Virus record (IMG/VR): IMGVR_UViG_2663763400_000010 | Strand: one strand, 5' to 3' | Source: a virus | Lineage: Duplodnaviria; Heunggongvirae; Uroviricota; Caudoviricetes | Length of the DNA stretch: 42,975 bases | The notes under the pieces: model-generated | What the model saw: the letters and a program-made list of their open reading frames with translations, nothing else | Databases searched by the model: none | What the model was told of the DNA's origin: nothing | Translations under genes and position numbers: made by a program | Shown: one piece after another, positions 1 through 42,975 of the stretch | How the letters are laid out: the number at the start of each line of letters is the position of its first letter | Numbering within the stretch: position 1 is the first letter of the stretch

Positions 1-198
1 ATGGCACTGGACAGTTATGCATCTCCGAATATTATTCCGGAGCTAAGACAACCGAATGCCGCAGCAGGTAAGATCACGCTAGGGGGGCTGGACAGAATGG
101 CTGTTACGCCCAGTGTGAAGAAAAGAAGGCTAAGTATGGTAGAATTTCCATACGCACAGACCTTGTTATCCGACTATACAGCCTGGAAGGCACTATGA
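1..198 (+). CDS. hypothetical protein, probably the 3-prime end of a gene continuing left of the window
   Basis: ORF reaches coordinate 1; its stop overlaps the ATG of the next ORF (ATGA at 195-198), suggesting an operon. No recognisable motif. Confidence 0.3.
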   Translation: MALDSYASPNIIPELRQPNAAAGKITLGGLDRMAVTPSVKKRRLSMVEFPYAQTLLSDYTAWKAL

Positions 199-983
199 CA
201 AATCTACAACTGGAAGAAAGATTTAGGGCGCTTGAGAAAGATTACGATGCGCTCATTTCCACAAAATATACTGCGCAGAACGTTCTCACTCACACTATGG
301 AAACCTATGTTGATTCTGGTAAATATAAAAACTGGATCGCCAGAGTGAAAAAGTTAATAGAGGACAGCTACGGAAAAGAGTCTGATTATTACAATGACTT
401 CAATACTGTAAACAGCAGGTGGTCTTCTAATTACAATACACTGATCAAAAGTTATAAACCGTTGTTTGATGCGGCGAGAGATGATCTTGCGCACTCTGCT
501 GTCAGTACTAATACTCCTCAAGAAGGTTCGCCGCTGAGCCTCGTACTTAATATTCTTAACAGGTTTCCGACCTTTGTTCGCCAGTTAAAGAGGCGGTACA
601 ACGGCCGTGCGCCGCTTGAAGTTAATGATGAGTATGACGTACAGGATTTGATTTATGCACTGCTGACGCTTCATTTTAATGATATTAGGGCGGAAGAGTA
701 TACCCCCAGCTTTGCGGGCGCGGCCTCAAGACAGGACTTTCTTTTGAAAAAAGAGAAAATTGTGATAGAGGTGAAGAAAACCCGTGAATCTCTGGGAGCG
801 GGTAAAGTTGGTGGAGAGTTGCTTATTGATATGGCGCGCTACCGCGCTCACCAAGACTGCGATACGTTGATCTTGTTTGTATATGACCCGGATTGCTACA
901 TAAATAATCCTTTGGGCGTGAAAACCGATCTGGAATCTAAAGACGCGGAAGGAAAAGTGAAGGTTGTTATTGCGCAGTTCTGA
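195..983 (+). CDS. hypothetical protein with C-terminal PD-(D/E)xK-like nuclease signature
   Basis: 262 aa from ATG at 195, translationally coupled to upstream ORF. C-terminal half shows D...ExK spacing (SRQDFLL...IVIEVKK) typical of PD-(D/E)xK nucleases; N-terminal half looks helical. Family not recognised; lower GC than phage structural genes. Confidence 0.45.
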   Translation: MTNLQLEERFRALEKDYDALISTKYTAQNVLTHTMETYVDSGKYKNWIARVKKLIEDSYGKESDYYNDFNTVNSRWSSNYNTLIKSYKPLFDAARDDLAHSAVSTNTPQEGSPLSLVLNILNRFPTFVRQLKRRYNGRAPLEVNDEYDVQDLIYALLTLHFNDIRAEEYTPSFAGAASRQDFLLKKEKIVIEVKKTRESLGAGKVGGELLIDMARYRAHQDCDTLILFVYDPDCYINNPLGVKTDLESKDAEGKVKVVIAQF

Positions 984-1016
984 CACGCTTAAGTGTCACC
1001 TTACAGGATTAGGTTT

Positions 1017-1065
1017 GCGGCCGTGCCAGCAGGACGAGCATGAAAAAGGCCGCTGGCACGGCCGG
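1017..1065. terminator. GC-rich stem-loop between convergent genes (possible bidirectional terminator)
   Basis: GCGGCCGTGCCAGC ...21 nt... GCTGGCACGGCCGG inverted repeat between the stop at 983 and the minus-strand gene ending at 1071. Confidence 0.35.
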
Positions 1066-1070
1066 ATTTG

Positions 1071-1364
1071 TCATCTTTGCCAGGTCAAATCAAAATCTAC
1101 GTGAAAATCCGCAGGCTTAAGCTCGCAACTGCCACCACGCCCAATTAACGACGTTATGTTTACAACGTTTGAACCTGTTGAGATGGCAAGTTGAGTGTCA
1201 TCTGTAAACGTGATGATTAGCATTTCAGTCTGATGAACCTGTACTCCAGTTTTCTGAAAACCAATCTGGACAGATTTCACCGTTTTCCCAACCATTTCAC
1301 GGGCTTGATTGATAGAGTAATTAGCTTCAACTTGTAGGTCATTCCTGAACTTGGGTAGTGTCAT
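1071..1364 (-). CDS. hypothetical small protein (97 aa)
   Basis: Clean ORF with no competing frame; no recognisable motif. Confidence 0.4.
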   Translation of the reverse strand: MTLPKFRNDLQVEANYSINQAREMVGKTVKSVQIGFQKTGVQVHQTEMLIITFTDDTQLAISTGSNVVNITSLIGRGGSCELKPADFHVDFDLTWQR

Positions 1365-1574
1365 TTTACATCCTCTTTAGTGAAGTTTTCGCTATTTAAA
1401 TCAGCAGCATTCCTTTTAAATCACTGGCATGTCAGCAGTGGATAGTCTGAGTGTAACGTCCAGTGAGGGGAATAAATATTGGTCAGACTTTGCACAAAAG
1501 AGCCAACTATCGCGGGCTCTCTCTCATCATGTGCGAAAATTGACCACAATATGAAATCCAGTTCCATTCCGAAA

Positions 1575-2399
<825 letters not shown>

Positions 2400-2495
2400 T
2401 CAATTGACAACTTATAATCCCTACTAGTTAGCATTATGATTTCCAGAGTGAGGAATATAAAAATCTCTGTTTCTGGCACATAACAGCCCTTAAGA

Positions 2496-2555
2496 TCGTA
2501 GCTCGCCATCATGGGGTGTCGGGGGGCGGAGGTTCAAATCCTCTCGTGCCGACCA
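2496..2555 (+). other. 3-prime fragment of a tRNA-Pro(GGG)-like gene (anticodon loop to CCA); att-core-like junction, not an intact tRNA
   Basis: 2509-2555 reads anticodon loop CATGGGGTG (anticodon GGG), variable loop, T-arm GGAGG-TTCAAAT-CCTCT, acceptor 3-prime strand CGTGCCG, discriminator A and CCA, matching recalled enterobacterial proL. Only degenerate similarity at 2496-2508, and no 5-prime acceptor strand (CGGCACG) or D-arm upstream. Confidence 0.6.
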
Positions 2556-2568
2556 AAAATCCCTTAAG

Positions 2569-2597
2569 AACCAGCCTATTATGGCTGGTTTTTTTAT
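2569..2597 (+). terminator. Rho-independent terminator just 3-prime of the tRNA fragment
   Basis: AACCAGCC-TATTAT-GGCTGGTT hairpin followed by a run of T. Confidence 0.6.
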
Positions 2598-2735
2598 GAT
2601 TGTTTTTTATGCGGAGAAATACCGGGGAATAATTGGGGTAAAACACCTTTAGGCTATTCACTTAGCCTACCACCATCAAAATCTTTCCGAATGTATCCAT
2701 CTCTTTTTTCTTATGCAGCTAAAACGAAGTCTTGA

Positions 2736-2755
2736 TACTGTTTATTTACACAGAT
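2736..2755 (+). promoter_or_regulatory. LexA (SOS) box, perfect CTGT-N8-ACAG
   Basis: TACTGTTTATTTACACAGAT about 45 bp upstream of the dinI-like ATG. Confidence 0.55.
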
Positions 2756-2763
2756 AAGAATAA

Positions 2764-2783
2764 TACTGTCTACAAACGCAGTA
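2764..2783 (+). promoter_or_regulatory. second, weaker LexA-like box (CTGT-N8-GCAG)
   Basis: TACTGTCTACAAACGCAGTA with one mismatch to consensus, directly upstream of the dinI-like ATG. Confidence 0.4.
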
Positions 2784-2796
2784 CAAAAGAAGTGTT

Positions 2797-3044
2797 ATGC
2801 GTATTGAGATCTCCATAGCCAAAGACAAAATGACCAAATGCCAAACGGCGCTGTGGACGCGTTAAAGGAAGAATTAACCCAACACATTGGCAAGCGTTAT
2901 GACGATGTGGAGATGATCGTAAAAGCCACCAGCAACGATAGTTTTTCAGTTAGACATACTGCAGATAAAGATTGAGCTAAAACTTTCGTTCAGGAAACTC
3001 TGAATGATACCTGAGAGTCTACTGAAGAGTTGTTTGTTCACTAG
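2797..3044 (+). pseudogene. dinI-like gene, apparently disrupted (frameshift in an A-run plus two in-frame TGA codons)
   Basis: Frame A encodes [14 protein letters not shown] then stops; the +1 frame continues [71 protein letters not shown]. Together these resemble DinI (MRIEVTIAK...IDAL...LQETWES). Short enough to be missing from the ORF track. Confidence 0.5.
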
Positions 3045-3399
3045 TTAGCACGTAGGAAATCATTCAATACTCGCACTATCGGAAGTTCACCAGCCAGTCG
3101 TAGCACGTCCTTGCAAACGACGTGCCTACGGTTTCAATCACCTCTCACCATCAATTCTATCAATAATAATTAAACAGCGCCTAGACAAAATAAATAACAA
3201 CAAGTCAACAACCTCGACAGGATGCCGATGGGATGATGAAGAGATAAGAAAGAATAACCAGTAAAGCCCTAAAACGTCAGCGTTCAGACGCGTTTTTTAC
3301 TTAATCGGTAACAAATACGTTGTATCATAGCAAAATAAAATGATTGTTCTAAATCAGATTAACTCCTCACTTTTGTACAATGTCGCTTACAGGTATACC

Positions 3400-3699
3400 A
3401 TGAAATCCGAGACGCTAACTGTCCAACAACTTTTTCAAGACCGCCGACAATACTGTGTTCCATTCTATCAACGTGCCTATGTATGGACTCAGCAAGACCA
3501 GTGGTCAGCTCTACTGGAGGATATCCTAGAGAAAGTACAATCCCGGCTCTCGGGTACAAAACCAACTCCCCATTTCCTTGGTGCGGTTGTACTGGAACCT
3601 CAATCAAAAAAAGGATTATTAGGTGTAGATTCCATACATATTATTGATGGTCAGCAACGATTGACCACTCTTCAATATGTTCTGGCATCCATCCGATTA
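3400..3699 (+). pseudogene. GmrSD-family type IV restriction-like gene, N-terminal fragment (DUF262-type), truncated by IS2
   Basis: Contains FYQRAYVW and [11 protein letters not shown] (DGQQR) motifs of the DUF262/ParB-like domain. ATG at 3400 preferred over the ORF track start at 3340. The frame runs straight into the IS2 left end, where a stop is supplied by the IS. Confidence 0.65.
3695..3699. repeat. IS2 target site duplication, left copy (GATTA)
   Basis: Identical 5-bp GATTA directly abuts both IS2 ends (3695-3699 and 5031-5035). Confidence 0.8.
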
Positions 3700-3790
3700 T
3701 AGACTGGCCCCCTGAATCTCCAGACAACCAATATCACTTAAATAAGTGATAGTCTTAATACTAGTTTTTAGACTAGTCATTGGAGAACAG

Positions 3791-4156
3791 ATGATTGATG
3801 TCTTAGGGCCGGAGAAACGCAGACGGCGTACTACACAGGAAAAGATCGCTATCGTTCAGCAGAGCTTTGAACCGGGAATGACGGTCTCCCTTGTTGCCCG
3901 GCAACATGGTGTGGCAGCCAGCCAGCTATTTCTCTGGCGTAAGCAATACCAGGAGGGAAGTCTTACTGCTGTGGCTGCCGGAGAACAGGTCGTTCCTGCC
4001 TCTGAACTTGCTGCCGCCATGAAGCAGATTAAAGAACTCCAGCGTCTGCTCGGCAAAAAAACGATGGAAAATGAACTCCTTAAAGAAGCCGTTGAATATG
4101 GGCGAGCAAAAAAGTGGATAGCGCACGCGCCCTTATTGCCCGGGGATGGGGAGTAA
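3791..4156 (+). CDS. insC: IS2 transposase OrfA (InsC)
   Basis: [41 protein letters not shown]..., 121 aa, HTH transposase OrfA. ATG at 3791 rather than the upstream alternative start in the ORF track. Confidence 0.85.
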
Positions 4157-5019
4157 GCTTCGTCAGCCGTTGTCTCCGGGTGTCGCGTGCGCAGTTGCAC
4201 GTCATTCTCAGACGAGCCGATGACTGGAAGGACGGCCGCCGCAGCCGTCACACGGATGATACGGATGTGCTTCGCCGTATACACCATGTTATCGGAGAGC
4301 TACCCACATATGGTTATCGTCGGGTATGGGCGCTGCTTCGCAGACAAACAGAACTTGATGGTATGCCTGCGATCAATGCCAAACGTGTTTACCGGATCAT
4401 GCGCCAGAATGCGCTGTTGCTTGAGCGAAAACCCGCTGTACCGCCATCGAAACGGGCACATACCGGCAGAGTGGCTGTGAAAGAAAGTAATCAGCGATGG
4501 TGCTCTGACGGGTTTGAGTTCCGCTGTGATAACGGAGAAAAACTGCGGGTCACGTTCGCGCTGGACTGCTGTGACCGTGAGGCACTGCACTGGGCGGTCA
4601 CAACGGGTGGCTTCGACAGTGAAACAGTACAGGACGTCATGCTGGGAGCAGTGGAACGCCGCTTTGGCAGCGAGCTTCCGGCGTCTCCAGTGGAGTGGCT
4701 GACGGATAATGGTTCATGCTACCGGGCGAATGAAACACGTCAGTTCGCCAGGATGTTGGGACTTGAACCGAAGAACACGGCAGTGCGGAGTCCGGAGAGT
4801 AACGGAATAGCAGAGAGCTTCGTGAAAACGATAAAGCGTGACTACATAAGTATCATGCCCAAACCAGACGGGTTAACGGCAGCAAAGAACCTTGCAGAGG
4901 CGTTCGAGCATTATAACGAATGGCATCCGCATAGTGCGCTGGGTTATCGCTCGCCACGGGAATATCTGCGGCAGTGGGCCAGTGATGGGTTAAGTGATAA
5001 CAGGTGTCTGGAAATATAG
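4114..5019 (+). CDS. insD: IS2 transposase OrfB (InsD), DDE catalytic domain; made as OrfAB fusion by -1 frameshift
   Basis: 301-aa ORF overlapping insC in the -1 frame; A-AAA-AAG heptamer at about 4108-4114. Confidence 0.85.
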
Positions 5020-5030
5020 GGGCAAATCCA

Positions 5031-5035
5031 GATTA
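5031..5035. repeat. IS2 target site duplication, right copy (GATTA)
   Basis: See left copy. Confidence 0.8.
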
Positions 5036-6625
5036 GCATTACGTGCTACGGATCTTTCCAGCTTAGAGGCTCTCATTTCGCCTTGCCTGAAAAACTCAAA
5101 CGAAGACACAATGCGAAATAAAGAAGTAGAACGCTTCAAACTGTGGCCAACTTTTCGGGATCAAACTCATTTTATTCAAAGTTTTAATGTTGAAAATATT
5201 GACGATCTCCGGGACGTATTCTCTGATAGTTTCACGCAGCATGGTACGTTGCGTAAGCATTTTAATCACCCGCCATCACTAGAAGCATTATGTTTTTTTA
5301 CTGAAGCCTTTATAAAATGGATTAAAATAGAAAACCACTCACCACAAGAAAATGCTGTAGCTCTAATTGAGGCTGTCTTAACAGATCTGAAACTGGTAAG
5401 CATATTTCTCGAAGCTGAAGATGATGCCCAAATAATTTTTGAAACATTAAATGGGCGAGGGGCGGAACTTCATGCTACGGATCTTATTCGCAACTATATC
5501 TTTATGTGCGCTGAGCATGAAAATATTAATGCTATTGAATTATATGAAAATGAGTGGAAGAGCTTTGAAGATAAATACTGGTCGGAAAAACAACGCCGTG
5601 GACGTATTAATAAACCACGCATGGAGTGGCTAGTACATGCGACATTGCAATCAGAAAGGCAACGTGAAATTGATCTGTCTCGCCTTTACAATGAGTATCG
5701 TGATTATGTAAGTAAGGACTTGTCTTCACAACGAGCAGATCTGCAAGTAAAGCGCCTCAAACAATATGCATCACAATATAAAGAATTGGTTGATGGTTTT
5801 GGCACAACCCCCATCTCACACTTTGGATATCGCATCGCAGACTATGATGTGACGACACTTTATCCGCTTGCTTTGTTCATTTCGATAGCTAACATCGCTG
5901 ATGATGAGAAAGCAGCCATGTATAATGATCTTGTCTCCTACGTAGTACGAAGAGCCGTATGTGGCCTGACGCCAAAGAATTACAACAATGTATTTATGAA
6001 TGTATTGCGGCACTTGGCTAAAACGGAAATTTCCAGTGTTGAGTTACGTAATATCCTCAATAACTTAAATGGCGAAGCCTCACGTTGGCCTGGTGACTCA
6101 GAATTTCTCAACGCTTGCATCAATGCTCCACTTTATCCTGGCAGGCTCGACGCACCGAAAATGCGCTCAATGTTAACGGAACTTGAAAGAGAACTTTGTC
6201 GCCAAGTAAAGACAGAAAAGCCTGATGTTCCAAATCTTTCTAATCTCGATATCGATCATCTTATGCCTCAAAGTTGGTATTCCTGTTGGCCTCTCGAAAA
6301 TGGTCGTATGGTGACAAATTCAGATGCTACGGTATTGAACCAAATTGTTCTGTCTGGAACCGATCTTACCCCTGAACAGCTACTGGTAAGGAAACGGCAA
6401 CAAGCGATATCTACTTTGGGAAATCTAACTTTGCTTAACCTTAGCGTAAACCGTTCTGTTCAGAATGCTGTATTTCTGAAAAAACGTGATGCTCTCATCG
6501 TCCACACCAATCTACGACTGAACATTCCACTTATAGTTAAGGATAAATGGGATGAGGATGAAATCCTGGAGCGGGGTAAAAAGTTGGGGGAAATTGCATT
6601 GAAAGTATGGCCAAAACACGATTAA
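5036..6625 (+). pseudogene. GmrSD-family type IV restriction-like gene, C-terminal fragment (DUF1524/HNH-like), downstream of IS2
   Basis: Same frame as the N-terminal fragment once IS2 and one GATTA copy are removed (...ASIRL | ALRATDLSS...). C-terminal region has LDIDHLMPQSW ... NLTLLNLSVNRS, the His-Me finger-like motif of DUF1524. The ORF track start at 4994 lies inside IS2 and is an artefact. Confidence 0.65.
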
Positions 6626-6720
6626 TGCAATTAATAAAATGATTATAGTGGCCTTACATTAGTAAGGCCGCTACTCACTATTAAATACTTTAATTTGCAT
6701 CAAGAACAGCAGTGTCAGCC

Positions 6721-6849
6721 CTAGGTCTCGGACTTTGTACCGCTTATCTTGTCTTCAAAAATCAGCTCGCATCCTGCACAGTTCAGCGCATTACGTTGTA
6801 GATCTGTGTTCTGGTCATTTGTTGACACACGTACATAGCCAATAAGCAT
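6721..6849 (-). pseudogene. pin: truncated Pin/Gin/Hin-family serine DNA invertase (first 42 codons only)
   Basis: Minus-strand translation MLIGYVRVSTNDQNTDLQRNALNCAGCELIFEDKISGTKSET then TAG; near-identical to recalled invertase N-termini (MLIGYVRVSTNDQNTDLQRNAL...). No invertase-like sequence in any frame downstream. Below the ORF track length cutoff. Confidence 0.7.
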
Positions 6850-6875
6850 GGTAGATCTCCCTGACAAAAGCAGGA

Positions 6876-7370
6876 ATGATGCCATTTGCTCGTTATTTCT
6901 GCATTTTCATAAACGTTGGTTTGGGAGAAGGCTCTGCATTACCTGTTGGTGTGCCTGTTCCATGGCCTTCAGCCACACCGCCAACAGGCTGGCTGAAATG
7001 CAACGGTGCGGCTTTTTCTGCTGAAGAATACCCGGAACTGGCAAAGGCTTATCCGACAAATAAATTGCCTGATTTACGTGGTGAGTTTATTCGTGGCTGG
7101 GATGATGGGCGCGGCGTTGATTCAAGGCGTGCGGTGCTGTCAACACAAGAGCCAACTGTAGGTACTTTTTATGTGGAGCTAGCTATCATCTCGGGAACTT
7201 TGAGCGGCTCAGGTGCTAAATTTACCGATTCAGTAGGGATTGGATCAACCAGTAGTAACATTACCGTTAGCAACGGTAATGACCAGTCCGTGTCGGGTAC
7301 AGTGGCCGTTAACCCCGTCGGTACCCGTCCACGCAACATTGCATTTAACTATATCGTGAGAGCAGCATAA
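6876..7370 (+). CDS. silent alternative tail-fibre C-terminal cassette (would be fused to the fibre N-terminus after inversion)
   Basis: No credible independent start; from 6930 encodes GSALPVGVPVPWPSATPPTGWLKCNGAAFSAEEYPELAKAYPTNKLPDLRGEFIRGWDDGRGVDSRR, typical of phage tail-fibre C-terminal (collar-type) domains. Reading frame is continuous through the crossover site. Confidence 0.55.
   Translation: MMPFARYFCIFINVGLGEGSALPVGVPVPWPSATPPTGWLKCNGAAFSAEEYPELAKAYPTNKLPDLRGEFIRGWDDGRGVDSRRAVLSTQEPTVGTFYVELAIISGTLSGSGAKFTDSVGIGSTSSNITVSNGNDQSVSGTVAVNPVGTRPRNIAFNYIVRAA
6904..6929. other. 26-bp invertase crossover site (gix/pix-like), invertase-proximal copy
   Basis: TTTTCATAAACG-TT-GGTTTGGGAGAA; its reverse complement matches the site at 8831-8856 at 21 of 26 positions (first 14 identical) and each site is an imperfect palindrome. 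Confidence 0.65.
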
Positions 7371-7972
7371 TGGATAAAGCAATATTAAATAGTGGACTTG
7401 TTGCTACAAAGGCAGGGGATATTACCGTTTATAACTATGATGGTGAAACTCGGGAATATATTTCCACTTCAAGTGAATATCTTGCCGTTGGTGTTGGTAT
7501 CCCGGCATATTCCTGTCTGGATGCACCAGGTATACATAAGGCGGGTTATGCTATCTGTCGTTCTGTGAATTTAAATTCATGGGAATATGTGCCAGACCAT
7601 CGCGGTGAAATCGTCTATAACACCGAAACGGGAGAATCAAAACAAATCACAGCACCGGGTGATTACCCCGAAAATACAACCACTATTGCCCCATTAACGC
7701 CATACGATAAATGGGATGGTGAGAAATGGGTGACCGATACTGAGGCACAGCATAGCGCCGCAGTAGACGCGGCAGAAGCACAGCGTCAGTCACTGATTGA
7801 TGCTGCAATGGCTTCCATCGGTCTGATTCAGCTGAAATTACAGGCCGGACGGAAGCTGATGCAGGCAGAAACAACCCGGCTTAACGCTGTGCTGGATTAC
7901 ATTGACGCGGTGACGGCAACAAATACCAGCACAGCGCCGGATGTCATCTGGCCTGAACTGCCGGAGGCGTAG
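7370..7972 (+). CDS. tail fibre assembly protein (partner of the silent cassette)
   Basis: 200 aa; C-terminus ...DYIDAVTATNTSTAPDVIWPELPEA is the conserved tail-fibre-assembly (Tfa) C-terminal region; start codon overlaps the cassette stop. Confidence 0.65.
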   Translation: MDKAILNSGLVATKAGDITVYNYDGETREYISTSSEYLAVGVGIPAYSCLDAPGIHKAGYAICRSVNLNSWEYVPDHRGEIVYNTETGESKQITAPGDYPENTTTIAPLTPYDKWDGEKWVTDTEAQHSAAVDAAEAQRQSLIDAAMASIGLIQLKLQAGRKLMQAETTRLNAVLDYIDAVTATNTSTAPDVIWPELPEA

Positions 7973-8387
7973 GCCATTCAATATCTGGCGCACAGGAAGT
8001 ATCGACCAGTTCCAGTGCGTCCAGATAATCCAGCCACGAATTATATTGCGCCAGTTCCTCGCCTTTCAGACGACCAATAGCAGCTTTGCCAGGCCACTGA
8101 TGGGTATTGATGTAGGTATTGACTTCTGAAACCAAAGATATTTTTTTCATTTCAGCCGTCAACACCTCATCCTCTTTTGAAGGGGGTGGGGAATTAATCC
8201 ATACTGGCCGTCCTGAACTGTCAGCGCCAATTTCTTTCCCTTCTGGATGCAGACCAAGAAATTGCTCATATGTTTCTCTGGTAATTTCAATAACATCATC
8301 AGGAAGCGTTCCCGCATCCTCATATTCTGGAAACAATTCTTGCAGATAAAAACTTTTACTTCCGGGTGAAAAGAATACTGAGTTCAT
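7944..8387 (-). CDS. tail fibre assembly protein (expressed orientation)
   Basis: 147 aa; C-terminus ...DYLDALELVDTSCAPDIEWPTPPAVQAR is Tfa-like; immediately downstream of the fibre gene. Confidence 0.7.
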   Translation of the reverse strand: MNSVFFSPGSKSFYLQELFPEYEDAGTLPDDVIEITRETYEQFLGLHPEGKEIGADSSGRPVWINSPPPSKEDEVLTAEMKKISLVSEVNTYINTHQWPGKAAIGRLKGEELAQYNSWLDYLDALELVDTSCAPDIEWPTPPAVQAR

Positions 8388-8389
8388 TA

Positions 8390-9133
8390 TTACCGTCCAA
8401 TGATTAACGCTGAGACGCTGGTATCTGAAGGAAAGGCTGCATTCAGTGGTTTGTCGACTTTGAACACAATCGTATTATTCCCCCTGACAGCGGCAAAAGA
8501 ACAAACCGCCGTCGCGTATGAACCTGTAATATTACTGGATACACCACCATAAGCTGTTGTTGATACCAGAGGGATAACGCCCAGCACCTTATTAGGAAAT
8601 ACAAAGGGCAATGTGGCTGTGGCAATATAAGACTTATTAGAACCTGTGATGGCATAAGCATTATCAGTCATTCCATTCATCGCCACTGGGCCGCTTATAC
8701 TTACAGTAACCATCTGAATGATTAGCCCGTCAGGTTGACGAATCACAAAATTTCCATTGCCACCAGTAACCGTCCAGAAAGACATATCAGGGATTTGGTT
8801 TTCCCCGTTGCCCACATTCCGTTTTGCCGCTTCTCCCAAACCAAGGTTTTCGAGAGCCGTTTTCACCGTGCCGTCCGATTTGATATCGCTAAACGGATTC
8901 TTGCGGCTTAACAGCAGCGCACGAAGCGCGGTAAGCAGCTGGTCGTGCCGCGCCTTCTCCAGACTGGCACCGGATGCCTCCACCACGCTGCAGAGTTCTT
9001 CCTGCAACATGTCAAAGTAGTCATCATCCAGATCGGTGGCAGGCGTGCCTGTCTGGGGGTTACCACGGGTAAAACCGTTCTTACCCGCGCCGAACTTATC
9101 CTTCTGCGCGGTTTTCGTGTCTATACGATGCAT
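8390..9133 (-). CDS. tail fibre protein (constant N-terminus plus current variable C-terminus)
   Basis: N-terminus [47 protein letters not shown]... is the conserved side-tail-fibre N-terminal domain; crossover site lies at ...ALENLGLGE. Confidence 0.75.
8831..8856. other. 26-bp invertase crossover site inside the tail-fibre gene
   Basis: TTCTCCCAAACC-AA-GGTTTTCGAGAG, inverted relative to 6904-6929. Confidence 0.65.
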
Positions 9134-9136
9134 GGA

Positions 9137-9721
9137 TTACTCCGGATATTTAAAAATTACGTAGGTATGCGAAGGGCAGAGTTTGTTAAGCACACATTCG
9201 ACGACGGTGTCGCCCCAGATACGCAGCGCGGAATCACAGGGATCGCCACATGTCATCCAGGTGCTGTTGGTGGCGGCTGGCATGTTGACCTGCCAGTAAT
9301 ACCGCCATTCCGGCGCATTCACCGCGTCAGTACAGGCCGATGAGCAGGTGAACGTGCTTTTGTCGTATCGCGTGATGGTGGCGTCTGGTCTGCCCAGGGC
9401 AGCAAGCTGTGCAAGGTAAAAATCCTCATTGATGCCGCCCGCCAGGTTAACCTTCGCATCCAGTCGTTGCTGACGCTGGCGAAGGGTCTGTGTTCCTGCG
9501 GGAATACATTCATCCGGCAGGCCGCACAGACGCTCCCAGCGATTTATCAGTTCGGTGGTGGTGCGCGGATCCAGCTCCCGCATCAGGGCATCCGCACGCT
9601 GATGAACGCGGGTTAATGACTGTGCCGCACCGGCAATCGCCGGATCGCTGGCTGACCACGCCGGACCGGGCGGCAGCAGTGCCGACAACAGACGGATGTA
9701 ATCATCGTTTGTCACGCCCAT
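9137..9721 (-). CDS. tail protein, Mu gp48-like / YmfQ-like (DUF2313)
   Basis: 194 aa between baseplate J and the fibre gene, the conserved position in Mu-type tail modules; sequence pattern recalled as YmfQ-like. Confidence 0.55.
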
Positions 9722-10770
9722 GAAATCGTCCCCAGAACCGCCAGTTCATTTTTTGCAATGGAGATATTTTCCGCCGGTGCAAGCAATTGATGGCTGTATT
9801 CCCCGTTCGCACCGGAAATCGCTTCACTGATACGCGACACCTTCAGTTCTCCCTGCGGATAACCATCACGCAGCAGGAACGAACGCAACTCCGCGGTGAT
9901 GGCAGCCCGTATTTCCGGTGTATCCGGCGTCACACGGATATGAAAATCCACCGTATGCGCCACCGGCCTGAACACATACAAATCAGAGCCTGCCACCGGG
10001 GCCAGTGGCCCGATATGTTGTCTTGCCGCCGTTTCCGTTGATTCTTCCGGAATGGGATTAATCAGGTCACTGCTGGCAATCATCACACCGACAGTCCCCG
10101 TTCCCATCCAGTGACGGTATGCCCATGCGCGGGTAATGCCGGGCAATTCTTTAGCCCAGACAACATAGTCCCCGTCAGCCCCGCCCTGAGGCGTCCAGTA
10201 ATACCGCTCAATGACGCGGGCGCGCCACGTTTCCAGCTCTTCAGTATCAAATCCACCTGTCAGAGTGTCTGCCACGCCGGAAGACGGCAGACCATTAACC
10301 GGCGTGACCAGGATTAATGACGTACCGTCGTCAGCGTTACCGACCGCGCCTGCACTTGAGCAGGCGATCGGCACGCGCAGGACACCACCGGCGCTGGTTG
10401 CATCGGCAGTTGCCGTGTACTGAATCAGGTCATCGCGCTGAATAACACTCCCGGCGGTCACCTTCAGGCCATCGCTGACGCCTTCCCAGCGCATATACCC
10501 GCTGGCAGTCGTGGCCCCCTTGCGCGGACACCGTTTCATCGCAGCATGTCGCGCCAGCCAGGACTCATCGCACAGGTCAGGCAGCATGTTCATTGCCAGA
10601 TAATCGATGTACCCGTAAACCGTATGCAGCGCCGCCGCATACACCTTTGCCCGCACGTCTTCATCCATGCGCCGGAGCGTGTCGCTGACGTCCAGCCTGG
10701 CGAATAAATCGTTACGGAGCATACTGATATTTTCTGCCAGCGTCGGGCGCTGAAATTCACTGTCCGCCAT
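9712..10770 (-). CDS. baseplate J-like protein (Mu gp47 family)
   Basis: 352 aa; position and size fit baseplate J; overlapping coupled starts with neighbours. Confidence 0.7.
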
Positions 10771-11185
10771 GCGTTATCGCACTCCACAGATCATCTAAAG
10801 AAATCATTACCGGTCCGTCACGACGCCAGAGAGTGATACTGTTACCCAGTTCATTAATCCCGGTGCGGAGGATATCCAGATCAATACGGGACACCACGCC
10901 GTCATCAATCATCCATTGCAGGCATTCGCGGATATACCCCCTTACCGTCTGCACCAGCTGATTGGTCAGTTTGCTGCGCTGAAGCAGCCACAGTCGGGAG
11001 CCGTAACGGTCATTCTGTACCGCAGGCCAGGTATCCCCCCACCATCCCATCGGGACGTCGGCGTTGTCATCAGGCTCCGCCCGCCGCCAGGTAAACAGGG
11101 AAATCACCACGGCGCGGGTCAGCGGATCCAGCGGTGCGCTGGCGCAGGTGCGTTTACCGTTCACCGTCAGCCACAGTTCCATCAT
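10757..11185 (-). CDS. baseplate wedge protein (Mu gp46 / GPW-gp25-like)
   Basis: 142 aa between V-like and J-like genes. Confidence 0.55.
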   Translation of the reverse strand: MMELWLTVNGKRTCASAPLDPLTRAVVISLFTWRRAEPDDNADVPMGWWGDTWPAVQNDRYGSRLWLLQRSKLTNQLVQTVRGYIRECLQWMIDDGVVSRIDLDILRTGINELGNSITLWRRDGPVMISLDDLWSAITHGGQ

Positions 11186-11730
11186 GCCTCCATCGCTTTA
11201 TCAGGTTTGTCGGTGTTACTGCCCTGACCGTTCTCTCTGTGACGATGCCCGTTATAGGCAAGCCGCATCGCTGACATGGTGGTGCCGCTGGAGTCGCACA
11301 GGTCTTTCACCTGTCCTGTCACTTCCAGGTCCATTTCAAAACGTGCTTCAGGTGCATTGCGAAACGTGATCGTTTTACCTGCACCGTCCACCACGATCCC
11401 CTCCCGGGTCAGCGTCACAGACTGCCCCTGATCGTCATAGACCGCCACCTCACCCGTCTGCAGCCCTTTCAGGCGGTAGCGCCGGTCCGACACCGTAACA
11501 ACCACCGCATGAGAACGGTCACCATCCGGAAACAACACCACCGCTTCCGCACCGCTGTTTGCCCTTGCGGTAAAACCGTAGGGTTCAAGATGTTCAACCC
11601 CGGCTTTGGGTTCACCGGCAATCAGGGACACATCCACGGTCTGACATTTCGTGGCGGCACTGATGCTTTTCACCACTGCCCGCCCAATCAGGCCGAGGAG
11701 TTGTCGCTGCATGGCTTCAATCGTACTCAT
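11182..11730 (-). CDS. baseplate assembly/spike protein V-like (Mu gp45-like)
   Basis: 182 aa; conserved position in the baseplate module. Confidence 0.6.
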   Translation of the reverse strand: MSTIEAMQRQLLGLIGRAVVKSISAATKCQTVDVSLIAGEPKAGVEHLEPYGFTARANSGAEAVVLFPDGDRSHAVVVTVSDRRYRLKGLQTGEVAVYDDQGQSVTLTREGIVVDGAGKTITFRNAPEARFEMDLEVTGQVKDLCDSSGTTMSAMRLAYNGHRHRENGQGSNTDKPDKAMEA

Positions 11731-12809
11731 CAGAACGGGTCCTCCTGTACTCTGGCTTTTTTCTTTTTCCGCGCGCCGGGGGCTTCGGGTTCAGGCAGAT
11801 AAGCATCAGGTGGGCCGACACGGATTTCCGTCAGGGTGCCGTTCTGGTCCTGAGTAAACGTGACTTCCGAGACAAGCAGTTCGGTATTGTCGAAACCACA
11901 GACCGGATCGAAGACAATCACCCGCTGGTTGGGCTGCCACAGCGTACCGTTACCCTGTCGCCAGCCCTGCACCACATAGGTGGTTTCATCCGTCCGCGCC
12001 GCCCGTTGTCGGGCTTCAAAGTCAGCACGCGCAATACAGCCTGCCCCCGTAGCCTGCCCTGTCTGCCTGATATACATCGGACGGTAACGGGCAATAAATG
12101 CGTCCTCTGTGCGGGCCCGCAGCGCGCTGGTGGTGGCCTCACCGAAATCATCGTCGTTTCCAGCACGCTGCCCCGCCACCTGGTAAACAGAAAACCGCTC
12201 CCGGATACTCTTCTCCGTATCGCAGGAAAGGATGTTTTCCCCGAGTACCAGCGCAGTATGTGCCCGCGTTGAGCCAATACCGCCAATCACCAGCCTGCCG
12301 TGTGGGTCGTCGTAAGCCAGTGCCTGCTGCTGACCGAGTATTTTGTTGATTACCTCAATCACCGTTTCACCGTGATCGGGCTGGACGTCAGGAATAACAC
12401 CCGACGGCGCACCGTTGTTCACCACCTCAATGCCGAAAGGCGCAGCAAGCGCCTGCGCAATCTGTACCAGCGATCGTCCGTTAAACTGTGTCGGTTCGGC
12501 TGCACAGTCAATCAGGTCAGCGGTCAGACTGCGTCCGGCAATACCGGTGCTGACCGAACGGGCATCGTAACGAACGGGCGTCGCCTCCACCCAGCCGGTG
12601 ATCACCAGCTCATCACCAATCAGCACCTCCACTTTTGAACCGTTTTTAATGCGCGGCTGAAGCGTGGTGATACCCTCATCACCCGGCCACTGGCGGGTGA
12701 TCTCCACACTGAAATCCCGCGCCAGCCGTTCAATACCGGCACCGATGCGCACCGATGTCCAGCCATTCCACTCCCGGCCATTTACCCGTAGCGTGACGTT
12801 ATCGTTCAT
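11730..12809 (-). CDS. tail/baseplate hub protein (Mu P-like)
   Basis: 359 aa; follows the DNA circularisation gene as in Mu-type tails. Confidence 0.6.
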   Translation of the reverse strand: MNDNVTLRVNGREWNGWTSVRIGAGIERLARDFSVEITRQWPGDEGITTLQPRIKNGSKVEVLIGDELVITGWVEATPVRYDARSVSTGIAGRSLTADLIDCAAEPTQFNGRSLVQIAQALAAPFGIEVVNNGAPSGVIPDVQPDHGETVIEVINKILGQQQALAYDDPHGRLVIGGIGSTRAHTALVLGENILSCDTEKSIRERFSVYQVAGQRAGNDDDFGEATTSALRARTEDAFIARYRPMYIRQTGQATGAGCIARADFEARQRAARTDETTYVVQGWRQGNGTLWQPNQRVIVFDPVCGFDNTELLVSEVTFTQDQNGTLTEIRVGPPDAYLPEPEAPGARKKKKARVQEDPF

Positions 12810-14134
12810 TGCACTGGCACCTTCAGAGGGATCACCGGCACAAAGCCGGGATGCGTAATGGCATTACGCCGGATAATGTCCGCGTCACGCGCCGCGTTAT
12901 CAAACCAGGTCGCCGCCAGCACCAGCGCGGGTAAAACCTCATCCGGTGTGCGCTGAATGATCCGTGCAGACTGTTCAAGGCGCGTGTTGATATCCGCATT
13001 CAGATCTGCTTTCACCCGGCGCAGCGCCAGAAACAGCACATCACTGGTTGTACGGGACAACTCCTTATCAATTGCCGTATTCAGTGTGTCGCGAATGTCG
13101 GTCAGTTCTTCCCACGTTGGCAGGTCAACCGTGTTTTTCACCGCCGGTGCATTGTTCAGTGCCGGATGCGTGACAGAAGGCCAGCCGGTGCTCTGCGCGG
13201 GTGTTGTTGACTGCCCCACTGTGGCATTCTGCATCACCGCGGAAGTTGTGGGCGCAGGCAATCGTGTGACGGCATACGCCGCTTCGCTGATTGCGGTCGT
13301 ACGAAGGGTGCTGGCAACCACGTTACGCTGCTGCGTCGCCGTGGCGGTGGTTTTACTGTCCGTTTTCCAGACGCCGCGCGGTTGCAGATCGCTGCCGAGG
13401 CTGACACCGGAAAGCGTTTTGATCATGGTGACCAGGTCGCTGGCGTTACCATAAAGGCGTTTCCCGGTACGCCACATTTTCTGCACCTGCTCAACGAAAT
13501 TTTTGCCTGACGATGGCGGCGGCAGAAGTACCGAGATATCCCCCTGCAACAGCCTGGCGGCATCCGATACGGCAGAATCCACCACTTTCATCGCATCAGA
13601 AACATACCCAAGCATTGTGCTGGCATTACCGACGACGTCGTTCTGCACAAAATCTGCCACGCCATCGATACTGAAACCACTGAAGCTGTCACTGATGCAG
13701 TCATCCAGTGCAGAACAGGATGACATCAGCGTCTGCGCCGTCGCCGCACCTGAAGTGGGGTAAGAGAGTTCTCCCGCTTCGACAAACTTCAGGTCAAAGC
13801 GGACAATACGCCCTTCACTCTTCGATGTGCTGACCCGAACTTCCCCGTCAACACAGACTTTCAGCTCACCGTAAGTCGGATGGACAAGCGTGCCGGGACC
13901 GGGTTTATTCAGCGCGTCAATCAGGCGATCGCGCTGGTCAAAGCAGTCATCTCCCACCACATAAGCTGTGATGGACGGGCGGAAAGTGATTTTCCCCAGG
14001 TCTTCGGTATAGGGTTTGTCGCGGTTCGGGTATTCGTGCGTTTCCACACGACGACCGGTTCCCGCACTTTCTTCTTCAACCTTAAACGGCACACCGCGAA
14101 ATGACGCGTCCTGAAGTCTGTCTTTCCACGTCAT
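12806..14134 (-). CDS. DNA circularisation protein (Mu N-like)
   Basis: ATG at 14134 (MTWKDRLQDASFRGVPF...) has a GGAG ribosome-binding site; the ORF track extension to 14176 would cover an intergenic hairpin. Confidence 0.65.
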   Translation of the reverse strand: MTWKDRLQDASFRGVPFKVEEESAGTGRRVETHEYPNRDKPYTEDLGKITFRPSITAYVVGDDCFDQRDRLIDALNKPGPGTLVHPTYGELKVCVDGEVRVSTSKSEGRIVRFDLKFVEAGELSYPTSGAATAQTLMSSCSALDDCISDSFSGFSIDGVADFVQNDVVGNASTMLGYVSDAMKVVDSAVSDAARLLQGDISVLLPPPSSGKNFVEQVQKMWRTGKRLYGNASDLVTMIKTLSGVSLGSDLQPRGVWKTDSKTTATATQQRNVVASTLRTTAISEAAYAVTRLPAPTTSAVMQNATVGQSTTPAQSTGWPSVTHPALNNAPAVKNTVDLPTWEELTDIRDTLNTAIDKELSRTTSDVLFLALRRVKADLNADINTRLEQSARIIQRTPDEVLPALVLAATWFDNAARDADIIRRNAITHPGFVPVIPLKVPVQ

Positions 14135-14146
14135 ATAAACTCCGTA

Positions 14147-14170
14147 CATAAAAAATCCCACCGGAGTGGG
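14147..14170 (-). terminator. short hairpin plus T-run between tape measure and downstream tail gene (possible attenuator)
   Basis: Minus strand reads CCCAC-TCCG-GTGGG followed by ATTTTTT; stem is only 5 bp. Confidence 0.25.
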
Positions 14171-14194
14171 ACTCATTAACAGATTAATTTTTCA

Positions 14195-16030
14195 TTACCT
14201 GCCAAAGCGCGTATAGCCAACATCATGGCTGACATCAAAACCGCTGGATCGCGTTTCCATAACCCGCATACCCGGAGGTGAATTCACAAAAGAGACCTTG
14301 ATCTCACCATCAACTTTTGGCGCAGAAGCTTTGTTAATCATGAAGGGATTCGGGCCTGTGGCACCGGAGGCGTTGTTTGACTGAGCCGGATCCACCGCCT
14401 GATAAGGTGTGTATCCCCGTGCCGGTATTCCCGTCCCATAAGCATCATAAGCACCCGCGCCCCACTGCGCAGAGTTAATGGCATCGACCGTGTCACCGGA
14501 ACTGTCGGTAAACCACTCAATAATTGGCTTCAGCTTGTCCCACATATCCTGAAACCACTTAACAACCGGTCCCCAGTTATTGATTACCATCCCCAGCGGC
14601 GACCAGGCAAAAACCTTCTTCAGAAGTTCCCGGCCAGCCTCAAAATAAGGACCAATGGTTTCCCAGAGCTTCTTGAAATAAGGTCCGACAACATCCCAGT
14701 TAGTGATAATTAATCCCGCAGCCAGGGCTATCGCCGTCGCAATCATGCCAATCGGCGTCATCGACATGATCCTGCTGACAATACTGATGGCACCGCCAAC
14801 GCCCATCAATCCCAGTTTCAGAATCGCAAGACCGGCAGCAAGCCCGACGACGCCGCGAATAACCCGGGGATTTTCATCCGCAAACTTCGTGAATTTCTCC
14901 CCCAACTCCCCCAGCCATTGCGTGATATTTTTAGCGTCACCAGAAAATGCGCCGCCAATAGCCGCAAGGCCGTTAGTTGCGGTCCCTGTCATTGCCTCCC
15001 ACAGGTTGGACAGCGTACCAAGCTGTGCCTGAACACGTTTATTCAGACTGGCCTGTTTATTCATCTTCTGCTGGATCTGGTCGTAGCCATCCTTTCCTTT
15101 ATCGATTAGTGCATTGACCACCTGAAGGGTTTCGGCATCATCACCAAATATTGCCTTAAGTACACCAGTTCGCTTAACGTCGGTCAGTTTTCGCAGCTTT
15201 GCCAGTTGCCTGAACATGTTATCAAGACCGCCAAAACTCCCTTTGCCGTCAGTAAAATCGAGCTGTACCCCGAGTTTCTGGCGGGCCATGACTTTATTGA
15301 CGTCCCTGATTTTCTTAACGCTTAATCCGGACTGGATAACTTTTCGCAGGGCGTTACCTGCCGACTCCCCGTTCATCCCCATCTGATCCATCATGACGCT
15401 GATGGGGGCAAGGCTCTGTGCAGCCTGAAGACCGTCCTTGTTCACCATCTTCAGAACAGAGCTGGTTTTAGTGAAGAAGGACAACATGTTGGTATCGTCA
15501 ACGCCCAGATAAAACGCCTTCTGGATAGTGTCGAACAGCCCCATCATGTCTTCTGACGCCGTTCCGGTAGCATCCTGCATCTTTGCGGCAAACTCGGCAG
15601 CCGCTTCCGGTGTTTTTTTCAGTTGTACCGCAAGATAAGCTGTCGCTTTACCCACACCGCCAAGAATGTTTTCTGCCGGGATCCCCTGACGCACCAGCAT
15701 CTGCATCATGTTCTGGAAATCAGCCGTTGTACCGGGTAGCTGGTTACCCAGACCAATAGCCAGTTTATTGATGTCCTGAAAGCGCTTTCCGACCTCACCG
15801 TTCGCATCCATCATGGCAACTTTCAGCCCGGTGGCGGCGTTTTCCTGATCGGCATAAGATTTCAGGGAAAGCGTCAGACCCGCAGCCAGTCCGCCACCAA
15901 GCGCCAGCCCACCCTGTGACGCTTCTTCCGCCTGGCGTTTAAATCCCCGGATTTTCTTTTGCATTTTCGACAGCGCGGGAGAAAGCCTGTCGACACCGGT
16001 GATCAACGCCTTAAGCTCAAATTCAGCCAT
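14195..16030 (-). CDS. tail tape measure protein
   Basis: 611 aa, Ala/Gly-rich helical protein downstream of the chaperone pair. Confidence 0.75.
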   Translation of the reverse strand: MAEFELKALITGVDRLSPALSKMQKKIRGFKRQAEEASQGGLALGGGLAAGLTLSLKSYADQENAATGLKVAMMDANGEVGKRFQDINKLAIGLGNQLPGTTADFQNMMQMLVRQGIPAENILGGVGKATAYLAVQLKKTPEAAAEFAAKMQDATGTASEDMMGLFDTIQKAFYLGVDDTNMLSFFTKTSSVLKMVNKDGLQAAQSLAPISVMMDQMGMNGESAGNALRKVIQSGLSVKKIRDVNKVMARQKLGVQLDFTDGKGSFGGLDNMFRQLAKLRKLTDVKRTGVLKAIFGDDAETLQVVNALIDKGKDGYDQIQQKMNKQASLNKRVQAQLGTLSNLWEAMTGTATNGLAAIGGAFSGDAKNITQWLGELGEKFTKFADENPRVIRGVVGLAAGLAILKLGLMGVGGAISIVSRIMSMTPIGMIATAIALAAGLIITNWDVVGPYFKKLWETIGPYFEAGRELLKKVFAWSPLGMVINNWGPVVKWFQDMWDKLKPIIEWFTDSSGDTVDAINSAQWGAGAYDAYGTGIPARGYTPYQAVDPAQSNNASGATGPNPFMINKASAPKVDGEIKVSFVNSPPGMRVMETRSSGFDVSHDVGYTRFGR

Positions 16031-16205
16031 GTGTGCGTTTCTCCTGCTCTATCCTGTTTGCCTGACTGACCAGCAAGGGAATTTCACTGATCGGCATATT
16101 CAGCAATTCGAAGGGATTAATGCGCCAGTAGCTGGCGCAGTCAAAGAAGCGATCAGTGAGGTATTCAGCCGTCAGGCCTGGAGGAAAAAACCAGCCACAA
16201 GCCAC
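16023..16205 (-). CDS. tail assembly chaperone, -1 frameshift extension (GT-like)
   Basis: Overlaps the 3-prime end of the upstream chaperone ORF in the -1 frame; a T-TTT-TTC heptamer lies in the overlap (codons GGT TTT TTC). Confidence 0.45.
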   Translation of the reverse strand: MACGWFFPPGLTAEYLTDRFFDCASYWRINPFELLNMPISEIPLLVSQANRIEQEKRTHG

Positions 16206-16441
16206 GCCGCAGCATTCAGGTCTGCCGGAGACATCTGGTCGACAGAGTTTTGCGGCACTTTCGCCAGCCGCACAATGTATTTCGATACCACATGCGCCAG
16301 AAGTCTGACGGACTCATCCTGATTCATCTGGTAGGGATACCCCAGCTCGCGGACATCTTTCCCGGTGGGCTCATCAAACTCCAGTACGGAGAGTGTCTCG
16401 CCATGAGCGGTAATCGGTTTCTTTAACTCAAGCTCTTTCAT
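16172..16441 (-). CDS. tail assembly chaperone (G-like, upstream frame)
   Basis: 89 aa between tube and tape measure genes. Confidence 0.6.
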   Translation of the reverse strand: MKELELKKPITAHGETLSVLEFDEPTGKDVRELGYPYQMNQDESVRLLAHVVSKYIVRLAKVPQNSVDQMSPADLNAAAWLVAGFFLQA

Positions 16442-16797
16442 TACTGGTAATCCCCTTCTTCACCGTGGAACTCAAGATCAACCGTCCCTTCTTCGGCATT
16501 ATGGTTCGCTTCGCCGTGCAGCCAGGCAGACGACAGTACATAGACCTGACCGTTCGCCAGCTCGGCAGTGATGGTCATCTCATCAGACGAGGTGATTTTG
16601 CTCACCGGAAAATTCTTCGGCACCTTGAAGGTCCCTTTAACATAAGGCGCACGGTGAGTTTCCTTGCGGTCCACTGAACCGTCCAGGCCGATGATGTCAT
16701 CATTGACCGTCCTGTTCATGGGCACCTCAATGCCGCCGGTCAGCGATAGCTGCTGACCGTCAATTTTGAAATAACAGGTTCCCCCGATACGGGCCAT
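16441..16797 (-). CDS. tail tube protein (Mu gpM-like)
   Basis: 118 aa immediately downstream of sheath; start and stop codons overlap neighbours. Confidence 0.7.
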   Translation of the reverse strand: MARIGGTCYFKIDGQQLSLTGGIEVPMNRTVNDDIIGLDGSVDRKETHRAPYVKGTFKVPKNFPVSKITSSDEMTITAELANGQVYVLSSAWLHGEANHNAEEGTVDLEFHGEEGDYQ

Positions 16798-18293
16798 TAT
16801 GCGGACTCCTCTGAATACTGAAGACGGAACTGGTTAACCACGGCAAAGACACGCAACTGGTTAACATAGTCAGGCGGGAACAGCGTGTTCAGGCGGTTCG
16901 GATCGCTGGCATCACGCTCCACAACCAGGTACTGCTTAAAAAGTTCGTAGTTTTCCACGATCCCCGCACGCTCAAGCTGACGGTAGGTTGCCAGCAGTTC
17001 CCCTTTGATCACCGCCGGGGTGACAATCGCCTGACCGGGACCAAAGCGGGTACCGTCGCTGGCAAGCTTGTGACGCCCGTACTTACTGGTAATGACGGAT
17101 TTCAGTTTGCGCAGTACATACGCACTGGTATGCAGCGTCTCGCTGTCGAGGTAGCTGTTATCCGCAACCCCGTAAGCGTTTTTCCTGTACGTGGTGACAT
17201 CACGCTGAATGCGCAGTACCCCGCTTTCGACATACGCCGTTGCCACGCCATGAGACAGCAGGGTCTTTTGTTCGGTCATCGTGAACCGTTTCCCCTTCGG
17301 CGCAGGCAGCATACCCACCAGCTCACCGGTCTGCGTGGGACGTGCCGGATCGTTGCGGATAAACACCGCTGCGCGGGCGGTACGGCTTGCCGCCAGCTCG
17401 TCGGCAGGCGTCTGGGTGTCTTTTTCGTACCCCGCCAGGGTAATGTGCTGCTGGTTAAACTGGTCACCTGCGGTCACCAGTTCTGACAGCGTGCCGGTCT
17501 TTGCCGTATACACATGACCATACAGCTGACGCGCATAGCTCCAGCGACCGCTGGTATCGTTCATCTCGGTCACCAGCGTGTTAACGGAGGCCGTGTCGTT
17601 GAACGGCAGGCCGATATAATCAAACGGCTCATCCGCCATTGCAGCCACAGCGCCGGTGAGAACCGGAGCACCCGTTCCGGCGGTACCCGTCACCACGGCA
17701 ATCTGTACGCCCGCTGGCAGCACTTCGCCCCCACCAAAGCCGTAGTAATTGAGGCTGACAGGAATTTCATTCCCGCAAAGCCCCTTATGACGCGCGGTCA
17801 GTGTGACCACGCCTGCCGAAGATGAAGCCGTAAACGGCAGGGTCGGAACGGCATTGATGGCATCCTGGATACTGCTGGCAATCATCGTAACGTTATCGCC
17901 GTTAGTCACCGGTACCTGCACGCGGGTACGTCCCACATACACATTCACCGTGCCGGTTTCGGTTGCCGCCCCGGTCACCGTCAGCGTAACCGTTGCCGCC
18001 GCGCCTGTGGATTCAGGAACGGCAATCACATACAGCTCGCCAAACGGGTCAGTCTGGCGATAAGCCTCGACCATACGCGCCAGCTGACTTCCCGCACCAC
18101 AAATCTGGCGTGCATAGTCTGCCGACGGCATCAGTACCAGACTGTTGGCAACAATCTCTGCACCGTTATTGGCATGACCAATCAGCAGCGATGCTCCGCT
18201 GTCCTGTGCAGTATTCGCAGCCTGGTTATCCATTTCCGCATAAAACAGCGGAACCAGCGTATTCGACGGAATGGTGTTAAAGCTTATCGTCAT
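16797..18293 (-). CDS. contractile tail sheath protein (Mu gpL-like)
   Basis: 498 aa; MTISFNTIPSNTLVPLFYAEMDNQ... resembles Mu-type sheath N-termini. Confidence 0.8.
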   Translation of the reverse strand: MTISFNTIPSNTLVPLFYAEMDNQAANTAQDSGASLLIGHANNGAEIVANSLVLMPSADYARQICGAGSQLARMVEAYRQTDPFGELYVIAVPESTGAAATVTLTVTGAATETGTVNVYVGRTRVQVPVTNGDNVTMIASSIQDAINAVPTLPFTASSSAGVVTLTARHKGLCGNEIPVSLNYYGFGGGEVLPAGVQIAVVTGTAGTGAPVLTGAVAAMADEPFDYIGLPFNDTASVNTLVTEMNDTSGRWSYARQLYGHVYTAKTGTLSELVTAGDQFNQQHITLAGYEKDTQTPADELAASRTARAAVFIRNDPARPTQTGELVGMLPAPKGKRFTMTEQKTLLSHGVATAYVESGVLRIQRDVTTYRKNAYGVADNSYLDSETLHTSAYVLRKLKSVITSKYGRHKLASDGTRFGPGQAIVTPAVIKGELLATYRQLERAGIVENYELFKQYLVVERDASDPNRLNTLFPPDYVNQLRVFAVVNQFRLQYSEESA

Positions 18294-18447
18294 CGGTGTT
18301 CACCTTTTTATTCACGCGCCGGATATCACCCGCTGCTTCACGGCGCAGCCAGTAGTTGTTCTCATCAACATTTCGCCCTTCGGCGGGCAAAAGGTCGCCG
18401 CGGGCAGGGTCAGGCACTGACCGCCCTTTAACAGGTTTCACAAACAT
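18277..18447 (-). CDS. small conserved protein upstream of sheath gene (56 aa)
   Basis: MFVKPVKGRSVPDPARGDLLPAEGRNVDENNYWLRREAAGDIRRVNKKVNTDDDKL; ATG at 18447, overlaps the sheath start; below the ORF track cutoff. Confidence 0.35.
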   Translation of the reverse strand: MFVKPVKGRSVPDPARGDLLPAEGRNVDENNYWLRREAAGDIRRVNKKVNTDDDKL

Positions 18448-18455
18448 GATGATCC

Positions 18456-19016
18456 TCAGGAAGGAAGGGGTATTTCGGTGTGATGTTCGATATCGCCGTC
18501 AGACCCGTTACCGGGATCGAGATAATCAACATCAATCGCCAGCGTTCGCAGTTCATCCAGACTGTTCAGGTCATCCTGCTGGCGGGTATCGTCTTCGGTC
18601 AGCTCTCTGATGACCGAAAAATCGAACTGATAAATCAGCTCATGACGATTCAGATCCAGCAGCGTGCCGCCGTCATAGGTAATCGGGTTACCGCACGCTT
18701 CCGGGTTCCAGCCCAGCAGGGCCTTAAAGAGCATCTGCCGGACATCGTCCACCACATCATACGAGGCAAACTGACCGCGCTCATCACGTCCGTTACTCAG
18801 TATGACAACCACGGAGAAGCCCTCTTTCAGCTCCTGCCAGTAGTCGGTCTGGCTTTTGTTTTCTCCCGGAGAGTCATCACCCGGTACCACATATGCCGCC
18901 GGGAGTCTCAGCTTTCCGACCTCCGGCAGATTTTTGAACTGTGCCGCGCCTGCCACCCGGTTTTCAAAATACGGGCAGCGGGCACGCAGCGCAGCAATAA
19001 CAGACGTCAGTTTCAT
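18456..19016 (-). CDS. tail completion / terminator-like protein (Mu gp37-like)
   Basis: 186 aa between head-tail joining genes and the sheath gene. Confidence 0.5.
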   Translation of the reverse strand: MKLTSVIAALRARCPYFENRVAGAAQFKNLPEVGKLRLPAAYVVPGDDSPGENKSQTDYWQELKEGFSVVVILSNGRDERGQFASYDVVDDVRQMLFKALLGWNPEACGNPITYDGGTLLDLNRHELIYQFDFSVIRELTEDDTRQQDDLNSLDELRTLAIDVDYLDPGNGSDGDIEHHTEIPLPS

Positions 19017-19519
19017 CTGCGTCGTCGCTCCGGCTTCAGTGATTTACGTAATTCCCGCGCCAGAAAATAGCGTGTCCAGCTGCGGTTCTTTTCAAGCGTT
19101 TCCACCATAAAGTTATTACGTGGAGCCAGTCGCCAGCCGCTGCCACCGGATGCACCACGATGATGGCTGCGACGACGCTTTGCCCCTCGCCTCACGCCAT
19201 AGAACAAAAAAGCCGGATAAAAATCACCGGTGATACGGCGGTTTCCCTCTCCATTACGCTGGTTAGGGGCTATACGTGCCATAAAACCAGGGCGATGTTT
19301 ACTGGCTCTGGGTACCATGTAACCAATCGAACGAGCCAGGCGTCCGGTCTGATAACCGGGGTTTTCACCCGGTGCCGACCGCGCACGGCGCATCACCAGC
19401 CGACGGGCATCACGCATATGACGCTGACCAATCGTGACAAACGCCCGCCGGACACGGGCGCGGTTAAAGCGCATCTCCGCGGGCTGCTGAAAATCAACGT
19501 GCAAAAAGGAAGTCGTCAT
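19013..19519 (-). CDS. head-tail joining protein (HK97 gp10-like)
   Basis: 168 aa basic protein in the head-tail connector cluster. Confidence 0.5.
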   Translation of the reverse strand: MTTSFLHVDFQQPAEMRFNRARVRRAFVTIGQRHMRDARRLVMRRARSAPGENPGYQTGRLARSIGYMVPRASKHRPGFMARIAPNQRNGEGNRRITGDFYPAFLFYGVRRGAKRRRSHHRGASGGSGWRLAPRNNFMVETLEKNRSWTRYFLARELRKSLKPERRRR

Positions 19520-19904
19520 TGTTGCCTCCGTGACTCTGCCTACATTCGCCCAGCTCCGTACACTCCAGCAGCAGAAAGCGCCGCGCCCCGTTCAGATCGC
19601 GCTGACGTTTCACCCGGTACACACTGTCACCGCAGACCACCTCATAATCAGCGGTAATCCCCCGGCGGTAACGAATGGTGATGTAATGGGTGATGGCGTC
19701 CCCGGTCTGCGCGGTTTCCTGCCAGGTGGTGGCACTGGTCTGGATAACCTTCGCCCATGTCCGGAACGTAATCAGGTATTGAGGCTCCACGCCAAAGTTA
19801 TCCGCGGGCATATCCACCCGCAGGCGGATCAGGACGCGTTTATTCAGTTCACCGGGGTCCGGCAGAATGTAGGTTGCGCTGGTCTGCGCCTGACGAATTT
19901 TCAT
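19494..19904 (-). CDS. head closure / head-tail adaptor protein
   Basis: 136 aa; conserved position. Confidence 0.5.
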   Translation of the reverse strand: MKIRQAQTSATYILPDPGELNKRVLIRLRVDMPADNFGVEPQYLITFRTWAKVIQTSATTWQETAQTGDAITHYITIRYRRGITADYEVVCGDSVYRVKRQRDLNGARRFLLLECTELGECRQSHGGNNDDFLFAR

Positions 19905-20224
19905 TGCGGAAAGTACCTGTACGGGCCGACAAGCCAGCCAAAACTCTGCGGCATGTCGAGTTTCTCCACTTCCGTAACCGACGAGCGGTTTTCGTAAAAA
20001 TGGCTGATAAGCATCAGCATCCCCAGACGAATATCATCCGGCAGGTGCAGCCCGTCCGGATCGCTGTCCGGAATGGTTTCATCCGGTGCATAGAGCTTCC
20101 GGTTCAGATACGTTTCCGTCCGCTTTTGTGCCGCACAGGCCAGCAGTTGCAGATGGCGGTCATCAGCATCGAAATCCTCATCCAGCCGGAGTTGGGCTTT
20201 AATCTCTTCCATTGTCAGAAGCAT
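19901..20224 (-). CDS. head-tail connector protein (gp6-like)
   Basis: 107 aa acidic protein directly after the capsid module. Confidence 0.55.
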   Translation of the reverse strand: MLLTMEEIKAQLRLDEDFDADDRHLQLLACAAQKRTETYLNRKLYAPDETIPDSDPDGLHLPDDIRLGMLMLISHFYENRSSVTEVEKLDMPQSFGWLVGPYRYFPQ

Positions 20225-20226
20225 AC

Positions 20227-20427
20227 TCAGCCCTCTTTACTGGTCGTGGCTTTTTTCTCTTTTGCCGCTTTACTGCTTTTTGCACTGATTCCGCGCTCTG
20301 CTAACCCGGCCTGAAGTGCAATCTCCTGCACCCGGGCAGGAAGCGCCCCATCGTCATACTCACCGGCCCGAATGACCTCAACACGCATACCGTCCGGTGA
20401 CCATTTCAGATCTTGTTTCAGGATCAT
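20227..20427 (-). CDS. small head-module protein (66 aa)
   Basis: Compact ORF between capsid and connector genes. Confidence 0.4.
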   Translation of the reverse strand: MILKQDLKWSPDGMRVEVIRAGEYDDGALPARVQEIALQAGLAERGISAKSSKAAKEKKATTSKEG

Positions 20428-20476
20428 GATTCTTCACCCGTCAGAACAGGGGGCGCGGTTCCGCGCCCCTGAGTGA

Positions 20477-21682
20477 TTACGCCGCTGCAATCTTCAGCAG
20501 TTTGATGGCCTGCGAATCGACCAGCATCCCGCCGGTGCGCTTGGTGGTATAAAAACCGACAAACGGTTTATTGGTGTACGGGTCACGCAGAATGCGGGTG
20601 CCGATACGGTCAACGATGGTGTAACCCCGTTTGAAGTTACCAAATGCAATGGCTTTCGCATCAGCGGCGATATCCGGCATCTGTTCGTTTTCAGCGATAC
20701 CGTAACCCGCCAGAGAGGACGGCTGCCCCAGTTCCAGCCCCGGACGCCACAGATAGTTACCCTCGCTGTCTTTAAGCAGACGGATGGCAAACAGGCTGTT
20801 GTTGTTCATCATGAACTTCGCGCCAGTGCGGTGTGCCTTACGCAGCGTGTAAATCAGTTTGATAATGGCGTCTGCGGTCACCGCCGTCGCTTCGCCGGAT
20901 ACAATATGCTGAAGTTTGCCGAACGCCCGGACCTTATCGGTTTCATCAGTGGATTCATACGCCAGGAACCCTTTCGGCTTCTTGGTACCATCGCCGGTGG
21001 TAAAGGCAATTTCTTCCTGTTCGGCAAATTCGGTTGCCAGCTCGCTGTTGATCCATGCTTCCACGTTGAAAAAGGCATCATCCAGCATTTTCTGGGTGGC
21101 CTGCGGGTTACCGTAGATTTCCCCCATGAAAGGTTCAATCAGGCCCAGTTTTGAGGTGGCAGTCTGGGAGCGCGCGTCAGTCTCGCCAACCCATCCGGAA
21201 GCCGTGCCGCCCAGATTCACCAGTTTTTTGTAGTCGGAACCACCAACGGTGATCACCGTGGCTTCCTGGCGCATCACCACTTCATCTTTCAGCAGGGTGA
21301 GAATGTTGCGATCCAGTGCTTCCGGCACGGCATAGCCGCCGTCTTCATCGGTGCCCACCTGCAATGCCTTGCGCTCCAGATCGCGCAGACCATCTTCACG
21401 GCCTTTACGCAGGAAGCCCACAAACGCTTCTTTATGCTCGGTGGCCAGTTTATTTTGCGCACCACCTGCCGGACGTTTCAGCTCAAGCAGCTCTTTTTCA
21501 AGATCGCTTTTGAGGTTTTCCAGCTCGCTGAGTTTCCCGTTCAGGGTTTCCACCTGCCCGGCAAGTTTGCCTTTTTCCTGCTCAATCGCATCCACGCGCT
21601 TGTCGTTCTTTGCTTTGAAGTCGTCAAACTTCTGCTGCAGCTCCTGCGCGACCTGTTCGACATCTTTAATATCAACCGCCAT
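20477..21682 (-). CDS. major capsid protein, HK97 family
   Basis: 401 aa with a coiled-coil N-terminal delta domain followed by a capsid-fold region; follows the prohead protease. Confidence 0.85.
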   Translation of the reverse strand: MAVDIKDVEQVAQELQQKFDDFKAKNDKRVDAIEQEKGKLAGQVETLNGKLSELENLKSDLEKELLELKRPAGGAQNKLATEHKEAFVGFLRKGREDGLRDLERKALQVGTDEDGGYAVPEALDRNILTLLKDEVVMRQEATVITVGGSDYKKLVNLGGTASGWVGETDARSQTATSKLGLIEPFMGEIYGNPQATQKMLDDAFFNVEAWINSELATEFAEQEEIAFTTGDGTKKPKGFLAYESTDETDKVRAFGKLQHIVSGEATAVTADAIIKLIYTLRKAHRTGAKFMMNNNSLFAIRLLKDSEGNYLWRPGLELGQPSSLAGYGIAENEQMPDIAADAKAIAFGNFKRGYTIVDRIGTRILRDPYTNKPFVGFYTTKRTGGMLVDSQAIKLLKIAAA

Positions 21683-21696
21683 CGTATTTCTCCTGA

Positions 21697-22347
21697 TTAG
21701 AAGTTCAGATTTTTCAGTGCATTCAGTGCAGAGCCCACATCCTCAGCGTCGCGCAGGGACAGTGCGCCATAGCCCCCGGCCATGAATGCTTTGGCCTGGG
21801 TACGGGAGAGTCCGACATCACGCAGGACTCTTTCGATTTTTTTCTGTTCGGGGATTTCCCCGCGGGCCAGTGCGTTCTTGACGTCGCTGATCCGCGCCTC
21901 GTCGTTAGACGGGAACGTCACCAGGCTGACTTCCCAGAGGTCGATTTCTTTCAGCAGAAAGGCTTCTTTGCTCCGGTCGTATTCCCAGTCTTTCAGGACG
22001 TACCCAATAGAAAGGCCGGTTAACGAACCGGCCTTCATGTGTGCATGTGCGCGTTTTGCGAGGGGATCATCATCAATAAGCAACCGTCCCCTGACGTAAA
22101 GCCCGACATCGTCTTCCTTCATTTCGGTGTAAACACCGATGGGTTCATCCATGCGGTGCTGCCAGAGCAGCGCAGGTAACGCTTTTCTGTCACTCCACGC
22201 CCGCAGGGAAGCAGCAAATGCCCCGGACATCACCACATCATCGTGGCTGTCCTTTACACCAAAGACGGAGCCATACCCTTCAAACTCACCGGAGTCACTG
22301 ACAGATTTCAGACTCAGCGGTACATCAAGACGTTGTTTCGTCTGCAT
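21697..22347 (-). CDS. prohead protease, HK97 family
   Basis: ATG at 22347 has an AAGGA ribosome-binding site, whereas the ORF track start at 22383 has none; lies between portal and capsid. Confidence 0.8.
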   Translation of the reverse strand: MQTKQRLDVPLSLKSVSDSGEFEGYGSVFGVKDSHDDVVMSGAFAASLRAWSDRKALPALLWQHRMDEPIGVYTEMKEDDVGLYVRGRLLIDDDPLAKRAHAHMKAGSLTGLSIGYVLKDWEYDRSKEAFLLKEIDLWEVSLVTFPSNDEARISDVKNALARGEIPEQKKIERVLRDVGLSRTQAKAFMAGGYGALSLRDAEDVGSALNALKNLNF

Positions 22348-23566
22348 TGGCGTTATCCTTCTGCTTACCGGCTTTACTGCCATCGGAGGGTTTCGTGGTC
22401 ATGTTCATCGGTGTGAGATAGACATCCCCACCGGGACGGGGATTCATATCTTCCAGGTCGCGGCAGTCATTGGGAGAGTAAATTCCCCAGTTAATCCCGG
22501 TGGCGTAGGCTTCAAAACGGGACTTCATATCCCCGCGCAGTAACGCCCCGGCGTTAAATTTGGCGTAATAAACGCCCTGCTTACTTTTTCGAACCAGTCC
22601 GGTGTTGATCCGCTGCTCGATGCGGGTCAGATACGGCACCAGTGAATAGTTGATAAATCCCAGCCCCAGCTCTTCAATATTGTTGAAGGTGGCGCGATCG
22701 GTGTTCTGCACCATGTGCAACGGCACCCGGAACAGACGACAGATTTCTTCAAGCTGAAACTTGCGGGTTTCCAGGAACTGGCTGTCCTCGGCGTTCAGCG
22801 CCATCGACTTCCAGTCCAGCCCCATCTCAAGGATCATCGGGCGGTGAGCATTACCAAGCCCGGTGTGACGCTCCTCAAAATCTTTCTTCAGGCGCTCGTA
22901 AGCCTGATCTGACAGCGTCTGCTCTGTACGCAACACACCCGACGTCACCGCACCATTGCTGAACAGTCTGGCCCCGTGCTCTTCGGTCGCAGCTGCCAGC
23001 GATATTGCCTCGCGGGCATAGGCGATGGGATTCAGCCCCACCAGACCGTCCAGCGTCAGCGTGCGCACATGCCAGATATCTTCCTGGCTCAGCACATCCG
23101 TGGAGCCGTCCGAGAATGTGACCTGATAGACCGGCTCCCAGCTACTGTTAAGCTTCGGTACCACACAGCCAGGATCGACGGGCAGCAGTTCAGCCACTTC
23201 GCCAAATGCTTTCACTTTGTAGGCGTAAAAGTTTCCCCGCAGGCACAGACAGGTGACCACCAGCTCCCAGAACTCCTGCGGCGTCATATAGCCATTGGGA
23301 TGCGTGGAGATCAGCTTATGCAGACGTTCGCCGGTGGCCCTCTGTTTCAGGCTGCCGTTCAGGTGATACAGATTGCAGGGCAACATCCCGACCGACTCTG
23401 CCAGCACCCTGACGCAGGAAAAAACCGCCGTCAGTCGCATGGCCCGCTGGCTGCTGATCTGCTTTCCGGTATAGGTGTCGTATGACAGCCCGATAGCCTC
23501 CGCCAGCTCTGCTGGCGTGGTCACCGGCGCGTCACTTTTTCGTTGAAATAATCCCGAAAAGAACAC
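22325..23566 (-). CDS. portal protein, HK97 family
   Basis: 413 aa immediately downstream of the terminase large subunit. Confidence 0.85.
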   Translation of the reverse strand: MFFSGLFQRKSDAPVTTPAELAEAIGLSYDTYTGKQISSQRAMRLTAVFSCVRVLAESVGMLPCNLYHLNGSLKQRATGERLHKLISTHPNGYMTPQEFWELVVTCLCLRGNFYAYKVKAFGEVAELLPVDPGCVVPKLNSSWEPVYQVTFSDGSTDVLSQEDIWHVRTLTLDGLVGLNPIAYAREAISLAAATEEHGARLFSNGAVTSGVLRTEQTLSDQAYERLKKDFEERHTGLGNAHRPMILEMGLDWKSMALNAEDSQFLETRKFQLEEICRLFRVPLHMVQNTDRATFNNIEELGLGFINYSLVPYLTRIEQRINTGLVRKSKQGVYYAKFNAGALLRGDMKSRFEAYATGINWGIYSPNDCRDLEDMNPRPGGDVYLTPMNMTTKPSDGSKAGKQKDNANADETTS

Positions 23567-23748
23567 TATTTACCTCCGCCGACAGACAGCTGTGTACGAT
23601 CGAGATATCGCGCCACCAGCCACGACCAGAACAGGCACAGCGCCCCGGCAACAACAAAACCCGCCGGGGGATAAATCAGCCAGGCACCATATGCCAGCAA
23701 AAGCGCACCCAGCACGCCCACCAGAGGCGCGAGAATCAGCATGATCAT
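23566..23748 (-). CDS. small membrane protein (60 aa, two hydrophobic helices)
   Basis: Stop overlaps the portal start by 1 nt; between terminase and portal. Confidence 0.35.
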
Positions 23749-23759
23749 AATTACCTCAG

Positions 23760-25493
23760 TTAAAGCGAGCGGATCCCGTAGGACTCAATGTGGTCAGACA
23801 GCGTGTCTTCTTTCTCGTACAACATGGCTCTGCCAACCGCCATAATCAGCGCAACTGCACCATCGATTTTGTTTTCCGCCTGCTCTTTGACGGGTTTCAC
23901 CACATCATCGTTACCCGGAATGGTTTTGCCGACCACGTTGCCGATACACCAGGTCATGATGGGATTGCCATCATGATGAAAGCGCCCCGATTCAATTGCC
24001 GCTTCCAGCTCTTTCATCGGGTCGGACATGTTGGTGTAGTTCTGAATGATAGTGATGGGGTTCAGGTCTTCATCAGCAAGGTCATGTGACAACCCGGTCG
24101 CCCCGAAGGGGTCGATGGGTGACTCACTGACCGGGCTGATTTTGTTCGCCGCTTTGGCCTCCTCGAGGATGTAGCGATAATCCACCTCCGCACCATCGGT
24201 AACGGTCAGAACGCCCATTTCCACCCATTTCTGAAAGCGTTCGGCTGTCCGTCGATCTTCATTTTTCTCGACGCTGTACACCGTGTCATACGGTACCCAG
24301 AAACGCGGGGCCACACTGTAGTAATGCGTTTTACCGTCAATCTCGCGGGTATAAAGTCGCGCCATGCTGTTCATATCCAGCTTACGCGCCAGGTCAAAGG
24401 CCAGAATGCACGGCTGCCCCTCGAACTGCTCAAGGGTCAGTGATTTATCCTCGCAGCTCTGCCAGCTCACCAGGTTGAAATACGCCGAACGCGCCGACAC
24501 CCAGATATTGAGGTGTTTTGTTTTAAAGACGTTTGCCAGACGGGCGTTATTTTTCGCACGCTGCTGCTGACTTAACAAAAATTCGCGATAAACCGACACG
24601 CCAATATTTGGATTGGCTTTTTCCAGCACCTGCGGGTCGGTCCAGTCGTCACCTTCATCAACGGTATAGATGATCCCGAACAGTTCATCGTTAGGCACCG
24701 AGCCATTGAGCATCTCGATGACTTCCCGCCGCTTGTCGTAGCACGGCCCCTCAATGTTGTACCCGGCGGTGGTGATAGCCCACATCAGTGGCTGACGTCG
24801 CGCCCCCATCCCGGTAAGCATCGTGGTGTAAAGCGCATCGGTGGCGTGCTCGTGATATTCATCCACCACCGCACAGTGGGGTGATGAACCATCACCGGGG
24901 TTACCGATCAGCGGTTCAAACCGCGCGCCATCCTCCGGACGGTTCATGTTTGAGGCGTTAACCTCAATCCCGAACGCTTCCGTCAGCATGGGTGTGCGTT
25001 TACACATCAGTCGAGCCGGGCGAAAGACTTCCCACGCCTGTTTCTCTGTCGTGGCACCGGAATACACTTCCGCGCCAAACTCGTTATCACAGGCAAAACA
25101 ATACAGGGCAACACCGGCAGAGATTGCCGATTTGCCGTTCTTACGGGGGATTTCGGTATACACCTCCCGGAAGCGGCGCAGCCGGGAGCCTTTATTGACC
25201 CAGCCAAACGCGCAGCAGATCACAAAGAGCTGCCACGGCTCCAGCGTGATGGGCATCCTCTTAAATGCCCACTCACCCTTGGTGTGCGGCAACAGCTGAA
25301 TAAATTTGGCGGCCCGTTCAGCCAGGTCCTTGTCGAAGCGGTAACGAAACGACTTACTTTTTTCCGCCATCAGGTCATCAAGATGGCGCTGGCAGGCCTG
25401 AATCACAAACTGGCAGGCCACAATCTTTCCGCGCACGACATCCCGGGCATACTGATTGGCAGCATTTACGTTGGGGTAAGATTTCCGGCTCAT
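23760..25493 (-). CDS. terminase large subunit
   Basis: 577 aa with ATPase and nuclease regions (...[10 protein letters not shown]...); ATGA overlap with the small subunit. Confidence 0.9.
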
Positions 25494-25993
25494 GATTCGA
25501 TGATTTTCAGAAACGGGTTAGTGGCTTTCTTCTGCCCCGCCAGGCCAATCAGACGCTGACGGCTGCTGGGGTCGAGTCCGAGCATTGCCCCCGTGCTGCT
25601 CATCTCGGACTCCTGTTCTTTTTTGGCTGTCAGCTCCGGATTTTTGACCCTGCCGCCCATTGCGCCGGTGATGGTATTGCCCTGTATGGCAATATTTTTC
25701 ACAGCACGTCGCCAGAACTCATAGGCCACGCACCACCGCTCAAGCACCGCGAGGTCAGTCACGCACAGCAGGCCCTGACCGCAGAGTTCTTTGGTTGTCA
25801 GTTGCCACATGATCGTGGCGAGAGGGAGATCTTCTTCAGCGAACCACTCCGGTGGCTCAACACCTTTGATGGGCGTAAAAACAGGTTCATCTTTGTTCAG
25901 GGCTCGCTTGCCGGGGTTTCCGGCCAGCGCCTTGCGCGCCGTTGGCTTGGGGCGACGCCCGGAACGCCCCGCCGTTCCAGCCATATGCGGCAC
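25490..25993 (-). CDS. terminase small subunit (P27-family-like)
   Basis: 167 aa basic N-terminus ([13 protein letters not shown]), directly upstream of the large subunit. Confidence 0.7.
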
Positions 25994-26109
25994 TCCTGGT
26001 TAAATTTCATTTTTCGCGGGTATAAAAAAACGATGGGGCGGGCAGTCCGGAAGACGTCAGGTCACAGGGATTTGACCCGCCCCTCCCCTCAGAAAGTTGA
26101 GAATTATTA

Positions 26110-26460
26110 TCACTTCAGTCGTTCACGGGCCGTCTTCGCCTTATGACACGGCCAGCACAGGCTCTGCAGATTGCAGTCTGCATCAGTGCCGCCATGCGCT
26201 TTAGGGATGATGTGGTCAACGGTTTTCGCCTCACGCACCACACCGACATGCAGGCACAACTGACACAGGCCTTTGTCACGCTTCAGCACGCGCGCGCGGA
26301 TAACATCCCACTTCGAACCGTAGCCGCGCTGGTGACGGGATTGTCCTGGCTTGTATTGTTTCCAGCCTTCGCTTTTGTGGCTTTCACAATAGCCTGACGG
26401 ATCAGTGGTGGTTTGGCGGCAGCCGCGAACGCGGCAGGCTTTTGGGGTTCGTGGGGGCAT
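26110..26460 (-). CDS. HNH endonuclease (packaging-associated)
   Basis: C-x2-C ... VDHIIPKAHGGTDADCNLQSLCWPCHKAK: HNH motif; sits upstream of the terminase genes as in HK97-type cos phages. Confidence 0.8.
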   Translation of the reverse strand: MPPRTPKACRVRGCRQTTTDPSGYCESHKSEGWKQYKPGQSRHQRGYGSKWDVIRARVLKRDKGLCQLCLHVGVVREAKTVDHIIPKAHGGTDADCNLQSLCWPCHKAKTARERLK

Positions 26461-26562
26461 TTAAAGTGGGATCTAACTCTAATAATTTAAAAAATTTAAT
26501 TGGGTCTTGATATTAATCACATAGACTCAATGCTCTTTAGTTCTTACATAGGTGGTTGTATT

Positions 26563-26730
26563 ATGAGTATCCCCAGTTTAGATGTTCATAAAGTTGTTAA
26601 GTGCGCAGAGCATAAAAAGGCTTTAGATGCAATATCTCTCAAACTTAAGAATAACATTATTGACTCAAGCTCTGAATACGATTTTCTTGGCGACACAATA
26701 ATTTTCAATAAAGATAAAAAAATAGGTTAA
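26563..26730 (+). CDS. hypothetical small protein (AT-rich moron)
   Basis: ORF from the ATG for MSIPSLDV...; very low GC; no recognisable motif. Confidence 0.3.
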   Translation: MSIPSLDVHKVVKCAEHKKALDAISLKLKNNIIDSSSEYDFLGDTIIFNKDKKIG

Positions 26731-27108
26731 CCCTCAAACTTTCAACATATGAACTAGAACTTATTTTCAAAGAAACACTGCTAGTCATTGATGAAGCTCC
26801 TGTATTGAAGTTTGCTGCCATTGACCCAACCGATGAAAATAACAACGAGCTGATTGATTTATTTTTATCCAAAGGTGGATTTATTTATATTAGAGAATAC
26901 AAATCCGAGCCACATTATGAGTATGGCGACACTTCTCTATTTTTACATATACTTGACGCTACTCTTAAAGAGCTTAAATCTGCAAACAAAATATCCTATT
27001 AAATAAATTTTTGCTAACATAGCCCCGCGCCATGACAAGATTTTCTGTTCTAGATGCAAGGGCTATGTGTGAATATCTATAAACAAAAACCCCATCCGGT
27101 GATTTTTG

Positions 27109-27360
27109 TCATTTTTTAGCCATCTCAATTGCGGCATCAAAAAGTCGTTCAAGAATAAAATCAGGGTACTGTAATTTTTCTTGCTCGATATGAAGCTCAT
27201 AAATTTTCCCTTCCCACTCCCATTTAAAATTAAATCCAGAAGCAGAAGGTGCGAAATGTGTTTTAGCTTTAGGGTTAGCGTAACCAGCAACAGTCAACAC
27301 ATCAAACTTAAAATCTTGAGGTTTAATACGCATAATCATATCCTTTGCCAAGTTCATCAT
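27109..27360 (-). CDS. hypothetical small protein (AT-rich moron)
   Basis: 83 aa; low GC; sits between the spanin gene and the packaging region. Confidence 0.4.
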   Translation of the reverse strand: MMNLAKDMIMRIKPQDFKFDVLTVAGYANPKAKTHFAPSASGFNFKWEWEGKIYELHIEQEKLQYPDFILERLFDAAIEMAKK

Positions 27361-27430
27361 TATTCTTCGCGATTATAAAACAATGAATAAAATCATTAAA
27401 GCATAGACGTTAAATATCCTCAAAATGTGA

Positions 27431-27868
27431 TTAGTTGGGACATTGCGTCCTGATATACTCCTGCAAGTAATTGACCTGTGAGGTTATCTTGTCGATTCCA
27501 CTTCGGAGACGGTAATAATGGAGTTCAGCATCTGCTGTAAGTCTAGGGCTTTCTCCATCGCCCATGCCGCTGGCTCCGGTCGTTGACTTTGTACAGGTGG
27601 CGGCGACTTGCAGGCGCTTATGCCCAGCAGAAACATCAGCACGAAGACTTTCGATAGTCGCATTAGCATCAGCAAGCTCCTTTGTATATCTGGCATCGAG
27701 TTCAGCTACATTACGTTGACGCTTCTGCATATCAGCGATGATGGATGTGGCTTTATCGCGCTGTACTTTGTAGACGATGGCGTCATCACGGTAATTATCA
27801 ACAGCCCATGACAAGCAGACGATGATGCAGATAACCAGAGCGGATATAATCACCGTTACTCTGCTCAT
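27431..27868 (-). CDS. i-spanin (Rz-like)
   Basis: N-terminal membrane anchor [17 protein letters not shown] then coiled-coil; directly after the endolysin gene. Confidence 0.75.
27484..27669 (-). CDS. o-spanin lipoprotein (Rz1-like) embedded in the +1 frame of Rz
   Basis: Signal peptide with lipobox LLGISAC followed by a Pro-rich stretch ([16 protein letters not shown]); fully nested in the spanin gene. Confidence 0.6.
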
Positions 27869-28341
27869 ACCTGAATCTCTTTGACCGTTCCGCCGGCTTC
27901 TTTGAATTTTGCAATCAGGCTGTCAGCCTTATGCTCAAACTGACCATAACCAGCTCCCGGCAGTGAAGCCCAGATATTGCTGCAACGGTCGATAGCCTGA
28001 CGAATATCACCGCGATCAATCATCGGTAAAGCACCACGCTCTTTAATCTGCTGCAGTGCAACAGCATCCTGGCTTTTTGGAGAGAAGTCTTTCAGTCCAA
28101 GCTGTTTACGGTATGCATCCCACCAGCGGGAAAGAAGCTGGTAGCGCCCGGCAGCCGTTGATTTGAGTTTTGGGTTTAGCGTGACAAGTCTGCGAGGGTG
28201 ATCGGAGTAATCAGTGAATATTTCTCCGCCCACAATGACGTCATAACCATGATTACGTGTCGGTTGTAGCCCATTATCCGTTCCTTCTGACCAGGCCACC
28301 ATATCGAGGAAAGCTTTACGCTGAGGATTAAGATTTTGCAT
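27865..28341 (-). CDS. endolysin, lambda R-like lytic transglycosylase
   Basis: [20 protein letters not shown]...[10 protein letters not shown]...DYSDHPR is near-identical to recalled lambda R. Confidence 0.9.
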
Positions 28342-28633
28342 TTTTCACCCCTGTCAGTCGTTCCCAGAAGTACGTCAGTGCAACCGAACCCATCGCACCA
28401 CTAATCCCCGCAGTTGCGAGAATCATGTAAATACTGAATCCACTTTCGATACTGATTAGGCCACCAATAACACCGGTGAATCCTGATACAACTATCTGAG
28501 CGAGGGCATTTATCCAGCTCCACGTTGCTTTACTCTGCTTCACATCAATCAGGTAACGGACAAGCCCCCCCCAACCTGCGATGATCAGCAAAACAAGCCA
28601 GAACGCTCCGGCAAGATTCTCTTTTTCGTGCAT
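28328..28633 (-). CDS. holin
   Basis: About 100 aa with hydrophobic helices, immediately upstream of the endolysin; ATG at 28633 preferred over the long ORF-track extension. Confidence 0.6.
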   Translation of the reverse strand: MHEKENLAGAFWLVLLIIAGWGGLVRYLIDVKQSKATWSWINALAQIVVSGFTGVIGGLISIESGFSIYMILATAGISGAMGSVALTYFWERLTGVKNAKS

Positions 28634-28784
28634 ATGAATAGCCGCAGTTTCGCCTCCGACAGAAAATCGGAGCGTGAAATGATATGTTGATTTATTATTA
28701 ATTCGAAAATTACATTCTAATTCATCAGGCATTGATGATTTTATAATAATAAAGGCCGTTCGTTACGGCCTTTATTATTGATAT

Positions 28785-29120
28785 TTATTTTACATCCCAA
28801 GGTAGTTCCTCAAGAGAGAAGACTAATTCATTATCAATAATTTCGTATTCTGCATAACCTTCAACCTCTCCTGAGAAGTTATTGTCAACGCATCCTTCAT
28901 AATAGCTATATGGTGCTATAAAGTGAAACCCATATTCATCTATCTCTGTGATTTCAAAATTGTAGTAATCGTAAGAATATCGAATATCATCATCAGAAAT
29001 AGAACTAAGTACATAGTTATTAAATTTATCGGAATGCTTAACGATAAGTTCTGACAACGCGTCAAGATTCTCTGGAGAGATATTTCCTAACGGTAATCTG
29101 TACTCAACGGCATTAATCAT
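28785..29120 (-). CDS. acidic hypothetical protein (moron between Q and holin)
   Basis: 111 aa, very low GC, Asp/Glu/Tyr-rich; lies directly downstream of a tR-prime-like terminator. Confidence 0.5.
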   Translation of the reverse strand: MINAVEYRLPLGNISPENLDALSELIVKHSDKFNNYVLSSISDDDIRYSYDYYNFEITEIDEYGFHFIAPYSYYEGCVDNNFSGEVEGYAEYEIIDNELVFSLEELPWDVK

Positions 29121-29172
29121 ACAACCTCCTTTTTAACTGATATGAGGTTATATAATGTGTTTCAGTACAAGT

Positions 29173-29200
29173 AAATAAAAACCCGCTCAACAGCGGGTTC
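29173..29200 (-). terminator. tR-prime-like intrinsic terminator downstream of the Q gene
   Basis: Minus strand reads CCCGCTGTTGAGCGGG followed by TTTTTATTT; location matches the lambdoid late-terminator position. Confidence 0.5.
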
Positions 29201-29305
29201 GTGAAAATTATCAACGGCAGACATACAAAGCCCATCGTTGAGAAAATCTTATCCATATTTTTTGAAAAATGCAAGCTTCATGTCACTATCTTCGGCGAAA
29301 ATCAC

Positions 29306-30058
29306 TTATCTCGTCACCTTTCTCAATTGTGTTTCAGCATATGCTTCTTCCTGCCAGCACTTTGTTACTAGTTTATCAATTACGTCTGCATATCCTTTGT
29401 ACCACTGATAATCAGTCAGGTCTGGAACCAGCTTCTGGACATGACGTCGTGCCAGTGTAGTCGGTAAACGGCTAAACCGGTTTCCATTGCAACGCCCACA
29501 AGTCTTATAAACAGGCGTGCCATGAAGCCGGGTTCTTTTTTCATCCAGGACAATACCTTTACCCTTACACCCTCTGCACGCCGTGCTGACTTCTCCCTTG
29601 CCATGACAATGCTGACACAGTTCCTTCACCCACTCTTCTTTGATAACGGATTCCCCGCTTCTGGAATGTTTCACCACTTCGCGCAATACATTATGAAATC
29701 CAGTACCAGTACAATGCTCACAGCGAGCCTTACTTGCCGCAGACCTGGAATAATCAGCAAAGGCAAAATTCACAAGGTAAGGGATGATCTGTAACCGGGT
29801 TTCTTCACTCAATTTGTTCAATGTCGGGTTATCCAGTGCCATCGCGTAATTGAGCAGGCCTTCAATCGCAAACTGAGGATCCTGAACACCAACTTTTGCC
29901 AGGAATAAGGCAAACCCAAGCGGTGCTTTCGACTGCACCATCCCCTGCGCAGCCATTACATCCGTAATTGTTAAACCACCCGAGCCTGTCGCCGATGCGT
30001 CATCGCTCAATTTTGGAGATTTTGGGGAGTAATATTTCGGTAAGGCTTCAAGGTTCAT
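29306..30058 (-). CDS. antitermination protein Q-like
   Basis: Several CxxC zinc-finger pairs (CEHCTGTG, CQHCHGKG, CRGCKGKG, CGRCNG); directly upstream of the lysis cassette. ATG at 30058 has a GGAG ribosome-binding site. Confidence 0.65.
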   Translation of the reverse strand: MNLEALPKYYSPKSPKLSDDASATGSGGLTITDVMAAQGMVQSKAPLGFALFLAKVGVQDPQFAIEGLLNYAMALDNPTLNKLSEETRLQIIPYLVNFAFADYSRSAASKARCEHCTGTGFHNVLREVVKHSRSGESVIKEEWVKELCQHCHGKGEVSTACRGCKGKGIVLDEKRTRLHGTPVYKTCGRCNGNRFSRLPTTLARRHVQKLVPDLTDYQWYKGYADVIDKLVTKCWQEEAYAETQLRKVTR

Positions 30059-30071
30059 GCTCGTTCTCCAC

Positions 30072-31067
30072 TTACACCAGTACGCCAATTGCCAGCGCAC
30101 GATCGATAAAACGAAATATCAGCTCCAGCTGGGAGCCATACATCTCTTCAAATGCCACGGTATCCGCATGCAGCTCGTCGTGATGCTTTCTGCACAAAGG
30201 CAACACAAAAAGGTCATGCGCTTTTGTACCCATTCCACCCTGTCCGTGGCCTATCAGGTGGTGGGGATCATCAGCGGGCTTTCCACAACATGCACACGAC
30301 TGTGTCTTAACCCAGCGCGTGTACTTTTCATTAACCCAGCGGCGACGTTTTGGGCGTAACATAAAAGACTCCGGCGACTCCGGATCCACTTTCAGCGCCA
30401 GCACCTTTTTCGCCTTATCCTGGATGATGCTGGTGGCAGGAACCGAAGGCACAAGGTCACTTTCCCGGGTGACAGACGGCACAACAGGCTTCGGTAATCT
30501 CAGTGCCTTACGGGCTGCACTTTCCGGTAAGGCATCCGCCAGATCATTACGAACCAGCCACCAGCACAGTTCCGGCATTGTCACAACGTGACTGTCATCA
30601 AAACCGAGATCCCGACGCACAACAGACAACACCCAGCGGGCACAGTTATCCGTTGCCATTGATTCCAGCCGTTCCGTGAACTGATCGCGAAGCAGGTTAT
30701 CGCAGTGCCAGCACAGACGGATTGCGCCCGGCGCGTGTCGCATTGTGGTCATGTTCTCGCTGTGCCATCCGGAATGAGGCCACTGACAGCCCTTTTCACG
30801 AAGTAACCAGCTTTCAAGACATTCCACACCCCCCGCACGACGAATAACTGCCTCATTGCGGAACACGGCCCGAATGGCAGGATCATCCGCCAGCGGTTGT
30901 GATGCCGCCGGAACGGCACCACTGGCAAAAGATGAATAACGTTCCGGCTCAGGCTCCAGCAGGACACGCCCCTGCATAAACAGGGGCATCAGCTCTGAAC
31001 CGGGCCTGAACAATACGATCCCCATACGCGGGGCAATTTCAGGGGTCAGTAGTGCTCTCACGGTCAC
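30072..31067 (-). CDS. DUF968-like protein with C-terminal HNH-like zinc motif
   Basis: C-terminus CACCGKPADDPHHLIGHGQGGMGTKAHDLFVLPLCRKHHDELH. Confidence 0.55.
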   Translation of the reverse strand: MTVRALLTPEIAPRMGIVLFRPGSELMPLFMQGRVLLEPEPERYSSFASGAVPAASQPLADDPAIRAVFRNEAVIRRAGGVECLESWLLREKGCQWPHSGWHSENMTTMRHAPGAIRLCWHCDNLLRDQFTERLESMATDNCARWVLSVVRRDLGFDDSHVVTMPELCWWLVRNDLADALPESAARKALRLPKPVVPSVTRESDLVPSVPATSIIQDKAKKVLALKVDPESPESFMLRPKRRRWVNEKYTRWVKTQSCACCGKPADDPHHLIGHGQGGMGTKAHDLFVLPLCRKHHDELHADTVAFEEMYGSQLELIFRFIDRALAIGVLV

Positions 31068-31068
31068 C

Positions 31069-31866
31069 TCAATGAACGGTATCGAGCAGCTTTAACAGCT
31101 CAGGGAATCGGGATTCGAAGAAATGCGGCTGCGTCTCGCGCGGATTTGCAGGACTGGTGATGTTCTTGCCGAACATGCAGCCTTTCGCCGTCAGCGACCA
31201 GAATTTTTTGATGTTGTTAATCGCTGTACGGCTGTATCGTTCGCGCTGTTCGACGATCCCCAGCTTCGCCATCTGGTGATATGCCTGATTAGCCGTAAGG
31301 CGGATACCATACTGTTTCAGCAGTGCACTCAGCGACAGTGTCGGGCGACTTGAGCCATCAGGCGCGTCAGCAGGAGCATCAATGGCATAGCGCGGTGCCA
31401 GATTCGGTAAGCCAACAGCCTCCTGAAGCTTCTGACAGGCTCCAAGCACTGATGAGTTAGACAGGTTTAATTCCCGGCGCATAAAGTCCAGCAGGATCAC
31501 GCCAGCCTGCATCTTGTCAGCAGCCTGCCCGGATAATTTTTCCGGTGTGCTGGTTACCATATCGAAAGTACGGATCACCTTCAGATGGAATGACGGGCTT
31601 ATCCACATTGCATAGGCATACACCAGTTCTTTGCAGACATACGTCCCCTGGTTATTTCCGCCACGAATAACGTTAACTGGCTCTATATTGACCGAGTTGC
31701 AAATCTGCAACTCGCTTATTAAACGTTCAGTTTGCTCATTGCGGAGCCAGAATGCAGGCTTATGCTTATCCAGAGAACCGGCAGCCCTGTGCAGATCGTT
31801 CAGGCTGTAACGCCCATAAGCATCACGACGAACTTCAATACCATCAATAACCATCAGATTATTCAT
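31069..31866 (-). CDS. KilA-N domain protein
   Basis: N-terminal IDGIEVRRDAYGRYSLNDLHRAAG ... AFWLRNEQTERLISEL ... GTYVCKELVYAYAMWISPSFHLKVIRTFD has the KilA-N pattern. Confidence 0.7.
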   Translation of the reverse strand: MNNLMVIDGIEVRRDAYGRYSLNDLHRAAGSLDKHKPAFWLRNEQTERLISELQICNSVNIEPVNVIRGGNNQGTYVCKELVYAYAMWISPSFHLKVIRTFDMVTSTPEKLSGQAADKMQAGVILLDFMRRELNLSNSSVLGACQKLQEAVGLPNLAPRYAIDAPADAPDGSSRPTLSLSALLKQYGIRLTANQAYHQMAKLGIVEQRERYSRTAINNIKKFWSLTAKGCMFGKNITSPANPRETQPHFFESRFPELLKLLDTVH

Positions 31867-31885
31867 ACTTCGTTTCTCCTCTTAA

Positions 31886-32275
31886 TCAGGCAGCTGCACC
31901 CGCCGTTTTCTCGTACTTACTGATAGTGATCTCGACCTTCCCTTCCGGGATAACCGGTCCCCACTCCACCAGCATTCTTTTCACCTGACTGTCGTCTTCC
32001 CACACACCCGCGTGGGTCAGGGCGTCAAACAGCGCCTTGTTATAGTTGTCCAGATCGCGGATCCGGTTATCCGGAGGAAACAACACGATCTCCACTGAAG
32101 CAGGTGCCGACGTTGGTTTTGGCAGACGACGTAACTGCTCAACTATTGCTGCACACGCCGCGCTCTGGAATTTGCGCCCCGCCGCGCTTATCAGGCTCTT
32201 ACCAGCAAACGCCCCTTTGTTGGGGTGTCGCCAGTACGTGTTCACGCTGGGCGGAAACGGCAGAATCAGCTTCAT
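31886..32275 (-). CDS. rusA: Holliday junction resolvase RusA
   Basis: 129 aa with RDLDNYNKALFDALTHAGVWEDDSQV acidic catalytic motif typical of RusA. Confidence 0.75.
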   Translation of the reverse strand: MKLILPFPPSVNTYWRHPNKGAFAGKSLISAAGRKFQSAACAAIVEQLRRLPKPTSAPASVEIVLFPPDNRIRDLDNYNKALFDALTHAGVWEDDSQVKRMLVEWGPVIPEGKVEITISKYEKTAGAAA

Positions 32276-32598
32276 ACTTTCAGGCCCCTCTCATGTAACC
32301 AGTGGGCTGCACGCAGCCTGGCGTTTTCCTTACCGGCAAGCAGTGAGCGGATAATCCCGACCGCCTCGCTGTCGTCGTCCTTCACCGCGGTATGAAGAGT
32401 GATACCCCGGGCCACGCCACGCTTTATCGTGATGACGCCTTTTTTCTCCAGTGCTCGAAGATGCTCCACCGCTGCATTCACTGAACGGTATCCCAGCATG
32501 GTTGCCACCTCCTGATTGGTTGGCGGGAAGCCACGTTCTTTCTGATAAGAAATCAGCATATCCAGCACCTGCTGCTGGCATTGAGTTAACGTCGTCAT
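32272..32598 (-). CDS. LexA N-terminal DNA-binding-domain-like protein (no peptidase domain)
   Basis: LTQCQQQVLDMLISYQKERGFPPTNQEVATMLGYRSVNAAVEHLRALEKKGVI parallels the recalled LexA winged-helix; only 108 aa, with no S24 domain. Confidence 0.55.
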   Translation of the reverse strand: MTTLTQCQQQVLDMLISYQKERGFPPTNQEVATMLGYRSVNAAVEHLRALEKKGVITIKRGVARGITLHTAVKDDDSEAVGIIRSLLAGKENARLRAAHWLHERGLKV

Positions 32599-33248
32599 GC
32601 CGCCATCTCCCTGAGCAGTTTTTCCGCCTGCTGGCGAACCTGCGCCAGAAACGCCTCACCACATGCCTCAAGTTCATCGCGCCCGATGTAGCTGATTGCC
32701 GGTCCCTTCCAGGTCTTGTCAAAAACAGCAATAGCACCAGCGAAGAAAGCTCCTGTCGGCACCTGCTTCTCGTCTTTCGGGATAAACCAGACAGGCAGTT
32801 CAAAACCAATACGCCCGCGAATAAAAGCAATATGATCTGCATCTTCCGGCCACCACACTTCGCTGGTGGCAGCTTTGATCAGGAAAACATAGCGCCCGCC
32901 TTTATCACGCATGGCACTGGCATGCTTCATGATGTAACGCATGCCGGTGATGTATTGCCCCTCATGCTGACTGGCGCGGCTGTATGGGGGATTACCAAAG
33001 GCAGCACCTTTAAGCTCCGCAAGACGTTCTGACCAGTCATGCGCCAGCGCATTGTCTTCCGCCGTGTAATACGCGGCACATTTGGCGTTACCACCGTCGG
33101 TGAACAGATCCAGAACAAACGGGCCAAACAGGGTGTTAATTCCCCAGAAAATGTTGTCCGGCGTGCGCCACTGATCGCCCACTTCCTTCAGTTCATGGGC
33201 TGGTTTGTTCCGCAGCTCCACCAGCGCCTGGCAATATTTATTACTCAT
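32595..33248 (-). CDS. phage DNA N6-adenine methyltransferase
   Basis: GNPPYS (DPPY-type) catalytic motif; ATG at 33248 overlaps the upstream stop. Confidence 0.75.
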   Translation of the reverse strand: MSNKYCQALVELRNKPAHELKEVGDQWRTPDNIFWGINTLFGPFVLDLFTDGGNAKCAAYYTAEDNALAHDWSERLAELKGAAFGNPPYSRASQHEGQYITGMRYIMKHASAMRDKGGRYVFLIKAATSEVWWPEDADHIAFIRGRIGFELPVWFIPKDEKQVPTGAFFAGAIAVFDKTWKGPAISYIGRDELEACGEAFLAQVRQQAEKLLREMAA

Positions 33249-33742
33249 TAAGCCCCCACGTAATTCCCTGACAGATACCACTCTTCACCCGATGCAGCGC
33301 GCTTGCTGCTTTTCCGTAAGCACCGCTCACGACGCGCCAGAAAATTGTTTCGTTCTGGCTGGGAGTGGCTTTCACGGAATGCCGCCATCCACACGGTTGC
33401 AGCACGACGGTATAAACCCCTGGACTCCAGTTCTTCAGCCTGGCGGGTCAGGCACAAAATCACCCGTGGATCGTTAGTGCCGACATAGAAATTGCGCACA
33501 GGTCTGGTTTCTCGAACTGGTTGTGGTTCCGGTTCCTGCGCTCTCTCAGTCAGGCGCGGGAAATGTCTGCGTGTATCTCCTTCACAACGGTGAGCCACAC
33601 GCCCACTCTGACGTAACTTGCTTGCTGACTGCAGAACGCGCTGTCGTGAGTAACCTGCAAAAGCATCCGCAATGTCACCGGAAGTACACCCCGGATGGGC
33701 TTCAATGAATTTCTGAACGTCATTTAACAGACTCATGATCAC
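33248..33742 (-). CDS. PerC-family-like transcriptional regulator
   Basis: C-terminal AEELESRGLYRRAATVWMAAF resembles the recalled PerC/Pch motif (LE.KGLWRRAA.RW); the N-terminal region looks like a winged helix. Confidence 0.45.
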   Translation of the reverse strand: MIMSLLNDVQKFIEAHPGCTSGDIADAFAGYSRQRVLQSASKLRQSGRVAHRCEGDTRRHFPRLTERAQEPEPQPVRETRPVRNFYVGTNDPRVILCLTRQAEELESRGLYRRAATVWMAAFRESHSQPERNNFLARRERCLRKSSKRAASGEEWYLSGNYVGA

Positions 33743-34680
33743 CCCCTGAATCCTGCCGGGATCTGGCTGTAGTCCACGTTGTCGTAACTGGCTTTGAAGT
33801 ACGGGTCCTCGCGTTTTTCGGTGTACGTACTTACGGACGGCGATAAGCGCAGGGAAAGCTCATCCCATTTTTCCCGCAGCTTCGACGGGCTGAGCACGTT
33901 ACGGCACCAGAACGGATCGCGGCTGACGCGGCTGTACATCTCGCAGATTTGTTTGTGAGTACGACCATCCTGCACACACATCAGGCGAATTTCGTTTGCC
34001 CAGGCTGTCCAGTTCGGTTCTTTGGGACGAACCACCTCGCCGTCACATTCGGCAGCCTGCTCGTACAGGGCGATGATTTTTTTCCAGAGCCACTGTGCGC
34101 AGGTCAAATCATCCTGCGTTCCCCACTGGCGCTTTTTAGGGCTGAATACAACAGCATCAGGATGGCGAGTTAAAAACTCCTGTTCAGCCGTCTGCGTGTC
34201 CGGTTGCGAAGCGTCCGGACGAGAAGTTTTTTTATCTGACGGATCATGTTTTGATTTTACTGACGGATCCCCGCCAGATTCTGACGGGTGAAAACCCGCT
34301 TTTTTGCCAGATTTCGACGCATCAAATTTTGACGGGGCAGATTTTGATGCGTCAGATTTTGACGGGTCAGAATCTGACAGTTGAGAAAATGCCGCTGCCT
34401 GAAGCTTCGCAACGTTAAGCTGATAAACATTCGACGCATTGCGGTTACCCTGGCGACGCGCCTTACGCGTTAACCAGCCTTCTGCTTCCAGCCGTGCGAT
34501 AGCCGTTCTGACGGTACTCATCCCCGCGCCAATCTGGCGGGCAATGGTTTCAATTGATGGCCAGCACACACCTTCGTCATTACTGAAATCAGCCAGGCGG
34601 GCCATAATTGCCACGCTGGATAACTTCATGCCTGACGCAGCGCAACCATCCCATACATAGCCGGTTAATTTAGTGCTCAT
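33739..34680 (-). CDS. replication initiation protein (lambda O-like) with internal origin iterons
   Basis: N-terminal HTH (SIETIARQIGAGMSTVRTAIARLEAEGWL); the central coding region contains about 8 direct repeats, as for ori-lambda inside the O gene. Confidence 0.65.
   Translation of the reverse strand: MSTKLTGYVWDGCAASGMKLSSVAIMARLADFSNDEGVCWPSIETIARQIGAGMSTVRTAIARLEAEGWLTRKARRQGNRNASNVYQLNVAKLQAAAFSQLSDSDPSKSDASKSAPSKFDASKSGKKAGFHPSESGGDPSVKSKHDPSDKKTSRPDASQPDTQTAEQEFLTRHPDAVVFSPKKRQWGTQDDLTCAQWLWKKIIALYEQAAECDGEVVRPKEPNWTAWANEIRLMCVQDGRTHKQICEMYSRVSRDPFWCRNVLSPSKLREKWDELSLRLSPSVSTYTEKREDPYFKASYDNVDYSQIPAGFRG
34230..34385. repeat. iteron array (putative replication origin)
   Basis: About 8 copies of a roughly 14-bp unit close to GATTTTGACGGNTC (TTATCTGACGGATC, TTTTACTGACGGATC, GATTCTGACGGGTG, GATTTCGACGCATC, AATTTTGACGGGGC, GATTTTGATGCGTC, GATTTTGACGGGTC, GAATCTGACAGTTG). 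Confidence 0.6.
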
Positions 34681-34689
34681 GACCGACCT

Positions 34690-35028
34690 CTATTTCCCTG
34701 AATTTACGACGAAACTGTTCGAGCGGACTGAAGCATTCATGCTCATAGCCTTCGCGGAGGTAGATAACCCGTTGTGTTTCCGGTTCCCAACGAATGACTC
34801 TGACGGGCACTCCGTAGTGATCTTTGAACCAGCGGTTAACTTGTCGCAAAGGACTGTCTCCTTCTGCCGGTTGAAATCACCCACAGCCCACTCAGCAAAG
34901 CTGTGGGTTACAATTTCCCTGTCACCTGGTACATTTACTGCATAGCAATACTCCACCTTCGCTTTTCCACCCGGTACAGGAAGCGCAATCAGTTGCGAGC
35001 GACGGTAGTGTGTTGTTAAACTGTTCAT
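34690..35028 (-). CDS. hypothetical early protein
   Basis: 112 aa; ATGA overlap with the upstream gene; preferred over the antisense plus-strand ORF because it fits the operon. Confidence 0.45.
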
Positions 35029-35588
35029 GCGTTAGTTTCTCCACAGTCACGACACGCCACGGCGCCCGGAGCTGCACACTCGCGGGCGTCACTACTTTCT
35101 GAAACGCAAAAGATTTTGTAGACCAGTGCTGCATGCTCCTGCAGCTTCGAAATTGAGAGGTACAGCTCATCGTTAATTGCTGTCTTCTCATGCGGTTCCA
35201 CTACACCGTCTTCAATTGCTGAACGAATCTGTTTTGAATAACTGCCGATCTGTTCAATGACCTCCAGCAGGCGTTGGTTGATATCGGCGTTGTCCACATC
35301 CTCGACGTCAGGAAGAGACACAAAGACGCCATTTGCAGACTGCGCCACAGCATCAGCAATGAAGTGAGTGCCACCAGCACGCTGTAAAACCATTGCCCAT
35401 CCCAGCGGGAAAATCTGATCGCCATCTGCACGAAGGCGGTTGAATAAAGCGTTTTCTGTTACATCGAGCCAGTCAGCCGCTTCAGCGTAACCACCCGGCA
35501 ACGCCGCGATCGTTTTTCTGACAGCTTTCACGTACCACTCAGGCTGTTTTTCTATTTTCCAGTGATGCTTACCCACGATTAGCCTCAT
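35025..35588 (-). CDS. hypothetical early protein (cII position)
   Basis: 187 aa directly downstream of the cro-like gene; no motif recognised. Confidence 0.45.
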
Positions 35589-35619
35589 CGTTCTGTGGTT
35601 AAAAATTGAAAGTGTTCTG

Positions 35620-35820
35620 CTAATCTTTCGGATAGATATCCGGTCTTAAGTCAGATTTCGTAATTGCACCTGACGTGCATTGCTCAAGTTTTTTAGCCAG
35701 CACAAAACTGGCTTTTTTATAGCCATTGAAAACCAGCCGTAAGTAGCCAGGTGTTGAGCCAACTTTTCCGGCCAACTCGCCCTGCTGTTCTTTGGTTAAA
35801 GAGTCCCAATACGCTTTCAT
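35620..35820 (-). CDS. Cro-like repressor (66 aa)
   Basis: MKAYWDSLTKEQQGELAGKVGSTPGYLRLVFNGYKKASFVLAKKLEQCTSGAI has an HTH; divergent from cI across the operator region; GGAGG ribosome-binding site. The long ORF-track extension to 36123 is rejected. Confidence 0.6.
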   Translation of the reverse strand: MKAYWDSLTKEQQGELAGKVGSTPGYLRLVFNGYKKASFVLAKKLEQCTSGAITKSDLRPDIYPKD

Positions 35821-35823
35821 ACA

Positions 35824-35846
35824 ATGTGTACCTCCGGTGTACATAT
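35824..35846. promoter_or_regulatory. operator-like palindrome (OR site)
   Basis: ATGTGTAC-CTCCGGT-GTACATAT in the cI/cro intergenic region. Confidence 0.5.
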
Positions 35847-35874
35847 TACATGATTGAAATGAACCTTCAAGATA

Positions 35875-35895
35875 CTTGTACCTTAACGGTACAAG
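35875..35895. promoter_or_regulatory. operator-like palindrome (OR site)
   Basis: CTTGTACC-TTAAC-GGTACAAG; shares the TGTACC/GGTACA half-sites with the first site. Confidence 0.5.
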
Positions 35896-35910
35896 GGTTT
35901 TAATTTCGTT

Positions 35911-36585
35911 ATGAAAACAATCCATGACATCCGGCGGTCTAACGCCAGAAAACTGAGAGATGGTGTTGGCGGGAATTCTTCCTTTGCCACTATGATTGAT
36001 CGCGAGCCAACCCAGACCAGCAGGTTTATGGGAGATGGTGCTACTAAAAATATCGGTGACAGCATGGCACGACACATCGAAAAATGTTTCGACCTGCCTG
36101 TCGGATGGCTCGATCAAGAACACCAGACAACGAACATCACAAAAAAACCTGATGTTTCAATCACTAATAAACAAATCACATTAGTCCCTGTCATATCATG
36201 GGTACAGGCCGGAGCATGGAAAGAAGTTGGATATTCTGAGGTTGATTTGAGCACAGCAGAAACGTATCCCTGCCCTGTACCCTGTGGGGAAATGACTTAT
36301 ATCTTGCGGGTGATAGGTGATTCAATGATTGATGAGTACCGCCCGGGAGACATGATTTTTGTCGATCCTGAAGTACCTGCCTGCCACGGTGACGACGTTA
36401 TTGCATTGATGCACGATACAGGTGAAACCACCTTCAAAAGGTTGATAGAAGATGGGACACAGCGTTATCTCAAAGCGTTAAACCCAAACTGGCCTGAGCC
36501 TTACATTAAGATCAACGGTAATTGCTCTATAATTGGTACTGTGATTTTCTCAGGAAAACCAAGAAGATACAAAATCAAAGCCTAA
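35911..36585 (+). CDS. CI-like prophage repressor (HTH plus S24 LexA-like peptidase domain)
   Basis: C-terminal ...ISWVQAGAWKEV...RVIGDSMIDEYRPGDMIFVDP...TFKRL...KALNPNWPEPYIKINGNCSIIGTVI closely parallels recalled P22 C2/lambda CI (Ser in GDSM, Lys in KRL). Confidence 0.85.
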   Translation: MKTIHDIRRSNARKLRDGVGGNSSFATMIDREPTQTSRFMGDGATKNIGDSMARHIEKCFDLPVGWLDQEHQTTNITKKPDVSITNKQITLVPVISWVQAGAWKEVGYSEVDLSTAETYPCPVPCGEMTYILRVIGDSMIDEYRPGDMIFVDPEVPACHGDDVIALMHDTGETTFKRLIEDGTQRYLKALNPNWPEPYIKINGNCSIIGTVIFSGKPRRYKIKA

Positions 36586-36598
36586 TCAATGTTTATGA

Positions 36599-36621
36599 AC
36601 CTGCTTCGGCAGGTTTTTTTA
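36599..36621 (+). terminator. Rho-independent terminator downstream of cI
   Basis: ACCTGC-TTCG-GCAGGT hairpin followed by TTTTTTT. Confidence 0.7.
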
Positions 36622-36732
36622 TACTTGACAATGTACCTTTGAGATACATAATGTACCCAAGAGAAACAACAAACAGGCAGGACGCCCACGAAGTAGCCGC
36701 CTGGGGCATATGAAGTCCAGGATGATTCGTTA

Positions 36733-36760
36733 GCAACAAAAAAGCGCCCTATAGGACGCT
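36733..36760 (-). terminator. intrinsic terminator downstream of the secreted-protein gene
   Basis: Minus strand reads AGCGTCCTATAGGGCGCT followed by TTTTTT. Confidence 0.45.
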
Positions 36761-36787
36761 TCGCTCTTTAACAATCTGGATGACTTA

Positions 36788-37300
36788 TTACTCAGATTTG
36801 AACTTTGGTTCTGGCAAAAGAGGAGGAGTTGAGTCCTCGAATCGTAGCCAGTGCTCCCAGATATCGTGGGATTGTAATTCCAGAAGACCAATTTGACGTG
36901 ATGCAACTGCAGTGCCAGCTATAGTTCCTCCTGCATAATCAACCTGGACGGACTTTGACGCTTTCTCAATTAATTCTGTCCAAGCTTCACTTTCCGCGTT
37001 AAAAGAAGCAGTTAATTCCTGCAGACGCTGTGGATCATCCTTGTTGTCTTGTTTCAAACGATTCAGGGCGGCCACCGAATACTTATTCTTAACCCAACTA
37101 ACCTGAGCTAACTGAACTCTCTGACAAGCGTCCATATCAGTAGTTGTTTCCTGAGGCATATCAAAGCAGGAAATAAAAAAAGTCTCAACACCATCATTTA
37201 GACTACTGCTCGGCTGGTTCAAAGCATCAGAAGCATTGGATGCTATCGGTATTATCAGTGCTACCGACAGAATCAAACGTTTAACATAAATCGCTCCCAT
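36788..37300 (-). CDS. secreted protein, possibly DUF1311/LprI-like (moron)
   Basis: N-terminal signal peptide (LILSVALIIPIASNA); pattern ...CQRVQLAQVSWVKNKYS... loosely resembles the LprI-family motif. Own terminator, and opposite strand to its neighbours. Confidence 0.45.
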   Translation of the reverse strand: MGAIYVKRLILSVALIIPIASNASDALNQPSSSLNDGVETFFISCFDMPQETTTDMDACQRVQLAQVSWVKNKYSVAALNRLKQDNKDDPQRLQELTASFNAESEAWTELIEKASKSVQVDYAGGTIAGTAVASRQIGLLELQSHDIWEHWLRFEDSTPPLLPEPKFKSE

Positions 37301-37585
37301 TTAATTATCCCCTCTAAGAACAGAGTCATCCAGATTAGCCGAATCCTTGTTGTTGGGGAATAACCAGGCCCACCTCGCCTGATGTGGCTAAAAGCAGGCA
37401 CATAACAGCTAAGTATTTTCAACCAGAGAGAATCCTTAGCGTTGTGGTGAATGCGGCTCAGCGCACGCGGGTTAAGGTTGAGGCTGACAGTCGACCTTCT
37501 GTGGATACCCACCCGCCTGGTGTGCAACCTTCGCCAGGCACCGGGAGGCACCCGGCACCACAACTTTATGCTGTGTGTAGTCCTG

Positions 37586-37631
37586 GCGGTACCAGCTTGT
37601 ACCCTTGCTTCCGGCTGGTACCGCTCTTTTT
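37586..37631 (+). terminator. strong intrinsic terminator-like hairpin in the early-left leader
   Basis: GCGGTACCAGC ...17 nt... GCTGGTACCGC (11-bp stem) followed by TCTTTTT. Confidence 0.5.
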
Positions 37632-37720
37632 ACAAAACAGAGAAGAGCATCACCGGACGACGGGCTCATAACCCAATCCACCCGGGCGGCTGCCACCGCA
37701 GGTGTTCTTCTCTGTTTTGT
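37632..37720. repeat. 15-bp perfect inverted repeat enclosing 59 nt (structured leader element)
   Basis: ACAAAACAGAGAAGA at 37632-37646 and its exact reverse complement TCTTCTCTGTTTTGT at 37706-37720; non-coding. Confidence 0.5.
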
Positions 37721-37768
37721 GGAGAAACCAACCGACCTTGCAGGGTCGATATGATGAGGAGCAGCAAA

Positions 37769-38131
37769 ATGGCTAGCGAACGCAGTACCAACGTGCAGGA
37801 ATTTATCGGGGAGCTGGACGGCGGCGTATTTGAAACCAAAATCGGCGCAGTTCTCAGTGAAGTCGCTTCCGGTGTGATGAACACGAAAACCAAAGGTAAG
37901 GTCTCGCTCAACCTGGAAATCGAACCGTTTGATGAGAACCGTGTGAAAATAAAACACAAACTCTCATATGTTCGTCCGACTAACCGCGGGAAAATTTCCG
38001 AAGAAGACACCACCGAAACGCCGATGTATGTCAATCGCGGTGGTCGCCTGACTATTCTGCAGGAAGACCAGGGACAATTACTGACTCTTGCCGGTGAACC
38101 TGACGGAAAACTCCGCGCAGCAGGTCATTAA
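37769..38131 (+). CDS. YfdP-like early protein
   Basis: ATG at 37769 with a GAGGAG ribosome-binding site (MASERSTNVQEFIGELDGG...); recalled to resemble CPS-53 YfdP. The upstream in-frame extension of the ORF track (from 37451) is rejected. Confidence 0.5.
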   Translation: MASERSTNVQEFIGELDGGVFETKIGAVLSEVASGVMNTKTKGKVSLNLEIEPFDENRVKIKHKLSYVRPTNRGKISEEDTTETPMYVNRGGRLTILQEDQGQLLTLAGEPDGKLRAAGH

Positions 38132-38196
38132 TATCGTTCTTAATTAACTGATTATTTATCTCATCACTGAATATCTTTATATAGTGAGGACTTATT

Positions 38197-39021
38197 ATGT
38201 CTCAGAACTTAGACGCAACCGCAATTAATCAAATCCATGCCCTTATTTCTGCTCAGGGTGTTAATGAAATTATCAGTAAGATTGGTGCCGACGCAGTGGC
38301 ATTACCTGAAAATTTCCGCATTCATGATCTGGAAAAATTTAATTTAAATCGCTTCCGTTTCCGTGGTGCGCTTTCCACTGCCAGCATCGATGACTTTACC
38401 CGTTATTCTAAAGATCTTGCGGATGAAGGCACCCGCTGCTTTATCGATGCCGATAATATGCGTGCCGTCAGTGTGCTTAACCTGGGTACTATTGATGAGC
38501 CTGGTCACGCAGATAACACCGCCACTCTCAAACTGAAAAAGACAGCACCGTTCTCTGCTCTGTTGTCTGTTAACGGCGAGCGTAACTCCCAGAAGTCACT
38601 GGCAGAATGGATTGAAGACTGGGCCGACTACCTTGTGGGCTTTGATGCTAATGGTGATGCCATTCAGGCAACAAAAGCGGCTGCGGCAGTCCGTAAAATC
38701 ACGATTGAAGCAAACCAGACCGCTGATTTTGAAGACAATGACTTCAGCGGCAAACGCTCCCTGATGGAGTCTGTCGAAGCGAAGACCAAAGATATTATGC
38801 CAGTGGCATTTGAATTTAAATGCGTTCCGTTTGAAGGCCTGAAAGAACGTCCGTTTAAATTACGCCTCAGCATTATCACTGGCGATCGTCCTGTACTGGT
38901 TCTGCGCATTATTCAGCTGGAAGCAGTGCAGGAAGAAATGGCTAACGAATTTCGTGATCTGCTTGTTGAGAAATTCAAGGACAGCAAAGTAGAAACCTTT
39001 ATTGGTACTTTTACCGCCTGA
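38197..39021 (+). CDS. YfdQ-like protein (DUF2303)
   Basis: 274 aa, same length and gene order as recalled CPS-53 yfdP-yfdQ-yfdR; good ribosome-binding site. Confidence 0.55.
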
Positions 39022-39148
39022 TTTCATTACTGCAAATGCCCCTGCGGGGGCATTTATGGAAACGTAATTGACTCAATAATCGCCGGATGGTGAGGGCTTT
39101 CTTTTACCAGAATTCAGCGCGGTGCAGCGCATATACGTGGAGAACAAA

Positions 39149-39673
39149 ATGTCATTTATTAAAACTTTTTCCGGGAAGCATTTTTATTATGACAGGATAA
39201 ATAAAGACGACATCGTTATTAACGATATCGCGGTTTCTCTTTCAAATATCTGTCGCTTTGCAGGACATCTTTCACATTTCTACAGCGTCGCCCAACATGC
39301 GGTGCTTTGCAGCCAACTGGTACCGCAGGAATTTGCTTTTGAAGCGTTAATGCATGATGCAACAGAAGCGTATTGCCAGGACATCCCGGCGCCACTGAAA
39401 CGCCTTCTTCCTGACTATAAACGGATGGAAGAAAAAATAGACGCCGTAATCCGTGAGAAATACGGGTTACCCCCGGTTATGAGTACGCCCGTGAAATATG
39501 CCGATCTCATCATGCTGGCAACCGAACGCCGCGATCTCGGGCTTGATGATGGCTCTTTCTGGCCCGTACTGGAAGGTATCCCGGCAACAGAGATGTTCAA
39601 AGTTATTCCACTGTCGCCAGGCCATACCTATGGGATGTTTATGGAACGCTTTAAAGAGTTAACTGAGTCGTAA
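39149..39673 (+). CDS. HD-domain phosphohydrolase (YfdR-like 5-prime-deoxynucleotidase)
   Basis: H...HD metal-binding motifs (SVAQHAV...ALMHDATEAY); ATG at 39149 with GGAG ribosome-binding site preferred over GTG at 39122. Confidence 0.7.
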   Translation: MSFIKTFSGKHFYYDRINKDDIVINDIAVSLSNICRFAGHLSHFYSVAQHAVLCSQLVPQEFAFEALMHDATEAYCQDIPAPLKRLLPDYKRMEEKIDAVIREKYGLPPVMSTPVKYADLIMLATERRDLGLDDGSFWPVLEGIPATEMFKVIPLSPGHTYGMFMERFKELTES

Positions 39674-39781
39674 AAATCAGCACGTACGAATTCAAACTCT
39701 GCCATAAAAGAACATATAAGTAATTTATTAACATATAGATATAGGTTATATTACAAATTGAAAAATTATTGGAGAGCAACA

Positions 39782-40648
39782 ATGAATCAAAATCCATTCT
39801 CATTCTATGACTTTCTTGGATATTTAATACCAGGTGGTTTTTTTATCCTATTAATGTATTTCTGTGGTTTGACATTCGATCTAGATATTGTTATTGACTT
39901 AAGTGAATTGCTCAGAGGTCAAAGTCAAATCTTTGGCATTTTGAACTACGCTTCAATAGTTATTATATCTTATATAGCTGGACATTTTATTTCTATCACG
40001 TCAGCATTTTTTATCGAAAAATACATGAATAAAGAATTAGGATATCCTTCCAAATATCTATTTAAAAAATTGATAGATACCTCAGAAAGCATTTGTAGCC
40101 CATCATGCGATGAGAGAAGCGCTGATAAAAAAACAAAAATAAAGAATCGCATAATCAAATGCGTATTATGTCCAATAATACTATGGGATTTTATAACACA
40201 AAAACTATGTTATTCTCAATCTCTACCATTTCATTTAGCTAATACAACATGGTTAATGATCAAAGAAGGTTATGAGAAAAAGTTCATAACAAATCGCCAA
40301 TTATTACAAGATAAAAACGGACTTGATGATGATCTCTTCAGATTGGCATATCATTATGTTTATGAGTTTTCAAAACAACATCAAACAAAAATTCAAAACT
40401 ATGTTGCATTATATGGTTTTTGCAGAAACATATGTTTAATCTTTATAATTTCATTTTGGGTATCAGTTCCAACCTTTATTTATCGATTATGTACTCATAG
40501 TGATTATCTTTATAGTTTACTTTCAATAATGCTTAGCTTTTTCTTCGTCTATGTTTTCTATGTTGGTTTTGTTAAATTTTATAGAAGATATACTTTAGAA
40601 GTATTAATGGCATTTGCTGTACTTCAAAGTAACGACACTATTCGTTAA
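39782..40648 (+). CDS. AT-rich multi-pass membrane protein of unknown function (moron next to xis/int)
   Basis: 288 aa from ATG at 39782 (GGAG ribosome-binding site); about four hydrophobic helices (two N-terminal, two C-terminal) around a ~120-aa soluble region; GC far below the flanking genes; AT-rich upstream region of its own. Confidence 0.6.
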   Translation: MNQNPFSFYDFLGYLIPGGFFILLMYFCGLTFDLDIVIDLSELLRGQSQIFGILNYASIVIISYIAGHFISITSAFFIEKYMNKELGYPSKYLFKKLIDTSESICSPSCDERSADKKTKIKNRIIKCVLCPIILWDFITQKLCYSQSLPFHLANTTWLMIKEGYEKKFITNRQLLQDKNGLDDDLFRLAYHYVYEFSKQHQTKIQNYVALYGFCRNICLIFIISFWVSVPTFIYRLCTHSDYLYSLLSIMLSFFFVYVFYVGFVKFYRRYTLEVLMAFAVLQSNDTIR

Positions 40649-40689
40649 TAATGTTGCTCCCGTGTGCAGACGGGATAATGGAGAAACGT

Positions 40690-40896
40690 ATGCTGAACCT
40701 CGATTGTGTTCCTATCTCAACTTATTGCAAAGAAACTGGCGAAACTCCTGAAGCAATAAACAAACGTGTACAGCGCGGTGTTTGGCGTGAAGGTGTTCAG
40801 GTTTTAAAGGTTGAAGGCGTTAAGGAGAGGTGGATTGATCTTAGTGAGGTTGCAAAATGGGCCAGACAAAACTGCTCAAACTACCGCGCGGCGTAA
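40690..40896 (+). CDS. xis: excisionase-like DNA-binding protein
   Basis: Small basic protein immediately upstream of and overlapping int; ATG at 40690 with GGAG ribosome-binding site. Family assignment is tentative. Confidence 0.45.
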   Translation: MLNLDCVPISTYCKETGETPEAINKRVQRGVWREGVQVLKVEGVKERWIDLSEVAKWARQNCSNYRAA

Positions 40897-42029
40897 CAAT
40901 CAGGAAACACCACCAGGGAGAAACGATCAATATAACTTTCACCTACAAAGGAGTTAGATGTCGTGAGCCGCTTTCCAATCTGGAAGTAACACCAAAGAAC
41001 ATTAAATACGCCGAGCGTACACTCGGCGAAATCCATAATAAGATCGAAAGGGGAACATTCATTTATGCAGAATATTTTCCCCGTTCTGCTCGTTTGAAAA
41101 TTTTTGGTAATGCTGCTGCAAGCAAAACGGTAAAGATGTACCTGGACGAATATCTTGAAATCTGCGAAACAAGAAAACTTTCACCCTCTACGATTGGTGG
41201 CTATAAAAAATGCCGTAGTGCGTTAGCCTCACTTCACATTTGCCCTGCAAGTGAATTAACACCAGCAACCCTGAAAGCGTGGATTCAAAGCCAGAAAACA
41301 ACCTTAAAAACCATTCGCAACCAGTTATCTTTCCTACGGTCAGCACTTGATGAAGCCGTGACCGATGGGGTACTTCAAATTAACCCCGTATCGTTAGTAA
41401 CAGCTTCGCGCTACCAAAGTGATAAGTCAGAAGCAGAAAGCAGCTATGTGGTTGATCCGCTATCACCAGCAGAAGTTGATGCATTACTAGCAGCAGCCGG
41501 AAACAAACAATGGGAAAATCTGTTCCGGTTCGCCATACATACAGGCCTGCGTAGTTCTGAATTATGTGCCCTACGATGGCATGATATCGACTTTGTTGGA
41601 AAAACAGCCCATGTTCAGAGCGCAAGTGTTGTCGGAGTTATCAAAGGAACAAAGACAAAAGCCGGTACCCGTAAAGTTGAACTGACTGAAGAAGCAATGT
41701 TGGCGTTGATAAACCAGAAGCCATTTACATTCATGAAGGATGCTACTGTCTTTGAAGATCCAAAGACCAATAAACCCTGGGCAAGTGCTGATGCAATTAG
41801 GAAAAAAGCATGGGTGCCAACATTGCGAAAAGCAGGTATTCGTTACAGAAACCCATATCAAACCAGGCATACATTCGCCACCAGCCATATCAGCCGGGGA
41901 GCAAACCTGTTTTGGCTTGCGGCTCAAATGGGCCATAAAGGGCCTGAAATGTTATTCAGGCACTATGGACAATACTTGAAAGAGTATGATGGGAGGGCAA
42001 GTATCAAGGATAAAAAGGCTTTATTTTAA
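40857..42029 (+). CDS. int: tyrosine integrase (phage integrase family)
   Basis: 390 aa; C-terminal catalytic region with ...RHTFATSHISRGANLFWLAAQMGHKGPEMLFRHYGQY (R...H..R...Y) and an N-terminal arm-binding-like domain. Confidence 0.85.
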   Translation: MGQTKLLKLPRGVTIRKHHQGETINITFTYKGVRCREPLSNLEVTPKNIKYAERTLGEIHNKIERGTFIYAEYFPRSARLKIFGNAAASKTVKMYLDEYLEICETRKLSPSTIGGYKKCRSALASLHICPASELTPATLKAWIQSQKTTLKTIRNQLSFLRSALDEAVTDGVLQINPVSLVTASRYQSDKSEAESSYVVDPLSPAEVDALLAAAGNKQWENLFRFAIHTGLRSSELCALRWHDIDFVGKTAHVQSASVVGVIKGTKTKAGTRKVELTEEAMLALINQKPFTFMKDATVFEDPKTNKPWASADAIRKKAWVPTLRKAGIRYRNPYQTRHTFATSHISRGANLFWLAAQMGHKGPEMLFRHYGQYLKEYDGRASIKDKKALF

Positions 42030-42620
42030 GTCATTATGCCAATCGTCTACTGTTTGAAACCAAATTTTTAACCTTTGCATAAAGGTACGATCCTTTTTGG
42101 GAGGGTGGTACCTTTGAAAAGAAGTATGTAACGCTTCGATAACTCCCATACAAGCATCAATTACTTCTTGTGCTTTAACCGGGCGATCGGCATCTGAAAG
42201 CTTGTGAGCGACCTCACAATCCAGAGTTGCTTTCTCTAGTACAGATGAGAACACCTCGTCAGGTATATACAGTCCTCTGCTTTCCAAAATGCAAATCAGT
42301 TTGGAAACTTGTTGAGCTTTAGCCAAGATAGTTAACAAGTATGAAACAGAAGCCTTTGTTCTATCCTTTTGCAACCTTAACAATCGATGCTTTGATGCTC
42401 TAATTTTAGGTTGAGTTGTCTGACTGAGCCAATAGTTAGAAGAAATATCAGAAATTTCAATAACTAACTTTGAAATAGCATCAATAATTGATTTCGATTC
42501 AGAACGTGTCGCCAGTTTTACAGAATTATTGTACGCAACTCGCCATCCAATGAAAACTAAGCAGACGCTAACTACTGTGATACACCACGAATACTGTCCT
42601 ATTTGTGCTACTAATGACAT
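42021..42620 (-). CDS. hypothetical protein with one N-terminal transmembrane helix
   Basis: ATG at 42620 (MSLVAQIGQYSWCITVVSVCLVFIGW...) preferred over TTG at 42638; convergent with int; low GC. Confidence 0.4.
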   Translation of the reverse strand: MSLVAQIGQYSWCITVVSVCLVFIGWRVAYNNSVKLATRSESKSIIDAISKLVIEISDISSNYWLSQTTQPKIRASKHRLLRLQKDRTKASVSYLLTILAKAQQVSKLICILESRGLYIPDEVFSSVLEKATLDCEVAHKLSDADRPVKAQEVIDACMGVIEALHTSFQRYHPPKKDRTFMQRLKIWFQTVDDWHNDLK

Positions 42621-42648
42621 TGGTTCCGTACTGATCAACTATCGCCTC

Positions 42649-42975
42649 TTATACTCTTTCTGGTTGTGCTAAATCAATAAATTTATCAATCTGTTCTTTG
42701 TAGAACGGAACATCACTTTTTATAATCAAACGTGCTTTAACGTTGGCTTTAGGTATCCCTTCCTTACGGATGAGACCTCCAAACGCCTCTTCTAAGAAAG
42801 AGGAACCAACACCCAGTGCTATACCGCGAAAATCAACCACAATCTCCTGTTCAGTACCCTTCAGCGCAGGCACCAAAAACTCTCTACGAAATCTTTCCGC
42901 ACTGTGTGGGCTATCCGTTGTGTAACGTCCGAAAGGTGTTCTGGAGAACTCCTTCGCTATGACGATATTTCTCAT
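42649..42975 (-). CDS. hypothetical protein; N-terminus may lie beyond the window edge
   Basis: ORF runs to the last base of the window; tandem with 42021-42620 on the same strand. Confidence 0.35.
   Translation of the reverse strand: MRNIVIAKEFSRTPFGRYTTDSPHSAERFRREFLVPALKGTEQEIVVDFRGIALGVGSSFLEEAFGGLIRKEGIPKANVKARLIIKSDVPFYKEQIDKFIDLAQPERV

Follow-up and report, generated by a model that had tools for sequence, protein, structure and literature searches.

What is half of a tRNA gene doing in a phage genome, and to which mobile element does it belong? The question arises from a 42,975-nucleotide stretch of DNA from a Caudoviricetes virus (hereafter, the window), near the left end of which lies the 3' part of a tRNA-Pro(GGG) gene followed by a terminator. 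The original prediction took this fragment for the attachment (att) core of a tRNA-targeting integrase and for a junction left by tandem or sequential integrations at one tRNA-Pro hotspot, with the nuclease cassette on its left (positions 1-2381) as a separate integrated element. The comparisons described below lead to a different answer. The fragment is very probably a nonfunctional relic of a proL-type att site, carried inside a prophage whose working site is ssrA.

The tRNA fragment and its phage-side arm

Window positions 2509-2555, with the sequence TCATGGGGTGTCGGGGGGCGGAGGTTCAAATCCTCTCGTGCCGACCA, are identical at 46 of 47 bases to nucleotides 31-77 of the native Escherichia coli proL tRNA-Pro(GGG). 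This span runs from the last base of the 5' strand of the anticodon stem to the CCA end, and the sole mismatch is a T-to-G change at 2526. Farther upstream, 8 of 11 bases match at tRNA nucleotides 20-30, a likeness that is absent from the copies in strains CFT073 and HS and could be of chance origin. Nucleotides 1-19 match no better than chance (6 of 19), which means that the fragment lacks both the acceptor 5' strand and the D-arm. The relic as a whole can be placed at 2498-2555 on the plus strand, of which 2509-2555 is the solid part. The "CCAT" at 2506-2509 is the left boundary common to all copies of the relic in ssrA prophages (a G-to-A difference from the CCGT of the tRNA), and the bases at 2498-2505 are a degenerate extension that may have arisen by chance.

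The kinship of the fragment with proL is also seen in genome-wide comparison. When window positions 2440-2660 were used in a BLAST search, the annotated tRNA-Pro and its terminator were matched in each of the 5,426 complete genomes of E. coli that were searched (86-88% over positions 2498-2597; E-values of about 1e-22 to 1e-26). The 28-mer GGAGGTTCAAATCCTCTCGTGCCGACCA, which represents the T-arm and acceptor segment, occurs a single time in the window, and 0 of 100 shuffled sequences match it. An intact tRNA at this place was considered and ruled out: ARAGORN called 0 tRNA genes in the window, Rfam found nothing at the gathering threshold, and a permissive Rfam scan scored the tRNA model at 15.5 bits, below its gathering score of 29. 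There is no complete cloverleaf here, and the fragment is not a functional tRNA-Pro gene.

Just downstream of the core, positions 2566-2593 form a hairpin whose stem is 11 bp long, and a T-run then extends to 2597. The minimum free energy of the hairpin is -17.7 kcal/mol (z = -5.5 against shuffles), and the combination of a G+C-rich hairpin and a U-tract at 2566-2597 is computationally predicted to be a Rho-independent terminator. In its description of the fragment, namely an orphan 3' part of tRNA-Pro(GGG) that lacks the acceptor 5' strand and the D-arm and is followed by a strong terminator, the original prediction was borne out.

The sequence to the right of the core bears on ownership. Here the window carries a phage-type arm beginning TTAAGAACCAGCCTATTATGGCTGG, which differs from the native proL flank, AAGAAAAAACCAACCCTTACGGTTGG. 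Since the arm is of the phage type, the fragment is part of the right-hand prophage. Positions 2556-2597 (plus strand) are the phage-side (P') copy of the region downstream of proL, including the terminator, and are identical to the sequence that follows the intact tRNA in Survcare253, a true proL lysogen. The P' arm continues over 2598-3237 on the same strand, with a DinI-like pseudogene at 2797-3014, and is conserved in 252 E. coli genomes whether it is located at proL or at ssrA. Positions 2545-2800 of the arm were found at 255 places in these 252 genomes with an identity of 97.6-100% (99.2-99.6% in the true proL lysogens sampled). In a sample of 60 matches chosen to be spread across the set, the arm adjoins an annotated tRNA-Pro in 26; in the others it does not, and those that were checked are at ssrA. 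Conservation of the relic and the P' arm in 252 genomes would be compatible with either a retained function or recent spread.

Where such a core works as an att site, its surroundings look different. The phages Eeyore and Flotzy carry an integrase and, within about 135 bp downstream of it, the proL core, then a terminator-bearing arm, a UmuD-like gene, DinI, and tail-fibre genes, and their arm is a diverged version of the one in the window (82-89% identical to positions 2510-2638 and 2510-2601). Survcare253 and APEC O78 have an intact tRNA-Pro at yejM-proL with the window's right-hand sequence after it; 16-17 kb farther downstream, ahead of yejO, the core occurs again. The integrases of Eeyore and of the Survcare253 prophage at true proL share 77% identity. 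The Eeyore, Flotzy, Survcare253, and APEC O78 phages and prophages and the window all have the same core of ~54 bp (CATGGGG...CGACCAAAAATCCC), and the arm in the Survcare253 and APEC O78 prophages is the window's own sequence, with DinI and tail-fibre genes next to it. Judged by the match of both core and phage-side arm to true proL lysogens and free phages, the fragment is a relic derived from a proL-type att site. In all of the proL systems, however, the core either lies next to its cognate integrase or forms the end of an intact tRNA and has a second copy as its partner, whereas the window's fragment is without the 5' part of the tRNA, a partner copy, and a cognate integrase.

An ssrA prophage with variable defence cargo

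The evidence on att sites outside the window comes from E. coli IHE3034, which was compared over window positions 1-3699 and 5026-11395 (100% and 99.97% identical, respectively), and from near-identical ST95 genomes that span the whole first 7 kb of the window, IS2 included. The same block is present in UTI89, APEC O1, NU14, and other ST95-type strains. Compared to IHE3034, the window has an extra 1,331 bp, which is a copy of IS2 at 3700-5030, flanked by the target duplication GATTA and lying within a GmrSD-type gene. The only difference seen in strain 729_270514_x_12 is an insertion of the IS66 family (ISCro1) at about window position 2441. In IHE3034, window position 1 is 386 bp past the end of ssrA, and the right end of the block leads into glaH-lhgO-gabDTP. 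With ssrA on the left and glaH on the right, the locus is therefore the ssrA-glaH hotspot and not proL. The native proL of IHE3034 lies at 2,504,432-2,504,508, between yejM on one side and a yejO remnant and narP on the other, 549 kb from the ssrA-glaH block. It is intact by ARAGORN and free of inserts, its neighbours are those found in K-12, and no prophage is present there.

At the left end of the element, the tmRNA gene (ssrA) was called intact and is followed by about 160 bp that include a terminator. In IHE3034, the last ~25 nucleotides of ssrA together with this ~160-bp segment make up a direct repeat of ~190 bp in total. The attL copy occupies a span 228-416 bp to the left of window position 1. 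The attR copy, an ssrA-like repeat of ~190 bp, is found to the right of the window, at a distance of 1,070-1,249 bp and immediately ahead of glaH. The window narrowly misses both att sites, and no ssrA core was found within it. The whole block of ~43 kb (the cassette, the fragment, the prophage, the integrase, and three more genes) is enclosed by the intact ssrA and the ssrA-like repeat. Bounded on one side by an intact ssrA and on the other by a direct repeat of the ssrA 3' end, the element is an ssrA-integrating prophage. The attR core of IHE3034 has a 5-bp deletion (CTCCA), so this copy may no longer be able to excise; in CFT073, the attR core is undeleted. A different position for attR, directly after the integrase, was also considered and rejected. 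Homology to other genomes stops there at 41992, which is a mosaic boundary inside the 3' end of the integrase gene; past this point the integrase reading frame continues in CFT073, and att-like sequence is absent.

The ssrA-type integration module starts on the plus strand at 39669-40856, where homology to SfV-type phages and to proL-resident prophages has ended (position 39668). It includes a 296-aa open reading frame (ORF) at 39758-40648 and an 81-aa ORF at 40651-40896, both on the plus strand, the latter in the position of the annotated excisionase in the phages phiNP and LLS. Next is a tyrosine integrase (40857-42029, plus strand) of an ssrA-targeting family, whose domains are Arm-DNA-bind_2 and Phage_integrase; closely related DNA is present in about 436 E. 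coli genomes. Its identity is 85.6% to the integrase of LLS and 91% to that of the Citrobacter phage phiNP; in the LLS record, the depositors placed a tmRNA pseudogene and an attP about 850 bp downstream of the integrase. At the DNA level, the window's integrase is about 97-99% identical to the integrases of CFT073 and of the circular record described in the next paragraph. It has no significant similarity to the proL-type integrases of Eeyore and Survcare253, and a tblastn search of the window with both of these found no proL-type integrase (best E-value 0.058). A prophage with its own integrase does lie to the right of the fragment, as the original prediction had it, but that integrase is unrelated to the proL type.

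A circular form of this kind of phage has been sequenced. The circular record NZ_CP148393.1 (44.6 kb) entered the database as a plasmid and represents an entire lambdoid phage genome; its integrase is 97% identical in DNA to the window's. Downstream of the integrase come three cargo genes, an ssrA core (18029-18047) accompanied by the ~190-bp homology, a pair of small genes, a decayed proL relic (19074-19121) with its terminator, a DinI-like pseudogene, and tail fibres. The relic is about 1 kb from attP in this genome; in the window element, its distance from attL is about 2.9 kb. In E. coli HS, ssrA is followed by the same two small genes, the relic, and DinI. This is exactly the order predicted for recombination at the ssrA core of NZ_CP148393.1, and HS holds the integrated form. 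In CFT073, ssrA is followed by one different gene, the relic, and DinI; about 45 kb farther on, at the same ssrA-glaH locus, come the integrase, two genes that differ from those downstream of the window's integrase, the ssrA repeat, and glaH. In Ec-042, the integrase precedes an ATPase and a methylase, the ssrA core, and another island. The ~190-bp ssrA segment is found again in the circular phage and in the attR of CFT073, whereas Ec-042 shares its ssrA-core part only. There is, in other words, a circular form with an ssrA-core attP and an integrated form that matches it. Taken together, the circular record, the integrated forms in HS and CFT073, and the attP of LLS indicate that this integrase family uses ssrA and that the proL fragment is internal to the phage. 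The prophage would thus move as one unit by site-specific recombination of the ssrA type, with the relic uninvolved.

Read from left to right, the element consists of ssrA and the att homology, a first stretch of cargo (slot 2, positions 1-2497), the proL relic and its terminator (2498-2597), the DinI-like pseudogene, a GmrSD gene, SfV-like tail, head, and packaging genes, lambdoid early genes, yfdPQR, the 296-aa and 81-aa ORFs, the integrase, a second stretch of cargo (slot 1), and the ssrA-like repeat (attR), beyond which is glaH. Slot 1, between the integrase and attR, covers 42021-42975 on the minus strand with a 205-aa ORF and a STAS-like (DUF4325) ORF, and its third gene lies beyond the window end, followed by attR. 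Slot 2, between attL and the relic, has genes on both strands: a DpnII/MboI-like protein with a restriction endonuclease domain (195-983, plus), a 97-aa ORF (1071-1364, minus), and the GIY-YIG type IV restriction enzyme PD-T4-3/CMoRE (1575-2381, minus; PADLOC E = 8.6e-137). The last of these matches PDB entries 9U7U/9U7Z with E = 2e-174; the entries are of the APEC O1 enzyme, a type IV endonuclease that acts on 5hmC and glucosyl-5hmC DNA (PMC12923530). A second type IV system is found on the other side of the relic, where the left arm of the prophage carries the GmrSD-type (DUF262) restriction gene (3340-6625, plus) that is split by IS2.

From the ssrA att homology to the relic, slot 2 holds three different gene sets in ST95, in CFT073, and in HS and the circular phage. 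The genes at 1-2381, which the original prediction treated as a separate integrated element bounded by the fragment, are variable defence cargo of the same phage. The possibility that the GIY-YIG cassette is an independent mobile element was considered and set aside, as its homologue in E24377A sits in the middle of a lambdoid prophage. Variable cargo downstream of the integrase is a feature that the window shares with LLS, phiNP, NZ_CP148393.1, and the smpB-ssrA prophage of CFT073, and in those relatives in which the att site has been located (LLS, NZ_CP148393.1, CFT073, and Ec-042), the cargo lies between the integrase and the att site. In NZ_CP148393.1 and CFT073, the att homology is made up of the ssrA 3' end and its terminator. 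Unlike the window prophage, however, LLS has no proL relic from its early genes through int and attP to a tail-fibre gene, nor does phiNP in the 8 kb that surround int and reach the end of its record. The idea that the relic is a universal trait of the integrase family was rejected on this ground, and the relic is a passenger particular to one group of E. coli lineages, those of ST95, CFT073, and HS.

Two other groups of elements offer useful comparisons. The tail, head, and packaging genes of the window are 97-98% identical to those of SfII, SfI, SfV, and vB_EcoM-689R6. In the group of SfV, SfII, SfI, and SfIV, this likeness extends over about 16 kb, and the early region is also common to them in part, as far as yfdR. 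Nucleotide similarity to the SfV group stops at yfdR (39668), so the integration module beyond it is not common to them. The SfV-group phages integrate at thrW, and they have O-antigen modification genes in place of the DinI and GmrSD genes of the window prophage. The cryptic prophage CP4-57 of E. coli K-12 occupies what we take to be the same hotspot, in the ssrA to glaH (csiD) region. Its P4-type integrase gene (intA) is directly next to ssrA, whereas the window prophage has an integrase of another domain composition, located at the opposite end of the element.

Origin of the relic and its rivals

How could a proL att site come to lie inside an ssrA prophage? Clues are found in the proL-resident prophage remnant of APEC O78, which shares the DinI pseudogene, the GmrSD gene, and an invertase remnant with the window. 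It is 98.5-99.1% identical to window positions 2498-6930 and 96% identical to positions 37344-39668, and similarity ends at 39668. The ancestor would have had a backbone like that of Eeyore and Flotzy, in which a proL-type integrase, an attP made of the proL core and terminator, DinI, and tail fibres stand together. Its proL module would then have been replaced by one of the ssrA type, comprising a hypothetical ORF, an ORF in the excisionase position, the integrase, cargo, an ssrA-type attP, and more cargo. One breakpoint of this exchange would lie just after yfdR, at window position 39668/39669, and the other at the left edge of the proL core, at about 2498-2509.

The bases immediately left of the core (CCAT, or CACCAT in the HS lineage) are nearer to the tRNA side, CACCGT, than to the phage P arm, CAGTGA/CGGTGA, so the relic looks attL-like. 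The exchange probably took one of two routes. The phage could have recombined with a prophage resident at proL, or a proL integrase could have inserted its element into a secondary site of an ssrA element, with a later deletion through the homologous early genes. Illegitimate recombination at attL and secondary-site integration would fit the sequences equally well. What happened afterward can be read from the mutations that each lineage has acquired. The window has its private T-to-G change, CFT073 has a C-to-A change in the CCA end, and the relic in HS and the circular phage has two substitutions, a 2-bp deletion in the acceptor strand, and a damaged terminator stem. The common left edge and these private lesions point to one origin followed by neutral decay. 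Since the replacement, the relic would have been drifting neutrally, and today the relic and terminator would be no more than the fixed right-hand edge of a slot in which the defence genes vary.

The alternative that survives best holds that the relic is kept for a function, whether as a secondary attB-like docking site, as a homology anchor for the swapping of cargo, or as an insulating terminator. In both the window and CFT073, the 47-nucleotide core is nearly complete, the terminator hairpin is strong by computation, and the slot is flanked by two conserved segments that each consist of an RNA 3' end plus a terminator. The cargo also varies exactly up to the left edge of the relic in three lineages, which would be accounted for if the relic were a landing site for proL integrases or if it formed, with the copy of the ssrA terminator, a bracket of homology or terminators for cassette swapping. 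Retention for one of these more specific roles seems improbable. The lesions of the HS and circular-phage lineage have left its architecture unchanged, and the examined stretches of the ssrA-type phages LLS and phiNP do without a copy. Moreover, the P' arm is present at only 255 places in 252 genomes, so nested double occupancy is at most very rare. A retained function is on the whole improbable.

Much less can be said for a live att junction formed by tandem or sequential integrations at the tRNA-Pro hotspot, with the nuclease cassette as a separate element on the left. It is true that the fragment derives from an att core, that its left flank is not tRNA, and that prophages do integrate at true proL in other strains; in Survcare253, for example, the two copies of the core are found 17 kb apart at proL. 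At the locus studied here, by contrast, no second proL core or any other long direct repeat is present in the window, and the only other copy of the core found in IHE3034 is the native proL itself, intact and empty 549 kb away. The locus is ssrA-glaH, the window encodes no proL-type integrase, and neither an ssrA nor a proL repeat was found between the nuclease cassette and the prophage. CFT073 and HS carry different cargo in slot 2, and one circular phage genome bears the arrangement in full. The fragment is not an active att junction of a proL integrase. The part of the original prediction that traced the fragment to the att core of a tRNA-targeting integrase stands in that it derives from a proL-type core, but it is not a present-day integration junction, and the tandem or sequential proL integrations are contradicted by the locus, the missing partner copy, and the integrase alike. 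This reading is very improbable.

Least probable of all is that the chromosome was rearranged, for instance by inversion between a prophage at proL and another at ssrA, and that a proL junction was thereby moved to ssrA: the proL prophage remnants do share segments of 96-99% identity that could serve as substrates for homologous recombination, but in IHE3034 proL sits with yejM, the yejO remnant, and narP as in K-12 and has no prophage, ssrA and glaH flank the block in normal order, and the relic is inside a circular 44.6-kb phage genome.

Meaning for annotation and phage mosaicism

The preferred explanation, a relic of a proL-type att site within an ssrA prophage, opens no new biological question. 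Scars of att sites or tRNA fragments left by the exchange of integration modules in mosaic temperate phages are a well-known phenomenon, and literature searches returned nothing specific on this relic or on the attachment site of this prophage. Its value lies in part in annotation. Half of a tRNA gene with a terminator inside an island is easily misread as the boundary of that island, and here such a misreading would split one ssrA-integrated prophage into two and assign three defence genes to a phantom island. The relic is also a clean, datable case of integration-module replacement, with mapped breakpoints (39668/39669 and about 2498-2509), donor-type relatives that reside at true proL, and a circular form in which the relic rides along.

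Restriction genes on either side of the tRNA relic

The left end of the prophage carries two modification-dependent restriction systems, PD-T4-3/CMoRE and GmrSD, one on each side of the decayed proL tRNA-Pro fragment (the relic). The first is a GIY-YIG open reading frame at 1575-2381 on the minus strand, within the cassette, the variable cargo slot to the left of the relic. It matches the APEC O1 enzyme in PDB entries 9U7U and 9U7Z (E = 2e-174), which PMC12923530 describes as a type IV endonuclease with specificity for DNA containing 5hmC and glucosyl-5hmC. On the other side, the GmrSD/DUF262 type IV restriction gene of the prophage (3340-6625) is interrupted in the window by a 1,331-bp copy of IS2 (3700-5030), with GATTA, its duplicated 5-bp target, on either side (3695-3699 and 5031-5035). 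In IHE3034, the GmrSD/DUF262 gene is unbroken. The corresponding arm in APEC O78 also contains an IS2, but at a different position.

The product of another cassette gene, at 195-983 on the plus strand, is 262 aa long and has a restriction endonuclease domain of the DpnII/MboI type (Pfam E = 9.5e-49). In PADLOC it gives partial matches to "Aga_Helical-REase." The cassette annotation shows no methyltransferase next to this gene.

Pseudogene, attachment site and mosaic boundaries

Next to the relic lies a DinI-like pseudogene (2797-3014) with a frameshift and an internal stop. It is annotated as such both in ST95 strains, where it lies in a prophage at ssrA, and in APEC O78, where it lies in a prophage at proL. 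From this shared annotation, the gene may have been inactivated before the exchange of a proL-type integration module for an ssrA-type one.

At the other end, the ssrA core in the attR of IHE3034 (11651-11830 of locus L002; 1,070-1,249 bp past the window end) is missing 5 bp, CTCCA. These bases are retained in ssrA itself, in the attR of both CFT073 and Ec-042, and in the attP of the circular phage. Judging from this deletion, the IHE3034 copy of the prophage may be locked in.

Nucleotide homology to the integrase genes of about 300 other genomes stops at 41992, 37 bp short of the stop codon, which itself overlaps the last bases of a 205-aa open reading frame running towards it (42021-42638). 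In this region (41992-42038), the C-terminus of the integrase seems to form a mosaic border with the cargo slot.

The segment with the tail-fibre and tail-fibre-assembly genes (window 6625-8400; 16250-17761 of locus L005) adjoins a 123-bp invertase remnant. It is flipped in strain 729_270514_x_12 relative to IHE3034 and the window; it is therefore still subject to inversion, presumably by an invertase acting in trans.

proL-like segments in other prophages

In the proL-resident prophage of APEC O78, the downstream att copy (L019 18020-18097) is a second 78-nt tRNA-Pro in RefSeq. Despite this annotation, ARAGORN found no tRNA there, and the phage P arm may mimic the 5' half of a tRNA.

In the Salmonella phage Gifsy-2, an unannotated segment at NC_010393.1 44256-44334 (L011 1507-1585), about 1.5 kb from sseI, resembles the T-arm, acceptor strand and terminator of proL and shares 91% identity with window 2521-2598. 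Gifsy-2 is not known to integrate at proL. The Gifsy-2 example suggests that relics of a similar type are scattered among lambdoid phages.

Follow-up and report, generated by a model that had tools for sequence, protein, structure and literature searches.

Organization of the interrupted gmrSD locus

We examined a gmrSD gene in a 42,975-nt stretch of caudoviricete DNA (the window; IMG/VR record IMGVR_UViG_2663763400_000010), where it lies in the stretch that runs from a truncated pin gene (pin'), which adjoins the tail-fibre genes, to the terminus of an SfII/SfV-like myovirus prophage, and is divided in two by an insertion sequence (Table 1). The upstream ORF opens with the ATG at 3400 and runs into a TAG supplied by the element's initial three bases (3700-3702), and the downstream frame is in phase with it. 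When 3400-3699 is fused to 5036-6625, the product is an ORF of 1890 nt, comprising 629 codons and a stop, with no internal stop. This in-frame join of about 629 aa had been anticipated in the original prediction, and it is no chance fit because the 1890 nt show 0 mismatches to the intact gene of E. coli UTI89 (UTI89_RS14420, L001:5701-7590). The motifs quoted in that prediction all occur in the repaired protein, at residues 22 (FYQRAYVW), 83 (DGQQR), 505 (DIDH) and 568 (NLSVNRS), and QQLFQD, close to the start of the 5' fragment, is the nucleotide-binding region. A search of a 15-billion-protein collection for the exact 100-aa upstream product returned a single match, KLX99681.1, from one contig.

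Direct reading of the sequence bore out the earlier placement of IS2 and its GATTA duplication. The inserted element is an intact IS2 variant, collinear with IS2A of K-12 with 57 mismatches in 1331 positions (95.7% nucleotide identity); its InsA is 100% identical to that of IS2A, OrfB differs at 14 of 301 residues (95.3% amino acid identity), and the ORFs match the Pfam families HTH_Tnp_1 (1.8e-19) and rve (5.6e-20). Under the ISfinder naming rules, this level of nucleotide identity is borderline: the element could count as an isoform or require a new name. Numerous E. coli chromosomes and plasmids carry copies 100% identical to the element, which PGAP names only 'IS3 family transposase', not IS2.

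Table 1. Features at and around the interrupted gmrSD gene (positions in the window)
Feature	Position	Strand	Description
tRNA-Pro 3' end, 58 nt	2498..2556	+	att remnant, marks the prophage boundary
DinI-like pseudogene	2797..3014	+	final prophage gene on the att-remnant side; UTI89 annotation mapped to the window
gmrSD 5' fragment	3400..3699	+	codons 1-100; QQLFQD (residues ~9-14), FYQRAYVW (22-29), DGQQR (83-87)
Left GATTA duplication	3695..3699		5-bp target-site duplication, gene nt 296-300
IS2 variant (IS3 family)	3700..5030	+	1331 bp, same orientation as gmrSD
IS2 terminal inverted repeats	IRL ~3700-3741; IRR ~4989-5030		imperfect, ~41/42 nt
IS2 orfA	3791-4156		
IS2 frameshift site	4108-4114		A6G (AAAAAAG), -1
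IS2 orfB	4114-5019		
Mechanically called ORF	4994-6625		starts at a GTG within the IS
Right GATTA duplication	5031..5035		target-site duplication
gmrSD 3' fragment	5036..6625	+	codons 101-629 and stop; rest of GmrSD_N (to ~256), connector, GmrSD_C His-Me nuclease with D507-H508 (DIDH) and N522 (PLEN)
Truncated pin-type serine invertase	6727..6849	-	N-terminal ~41 codons only, convergent with gmrSD; Pfam Resolvase 6.5e-09

Homology to the same prophage at tRNA-Pro/yejM in APEC O78 and 50EVA begins at the tRNA-Pro remnant, and ARAGORN detected no complete tRNA, the tRNA-like stretch being the 3' fragment only. The truncated pin gene is annotated as a pseudogene in UTI89. The order pin', gmrSD, prophage end agrees with the earlier suggestion that the gene occupies a cargo slot, given that e14 has pinE-mcrA in the corresponding position and that SfII has oac/gtrABII between tfa and int.

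Just outside the prophage, 1 kb from gmrSD, which lies just inside it, is an intact gene for CMoRE/PD-T4-3 (window 1575-2348), an hmC-directed nuclease identical at 257 of 257 residues to PDB 9U7U and reported to degrade 5hmC/5ghmC DNA (PMC12923530). The ssrA/prophage junction of the UTI89/ST95 lineage bears a pair of hmC-directed Type IV nucleases that are unrelated to each other and separated by this distance, and the host studied here keeps an intact hmC-directed nuclease despite the interruption of gmrSD. UTI89 itself carries, in addition to CMoRE next door, a second GmrSD homologue.

The repaired protein matches a known Type IV restriction enzyme

The family assignment made in the original prediction was upheld by profile-HMM searches. 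On the repaired protein, Pfam GmrSD_N (PF03235; 6.8e-34, residues 8-256) is covered over its whole profile (1-199/199) and GmrSD_C (PF07510; 3.5e-20) matches residues 451-619, both above the Pfam cut-offs, and the PADLOC mREase_IV model PDLC03655 aligns over the full length (1-629/629, 1415 bits). A complete GmrSD_N domain with DGQQR exists only in the reconstruction, GmrSD_N being split at residue 100 in the window. The protein is identical at 629 of 629 residues to the published GmrSD of UTI89 (the 'UT enzyme') and is 93.0% identical to Eco94GmrSD, with D507, H508 and N522 conserved. Judged by its sequence, the repaired gene is a GmrSD-family Type IV restriction endonuclease of the UTI89 type, and the enzyme is thus already described. 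The C-terminal signature proposed earlier (DIDH...NLSVNRS) needs one amendment: both elements are present, but mutagenesis of Eco94GmrSD places the catalytic Asn at N522 (PLEN), not in NLSVNRS. NCBIfam profiles gave no match to the repaired protein, and phmmer against the PDB returned only a weak N-domain match to 9JFL, without recovering BrxU.

The reconstruction is a stand-alone, single-chain, two-domain ORF with neither a cognate methyltransferase nor partner defense genes. We considered and rejected membership of a multi-gene system (BREX BrxU, Ssp SspE or Dnd): neither the 43-kb window nor the UTI89 annotation contains BREX, Dnd or Ssp partner genes, and the SspE models of PADLOC align with no more than the initial ~100-130 residues (E-values 1e-10 to 1e-16), compared with the full-length type IV match. 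The sole methyltransferase is a phage Dam-type gene of the replication module, ~26 kb away.

The insertion is recent and strain-specific

Intact copies in related prophages, which the original prediction had suggested looking for, are readily found: gmrSD is carried by 306 of 5,426 complete E. coli genomes, the UTI89 copy being identical, and the exact intact protein sequence occurs on at least 1000 contigs. Deposited phage genomes included none with this gmrSD, the best tblastn match reaching 24-25% identity. The evidence supports a recent and strain-specific IS2 insertion, because the gene has accumulated 0 substitutions, the flank differs from UTI89 by 1 SNP in 34 kb (together with one tail-fibre inversion), and the IS-gmrSD junction of the window is absent from the 5,426 complete E. 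coli genomes. The single contig that yields the 100-aa fragment and the 100% identity of the element to copies elsewhere point the same way. The insertion is therefore young, as had been proposed, but the 5-bp duplication cited in favor of this is not the main evidence; identity to UTI89 and the absence of the junction elsewhere are stronger.

Besides the window, where IS2 is inserted after nt 300 of the gene, gmrSD has been interrupted independently in 50EVA, by an IS2-like element after nt 123 (target-site duplication at nt 119-123), and in MS20654, by an IS3 after nt 990. In APEC O78 and CEA212U, IS2 lies outside an intact gmrSD. The elements lie outside the gene in the latter two strains and at other sites within it in 50EVA and MS20654, and we therefore rejected the idea that the insertion was inherited from a common ancestor or marks one hot spot. 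PGAP calls the 602-aa gmrSD remnant of 50EVA a 'DUF262 domain-containing protein'.

Loss of function and alternative explanations

We consider it highly likely that 3400-6625 represents a UTI89-type prophage gmrSD cut after codon 100 by recent IS2 transposition and probably null. Extrapolating from the published biochemistry of Eco94GmrSD and BrxU, the ParB-like NTPase domain (GmrSD_N/DUF262, with DGQQR) would have to bind and hydrolyse a nucleotide before the His-Me-finger nuclease at the C-terminus (GmrSD_C/DUF1524, D507-H508-N522) is licensed to cleave infecting phage DNA that contains 5-hydroxymethyl- or glycosyl-hydroxymethyl-cytosine, as in T-even phages. By ending translation at residue 100, IS2 would leave both nucleotide-handling motifs on a fragment without the remainder of the NTPase domain or the nuclease. 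Cleavage by Eco94GmrSD of glc-5hmC and 5hmC DNA is stimulated by ATP, and its D507A, H508A and N522A mutants are dead (PMC4437046); in BrxU, the DGQQR mutations Q101A and R102A abolish both defense and DNA cleavage (PMC8565348). Because the split at residue 100 falls inside the NTPase domain, the interrupted allele is most probably null, a conclusion drawn from this position and the BrxU mutagenesis, and the strain would therefore have lost whatever T-even restriction the enzyme gave.

The extent of the defense lost is uncertain because the purified UTI89 protein (UTI89_C2960) is inactive in vitro: neither nuclease activity nor DNA binding was seen under any of the conditions tried, with T4, T2 and T6 DNA and 5mC, 5hmC and glc-5hmC oligonucleotides as substrates (PMC4437046 supplement). 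The activity of the intact allele rests accordingly on reported in vivo phenotypes, namely, restriction of T2/T6-type phages, but not T4, by UTI89 in an IPI*-insensitive manner (PMC4437046) and restriction of RB69 by UTI89 GmrSD (PMC6024577). The in vitro result, the attribution of the phage phenotypes to the 'E. coli UTI89 strain' in the same supplement, and the intact CMoRE nearby would all fit a neutral insertion into an allele that was already weak or inactive, with T-even restriction coming from CMoRE/PD-T4-3 or from the second GmrSD homologue. We regard this as unlikely, given that the catalytic and NTPase motifs are all intact in an allele 93% identical to the active Eco94GmrSD, and that the wide occurrence of the exact protein suggests maintenance. 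Moreover, He et al. and Thomas et al. took the UT enzyme to be active in vivo with a distinct specificity (PMC4437046, PMC6024577), and PD-T4-3 expressed in K-12 restricts T4, which UTI89 does not, so that the UTI89 phenotype is not accounted for by CMoRE on its own. The purified protein may have been inactive for want of a cofactor or of the right form of substrate.

Residual activity of the two fragments, assembled as a split GmrSD, appears very improbable. The CT596 GmrS/GmrD pair, a two-chain cloning artefact, is still active (PMC4437046), so splitting need not inactivate a GmrSD enzyme, and ECOR17 has a natural two-gene GmrS1+GmrSD2 system. However, the CT596 split falls between domains, the first chain ending near residue 310 and the second restarting at M395, whereas the break in the window lies inside the GmrSD_N fold. 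Furthermore, the downstream part, whose first candidate starts are a GTG inside IS2 or M126, showed neither a promoter-like site nor an obvious ribosome-binding site, and a promoter/terminator scan yielded counts no higher than in shuffled controls, with nothing at the IS2-gene junction.

The knock-out might instead have been adaptive, with gmrSD insertions repeatedly selected because GmrSD is costly and CMoRE covers the same phages. The three independent insertions are compatible with such selection, as is the reported toxicity of over-expressed CT596 and Eco94 GmrSD, which show star activity on unmodified DNA (PMC4437046). Yet at least 2 of the 306 carrier genomes plus the window amount to a low rate, in keeping with IS elements moving at random in ExPEC genomes, which are rich in them; the IS2 copies just outside gmrSD in APEC O78 and CEA212U suggest that the region may simply be IS-prone, and 50EVA lacks the CMoRE flank. 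Adaptive loss is accordingly improbable, and we hold with similar reserve the wider notion of gmrSD as a repeatedly targeted, dispensable layer of a two-nuclease anti-T-even module. Were that notion true, IS elements could silence gmrSD because of CMoRE redundancy and GmrSD autotoxicity, the gene might even be restored by precise excision at the 5-bp repeat, and some phenotypes historically ascribed to the 'UT enzyme' could belong to CMoRE.

The interruption in the window is real but ordinary, an IS knock-out of a routine kind in an already described gene. What is new relative to the first reading is the intact CMoRE/PD-T4-3 nearby, the two IS knock-outs in other strains, and the reported in vitro inactivity of the UT protein. 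The experiment proposed with the original prediction, phage challenge of the expressed, repaired allele, has largely been done on the identical allele (PMC4437046, PMC6024577). The source strain is a near-clone of UTI89 with an otherwise identical prophage in which gmrSD has been naturally disrupted, probably to a null; alongside UTI89 it offers a ready isogenic comparator for the role of the UT GmrSD in its native host. Defense predictions at this locus are liable to misreading, as the gmrSD pieces are annotated as 'DUF262 domain-containing protein'.

Relationship to known systems

The closest counterpart is EcoUTI89 GmrSD (UTI89_C2960, WP_000834402.1), with 0 differences in 1890 nt, the same prophage and the same neighbors; the window copy differs in being cut by IS2, and the adjoining tail-fibre invertible segment is in the opposite orientation. 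Eco94GmrSD and EcoCT596 GmrSD, the founding Type IV glc-hmC-dependent restriction endonucleases, share the collinear 629-aa chain, the D507-H508-N522 and DGQQR residues, and carriage on SfII-like prophages. The repaired protein departs from Eco94GmrSD by 44 substitutions, which concentrate in the N-terminal 160 residues, and the reported phage range and IPI* sensitivity of these enzymes differ from those of the UT enzyme (PMC4437046). BrxU, the first structure of the family, likewise combines DUF262 and DUF1524 in a nucleotide-gated nuclease in which DGQQR and DH are essential, but is only distantly related (~13% identity to GmrSD, by the BrxU authors' figure) and is embedded in BREX, unlike the solitary gmrSD of the window.

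With respect to genomic position, the nearest parallel is e14 pinE-mcrA of K-12, where the cargo at the prophage end, just beyond pin and the invertible tail-fibre genes, is likewise a Type IV modification-dependent nuclease. The nuclease families differ (McrA versus GmrSD), pin is truncated in the window, and gmrSD faces pin', whereas mcrA is co-directional with pinE. For the insertion itself, yaiX::IS2A in K-12 provides the precedent: as in the window, an element of 1331 bp with a 5-bp duplication and a transposase made by orfA/orfB frameshifting splits a gene into two annotated fragments, the window copy being a variant of IS2A.

An IS2 variant interrupts a published Type IV restriction gene

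The gmrSD gene at 3400-6625 of the window is a previously published Type IV restriction gene that IS2 has split and most probably inactivated, and its disruption is a real but ordinary event; both the corresponding E. coli UTI89 gene and its prophage cargo position were known beforehand. The original prediction described a single ORF split by IS2 with a GATTA duplication, its reading frames continuous without the element, and this proved correct throughout. The upstream ORF starts at the ATG at 3400 and stops at a TAG formed by the element's first three bases, the downstream frame, beginning at 5036, closes with a stop codon at 6623-6625, and joining 3400-3699 to 5036-6625 yields an ORF of 1890 nt that encodes 629 residues and is free of internal stops. 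This in-frame join is not due to luck, because the 1890 nt match the intact annotated UTI89 gene (UTI89_RS14420, WP_000834402.1) with 0 mismatches, which also provides an intact copy of the IS-free allele.

Profile searches of the repaired protein likewise upheld the GmrSD-like DUF262 plus DUF1524 architecture, with Pfam matches to GmrSD_N (PF03235; 6.8e-34; residues 8-256) and GmrSD_C (PF07510; 3.5e-20; residues 451-619). The PADLOC Type IV model PDLC03655 covers the protein end to end (1-629/629, 1415 bits), and the match to PADLOC SspE models is confined to the first ~100-130 residues. The protein is identical at 629/629 residues to the UTI89GmrSD sequence shown by He et al. 2015 (Fig. S1; PMC4437046), and its 93.0% identity to Eco94GmrSD equals the figure given by those authors. 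D507, H508 and N522 of Eco94GmrSD, each of which abolishes cleavage when substituted by alanine (PMC4437046), are kept with unchanged numbering. The predicted nuclease motif thus stands for GmrSD_C and D507/H508, with the minor correction that NLSVNRS does not supply the catalytic Asn; this is N522, in PLEN, because its alanine mutant is dead in Eco94GmrSD and the residue is conserved at the same number.

The element is collinear with K-12 IS2A, with 57/1331 mismatches (95.7% identity); its InsA is the same as that of IS2A, and 14/301 OrfB residues differ. Imperfect terminal inverted repeats (~41/42 nt), the frameshift site AAAAAAG at 4108, two ORFs with Pfam matches to HTH_Tnp_1 and rve, and 100% identical copies on many E. 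coli chromosomes and plasmids, labeled 'IS3 family transposase' by PGAP, therefore indicate an intact, presumably active IS2 variant, and the name IS2 is fair if so qualified.

Sequence comparisons establish that the insertion is young and strain-specific, as originally predicted from the intact 5-bp duplication, and on firmer grounds: the IS2 junction sequence turned up in none of the 5,426 complete E. coli genomes searched, just one contig among ~15 billion proteins carried the exact 100-aa fragment, and the gmrSD halves carry 0 substitutions. The intact 629-aa protein is found on at least 1000 contigs in the same collection.

Features of the window and of the comparison loci from E. coli APEC O78 (L002), CEA212U (L003), 50EVA (L006) and MS20654 (L007)
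Feature	Location	Strand or orientation	Details
REase_DpnII-MboI domain protein	195-983	+	262 aa; PF18742, 9.5e-49
CMoRE (= PD-T4-3), GIY-YIG protein	1575-2348	-	257/257 identical to PDB 9U7U (E. coli APEC O1 CMoRE)
tRNA-Pro 3' fragment	2498-2556		58 nt; next after the dinI pseudogene
GATTA repeats	3695-3699, 5031-5035		5-bp target duplication flanking the element
Inserted element	3700-5030		1331 bp; read from window sequence
Tail-fibre/tfa invertible segment	6911-8849	inverted vs UTI89	1.94 kb; 99.85% identity
50EVA gmrSD::IS2-like	L006:3001-6226	same orientation	after nt 123; TSD nt 119-123
MS20654 gmrSD::IS3	L007:1501-4651	opposite orientation	after nt 990
APEC O78 IS2	L002:3239-4569		upstream of intact gmrSD
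CEA212U IS2	L003:3001-4331		inside CMoRE gene, truncating it; gmrSD intact

Consequences of the insertion

The mechanism is known from published work on related enzymes. Eco94GmrSD cleaves DNA that contains glc-5hmC or 5hmC, depends on Mg/Mn and is stimulated by ATP; it restricts T4 lacking IPI >10^6-fold (PMC4437046). In BrxU, which belongs to the same family, DUF262 must bind and hydrolyse a nucleotide before DUF1524 can cleave, with both defence and cleavage lost in the DGQQR mutants Q101A and R102A (PMC8565348). The insertion in the window splits the protein at residue 100, just past DGQQR (83-87) and within the GmrSD_N fold. The resulting N-terminal product, 100 aa long, would carry both nucleotide-handling motifs and nothing more, and any downstream product, from a GTG within IS2 at 4994 or from M126, the first in-frame ATG, would lack them. 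By contrast, in the two-chain CT596 artefact, which is active, the split lies between domains: the protein ends near residue 310 and restarts at M395, lacking an 84-aa connector (PMC4437046). A promoter scan found no promoter-like site at the IS2/gene junction. Taken together, these points make a null allele by far the likeliest outcome.

How much defence was lost is a separate matter. The UTI89 enzyme is described as IPI*-insensitive and as not restricting T4 (PMC4437046), with T2, T6 and RB69 restricted (PMC4437046; PMC6024577). Purified UTI89_C2960 was inactive in vitro with every substrate and condition tried, and the phage phenotypes are ascribed to the 'E. coli UTI89 strain' (supplement, PMC4437046), which leaves room for the loss having been small. 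UTI89 reportedly encodes a second, uncharacterised GmrSD homologue, UTI89_C5048, elsewhere in its genome (supplement, PMC4437046), probably also carried by the source strain as a close relative, which further tempers the claim that GmrSD was lost from the host.

Neighboring nucleases and other insertions

Just beyond the prophage boundary, at a distance of 1 kb from the disrupted gmrSD, is an intact CMoRE gene (PADLOC PD-T4-3 model, 7.4e-137). CMoRE is a Type IV nuclease degrading 5hmC/5ghmC DNA (PMC12923530; GmrSD has 0 occurrences in that paper). Two unrelated hmC-directed nucleases are thus adjacent in the window, and the host retains the intact one. The 262-aa protein also partially matches PADLOC 'Aga_Helical-REase' models and is possibly the product of a third defence gene of nuclease type, located in the ssrA-proximal islet; a 97-aa ORF at 1071-1364 (-) had no family match. 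In CEA212U, CMoRE is broken and GmrSD is not.

The gmrSD disruptions in 50EVA, where PGAP annotates a 'DUF262' remnant of 602 aa whose start lies within the IS, and in MS20654 are independent of that in the window. With IS2 copies also inserted close to, but outside, an intact gmrSD in APEC O78 and CEA212U, the neighborhood seems IS-prone. It is improbable that IS elements silence GmrSD repeatedly, perhaps under selection or reversibly, with the neighboring CMoRE allowing its loss to be tolerated.

Prophage context

Across all 42,975 bp, three differences separate the window from the UTI89 chromosome: IS2 with its duplication, the tail-fibre inversion, and a single SNP in 34 kb. The region holds what looks like a complete myovirus prophage, extending from tail-fibre genes to integrase, whose morphogenesis module is 97-98% identical to those of Shigella phages SfII, SfI, SfIV and SfV. 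The tRNA-Pro fragment, present without a second copy in the window, marks the prophage end: in APEC O78 and 50EVA the module of dinI pseudogene, gmrSD and truncated pin directly adjoins an intact tRNA-Pro (yejM locus), with homology beginning inside the tRNA. The prophage here sits beside ssrA rather than at tRNA-Pro.

The invertible segment has ~20-bp crossover repeats, AAAC[G/C]TTGGTTTGGGAGAAG, at both ends. Because pin is cut to ~41 codons in the window strain and UTI89 alike, yet their orientations differ at 1 SNP/34 kb, inversion is apparently still occurring, the invertase presumably being supplied in trans.

With the truncated pin on one side, beside the tail-fibre genes, and the dinI pseudogene on the other, gmrSD occupies a prophage cargo slot, as predicted. 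This reading is supported because known phages carry cargo at equivalent positions: pinE-mcrA in e14, and an acyltransferase, an IS and gtrA-gtrB-gtrII between tfa and int in SfII. Unlike the e14 pinE-mcrA arrangement, gmrSD is convergent with the truncated pin.

Follow-up and report, generated by a model that had tools for sequence, protein, structure and literature searches.

A functional serine invertase is a protein of ~185 to 195 aa with a catalytic domain, helix E, and an HTH. In the Gin, Hin, Pin, and Cin systems, an enhancer with two Fis sites lies in cis at ~100 bp from one crossover site, and the four enzymes complement one another. The G segment of Mu (Gin) and the C segment of P1 (Cin) combine 26-bp sites with alternative fibre C termini and their chaperones; the enhancer is within the 5′ part of the invertase gene, and both phages encode a working invertase. 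Fin of Fels-2 inverts the Salmonella H segment. The cryptic prophage e14 of Escherichia coli K-12, a 15-kb remnant at icd, carries a P segment (stfP/tfaP/tfaE/stfE) together with PinE, and this segment is inverted by PinQ and PinR as well as by PinE, with PinQ being supplied by another prophage (Kirigo et al. 2025, PMC12529663). In both the PinQ/PinR and the Fin cases, the two orientations are found in sequenced genomes and the cis invertase (PinE or Hin) is intact, which makes the enzyme from the other prophage redundant.

The window, i.e., the whole 42,975-nucleotide stretch of viral DNA that was analysed, contains an e14-type prophage of ~40 kb from an ST95-like ExPEC lineage. In contrast to the remnant at icd, it adjoins ssrA and is apparently complete. 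Inversion of the e14 P segment in trans has already been published (PinQ, 2025), and the locus described here represents a naturally occurring orphan variant of this known system. Because its pinE gene is cut at codon 41, the element is unable to produce an invertase of its own, and an enzyme supplied in trans would be the sole route to inversion.

Structure of the P segment

The two crossover sites (Table 1) matched at 21/26 positions when compared as an inverted repeat, with identical inner half-sites and the same central dinucleotide (TT/AA), and GLGE was encoded in frame at both. A 20-mer common to the two sites, CTTCTCCCAAACCAASGTTT, was present in exactly 2 copies, one per strand, compared to 0 expected (100 shuffles). 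The left site was identical to the e14 site (pix) of strain KE58, and the 16-mer TTGGTTTGGGAGAAGG is the repeat described for the K-12 P segment (PMC12529663). Hence the preliminary description of this DNA was correct in reporting inverted 26-bp sites, in frame at GLGE, on either side of a two-cassette segment.

Table 1. Positions of the features of the orphan P segment and its surroundings in the window
Feature	Position	Strand	Remarks
GmrSD (DUF262/DUF1524) type IV restriction gene	3340..6625	+	Convergent with pin stub
Junction sequence	6626..6727		Between GmrSD stop codon and pin breakpoint
pinE stub	6721..6849	-	41 native codons, then Thr + TAG; annotated as a pseudogene in RefSeq
Stretch homologous to annotated Cin recombinational enhancer (gene nt 19-90)	6760..6831	-	Based on alignment
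Left 26-bp crossover site, pix-type	6904..6929		Core TT at 6916-6917; inner half codes GLGE of silent cassette
Invertible P-type segment	6916..8844		1929 bp core to core
Silent alternative fibre C terminus, cassette 2	6930..7370	+	Pfam Collar, E 9e-16
Cassette 2 chaperone, TfaE-type	7370..7972	+	Pfam Caudo_TAP, E 4e-30
Cassette 1 tail-fibre assembly chaperone	7944..8387	-	Pfam Caudo_TAP, E 6e-28
Tail-fibre gene now expressed	8390..9133	-	Constant N terminus 8845-9133; variable C terminus 1 8390-8844; RefSeq WP_000554664.1
Right 26-bp crossover site	8831..8856		Core AA at 8843-8844, within codon Leu97 of fibre gene

The segment is longer than that of e14 (1929 versus 1797 bp) and both of its cassettes are intact. 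The fibre encoded in the present orientation had a weak match to Gp53-like_C (Pfam). Simulated inversion produced an unbroken 247-aa hybrid fibre, with cassette 2 fused to the constant part, and this hybrid is the annotated RefSeq protein WP_000554665.1 in genomes of the other orientation. Inversion exchanges in-frame fibre C termini on a constant N terminus, each C terminus having its own chaperone, and both fusions are represented in RefSeq. The sites, the cassettes, and the stub bore out the proposal that this is a tail-fibre switch of the G/C/P type whose cis invertase is dead.

Resemblance to e14 extended to the order of neighbouring genes (ymfQ, baseplate J), the in-frame fusion design, and the presence of a type IV restriction gene beyond pin. 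The left site, the leader, and the first 122 nt of the invertase gene were identical at 207/208 positions to pix/pinE of the e14 of strain KE58, and identity to e14 loci at icd was 94 to 95% over 6728-9140. The switch of a P2-like prophage in strain GDAR2-2 has the same sites and a segment 98% identical to the window over 6728-8855, which indicated that cassettes move between phage types. It differs in that its invertase (188 aa) is intact and the constant part of its fibre is long and of the P2 type, and this switch is a possible trans donor.

Truncation of pinE and its distribution

The stub ORF, MLIGYVRVSTNDQ...SGTKSE followed by T and a stop, has 42 codons (6849 to 6724, with the stop at 6721-6723). 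It matched the Pfam Resolvase profile at positions 2 to 48 of 145 only, retaining the catalytic-Ser motif YVRVST but lacking the remainder of the catalytic domain as well as both helix E and the DNA-binding domain; RefSeq labels it "recombinase family protein, incomplete, missing C-terminus." Identity of the stub to Gin and to Cin was ~79% at the amino acid level. Searches with PinE, Gin, Cin, PinR, and a P2-type invertase (tblastn and blastn) detected no further invertase sequence in the 43-kb window, in agreement with the reported 42-residue invertase that no other invertase sequence follows.

Homology to the intact pinE of e14 broke sharply at 6728/6727, beside the convergent GmrSD gene. 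The corresponding slot in intact e14 is occupied by full-length pinE and mcrA, and GmrSD here stands for the 3′ part of pin plus mcrA. Insertion of the cargo, as opposed to replacement, was also considered: this would leave the 3′ part of pin elsewhere in the window, and none was found. The earlier suggestion that restriction-type cargo had replaced the 3′ part of pin was supported by these data, whereas a recent event private to this prophage was not. The same breakpoint was present in ~320/5426 complete genomes (~6% of complete E. coli), including those of the ExPEC reference strains UTI89, IHE3034, S88, and APEC O1 and of the species type strain. Carriers of ST95 type numbered ~120 and diverged carriers ~200. 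The truncated locus occurred in several prophage contexts, e14 at icd and others, at 4 to 6% divergence; a genuine e14 at icd in SW4848 was one of these. The junction was common to all truncated loci examined, one with a different cargo among them. As one breakpoint recurs across several prophage contexts, the truncation was a single old event.

In IHE3034, the intact GmrSD allele encodes one protein of 629 aa with both domains (GmrSD_N, E 7e-34; GmrSD_C, E 4e-20). In the window, an IS2 element at 3700-5030 with a target duplication of GATTA (limits set by comparison with IHE3034) interrupts the gene, which is therefore probably inactive here. IS2 at this position was found in no complete RefSeq genome. 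A tRNA-like fragment at ~2501-2555 gave no hit with Rfam or ARAGORN.

Occurrence of both orientations

The preliminary description predicted a switch frozen in its present orientation unless an invertase acted in trans, and suggested a check for both orientations. A locus inverted in silico, with exact junctions, was compared with complete E. coli genomes. The inverted form was present in at least 60 of these as a single piece of 2841 nt (99.9 to 100% identity, 100% coverage), with UTI89, S88, and the type strain among the carriers, while the orientation of the window was present in 24. Identical stubs and junctions were carried by genomes of both orientations, which speaks against a frozen switch. 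The product junctions are alike whether exchange occurs at the 2-bp core or elsewhere in a 15-bp identical stretch.

After normalisation of orientation, the 42-kb loci were at most 8 substitutions apart. Three linked SNPs (14468, 22721, and 40791 in UTI89-locus positions) marked a subclade that held both orientations (GN06489 and GN04275 versus SF-166 and SCU-123), and genomes outside this subclade also had both. All four combinations of linked SNPs and orientation were therefore seen, indicating at least two independent inversions after the truncation by a four-gamete test that presupposes no recombination. Four more genomes of 99.9% identity that were checked for membership of the subclade had other private SNPs and added nothing to this test.

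The dependence of the four-gamete test on absence of recombination leaves room for a single inversion, the mixture having then arisen because related ST95 strains acquired the segment by homologous import or had their whole prophage replaced. Recombination tracts of a few kilobases in E. coli could carry over the 1.9-kb segment, junctions included, and spare the SNP 190 bp to its right. Such a tract would have to end within 190 bp on one side and derive from a donor prophage that is otherwise identical. Moreover, the chromosomal SNP in ssrA (14468) co-segregates with the prophage SNPs 22721 and 40791, which favours vertical descent, and even this model requires one inversion after the truncation. 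We consider a single inversion improbable. As the segment has flipped since pinE was truncated, the proviso of an invertase in trans is probably the operative case.

Retention of an enhancer-homologous stretch

The recombinational enhancer of Cin is annotated at nt 19 to 90 of cin in the P1 record, and an alignment of the stub with pinE, gin, cin, and a P2-type invertase gene was used for comparison. The stub retains nt 1 to 122 and hence the whole homologous stretch, as had been anticipated for the enhancer region, here on the strength of homology. Measured from its near edge, this stretch lies 85 bp away from the midpoint of the left site, a distance that resembles the native hix-enhancer spacing of 99 bp in Hin (PMC3798978). 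In P1, it is the 3′ end of cin, not the 5′ end, that adjoins the crossover site. A simple motif scan gave suggestive candidate Fis sites at 6814-6828 and 6765-6779 (gene nt 22 to 36 and 71 to 85), 49 bp apart. Conservation of the enhancer-homologous part was no better than that of its flanks (0.95 versus 0.95) in a small sample of four diverged truncated loci. The stub may act as a Fis-dependent enhancer, and its full coverage of the stretch homologous to the Cin enhancer makes inversion in trans mechanistically plausible.

Candidate invertases in trans

Second loci were surveyed at blastn sensitivity in 60 listed stub-bearing chromosome entries, representing 57 distinct strains (UTI89 is included four times). 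Composite queries with a GmrSD anchor scored each locus as present or absent, presence carrying no information on position or intactness. The anchor was single copy in every stub-bearing genome sampled, with a highest count anywhere of 2, and the extra loci were therefore taken as related to invertases. On this basis, any other Pin- or PinR-type locus was detected in 33/60 listed entries: in 26, a further locus aligned with the 3′ two-thirds of Gin/Pin/Cin/P2-type invertase genes, and in 7 more the matches were confined to the 3′ part of pinR or the 5′ end of pin. UTI89 and IHE3034 were among the strains with a second Pin-type locus. The minority orientation was more frequent where a genome had such a second Pin-type locus (8/11 versus 15/45; Fisher p = 0.037, uncorrected for phylogeny).

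By blastn, no Pin- or PinR-type locus was detected in the other 27/60 listed chromosome entries. Among these were the type strain and the subclade members GN06489, SF-166, and SCU-123, which include both orientations. The catalyst in these strains would therefore be transient, plasmid borne, or more divergent. Pin-family genes were present on 2515 plasmid records, 514 of them from Escherichia; the one plasmid inspected, from GN06489, gave no hit in its first 50 kb.

These results suggested that the orphan P segment is probably still flipped at times by invertases supplied in trans, the sites and the probable enhancer having survived the truncation of pinE. In this scheme, the GmrSD restriction module would have taken the place of all sequence 3′ of pinE codon 41 in an old rearrangement. 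The cis-acting parts, i.e., the two 26-bp sites and a ~70-bp stretch corresponding to the Fis-dependent enhancer of homologous invertase genes, would have been spared. Occasional inversion would then be catalysed by Gin/Pin-family or PinQ/PinR-type invertases from other prophages, phages, or plasmids, whether resident or passing through, and each event would exchange the fibre C terminus and chaperone paired with the constant N terminus.

The many stub-bearing genomes of both orientations with no detectable chromosomal invertase homologue could result from inversion that involves no invertase. The short inverted repeats (15 bp exact, 19/20 overall) would then recombine on rare occasions or permit template switching. 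The repeats required are there, and the products would look the same as those of site-specific exchange. A stretch of 15 bp is, however, too short for efficient RecA recombination, and at least two events in a clone whose 42-kb haplotypes differ by few SNPs imply, as a rough estimate, a rate far too high for such repeats. Furthermore, these repeats are genuine invertase sites with 100% identity to the functional pix of e14, and invertase-free inversion is quite unlikely. The absence of a cis invertase is the one point in favour of a truly frozen switch, with the orientations due to two independent truncations or to assembly errors, and such a switch is extremely improbable, since both orientations, and diverged lineages too, share an identical breakpoint and 100-bp junction, a repeat of 15 to 26 bp cannot mislead assemblers, and dozens of complete genomes, produced independently by different laboratories, gave single colinear matches.

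Discussion

One speculative and rather doubtful reading is that the 123-nt pinE stub persists because it is a cis enhancer, forming a "public" switch for any visiting or resident Gin/Pin/PinQ-type invertase, with fibre states that could serve the host too. Full deletion of pinE in K-12 locks the P segment despite the presence of pinQ and pinR (PMC12529663); if the public-switch reading were true, this locking would be due to loss of the enhancer. The fibre states would then not be solely phage serving and could, for example, mask receptors in a phase-variable manner and so act against phages, like StfE2 in K-12.

The boundary of the locus is a clean example of one defence gene being exchanged for another (McrA to GmrSD) at the end of a prophage, with clipping of the gene next to it. 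The locus also offers a natural test case for whether the intragenic invertase enhancer is required for trans inversion in vivo. More generally, a phage host-range switch can stay operable after its own recombinase is lost, provided that its sites, and probably its enhancer, survive; annotation of an invertase as a pseudogene therefore does not mean a locked phenotype. As this configuration is common, occurring in ~6% of complete E. coli genomes, prophage fibre type and any host phenotype linked to it may differ between near-identical isolates.

Results

Nucleotides 6721-9133 of the window form a textbook invertible tail-fibre module, with inverted 26-bp sites flanking two fibre C-terminus and chaperone cassettes, as the preliminary description had stated. 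The window takes in the left portion of an ssrA-adjacent island plus an ~40-kb prophage, and is 99.9 to 100% identical to sequence in ExPEC strains including IHE3034 and APEC O1. The crossover sites matched at 21 of 26 positions as an inverted repeat, with identical inner halves, and a 20-mer common to both occurred exactly twice in 43 kb, where none was expected. The segment contributes GLGE and all subsequent residues of the fibre gene, and in silico inversion generated an uninterrupted hybrid fibre of 247 aa.

Features of the switch and of the adjoining prophage border
Feature	Position	Strand	Details
DpnII/MboI-type restriction endonuclease domain protein	195-983		262 aa
LEM-3-like GIY-YIG nuclease	1575-2381
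IS2 copy splitting the GmrSD gene	3700-5030		1331 bp; 5-bp target duplication GATTA, 3695-3699 and 5031-5035
Invertase (pinE) stub	6721-6849	-	41 native codons, Thr, stop
Left crossover site	6904-6929		26 bp; central dinucleotide TT
Invertible segment	6916-8844		1929 bp, core to core
Promoterless fibre C-terminus	6930-7370	+	Collar domain
Second Caudo_TAP chaperone	7370-7972	+
Caudo_TAP chaperone following the fibre gene	7944-8387	-
Tail-fibre gene	8390-9133	-	Right site crossed inside codon Leu97
Right crossover site	8831-8856		26 bp; central dinucleotide AA

The invertase ORF starting at 6849 on the minus strand reads MLIGYVRVSTNDQNTDLQRNALNCAGCELIFEDKISGTKSE before Thr and a stop codon. From the crossover site to codon 41, 207 of 208 positions were identical to the intact e14 of strain KE58, located at icd. 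Similarity broke off sharply at 6728/6727, beyond which were 100 bp of unrelated sequence and then a convergent gene, reached from its 3' end, that encodes a type IV restriction enzyme comprising GmrSD_N and GmrSD_C domains. A search of the whole window detected no pin 3' sequence elsewhere. The earlier proposal that restriction cargo had replaced the 3' part of pin fits these data, since in e14 this slot is occupied by full-length pinE and then mcrA, which is likewise a type IV enzyme. An IS2 copy splits the GmrSD gene of the window after codon 120, so that in the source strain this cargo is probably non-functional; the gene was intact in IHE3034, UTI89 and the other genomes examined, and no IS2 was present at this site among complete RefSeq genomes.

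A run of nuclease or defence-type genes, including a DinI-like pseudogene (annotation from IHE3034), occupied the interval from ssrA, immediately upstream of the window, to the end of the prophage (195-3340) and was followed by GmrSD; the group has the look of a small defence island bordering the prophage. A stretch at ~2501-2555, ending ...GGAGGTTCAAATCCTCTCGTGCCGACCA, was similar to the 3' half of a tRNA (T-arm and acceptor), presumably tRNA-Pro. ARAGORN and Rfam gave no gene for this stretch, which is probably an attachment-site remnant at the border of two tandem elements.

An inversion product was constructed from window 6300-6915, the reverse complement of 6916-8844 and 8845-9140, and was searched against complete genomes. 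At least 60 records matched, colinearly and in no more than two pieces, over the full 2841 nt; among the 60 listed, 55 were at 100.0% and 5 at 99.9% identity, and one match was broken by an IS3-family element. Carriers of this orientation included UTI89, NU14, S88, APEC O18 and the type strain ATCC 11775, while the window orientation was found in 24 records. The stub and its junction with GmrSD were the same in both groups, indicating that the segment had inverted after the truncation and leaving the prediction of a frozen switch unsupported.

Inversion events were counted by listing variants in the 42-kb loci of nine genomes after normalisation of orientation. Haplotypes differed by at most 8 substitutions, and a subclade was set by three SNPs, one of them in ssrA, 6 kb to the left of the segment, and two on its right, at distances of 190 bp and 18 kb. 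Within this subclade, GN06489 and GN04275 had the window orientation and SF-166 and SCU-123 the other; outside it, the window, IHE3034 and APEC O1 had one orientation and UTI89, ATCC 11775 and E16002 the other. As all four combinations were observed, there were at least two inversions, or one inversion and a very tightly bounded recombinational transfer, which we consider improbable. Across 42.5 kb, GN06489 and SF-166 were separated by two mismatches and a single gap, yet had opposite orientations. Invertase-free recombination at the 15-bp exact repeat would yield the same product, such that sequence alone cannot distinguish the two, but the events are, on a rough view, many for such a low SNP divergence, making this route unlikely. 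Independent truncations and assembly artefacts were ruled out by the identical junctions together with the matches in a single piece across dozens of independent assemblies.

Candidate enzymes for inversion in trans were surveyed with composite queries, combining the single-copy GmrSD anchor with invertase 3' parts, and the places matched per record were counted. The 60 rows listed represented 57 distinct strains, as UTI89 appeared four times. A second locus matching Gin/Pin/Cin/P2-type 3' sequence was detected in 26 of these rows (including UTI89, IHE3034, NU14, APEC O18 and GN04275), and in a further 7 the match was confined to the 3' part of pinR or the 5' end of pin. No invertase match was obtained with the composite queries in the other 27, including ATCC 11775, SF-166, SCU-123 and GN06489. 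The anchor alone had one copy in every stub-bearing genome among the matches listed, and the extra places were therefore invertase related. Genomes having a second Pin-type locus were enriched in the rarer orientation (8/11 versus 15/45; p = 0.037), which is weak evidence because the genomes are not independent. Pin-family genes were also frequent on plasmids (2515 records, 514 from Escherichia). Some of the lineages that underwent flips show no candidate invertase on the chromosome at present.

The Cin enhancer is annotated at cin nt 19-90 in the P1 GenBank record. The stub keeps nt 1-122, aligning without gaps to cin, gin and pinE, so that by homology the enhancer region is retained, as had been anticipated. 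Measured from the midpoint of the left site, the near edge of the homologous stretch lies at 85 bp and a candidate proximal Fis site at ~96 bp, comparable to the native hix-enhancer spacing of 99 bp in Hin (PMC3798978). With this homologue and Hin-like spacing, the cis requirements of a Gin-class reaction appear intact, the Fis sites being candidates only. In APEC IMT5155 (3118-6001 of its locus), an IS66-family ISCro1 separates the pin stub from the left crossover site, putting the putative enhancer ~2.7 kb from the site and making this strain a natural spacing variant; a second IS66 element splits GmrSD.

Of 5426 complete genomes, 323 had a single copy of the GmrSD 3' region, with identity of ≥99% in 123 and of 95 to 99% in 199. 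Three diverged examples had exactly the pin breakpoint and junction sequence of the window: SW4848, in a genuine e14 at icd; D3, in another context; and GPT24-02, in an intS prophage with different cargo and only the last 161 bp in common. Judged from this identity, the truncation is a single old event that later spread among e14-like elements and did not arise in the window prophage. Comparison of diverged truncated loci gave no conservation signal for the stub as an enhancer, and it is unlikely that the stub was kept for this function and that the host exploits the switch. In GPT24-02 (2643-4283 of its locus), a 445-aa hypothetical protein replaces GmrSD, which suggests that the cargo beside the stub was exchanged again. 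The segment of PA45B (6280-8440 of its locus; 96% identity) is decaying, with frameshifted or partial fibre and chaperone genes, and hence the orphan switch is not maintained universally.

Discussion

The window switch works like those of e14, Mu and P1 and is by sequence a member of the e14 family, but, with its invertase missing, falls short of a self-contained inversion system in one defining feature. A P2-like prophage of GDAR2-2 (4556-8166 of its locus) has an invertible segment 98% identical to that of the window, alongside a long P2-type fibre and an intact invertase of 188 aa; unrelated phage types share the cassettes and sites.

In K-12, three invertases, PinE, PinR and the Qin-prophage enzyme PinQ, all invert the e14 P segment (PMC12529663), whose repeat, TTGGTTTGGGAGAAGG, is identical to window 6916-6931; the same study reports inversions in 33% of the 562 E. 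coli genome sequences that it covered. Deletion of pinE reportedly locked the segment although pinQ and pinR remained; possibly the enhancer in the pinE 5' end was lost too, a part that the natural stub keeps. We propose that inversion of the orphan segment is intermittent and catalysed by any Pin-class enzyme that is available at the time.

Inversion of e14 in trans was published in 2025, and the stub is already marked as a pseudogene in RefSeq. The still-flipping orphan segment is a natural variant of this known system. What is new is the evidence from populations that the orphan form is long-lived and widespread and has inverted repeatedly, together with the apparent coincidence of the retained stub with an enhancer homologue.

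Follow-up and report, generated by a model that had tools for sequence, protein, structure and literature searches.

The region 37301–37768 of an N-less lambdoid prophage of the SfV/ST64B/e14 type, 100% identical to UTI89, is an untranslated modular RNA leader within the early-left (PL) transcription unit. Its core belongs to the STnc100/PasD RNAs as a divergent member that lacks a promoter, and has the form of a tRNA-like five-way junction closed by the helix P1 and locked by a pseudoknot, and a second, undescribed RNA module follows the terminator behind this core. On balance we lean, by inference as to function, towards an early-left RNA leader that gives a terminated small RNA (sRNA) and at the same time provides an attenuator. 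Positions are those of the window, i.e., the whole stretch of 42,975 nucleotides that was analyzed.

Location of the leader in the early-left transcription unit

36625–36652, plus strand: PL early-left promoter, TTGACA-16-CATAAT, an 11/12 consensus match directly after the cI terminator (36597–36616) and overlapped by operators
36632–36668, no strand assigned: OL operators, two 17-bp sites, TGTACCTTTGAGATACA (36632–48) and TGTACCCAAGAGAAACA (36652–68), with the motif TGTACC-N5-GGTACA repeated at OR
36762–36774, plus strand: rrn-type boxA-like sequence CGCUCUUUAACAA, adjoining the minus-strand moron terminator hairpin (36741–36762) and traveling with it in relatives
37769–38131, plus strand: yfdP-like CDS of 120 aa, the first gene past the leader, annotated as YfdP in UTI89, with the start codon assigned from 10 homologues

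The promoter and operators were located through repeats common to OL and OR, the latter carrying the motif at 35827–35843 and 35877–35893. From the position of PL, the region 37301–37768 therefore begins ~640 nt into an untranslated leader, with the structured core (37441 on) beginning at ~780 nt. The leader RNA runs antisense to the secreted-protein moron, the genes downstream of it are ordered yfdP-yfdQ-yfdR-xis-int, and no other strong terminators were found in 37700–42000. Relatives show the order cI, a long gap without annotation, then yfdP. In the prophage analyzed here, cro and cII stand just 31 nt apart. In K-12 e14, the same leader is fused to xisE-intE. Pfam scans of the ORFs flanking the immunity region recognized the antiterminator Q and no N in the prophage. 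Of 5426 complete E. coli genomes searched, 2809 contained the leader region, in most cases with an identity of ≥95%.

The boxA-like sequence at 36762–36774, the sole boxA match on the PL side, was considered as a PL antitermination site and rejected, because SfV, ST64B and mEp460 lack it and it forms part of the cassette of the moron terminator. Matches of this kind numbered 4 in the window against 1.24 expected, which is of weak significance.

Structure of the leader and its STnc100/PasD-type core

37341–37407, plus strand: "element 0", a degenerate partial repeat of the core (direct repeat 37341–58 versus 37430–47)
37408–37440, plus strand: P0 hairpin, GCUAAG (37408–13) with CUUAGC (37435–40), −18.9 kcal/mol, z = −4.4
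37441–37564, plus strand: STnc100/PasD-type core of the "A-type", from an Rfam RF02076 match, our own covariance model and covariation
37565–37584, plus strand: conserved, G/U-rich single-stranded linker UUUAUGCUGUGUGUAGUCCU, a candidate seed region from its conservation across hosts
37585–37631, plus strand: intrinsic terminator, 13-bp G+C-rich stem followed by UCUUUUU, −23.7 kcal/mol, z = −4.1, matched by none of 200 shuffles

The sequence-only reading had described the region as a highly structured non-coding leader of the early-left operon, and the folding z-scores, the covariation and the placement behind PL all agree with this description. The minimum free energy (MFE) of the leader from 37341 to 37775 was −182.7 kcal/mol (z = −5.6), and none of 100 shuffles was as good. 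The three structures named in that reading, i.e., a terminator, an inverted repeat and a long-range pair, are present at or near the positions it gave, far beyond chance, and the paired regions of the core and of element 2 (described below) are conserved across homologues with compensatory changes.

The long-range pair is the P1 helix of the core. Its 5' strand GTTGTGGTG was correctly placed at 37441–37449, and the complement CACCACAAC lies at 37556–37564, 4 nt from the reported ~37552. P1 is followed by the J1/2 linker AAU (37450–52), P2 (37453–68), P3 (37469–72 with 37511–14), P4 (37515–20 with 37534–39) and P5 (CCGGG-AGGCA-CCCGG, 37541–55), and a pseudoknot is formed by s1 (AAGGUUG, 37474–80) and s1' (CAACCUU, 37525–31) in the P4 loop. 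A search of Rfam recovered STnc100: in the local search RF02076 was matched over its full length (1–206 of 206) with 45.4 bits and E = 3.3e-8, which is 1.6 bits short of the gathering score of 47 bits, and in the whole-window search it was the sole Rfam match (E = 8.8e-7). At the gathering score, the whole window gave no match, including none to C4 or isrK, and STnc100 surfaced in E-value mode only. A covariance model built on the A-type subtype scored 112 bits at a single copy in the window and retrieved canonical STnc100 members at 35–75 bits, so that 144 cores were aligned. For P1, P2 and P5 in 138 distinct sequences, 95.8% were paired and double changes occurred in 15 of 19 pairs, a result reached by none of 500 shuffles. 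The junction and loop nucleotides (AAU, CUNAGCG, AGGCA) are invariant while the stems covary. The s1/s1' helix had at least 6 Watson-Crick bp in 46% of 68 representatives versus 5.8% of cross-pairings (p = 2e-22), and judged by this sequence comparison the pseudoknot is family-wide in STnc100/PasD RNAs.

The core shares with STnc100/PasD of Salmonella and pathogenic E. coli the GGUG/CACC P1, the AAU, a P2 hairpin with a CUNAGCG-type loop, a P4 loop that pairs upstream, and a CCGGG-AGGCA-CCCGG hairpin abutting the P1 3' strand. The architecture P1-AAU-P2 ... P4-P5 with CCGGGAGGCACCCGG beside the P1 3' strand is thus present, and both are prophage-borne with an intrinsic terminator behind, which here aligns to the 3' terminator positions of the RF02076 model. 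The two differ in P2, which is GCGGCUNAGCGCACGC here and CCCCCUNNGCGGNGGGG in STnc100/PasD, and A-type copies score just under the gathering cut-off, passed by 1 of ~15. They also differ in location, A-type copies being found in the PL-side leader or in tRNA operons of P1-like phages and not between Q and the lysis genes, and in the upstream sequence, where the promoter is replaced by the P0 hairpin and a C/A-rich strand before P1. In canonical copies, a sigma-70 −10 element stands upstream of GGUGAAU (at 12–16 nt, with the peak of such elements given as 9–15 nt), whereas in the window no own sigma-70 promoter was found within 120 nt upstream of P1 (sites ≥9/12), and only 1 of 59 A-type copies had a promoter-like site of ≥9/12 within 120 nt upstream, outside the 9–15 nt position. 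TTAACA-16-AATTAT (37281–37308) was rejected as a promoter for this RNA, being weak, overlapping the moron start codon and not conserved in relatives. EDL933 has 11 copies of the family, one of which was verified by Northern blotting (PMC5331693), and PasD/STnc100 are sRNAs in Hfq RIL-seq, where the evidence concerns canonical members only (bioRxiv 10.64898/2026.05.13.724894). The earlier suggestion of a small RNA gives the best single label for the first half of the region, as a divergent STnc100/PasD member whose expression we infer.

At other loci, up to six cores stand back to back within one transcription unit, and tRNA-like genes (Rfam/ARAGORN) with the same acceptor stem replace the core in two loci (L315 and L301). 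Some A-type copies lie without a terminator directly before a start codon (P1-like tciA, L139/L140/L146 and the yfdP of L212), an arrangement more in keeping with a cis-acting leader than with a free sRNA.

Upstream of the core, element 0 contains a conserved block CCACCUCGCCUGAUGUGGCUAAAAGCAGGC (37370–37399), kept in SfV, phiES15, L125, L139, L256, L328 and K-12 e14, and the C/A-rich strand CAUAAC (37401–06). The P0 hairpin shows compensatory changes across distant hosts, and hairpins equivalent to P0, though unrelated in stem and loop sequence, stand before the A-type cores of P1-like phages and of other loci; T-arm-like hairpins are present in P0 loops. P0 can be extended by pairing of CAUAAC with GUUGUG (37441–46), here called anti-P1. 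In the full-leader MFE this helix forms and replaces P1, and the linker pairs with P5; therefore, the native fold may need processing or tertiary contacts.

Downstream of the core, the linker sequence UGCUGUGUG(U/A)AGUC is conserved between E. coli, Salmonella ST64B and Cronobacter phiES15 despite differing terminators, and also in loci with a different upstream core. The stretch UGCUGUGUGUAGUC is a candidate for pairing with trans targets. A mosaic joint lies at ~37584. The terminator proposed in the sequence-only reading was recovered, with perfect 11-bp arms (37586–37596 and 37614–37624) that become 13 bp with the flanking pairs, and UCUUUUU at 37625–31. Its U-tract has five U's only, short for a typical Hfq-dependent sRNA. 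TTTACA (37629–34) was discarded as a promoter past the terminator, no −10 partner being read from the sequence.

Element 2 and the yfdP 5' UTR

37632–37720, plus strand: element 2, a three-way-junction RNA, from covariation in 16 diverse copies
37661–37674, plus strand: CGGGCUCAUAACCC, 14 nt identical to the anticodon stem-loop of the E. coli initiator tRNA-fMet (metY), from alignment with K-12 metY
37721–37768, plus strand: proximal yfdP 5' UTR with conserved GGAGAAAC, a hairpin (37733–48) and the Shine-Dalgarno sequence GAGGAG (37756–61), conserved together with element 2

The perfect 15-bp inverted repeat around 59 nt (37632–37646 and 37706–37720) was confirmed, whereas its interpretation as a recombination site or loose hairpin was not: it forms the stem that closes a conserved three-way junction of tRNA origin. 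The stem grows to 20 bp (37632–51 with 37701–20), and pairing of the U-tract with GGAGA (37627–31 with 37721–25) would bring it to 25 bp. The fold of the repeat was −49.2 kcal/mol (z = −8.05), reached by none of 200 shuffles. Inside, arm Pb (37653–56 with 37682–85) carries the hairpin GGG-CUCAUAA-CCC (37662–74), and arm Pc occupies 37686–99. In the 16 copies, 89.8% of cells were paired and 10 pairs had double changes (0 of 500 shuffles), while slid controls gave 38–50%. In Klebsiella phages, element 2 has another outer stem and is located downstream of Q, immediately behind tRNA-Asn/tRNA-Arg.

ARAGORN found no tRNA genes in the window, and Rfam gave no tRNA match at E ≤10 around the region (36700–38300); the one call from a relaxed ARAGORN run, with an absurd 296-nt intron, was rejected. 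Element 2 ends 49 nt upstream of the yfdP start codon. The hairpin at 37733–48 alone was no better than shuffles (z = −0.4).

Proposed function and comparison with known phage RNAs

In the proposed sequence of events, inactivation of the cI-type repressor would allow PL to fire, and RNA polymerase would cross ~780 nt of untranslated RNA antisense to the moron before transcribing the STnc100-like domain. Most transcripts would stop at 37631 to give a stable structured RNA, whose 5' end would be made by processing, because the A-type subtype lacks an own promoter. The analogy with the Hfq-associated STnc100/PasD members suggests that the terminated RNA may act in trans via its exposed linker. 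The terminator at 37585–37631 would double as an attenuator or insulator limiting yfdP-yfdQ-yfdR-xis-int expression. Polymerases that read through, which may owe terminator resistance to a PL-proximal element at 36668–36731 (below), would go on through element 2, where the long duplex and the tRNA-mimic arm are placed to affect yfdP processing or translation initiation. In e14, the expression of 'ymfH'-xisE-intE co-varies with that of the PL-side gene ymfJ (PMC12132413), which fits some read-through of the terminator.

The lambda N leader/tL (nutL, RNase III hairpin, tL1) resembles this arrangement in its long untranslated PL leader, the terminator gating int-side genes, and the large perfect duplex immediately upstream of the ribosome-binding site of the first gene. 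The differences are that N, boxA and boxB are absent here and that the duplex is not a simple RNase III site but has within it a conserved three-way junction carrying a copy of the tRNA-fMet anticodon arm.

C4 of P1/P7, CI of P4 and IsrK of Gifsy are small phage RNAs with tRNA-like features that are cut from longer transcripts and recognized by RNase P. The core is likewise a promoter-less structured RNA with a tRNA-like layout inside a temperate-phage operon transcript, but those RNAs belong to separate Rfam families with other sizes and folds. The close relatives SfV, mEp460 and ST64B carry C4 and isrK in the right operon. By analogy, RNase P processing of the STnc100-type RNA here is a conjecture.

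In a different explanation, which we consider rather unlikely, the STnc100-type domain would work in cis as a sensor, in the manner of a riboswitch or by binding of a protein or tRNA, and its folding or unfolding would set termination, linker exposure or translation; the "sRNA" of transcriptomes would then be a terminated by-product, as with SroA and SroG. The build is indeed aptamer-like, with P1 closing a multi-helix junction with a pseudoknot and invariant junctions and loops among covarying stems. Canonical copies are ordered promoter, core, terminator and cargo gene, and many copies without a terminator lie directly before a Shine-Dalgarno sequence and ATG. Two alternative pairings, anti-P1 and linker-P5, are predicted, and where P1-like phages have C for U in the P1 5' strand, both the P1 3' and the upstream strands carry matching changes. 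However, the terminator stem stands outside these pairings, which leave it intact, and no convincing antiterminator alternative to it was found. The linker-P5 pairing shows no covariation when P5 becomes GGUGG/CCACC, and the upstream C/A strand may be a mere remnant of a preceding tandem copy. The downstream genes (yfdP, kil, tciA, esterase, lipoproteins, tRNAs) have nothing in common, and tandem runs of up to six cores per transcription unit are unlike riboswitches. Rfam riboswitch models gave no match at E ≤10 in 36700–38300, nor at E ≤0.1 in the whole window.

It is less probable still that the region is evolutionary debris, i.e., a decayed phage tRNA cluster with recombination scars at a mosaic joint, functionless beyond the terminator. 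Pieces derived from tRNA are widespread (the 14 nt of tRNA-fMet, the T-arm-like loops of P0 and the tRNA-like genes of L315 and L301), module borders such as ~37584 are mosaic joints, and P5 is damaged in the e14 copy. These points are outweighed by the many compensatory changes in the core, element 2 and P0 across distant hosts, by the fold of the Klebsiella element 2, kept despite a wholly different outer stem, and by the presence of the region in 2809 of the 5426 genomes.

Antitermination and a PL-proximal RNA element

36668–36731, plus strand: PL-proximal conserved RNA element, candidate put-like, from conservation and covariation, lying outside the region covered by the sequence-only reading

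We think it very improbable that the region 37301–37768 itself provides processive antitermination of the nut or put type. The idea was raised in the sequence-only reading and has in its favor a phage without recognizable N and a position in the PL operon ahead of a terminator, as in HK022, where putL/putR act in RNA-only processive antitermination and the structured RNA of the PL transcript likewise precedes a terminator in a phage without N. RNA-mediated antitermination is also suspected in the ST64B/LLS group (PMC12315714). The nut-like form fails, as neither boxA nor boxB was found inside 37301–37768, and no N gene among the ORFs flanking the immunity region. The put-like form does not hold either: the region has no similarity to HK022 putL/putR, exists in one copy with none on the PR side, and begins ~640 nt (core ~780 nt) into the transcript instead of directly behind PL. 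Comparison of the HK022 immunity region with 35000–38200 of the window by blastn-short gave chance 10–14-mers only. The 124-nt five-way junction also differs from the 70-nt two-stem put fold (PMC9378689), and canonical STnc100 members stand alone as genes, each equipped with a promoter and a terminator.

On its position, size and conservation, 36668–36731 is the better candidate for an antitermination role. This element begins ~8–10 nt past the predicted PL start and consists of an outer helix (36669–73 with 36726–30), a hairpin GGC-AGGAC-GCC and a hairpin II (36700–04 with 36717–21). It was found behind promoters with many different operators, in >100 viral contigs and ~50 phage records, and is thus conserved across dozens of immunity types. 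In the alignment, 87.8% of cells were paired with 133 double changes, compared with 21–45% in slid controls; the covariation score was 0.538 versus 0.130 in shuffles (0 of 500), and RNAalifold independently agreed with the fold. The location at the start of the PL transcript, the size of ~62–70 nt and the multi-stem build are like HK022 put, from which the element differs in having no sequence resemblance and no PR-side copy. The 8-mer CAGGAUGA common to both was rejected as homology and taken as a coincidence, because its structural position differs from that in put. The element had no Rfam match, and its core sequence was not found in the literature searched, which did not cover King et al. 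2011 (new put RNAs). Downstream of it, 54 distinct loci had 1.65 terminators per 1.5 kb in sense versus 2.11 in antisense, as counted with a crude finder.

Coding capacity of the region

The view that no credible ORF exists here and that the translation running through the region is an artefact was borne out. The read-through frame, a 226-aa ORF (37451–38131), is yfdP extended upstream. In 10 of 10 homologues the conserved motif VPDF(I/L)GELD has an ATG exactly 24 nt upstream of it, which fixes the yfdP start at 37769 here, and several of the 10 have in-frame stops 27–81 nt upstream of this ATG. That the region codes for a protein, be it the 95-aa ORF (37384–37671), the 226-aa ORF or K-12 YmfH, can practically be discarded despite the open frames, the annotation of the leader as ymfH in K-12 e14 and as a "frameshifted hypothetical protein" (a pseudogene) in RefSeq UTI89, and a phenotype from an over-expression clone of 'ymfH', which is listed as a trigger of retron-Sen2 RcaT, as the 95-aa ORF has no Pfam match, the frame is broken in homologues, and substitutions track base-pairing and not codons.

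Implications for early-left control in N-less prophages

Roughly half of the complete E. coli genomes carry this leader, K-12 with its e14 among them, yet it is annotated as protein, and relabeling it as RNA removes the phantom gene YmfH and a recurrent "frameshifted pseudogene". The occurrence of STnc100/PasD RNAs as free genes, leaders and arrays with a pseudoknotted tRNA-like fold points to a structure-based role over simple seed pairing, and protein, enzyme or ribosome mimicry, or sensing, is suggested as that role. As a tentative idea, to which we give only a minor chance as a whole, N-less SfV/ST64B/e14-type prophages may run their early-left operon by all-RNA control. The 62-nt PL-proximal RNA may act put-like and make RNA polymerase terminator-resistant. 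The STnc100 module may be tRNA-derived, with tRNA-like excision, arrays of up to six and sometimes replacement by a true tRNA-like gene. Together with element 2, the mimic of the initiator-tRNA anticodon arm, it may form a checkpoint, or a tRNA-mimic effector or decoy. The leader and the PL-proximal element thus offer a testable answer to how N-less lambdoid phages pass early-left terminators, for which K-12 e14 and UTI89 are ready experimental systems.

Conserved RNA modules of the leader

The region ahead of the yfdP-like gene contains the following parts.

37408-37440: P0 hairpin
37441-37564: STnc100/PasD-type core (P1-P5)
37585-37631: terminator
37632-37720: element 2

RNA folding of the full 435 nt was far better than that of shuffled sequences (z = -5.6), and the leader is highly structured, as the sequence-only reading had described it. 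The terminator proposed there is real, with perfect 11-bp arms (37586-96 and 37614-24) that become 13 bp on folding and a UCUUUUU tract behind them, and its fold energy was -23.7 kcal/mol (z = -4.1). The inverted repeat (37632-46/37706-20) is indeed a perfect 15 bp enclosing 59 nt; its stem can be extended to 20-25 bp, and the entire element gave -49.2 kcal/mol (z = -8.05). The long-range pair was correct in sequence, GTTGTGGTG (37441-49) being complementary to CACCACAAC, but the partner is located at 37556-64 and not at about 37552.

The Rfam/Infernal search that had been suggested as a check returned nothing at the gathering score. In the E-value mode, STnc100 (RF02076) matched 37411-37633 over its full length with 45.4 bits (E = 3e-8), just under the cut-off of 47, and this was the sole Rfam match in the window. 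Homologues of the core, gathered by blastn and pattern scans of viral contigs and one genome per species, form a very large family spread across Enterobacterales. The core of the window, designated A-type, has GCGGCUNAGCGCACGC as P2, while P2 of the canonical members is CCCCCUNNGCGGNGGGG. A covariance model built on 17 A-type copies detected 144 cores in 100 loci, only one of them (112 bits) in the window. In the alignment of the 144 cores, pairing of P1/P2/P5 was 95.8% (39-53% in slid controls), with compensatory changes in 15 of 19 pairs. A long-range helix between AAGGUUG (37474-80) and CAACCUU (37525-31) is a pseudoknot, because the latter strand sits in the hairpin loop of P4. Across the family its position stays constant and about 90 different pairs of sequences form it; at least 6 Watson-Crick bp were present in 46% of the 68 representatives (all below 80% identity), versus 5.8% of cross-pairings (p = 2e-22).

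For element 2, 16 diverse copies supported a three-way junction composed of a 20-bp outer stem, an arm CCGGR/CCCGG bearing the hairpin GGG-CUCAUAA-CCC, and a variable hairpin (89.8% of cells paired, 38-50% in slid controls; double changes in 10 pairs). The paired regions of both modules are conserved in relatives, as the proposed covariation analysis was to decide, and none of 500 shuffles was as good in either case. No Rfam family matches element 2. The stretch 37584-37768 (terminator, element 2 and yfdP 5' UTR) is a separate mosaic unit, found at 97-99% identity in phages with other upstream cores, i.e., mEp460, cdtI and Stx2a/Stx2c phages. In its first half, the leader carries a novel variant, lacking a promoter, of an RNA family that is known but functionally unexplained; the conserved RNA in its second half has no earlier description.

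Proposed transcription of the leader from PL

The prophage is lambdoid, of the SfV/ST64B/e14 type, with cro-like and cII-like genes on the minus strand and the following features.

29306-30100, minus strand: Q
35827-43 and 35877-93: two copies of the 17-bp operator motif TGTACC-N5-GGTACA, at OR
35911-36585, plus strand: S24-peptidase repressor
36625-52: early-left promoter PL, sigma-70 type, TTGACA-16-CATAAT (11/12 consensus match), overlapped by operator copies
36632-48 and 36652-68: two further copies of the operator motif, just past the cI terminator
36668-36731, plus strand: PL-proximal conserved RNA of 62 nt, about 8-10 nt past the predicted PL start
40857-42029: integrase

The operators and the 11/12 promoter place PL about 650 nt upstream of the region, and about 1.1 kb of untranslated leader separates PL from the yfdP ATG. 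On its way to the region, the PL transcript crosses the secreted-protein moron (36788-37300, minus strand) antisense. The moron has its own terminator and no Pfam match; since it lies antisense inside the PL unit, PL firing would collide with or silence it. In phiES15 and two other loci (L125, L139), an extended -10 promoter (TGgTATACT/TGgTATGCT), absent from the window, is placed on the opposite strand to serve the divergent moron, and is adjacent to a conserved block, ACCACC-NN-GCCUGAW-GUGG-N-AAAAG-N-CAGGC. This block (37370-37399 in the window; in L004, L125 and L139 immediately 5' of the homologous segment) could form a small pseudoknot, for which no covariation was seen. SfV, mEp460 and ST64B carry C4 antisense RNA and/or isrK (immI-type antirepressor control) in the right operon (L001 1226-1414, L002 323-511, L003 21-97); neither was detected in the window prophage at the Rfam gathering score.

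Canonical STnc100/PasD members often possess a sigma-70 promoter with its -10 placed 12-16 nt before GGUGAAU, and are therefore primary transcripts beginning at P1. A-type copies lack it; in its place, the covarying P0 hairpin precedes their P1, together with CAUAAC (37401-06), a C/A-rich strand able to pair with the 5' strand of P1. The whole-leader MFE structure contains this alternative helix, along with a pairing of the conserved linker to the P5 region. Upstream of P0, the strand CACA(U/C)AACA (37400-37407; homologous sites in L004, L085, L116 and L161) matches CACAACA, the C/A-rich GcvB target/AgvB-type motif; AgvB itself had no Rfam match in the leader. Only one of about 15 A-type loci passed the Rfam cut-off. 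A-type cores occur with a terminator (E. coli, ST64B, phiES15), without one and directly followed by an SD-ATG (P1-like tciA, L212 yfdP), or within tRNA operons.

The reading we favour, at odds slightly better than even, is that PL drives the leader to yield a terminated STnc100-type RNA plus an attenuator, with element 2 placed to act at yfdP. In the inferred scheme, which covers the ends and processing of the transcript, its action in trans, and both attenuation and antitermination, induction would derepress PL and polymerase would transcribe the leader. Most transcripts would end at 37631, leaving a stable STnc100-type RNA with a processed 5' end; its conserved linker, rich in G and U (37569-82), would be free for pairing in trans, and the same terminator would attenuate yfdPQR-xis-int. 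Complexes that read through, perhaps after modification by the PL-proximal RNA, would proceed through element 2, which is positioned to affect processing or initiation at yfdP. Published work describes STnc100 and PasD as prophage sRNAs that are expressed and associate with Hfq, and assigns them no function (PMC5331693; bioRxiv 10.64898/2026.05.13.724894; PMC12370729). Expression of K-12 'ymfH'-xisE-intE, which sit behind the same terminator, co-varies with the PL-proximal gene ymfJ (PMC12132413), indirectly supporting terminator read-through. The main rival, in which the module is a cis-acting sensor, seems unlikely.

Relationship of the modules to tRNA

In L315 (1077-1203, minus strand) and L301 (1800-1925, plus strand), the position of the core is taken by an Rfam tRNA (43.9 and 40 bits). 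ARAGORN identified both as tRNAs whose anticodon loop holds an insertion of 44-46 nt, and read Met/CAU for L315 and Glu/CUC for L301. They share the P1 acceptor stem of the core, GUUGUGGU/ACCACAAC, and the same upstream P0 strand/hairpin. The P5 stem is GGUGG/CCACC in L301 and L328, with the AGGCA loop unchanged. From the shared acceptor stem and the P5 swap that keeps AGGCA, P1 beside P5 thus mirrors an acceptor stem beside a T arm. These sequence relationships suggest that the STnc100/PasD core family is probably tRNA-derived, a statement not found in the literature examined. The rival reading of the leader as inert tRNA debris is quite improbable. In other family members, up to six cores are arrayed between a single promoter and a single terminator, and covariation in the arrays extends even to the inner P1 pairs, GGUG/CACC.

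Arrays with four to six STnc100-type cores in head-to-tail order were observed in L192 (6395-7023; one promoter, four cores, one terminator), L207 (4132-5932), L166 and L201, from Pantoea, Superficieibacter and others. In these copies the normally invariant inner GGUG/CACC is exchanged for AACG/CGUU or CUAUG/CAUAG.

In element 2, CGGGCUCAUAACCC (37661-74) exactly reproduces the anticodon stem-loop of the E. coli initiator tRNA metY. Klebsiella phages carry the same inner domain after tRNA-Asn and tRNA-Arg, downstream of Q, with a short closing stem unrelated to that of the window and ending ...CAGGCCACCA. In phage GZ7 (L248 2005-2075) and L247, where the domain directly follows the two tRNAs, this stem is 6-7 bp, ends ...GGCCACCA, and resembles an acceptor stem that bears a discriminator base plus CCA; these copies may be an unannotated mini-tRNA-like RNA.

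Antitermination and the PL-proximal element

The sequence-only reading was partly right in its interpretation, and its observation was confirmed. Its suggestion of nut- or put-like antitermination did not hold within the region: neither boxA nor boxB is present there, no N homologue was found among the ORFs flanking the immunity region, and the leader has no similarity to HK022 putL/putR. Only one copy exists, and some 780 nt (about 780 nt) of transcript precede it. A site of either type inside the region is thus very improbable, and the idea is better placed 700 nt upstream, at the PL-proximal element.

This element has an invariant 27-nt core, AGGCAGGACGCCCACGAAGUAGCCGCC, flanked by two extensively covarying helices. 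The outer helix varies as GCGAA/UUCGC, CCACC/GGUGG or UCAUC/GAUGA, and hairpin II as CCUGG/CCAGG, CCGGU/ACCGG, CCGAC/GUCGG and others. Over 56 sequences, the covariation score was 0.538 versus 0.130 shuffled (0/500 shuffles as good; slid controls 21-45%), and RNAalifold gave the same two helices. It directly follows promoters with many unrelated operator sets and immunity types in more than 100 viral contigs. Further occurrences are in phages of at least nine genera (Escherichia, Shigella, Salmonella, Citrobacter, Klebsiella, Yersinia, Pantoea, Pectobacterium and Aeromonas) and in K-12 e14. The element carries no annotation and matches no Rfam family, and its core sequence was not found in the literature examined. 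In position, size and N-less hosts it parallels putL (PMC9378689), and put-type antitermination was suspected in 2025 in exactly this phage group (PMC12315714). By this analogy, the element is a candidate antiterminator of the put type, which could take polymerase past 1.1 kb of untranslated RNA and the strong terminator.

About 100 nt into the PL transcript, CGCUCUUUAACAA (36762-36774, plus strand) directly follows the hairpin (36741-36762) that terminates the minus-strand moron. It matches 12 of 13 positions of the rrn boxA consensus, and the same hairpin and boxA-like cassette follows the element in L023, L053, L321, L390 and L391. This sequence may shield the long untranslated leader against Rho or be merely coincidental.

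Coding status and K-12 ymfH

The frames crossing the region are artefacts, as had been supposed. In ten yfdP homologues an ATG lies 24 nt before the conserved VPDF(I/L)GELD motif (the equivalent ATG in the window is 37769), stop codons interrupt the frame of several of them 27-81 nt ahead of the motif, and the 95-aa ORF of the leader had no Pfam match. A protein-coding gene here can practically be dismissed; the leader is non-coding, and the identities, structures and order of its modules are established. In UTI89, which matches the window at 100% identity, the stretch is labelled a 'frameshifted hypothetical protein' by RefSeq, and in K-12 e14 it is annotated as ymfH (b1142; L405 4570-4881). 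The annotated ymfH is wholly within the RNA leader, comprising a core with decayed P5, the terminator and element 2, and its start codon is the GUG inside GGUGAAU. A 'ymfH' over-expression clone triggered the retron-Sen2 RcaT toxin in a published screen (bioRxiv 10.1101/2020.06.22.160242), and this effect might be due to the RNA.

What the first reader, a model, noticed from the sequence alone, without database searches (positions are those of the whole stretch)
39674..40648. Very AT-rich membrane protein with its own promoter region wedged between the HD hydrolase gene and xis/int
The gene at 39782-40648 is much lower in GC than its neighbours and is preceded by about 100 bp of AT-rich sequence. 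It encodes a 288-aa protein with about four hydrophobic helices (two N-terminal, two C-terminal) around a ~120-aa soluble region. Genes at this position in temperate phages are often superinfection-exclusion or abortive-infection factors. I recognise no family.
Basis: inference. Interest (0 to 1): 0.55.

Follow-up and report, generated by a model that had tools for sequence, protein, structure and literature searches.

The report
Csx27-like membrane protein as prophage cargo
A swappable, AT-rich gene next to a prophage's excision and integration genes encodes an uncharacterised four-helix inner-membrane protein, distantly related to the CRISPR accessory protein Csx27; it belongs to a huge mobile family that also sits in a known phage-defence hotspot, so it is a good but untested anti-phage candidate.

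Summary
ORF 39782-40648 (288 aa) is real, under purifying selection (dN/dS about 0.2), and has the lowest GC in the window (28.4% vs 49.7%; GC3 21.5%). It has 2+2 transmembrane helices around a cytoplasmic helical domain of about 125 aa (AF2 pLDDT 90.5).

It is a discrete 990-bp cassette (39669-40658). In sister E. coli prophages two small phage genes occupy the same yfdR-xis slot.

- 952 clusters at the 50% level, across many phyla, almost always without a conserved partner gene.
- The only recurrent profile match is Csx27, the type VI-B CRISPR accessory protein (96/136 members with PADLOC, 25/136 with NCBIfam). All scores are far below the orthologue cutoff, and no cas13b is present.

In enterobacterial prophages the gene sits directly upstream of xis-int whichever of at least four integrase types is present. 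In P2-like phages a 42% homologue lies in the gpA-gpQ defence hotspot, catalogued as "DUF4760 + 4TM", the third most frequent cassette, with no test found in the paper.

No promoter or terminator could be shown. An exclusion or defence role at the inner membrane is the best-supported reading (about 0.45) but is inferred from context only.

The parts
39669..40658 (+). Swappable cargo cassette (990 bp): the last bases of yfdR, the AT-rich spacer and the ORF. It coincides with the low-GC trough.
   Evidence: Homology to the alternative allele (JJ1886, C3) runs to 39668 and resumes at 40659. The alternative allele has 610 bp with a DUF551 gene and a 71-aa gene instead. GC profile.
39674..39781 (+). 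AT-rich spacer (25.9% GC) upstream of the ORF. A promoter is possible but not demonstrated. RBS GGAGAG lies at 39771-39776.
   Evidence: No consensus sigma-70 site. By eye the best candidate is TTCAAA(39691-39696)-18-TATAAG(39715-39720), which fails the scan's criteria. The spacer has a single mismatch in 190 bp across three E. coli alleles because of recent recombination, so its conservation is uninformative. A diverged cassette (L104) does have TTGGCA-16-TAAAAT about 113 bp upstream of its ATG.
39782..40648 (+). Gene for the 288-aa Csx27-like four-TM inner-membrane protein (WP_001075212.1; UniProt A0A0B1MB33; PHROG 12528).
   Evidence: dN/dS 0.17-0.23.
39791..39835 (+). N-terminal signature motif N4-P-F-S-x-Y-D-F-L-G-Y-x-x-P-G18, the most conserved block of the family and the part that also matches the NCBIfam Csx27 model.
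   Evidence: 88-100% conservation in the 136-sequence alignment. The NCBIfam Csx27 hit covers aa 5-43.
39818..40015 (+). TM1 (aa 13-33), short periplasmic loop (aa 34-51, net negative) and TM2 (aa 52-78, with invariant Y64, G67, S74, near-invariant H68, then E79 at the cytoplasmic face).
   Evidence: Hydropathy, AF2 helices 8-31 and 52-86, charge statistics and conservation. dN/dS of TM2 is 0.03-0.05.
40016..40399 (+). Cytoplasmic helical domain (aa 79-206). It carries the YPS motif (88-90), a variable low-confidence stretch (about 100-110), a semi-hydrophobic helix-Pro131-helix element (about 115-145), and the conserved D184..R187..H191..E195..H200..K203..N206 block leading into TM3.
   Evidence: Family mean net charge +6.5 indicates a cytoplasmic location. 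AF2 secondary structure and pLDDT. Conservation.
40400..40645 (+). TM3 (aa 207-232, with invariant R215), short periplasmic loop, TM4 (aa 243-267) and cytoplasmic tail with K265-F-Y-R-R..E273.
39950..40000 (+). Mosaic recombination junction inside the ORF. To its left the sequence is 92-100% identical to the 78%-aa E. coli allele; to its right identity drops to 66-83% and continues into a different (PrtN-type) excision module.
   Evidence: Sliding identity profile. Contexts.
39149..39673 (+). Left flank: yfdR-type HD 5'-deoxynucleotidase (backbone gene, not part of the cassette).
40690..42029 (+). Right flank: excisionase (40690-40896) and Arm-DNA-bind_2 tyrosine integrase (40857-42029). No terminator separates them from the cargo gene.
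   Evidence: Backbone homology ends at 41992.

Best explanation
SHOWN. The gene is a horizontally mobile, self-contained cargo cassette of a lambdoid (CPS-53/yfdPQR-type) E. coli prophage. It encodes an inner-membrane protein with four transmembrane helices. The charge pattern predicts that both termini are cytoplasmic, as is a helical domain of about 125 aa. It belongs to a very large, cross-phylum family that is a remote relative of Csx27, the membrane accessory protein of type VI-B1 CRISPR-Cas. It is not a Csx27 orthologue.

INFERRED. It acts alone at the cytoplasmic membrane to protect the lysogen, or the induced cell, against other phages or incoming DNA. It could do this by interfering with genome entry (superinfection exclusion) or by collapsing membrane function on infection (abortive infection). 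The conserved polar residues all map to the cytoplasmic ends of the helices in the predicted topology: the N-terminal NPFSxYDFLGY motif, Y64/H68/S74/E79, H191/H200/K203/N206/R215 and K265/R268/E273. This cluster is the likely functional site, for gating, ligand binding or catalysis.

Expression timing is unresolved. With no terminator before xis, the gene is probably on the same transcript as xis-int. It may also have a weak promoter of its own.
For: Real, maintained gene: dN/dS is 0.17-0.23. There are 593 close homologues and 952 representative clusters at E<=1e-3, nearly all 260-320 aa and full-length.

Structure and topology: four TM helices plus a cytoplasmic domain.

Csx27 relationship: for the query, PADLOC Csx27 gives E=1.4e-5 over aa 6-268, matching 4-188 of 206 model positions. 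96/136 members hit it (best 2.2e-10) and 31 hit the sister model tm_4. The NCBIfam Csx27 model is the only recurrent hit, in 25/136 members (best 2e-6), and no other model is hit by more than 2. This argues against a mere hydrophobic-composition artefact.

Discrete, swappable cassette.

AT bias in nearly every host: GC is lower than the flanks in 77/78 loci, and GC3 is 12 points lower on average.

Stand-alone gene: no neighbour cluster occurs in more than 6/80 loci, and no Pfam family occurs in more than 4/135 neighbours.

Defence-type context:
- The P2-like homologue lies in the gpA-gpQ hotspot that holds old/tin. It is listed as system #3, with 1102 occurrences, in Table S5B of PMC9122126.
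- The gene->xis->int layout is seen in 48/72 viral contigs, with at least 4 integrase types.
- The adjacent int-distal locus carries DarTG, DUF4238 or putAbiC in related prophages.
- Neighbours elsewhere include Type I R-M, MADS and AbiEii-like genes.

The gene is retained when yfdPQR are absent and in an element with no integrase called in the 7 kb shown. About 9% of complete E. coli genomes carry a family member.
Against: - No phenotype exists for this protein, for the P2 cassette, or for any family member I could find.
- Csx27 itself has no known biochemical function. It reduced Cas13b interference, and membrane localisation could not be shown.
- There is no match to any validated defence protein in PADLOC other than the weak Csx27/tm_4 matches.
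- No promoter or terminator was found. Read-through into xis/int suggests expression on induction, not in the lysogen, which fits a phage-cycle role equally well.
- Hotspot location is suggestive only. Such slots also carry non-defence cargo: the most abundant P2-hotspot entry is a plasmid-stability pair.
- Many cross-phylum loci are next to housekeeping or polysaccharide genes.
- The reciprocal profile-profile test against Csx27 could not be run, and Makarova et al. 2019 and Brenes & Laub 2025 could not be read.
Confidence: 0.45

Rival explanations
1. It is a phage-cycle gene, not a host-protective one. It would be an early-left-operon membrane protein, co-transcribed with xis-int after induction or infection, that serves the phage's own development. 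Examples of such roles are altering membrane energetics or cell division, timing lysis, or excluding secondary infection only during lytic growth, as T4 Imm and Sp do.
For: The gene has the same orientation as the early-left genes and as xis-int, sits 41 bp upstream of xis with no terminator, and has no consensus promoter of its own. It sits immediately upstream of xis-int in 48/72 viral contigs. In the Salmonella and P0118-type prophages the repressor gene ends in a strong terminator, so the gene is not part of the lysogenic cI transcript.
Against: The gene is dispensable for the phage type, because sister prophages have DUF551 plus a 71-aa gene there instead. Most family members in other phyla are solitary chromosomal genes with no phage genes as immediate neighbours. 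The gene persists in an element with no integrase called in the 7 kb shown. P2-like phages keep it in the accessory hotspot, not among core genes. One diverged cassette has a good promoter-like site of its own.
Confidence: 0.2
2. It is a lysogenic-conversion enzyme that modifies the cell envelope, for example a lipid, lipid-linked glycan or O-antigen. It would be analogous to the AT-rich membrane proteins (gtr, oac) that temperate phages carry next to int, and would change receptor availability.
For: The position next to int/xis is where serotype-converting genes sit in P22- and Sf6-type phages (established knowledge, from memory). The invariant or near-invariant His, Glu, Ser, Arg, Lys, Asn and Tyr residues are concentrated at one membrane face and resemble an active site. 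Several cross-phylum homologues neighbour glycosyltransferases, epimerases and WecG-type enzymes.
Against: There is no sequence or fold similarity to any acyl-, glycosyl- or phosphotransferase family. The conserved site is predicted to face the cytoplasm. Glycosyltransferase neighbours number only 2-3 of 135 per family, and polysaccharide loci are themselves hypervariable landing sites. The only profile relationship is to Csx27.
Confidence: 0.12
3. It is a selfish membrane toxin or addiction-type element, or neutral hitch-hiking cargo, with no benefit to host or phage. It would be kept silent, for example by H-NS on the AT-rich DNA, and would spread only by recombination between phage modules.
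For: The DNA is extremely AT-rich. There is a mosaic junction inside the gene, so the gene itself serves as a recombination substrate between backbones. A SocA/Panacea antitoxin-domain gene lies nearby in one context.
Against: Purifying selection is strong, including very low dN/dS in TM2. Motifs are deeply conserved across phyla down to about 27% identity. Position is conserved across unrelated recombination modules. No conserved antitoxin-like partner exists.
Confidence: 0.08

Closest known systems
Csx27, accessory membrane protein of type VI-B1 CRISPR-Cas13b (NCBIfam NF040557; PADLOC PDLC01605), and the wider four-TM 'Csx27 family' proposed by Makarova, Gao, Zhang & Koonin 2019 (FEMS Microbiol Lett 366:fnz088). 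That paper could not be read here and is known only through PMC7642515, PMC11662929 and memory.
   Same: Both have four predicted transmembrane helices. Profile similarity spans all four helices (query aa 6-268 against model positions 4-188 of 206). The N-terminal motif is shared. The similarity recurs in 96/136 family members and is confirmed by a second, independent model. Like Csx27, it is a small accessory membrane protein with no enzymatic domain recognisable by sequence.
   Different: It is not next to cas13b or a CRISPR array. It scores 14.9 bits against the 65-bit equivalog cutoff. It is about 80 aa longer, and most of the extra residues probably lie in the cytoplasmic domain between TM2 and TM3. 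It stands alone, whereas the 2019 family is reported to be associated with natural-transformation, ubiquitin-like, WYL or DNA-modification genes, none of which recur among 135 neighbours here. Csx27's own mechanism is unknown: it repressed Cas13b interference, was not shown to localise to the membrane, and was proposed to be an ssDNA channel.
P2-like phage defence-hotspot cassette 'DUF4760 + 4TM' (system #3 in Table S5B of Rousset et al. 2022, PMC9122126)
   Same: Protein 2 of that cassette is a full-length homologue (42% identity, 280 aa, same motifs). It is also temperate-phage cargo in E. coli, present in 289/5426 complete genomes.
   Different: That cassette lies in the gpA-gpQ cos-proximal hotspot of a P2-like myovirus, not next to xis/int of a lambdoid phage. 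There it is preceded by a 1-TM DUF4760 gene, which is absent from the window and from about 100 other loci. It is catalogued in the supplement but not mentioned in the main text, so I found no test of it.
Classical prophage 'morons' and membrane exclusion proteins (lambda RexB, P22 SieA/SieB, HK97 gp15, T4 Imm; Kiwa KwaA)
   Same: It is a compositionally distinct accessory gene in a variable slot of a temperate phage, and it encodes a small polytopic inner-membrane protein. RexB and KwaA also have four TM helices (general knowledge).
   Different: There is no sequence match to any of them (no PADLOC or Pfam hit). It lacks the promoter-plus-terminator structure that defines a moron. It has a large conserved cytoplasmic domain that those proteins lack. 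It has no partner protein, unlike RexA/RexB and KwaA/KwaB.

Membership tests
Csx27 sensu stricto (type VI-B1 CRISPR accessory protein, NCBIfam NF040557 equivalog) | Score at or above the curated equivalog cutoff (65 bits) | tested here: not met
   14.9 bits, E=0.02, N-terminal 39 aa only. The best family member reaches E=2e-6, still far below the cutoff.
Csx27 sensu stricto (type VI-B1 CRISPR accessory protein, NCBIfam NF040557 equivalog) | Encoded next to cas13b and a CRISPR array | tested here: not met
   The neighbours are yfdR, xis and int in an E. coli prophage. No family matched more than 4 of the 135 neighbours, and no Cas domain appears in the 25 families listed.
Extended Csx27-like four-TM family (Makarova et al. 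2019) | Four predicted transmembrane helices | tested here: met
   Hydropathy analysis and the AF2 model.
Extended Csx27-like four-TM family (Makarova et al. 2019) | Significant, specific profile similarity to Csx27 across the protein | tested here: met
   PADLOC Csx27 E=1.4e-5 over aa 6-268. 96/136 members match (best 2.2e-10). With NCBIfam it is the only recurrent hit, in 25/136 members.
Extended Csx27-like four-TM family (Makarova et al. 2019) | Reciprocal profile-profile match (family alignment against a bona fide Csx27 alignment) | not testable with these tools
   No Csx27 sequences could be retrieved, and the defining paper is not held.
Extended Csx27-like four-TM family (Makarova et al. 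2019) | Operon association with natural-transformation, ubiquitin-system, WYL or DNA-modification genes (as reported for the family; from memory) | tested here: not met
   No Pfam family is present in more than 4/135 immediate neighbours, and none of these types appears among the 25 listed. This branch is stand-alone.
Prophage moron | Discrete insertion with composition different from the backbone, absent from sister phages | tested here: met
   Cassette 39669-40658, 28% GC against about 46% in the flanks, replaced by other genes in sister prophages.
Prophage moron | Own promoter | tested here: inconclusive
   No consensus site in the 108-bp spacer. A diverged cassette has a 10/12 promoter-like site. 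No transcript data.
Prophage moron | Own terminator | tested here: not met
   No + strand terminator between the stop codon (40648) and xis (40690).
P2-hotspot system #3 (DUF4760 + 4TM; Rousset et al. 2022 Table S5B) | 4TM protein homologous to protein 2 | tested here: met
   42% identity over the aligned part (query aa 1-226) by tblastn; the same motifs extend to the C-terminus.
P2-hotspot system #3 (DUF4760 + 4TM; Rousset et al. 2022 Table S5B) | Adjacent DUF4760 partner gene | tested here: not met
   tblastn with the DUF4760 protein finds it only in the P2-like locus, not in the window or the other loci.
Validated anti-phage defence or superinfection-exclusion protein | Reduces infection by at least one phage when expressed | not testable with these tools
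   Needs plating, adsorption and injection assays. No report was found.
MotA/ExbB/TolQ-type stator proteins (same 2+2 TM layout with a cytoplasmic domain) | Fold similarity to solved MotA/PomA structures | tested here: not met

The most novel reading that the evidence does not exclude
The stand-alone Csx27-like proteins are a new, very widespread single-gene immunity or exclusion system that acts on foreign DNA or phage entry at the inner membrane. They are carried by lambdoid prophages next to xis/int, by P2-like phages in the old/tin hotspot, and by chromosomal islands across many phyla. Studying the E. coli version would then reveal what Csx27 does in type VI-B CRISPR systems, which is still unknown.
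Probability: 0.35. Interest if true: 0.75.

Novelty: new variant of a known kind. Interest (0 to 1): 0.55.

Why it matters
If the protein protects cells, it would add a compact single-gene membrane defence that is already common: about 9% of complete E. coli genomes, including UTI89, CFT073, S88, APEC O1 and the species type strain. It would also explain the third most frequent cassette of the P2 defence hotspot. Because it is a remote relative of Csx27, it offers a genetically tractable E. coli model for a CRISPR accessory protein whose mechanism has stayed unknown since 2017. The conserved placement directly upstream of xis-int, across at least four integrase types, also marks a second, little-described cargo slot in lambdoid prophages. 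It lies beside the int-distal slot that carries DarTG, DUF4238 and putAbiC.

Tried and rejected
**Family and fold searches**
- Pfam: no family for the protein, even at E<=1.
- MotA/PomA similarity (same 2+2 TM layout): rejected as insignificant.
- Known membrane defence or exclusion proteins (RexB, KwaA, ZorA, Csx28, SieB, CBASS/Pycsar TM effectors): no PADLOC or Pfam hit.

**Genomic context**
- Conserved partner gene: rejected by BLAST clustering of 1002 neighbour ORFs and by Pfam and PADLOC tallies of 135 immediate neighbours.
- DUF4760 as a general partner: rejected.
- Integrase adjacency as a family-wide trait: rejected outside the enterobacterial clade.

**Sequence features of the cassette**
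- Diversifying selection, to explain the sharp divergence from the 78% allele: rejected. It is a recombination junction, and dN/dS is about 0.2.
- Flanking direct or inverted repeats as an insertion signature: only chance-level AT-rich repeats.
- Low GC as a mere by-product of a hydrophobic protein: rejected, because GC3 is also depressed.
- Structured RNA or tRNA near the cassette: none.

**Literature and data not obtainable**
- Makarova 2019, Brenes & Laub 2025 and the Mol Cell version of Smargon 2017 are not held.
- No Csx27 sequences could be obtained for a reciprocal test.
- Model coordinates are not exposed, so conserved residues could not be mapped in 3D.
Full report
**1. Observation**

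The ORF at 39782-40648 (+) exists, with a GGAGAG ribosome-binding site 5 nt upstream of the ATG. Its start is corroborated because nearly all homologues begin M-x-QNPFS at residue 1.

The gene is 28.4% GC and its 108-bp upstream spacer is 25.9%, against 49.7% for the window. This is the lowest 867-bp stretch in the window, about 3.2 SD below the mean. Third-codon-position GC is 21.5%, against 39-47% in yfdQ, yfdR, xis and int, so the bias is not just a consequence of a hydrophobic protein.

Hydropathy analysis gives four membrane segments (about aa 13-33, 52-78, 207-232, 243-267) around a loop of about 125 aa. The flanks are a yfdR-type HD 5'-deoxynucleotidase, an excisionase and an Arm-DNA-bind_2 integrase.

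**2. Where the window comes from**

The region is 100% identical to a chromosomal lambdoid (CPS-53/yfdPQR-type) prophage of E. coli UTI89, S88, APEC O1, IHE3034 and the type strain ATCC 11775, and 99.9% identical to CFT073. In UTI89 the prophage is inserted beside glaH/csiD. There the gene is annotated only as "hypothetical protein" (WP_001075212.1). All public sources call it hypothetical or uncharacterised (UniProt A0A0B1MB33). It forms PHROG 12528, of unknown function.

**3. It is a discrete, swappable cassette**

Sister prophages (JJ1886, C3, AR_0369, C 236-04A) share the backbone at 95.6-97.2% identity up to window position 39668 and again from 40659. Between these points they carry 610 bp with a DUF551 gene and a 71-aa gene instead. 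The cassette is therefore 39669-40658 and coincides with the GC trough. No flanking repeats mark it.

A second allele of the gene (78% aa identity) is 92-100% identical up to about 39950. It then drops to 66-83% identity and continues into a different, PrtN-type excision module. This is a recombination junction inside the ORF, not accelerated evolution. dN/dS is 0.17-0.23 overall and 0.03-0.05 in TM2.

**4. The family**

- A word-indexed search found 593 homologues, all unnamed.
- An exhaustive profile search of 1.84 billion cluster representatives found 952 hits at E<=1e-3 and 210 at E<=1e-30. Nearly all are 260-320 aa and match end to end.
- Genome loci come from Gammaproteobacteria, Bacteroidota, Bacillota, Chloroflexota, Acidobacteriota, Gemmatimonadota, Spirochaetota and others.
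- A 136-sequence alignment down to about 27% identity keeps these blocks: N4-PFSxYDFLGY-xxPG18, Y64..G67-H68..S74..E79, Y88-P-S90, P131, D184..R187..H191..E195..H200..K203..N206-YVALYGF-x-R215, and K265-FYRR..E273.
- In 77 of 78 loci the gene has lower GC than its flanks (mean 9.9 points lower). GC3 averages 12.4 points below the neighbouring genes and is lower in 92% of 75 loci. This is typical of mobile accessory genes.

**5. Structure and topology**

AlphaFold2 with the deep alignment gives a confident all-helical model (pLDDT 90.5, pTM 0.89). It has long helices at 8-31, 52-86, 198-237 and 243-287 and a helical domain between them. Only residues about 100-110 are of low confidence.

The family-average net charge is +6.5 for the large loop and slightly negative for the two short loops. 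By the positive-inside rule, the large domain and both termini are cytoplasmic.

A semi-hydrophobic helix-Pro131-helix element (about 115-145) may be re-entrant or interfacial. In this topology all conserved polar residues lie at the cytoplasmic ends of the helices.

No solved or viral predicted structure shares the fold:
- Foldseek: E>=0.7.
- PDB sequence profile: E>=0.19.

**6. Relationship to Csx27**

| Test | Result |
|---|---|
| Query vs PADLOC Csx27 | E=1.4e-5, aa 6-268 on model positions 4-188 of 206 |
| Query vs PADLOC tm_4 (sister VI-B model) | E=1.3e-3 |
| 136 members vs PADLOC Csx27 | 96 match, best E=2.2e-10; 31 match tm_4 |
| 136 members vs NCBIfam Csx27 | 25 match, best E=2e-6; no other model matches more than 2 |
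| Query vs NCBIfam equivalog cutoff | 14.9 bits against 65 bits required |

Both libraries contain many other membrane proteins, so this specificity argues against a composition artefact.

However, there is no cas13b, and the protein is about 80 aa longer than the model. It is a remote relative, not a Csx27 orthologue.

What is known of Csx27 is limited. It reduced Cas13b interference in E. coli, and membrane localisation could not be shown. It was later proposed, on genomic grounds, to form an ssDNA channel linked to natural transformation. The primary paper, Makarova et al. 2019, was not available. I could not obtain Csx27 sequences for a reciprocal profile-profile test.

**7. Genomic context**

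Across 80 loci from many phyla there is no conserved neighbour. The next most common neighbour cluster occurs in 6 loci. The commonest Pfam family among 135 immediate neighbours is phage integrase, in 4. The neighbours are a mixture of integrases, RecT, Type I R-M subunits, MADS components, AbiEii-like ATPases, glycosyltransferases and housekeeping genes. The family therefore works as a single gene.

In enterobacterial temperate phages the placement is strikingly regular:

| Host / element | Identity to query | Layout |
|---|---|---|
| Salmonella | 78% | cI-like repressor, 740-bp gap, gene, xis, int |
| Enterobacter | 48% | gene, DUF4224, integrase |
| A further prophage type (P0118 loci) | 48% | gene, lambda-type Exc, Arm-DNA-bind_1 integrase |
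| Klebsiella phage P7641 | 52% | gene, 75-aa gene, integrase |

Of 72 IMG/VR viral contigs with the gene, 48 have a same-strand integrase starting within 1.5 kb downstream, of at least four types. In 32 the gene lies within 2.6 kb of the contig end. Beyond int, the related prophages carry DarTG, an AAA-ATPase plus Dam methylase, DUF4238 or putAbiC. DUF4238 is a validated defence.

In P2-like E. coli phages a 42% homologue lies between gpA and gpQ. This is the hotspot that holds old and tin and was shown to be a reservoir of defence systems (PMC9122126). In Table S5B of that paper the exact protein is listed as protein 2 ("4 TM") of system #3, "DUF4760", with 1102 occurrences. The cassette is not mentioned in the main text, so I found no test of it. 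The DUF4760 partner is absent from the window and from all other loci.

Prevalence in 5426 complete E. coli genomes is 205 for this allele, 289 for the P2 allele and 492 for any detectable member. Only 4 of 72,556 plasmids carry one.

**8. Expression**

The scan finds no consensus sigma-70 promoter in the 108-bp spacer and no + strand terminator between the stop codon and xis, 41 bp downstream. Any transcript of the gene should therefore continue into xis/int, and the gene may simply be the last cargo of the early-left operon.

In the Salmonella and P0118-type prophages the repressor gene ends in a strong terminator, so the gene is not part of the cI transcript. One of these cassettes has a 10/12 promoter-like site 113 bp upstream of its ATG.

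The near-identity of the spacer among E. coli alleles is due to the recombination junction and says nothing about function. "Own promoter" is thus unproven, and the timing of expression (lysogen versus induction) is open.

**9. Interpretation**

Shown:
- It is a maintained gene for a polytopic inner-membrane protein with a conserved cytoplasmic-face site.
- It is a mobile single-gene cassette.
- It is a remote Csx27 relative.
- It is placed in temperate-phage cargo slots, including a validated defence hotspot.

Inferred: it protects against other phages or incoming DNA at the membrane, by exclusion or abortive infection (confidence about 0.45).

Rivals:
- A phage-cycle membrane protein co-expressed with xis-int (0.20).
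- An envelope-modifying conversion enzyme (0.12).
- Selfish or neutral cargo (0.08).

The remainder is unassigned. None of these can be settled without experiments, which are straightforward because the host is E. coli.

**10. Novelty and score**

The gene family is catalogued (PHROG 12528; the P2-hotspot table) but uncharacterised. The stand-alone, about 280-aa branch next to xis/int, and its link to Csx27, are not described in anything I could read. The 2019 Csx27-family paper may already include it.

I rate it a new variant of a known kind, either Csx27-like membrane proteins or prophage hotspot cargo. Interest is 0.55. The family is widespread and experimentally tractable, and it could shed light on Csx27. 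The function is inferred only from context.

Noticed in passing
window 42021-42975 (- strand), continuing beyond the window end (UTI89 locus L001 11422-13292): Just beyond int, where backbone homology stops (41992), lies a three-gene minus-strand set. It comprises a 303-aa HATPase_c_2-like protein (outside the window), a 108-aa DUF4325 STAS-like protein and a 199/205-aa protein with a hydrophobic N-terminus. It has no PADLOC hit. Sister prophages carry DarTG, an AAA-ATPase plus Dam, DUF4238 or putAbiC at this locus, so it looks like an uncharacterised partner-switching-type defence candidate.
   Followed up: partly
window 36665-36729, 37370-37399 and 37633-37687: Short blocks of 30-65 nt (86-93% identical) downstream of the cI-like repressor gene are shared with otherwise unrelated Salmonella and other prophages (L095, L104). 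They lie in a GC-rich, largely non-coding stretch (37300-37760, 54% GC, annotated as a frameshifted pseudogene in UTI89). There is no Rfam or tRNA match. They may be regulatory sites or an unknown small RNA.
   Followed up: partly
window 36788-37300 (- strand): A 170-aa protein with a signal-peptide-like N-terminus (PHROG 7681, unknown function) is encoded on the opposite strand between the repressor gene and yfdP. Another prophage (AR_0369) has a different gene (ECs1072 family) at this place, so this is possibly another cargo slot.
   Followed up: no
window about 26460-27430: This is the only other markedly low-GC stretch of the window (about 34% GC in 867-bp windows). It lies between an HNH endonuclease gene (26110-26460, -) and a 145-aa ORF beside a lysozyme-like ORF (27431-28341, -), probably the lysis genes (my reading of the translations, not checked against a library). 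It contains an 83-aa ORF (27109-27360, -) and may be another accessory insertion.
   Followed up: no
L095 6277-6299 and L104 5225-5252 (related prophages): Strong intrinsic terminators lie immediately after the cI-like repressor genes. They are followed by gaps of 740-800 bp without called genes before the membrane-protein gene.
   Followed up: partly
L084 4464-4958 (Escherichia phage vB_EcoM-705R2, ON470623.1): The DUF4760 gene directly upstream of the P2-like homologue is not annotated in this GenBank record, which instead lists small ORFs on the opposite strand. RefSeq E. coli genomes do annotate it.
   Followed up: yes
L090-L094 (E. coli, 78% allele), about 1-1.6 kb downstream of the gene: A SocA/Panacea-domain protein, with an overlapping or closely adjacent small gene, lies on the opposite strand just past the PrtN-like gene. 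The element lies next to zur/dinF/lexA, and no integrase is called in the 7 kb shown. Panacea domains are antitoxin modules, so this may be a toxin-antitoxin pair at the prophage end.
   Followed up: no
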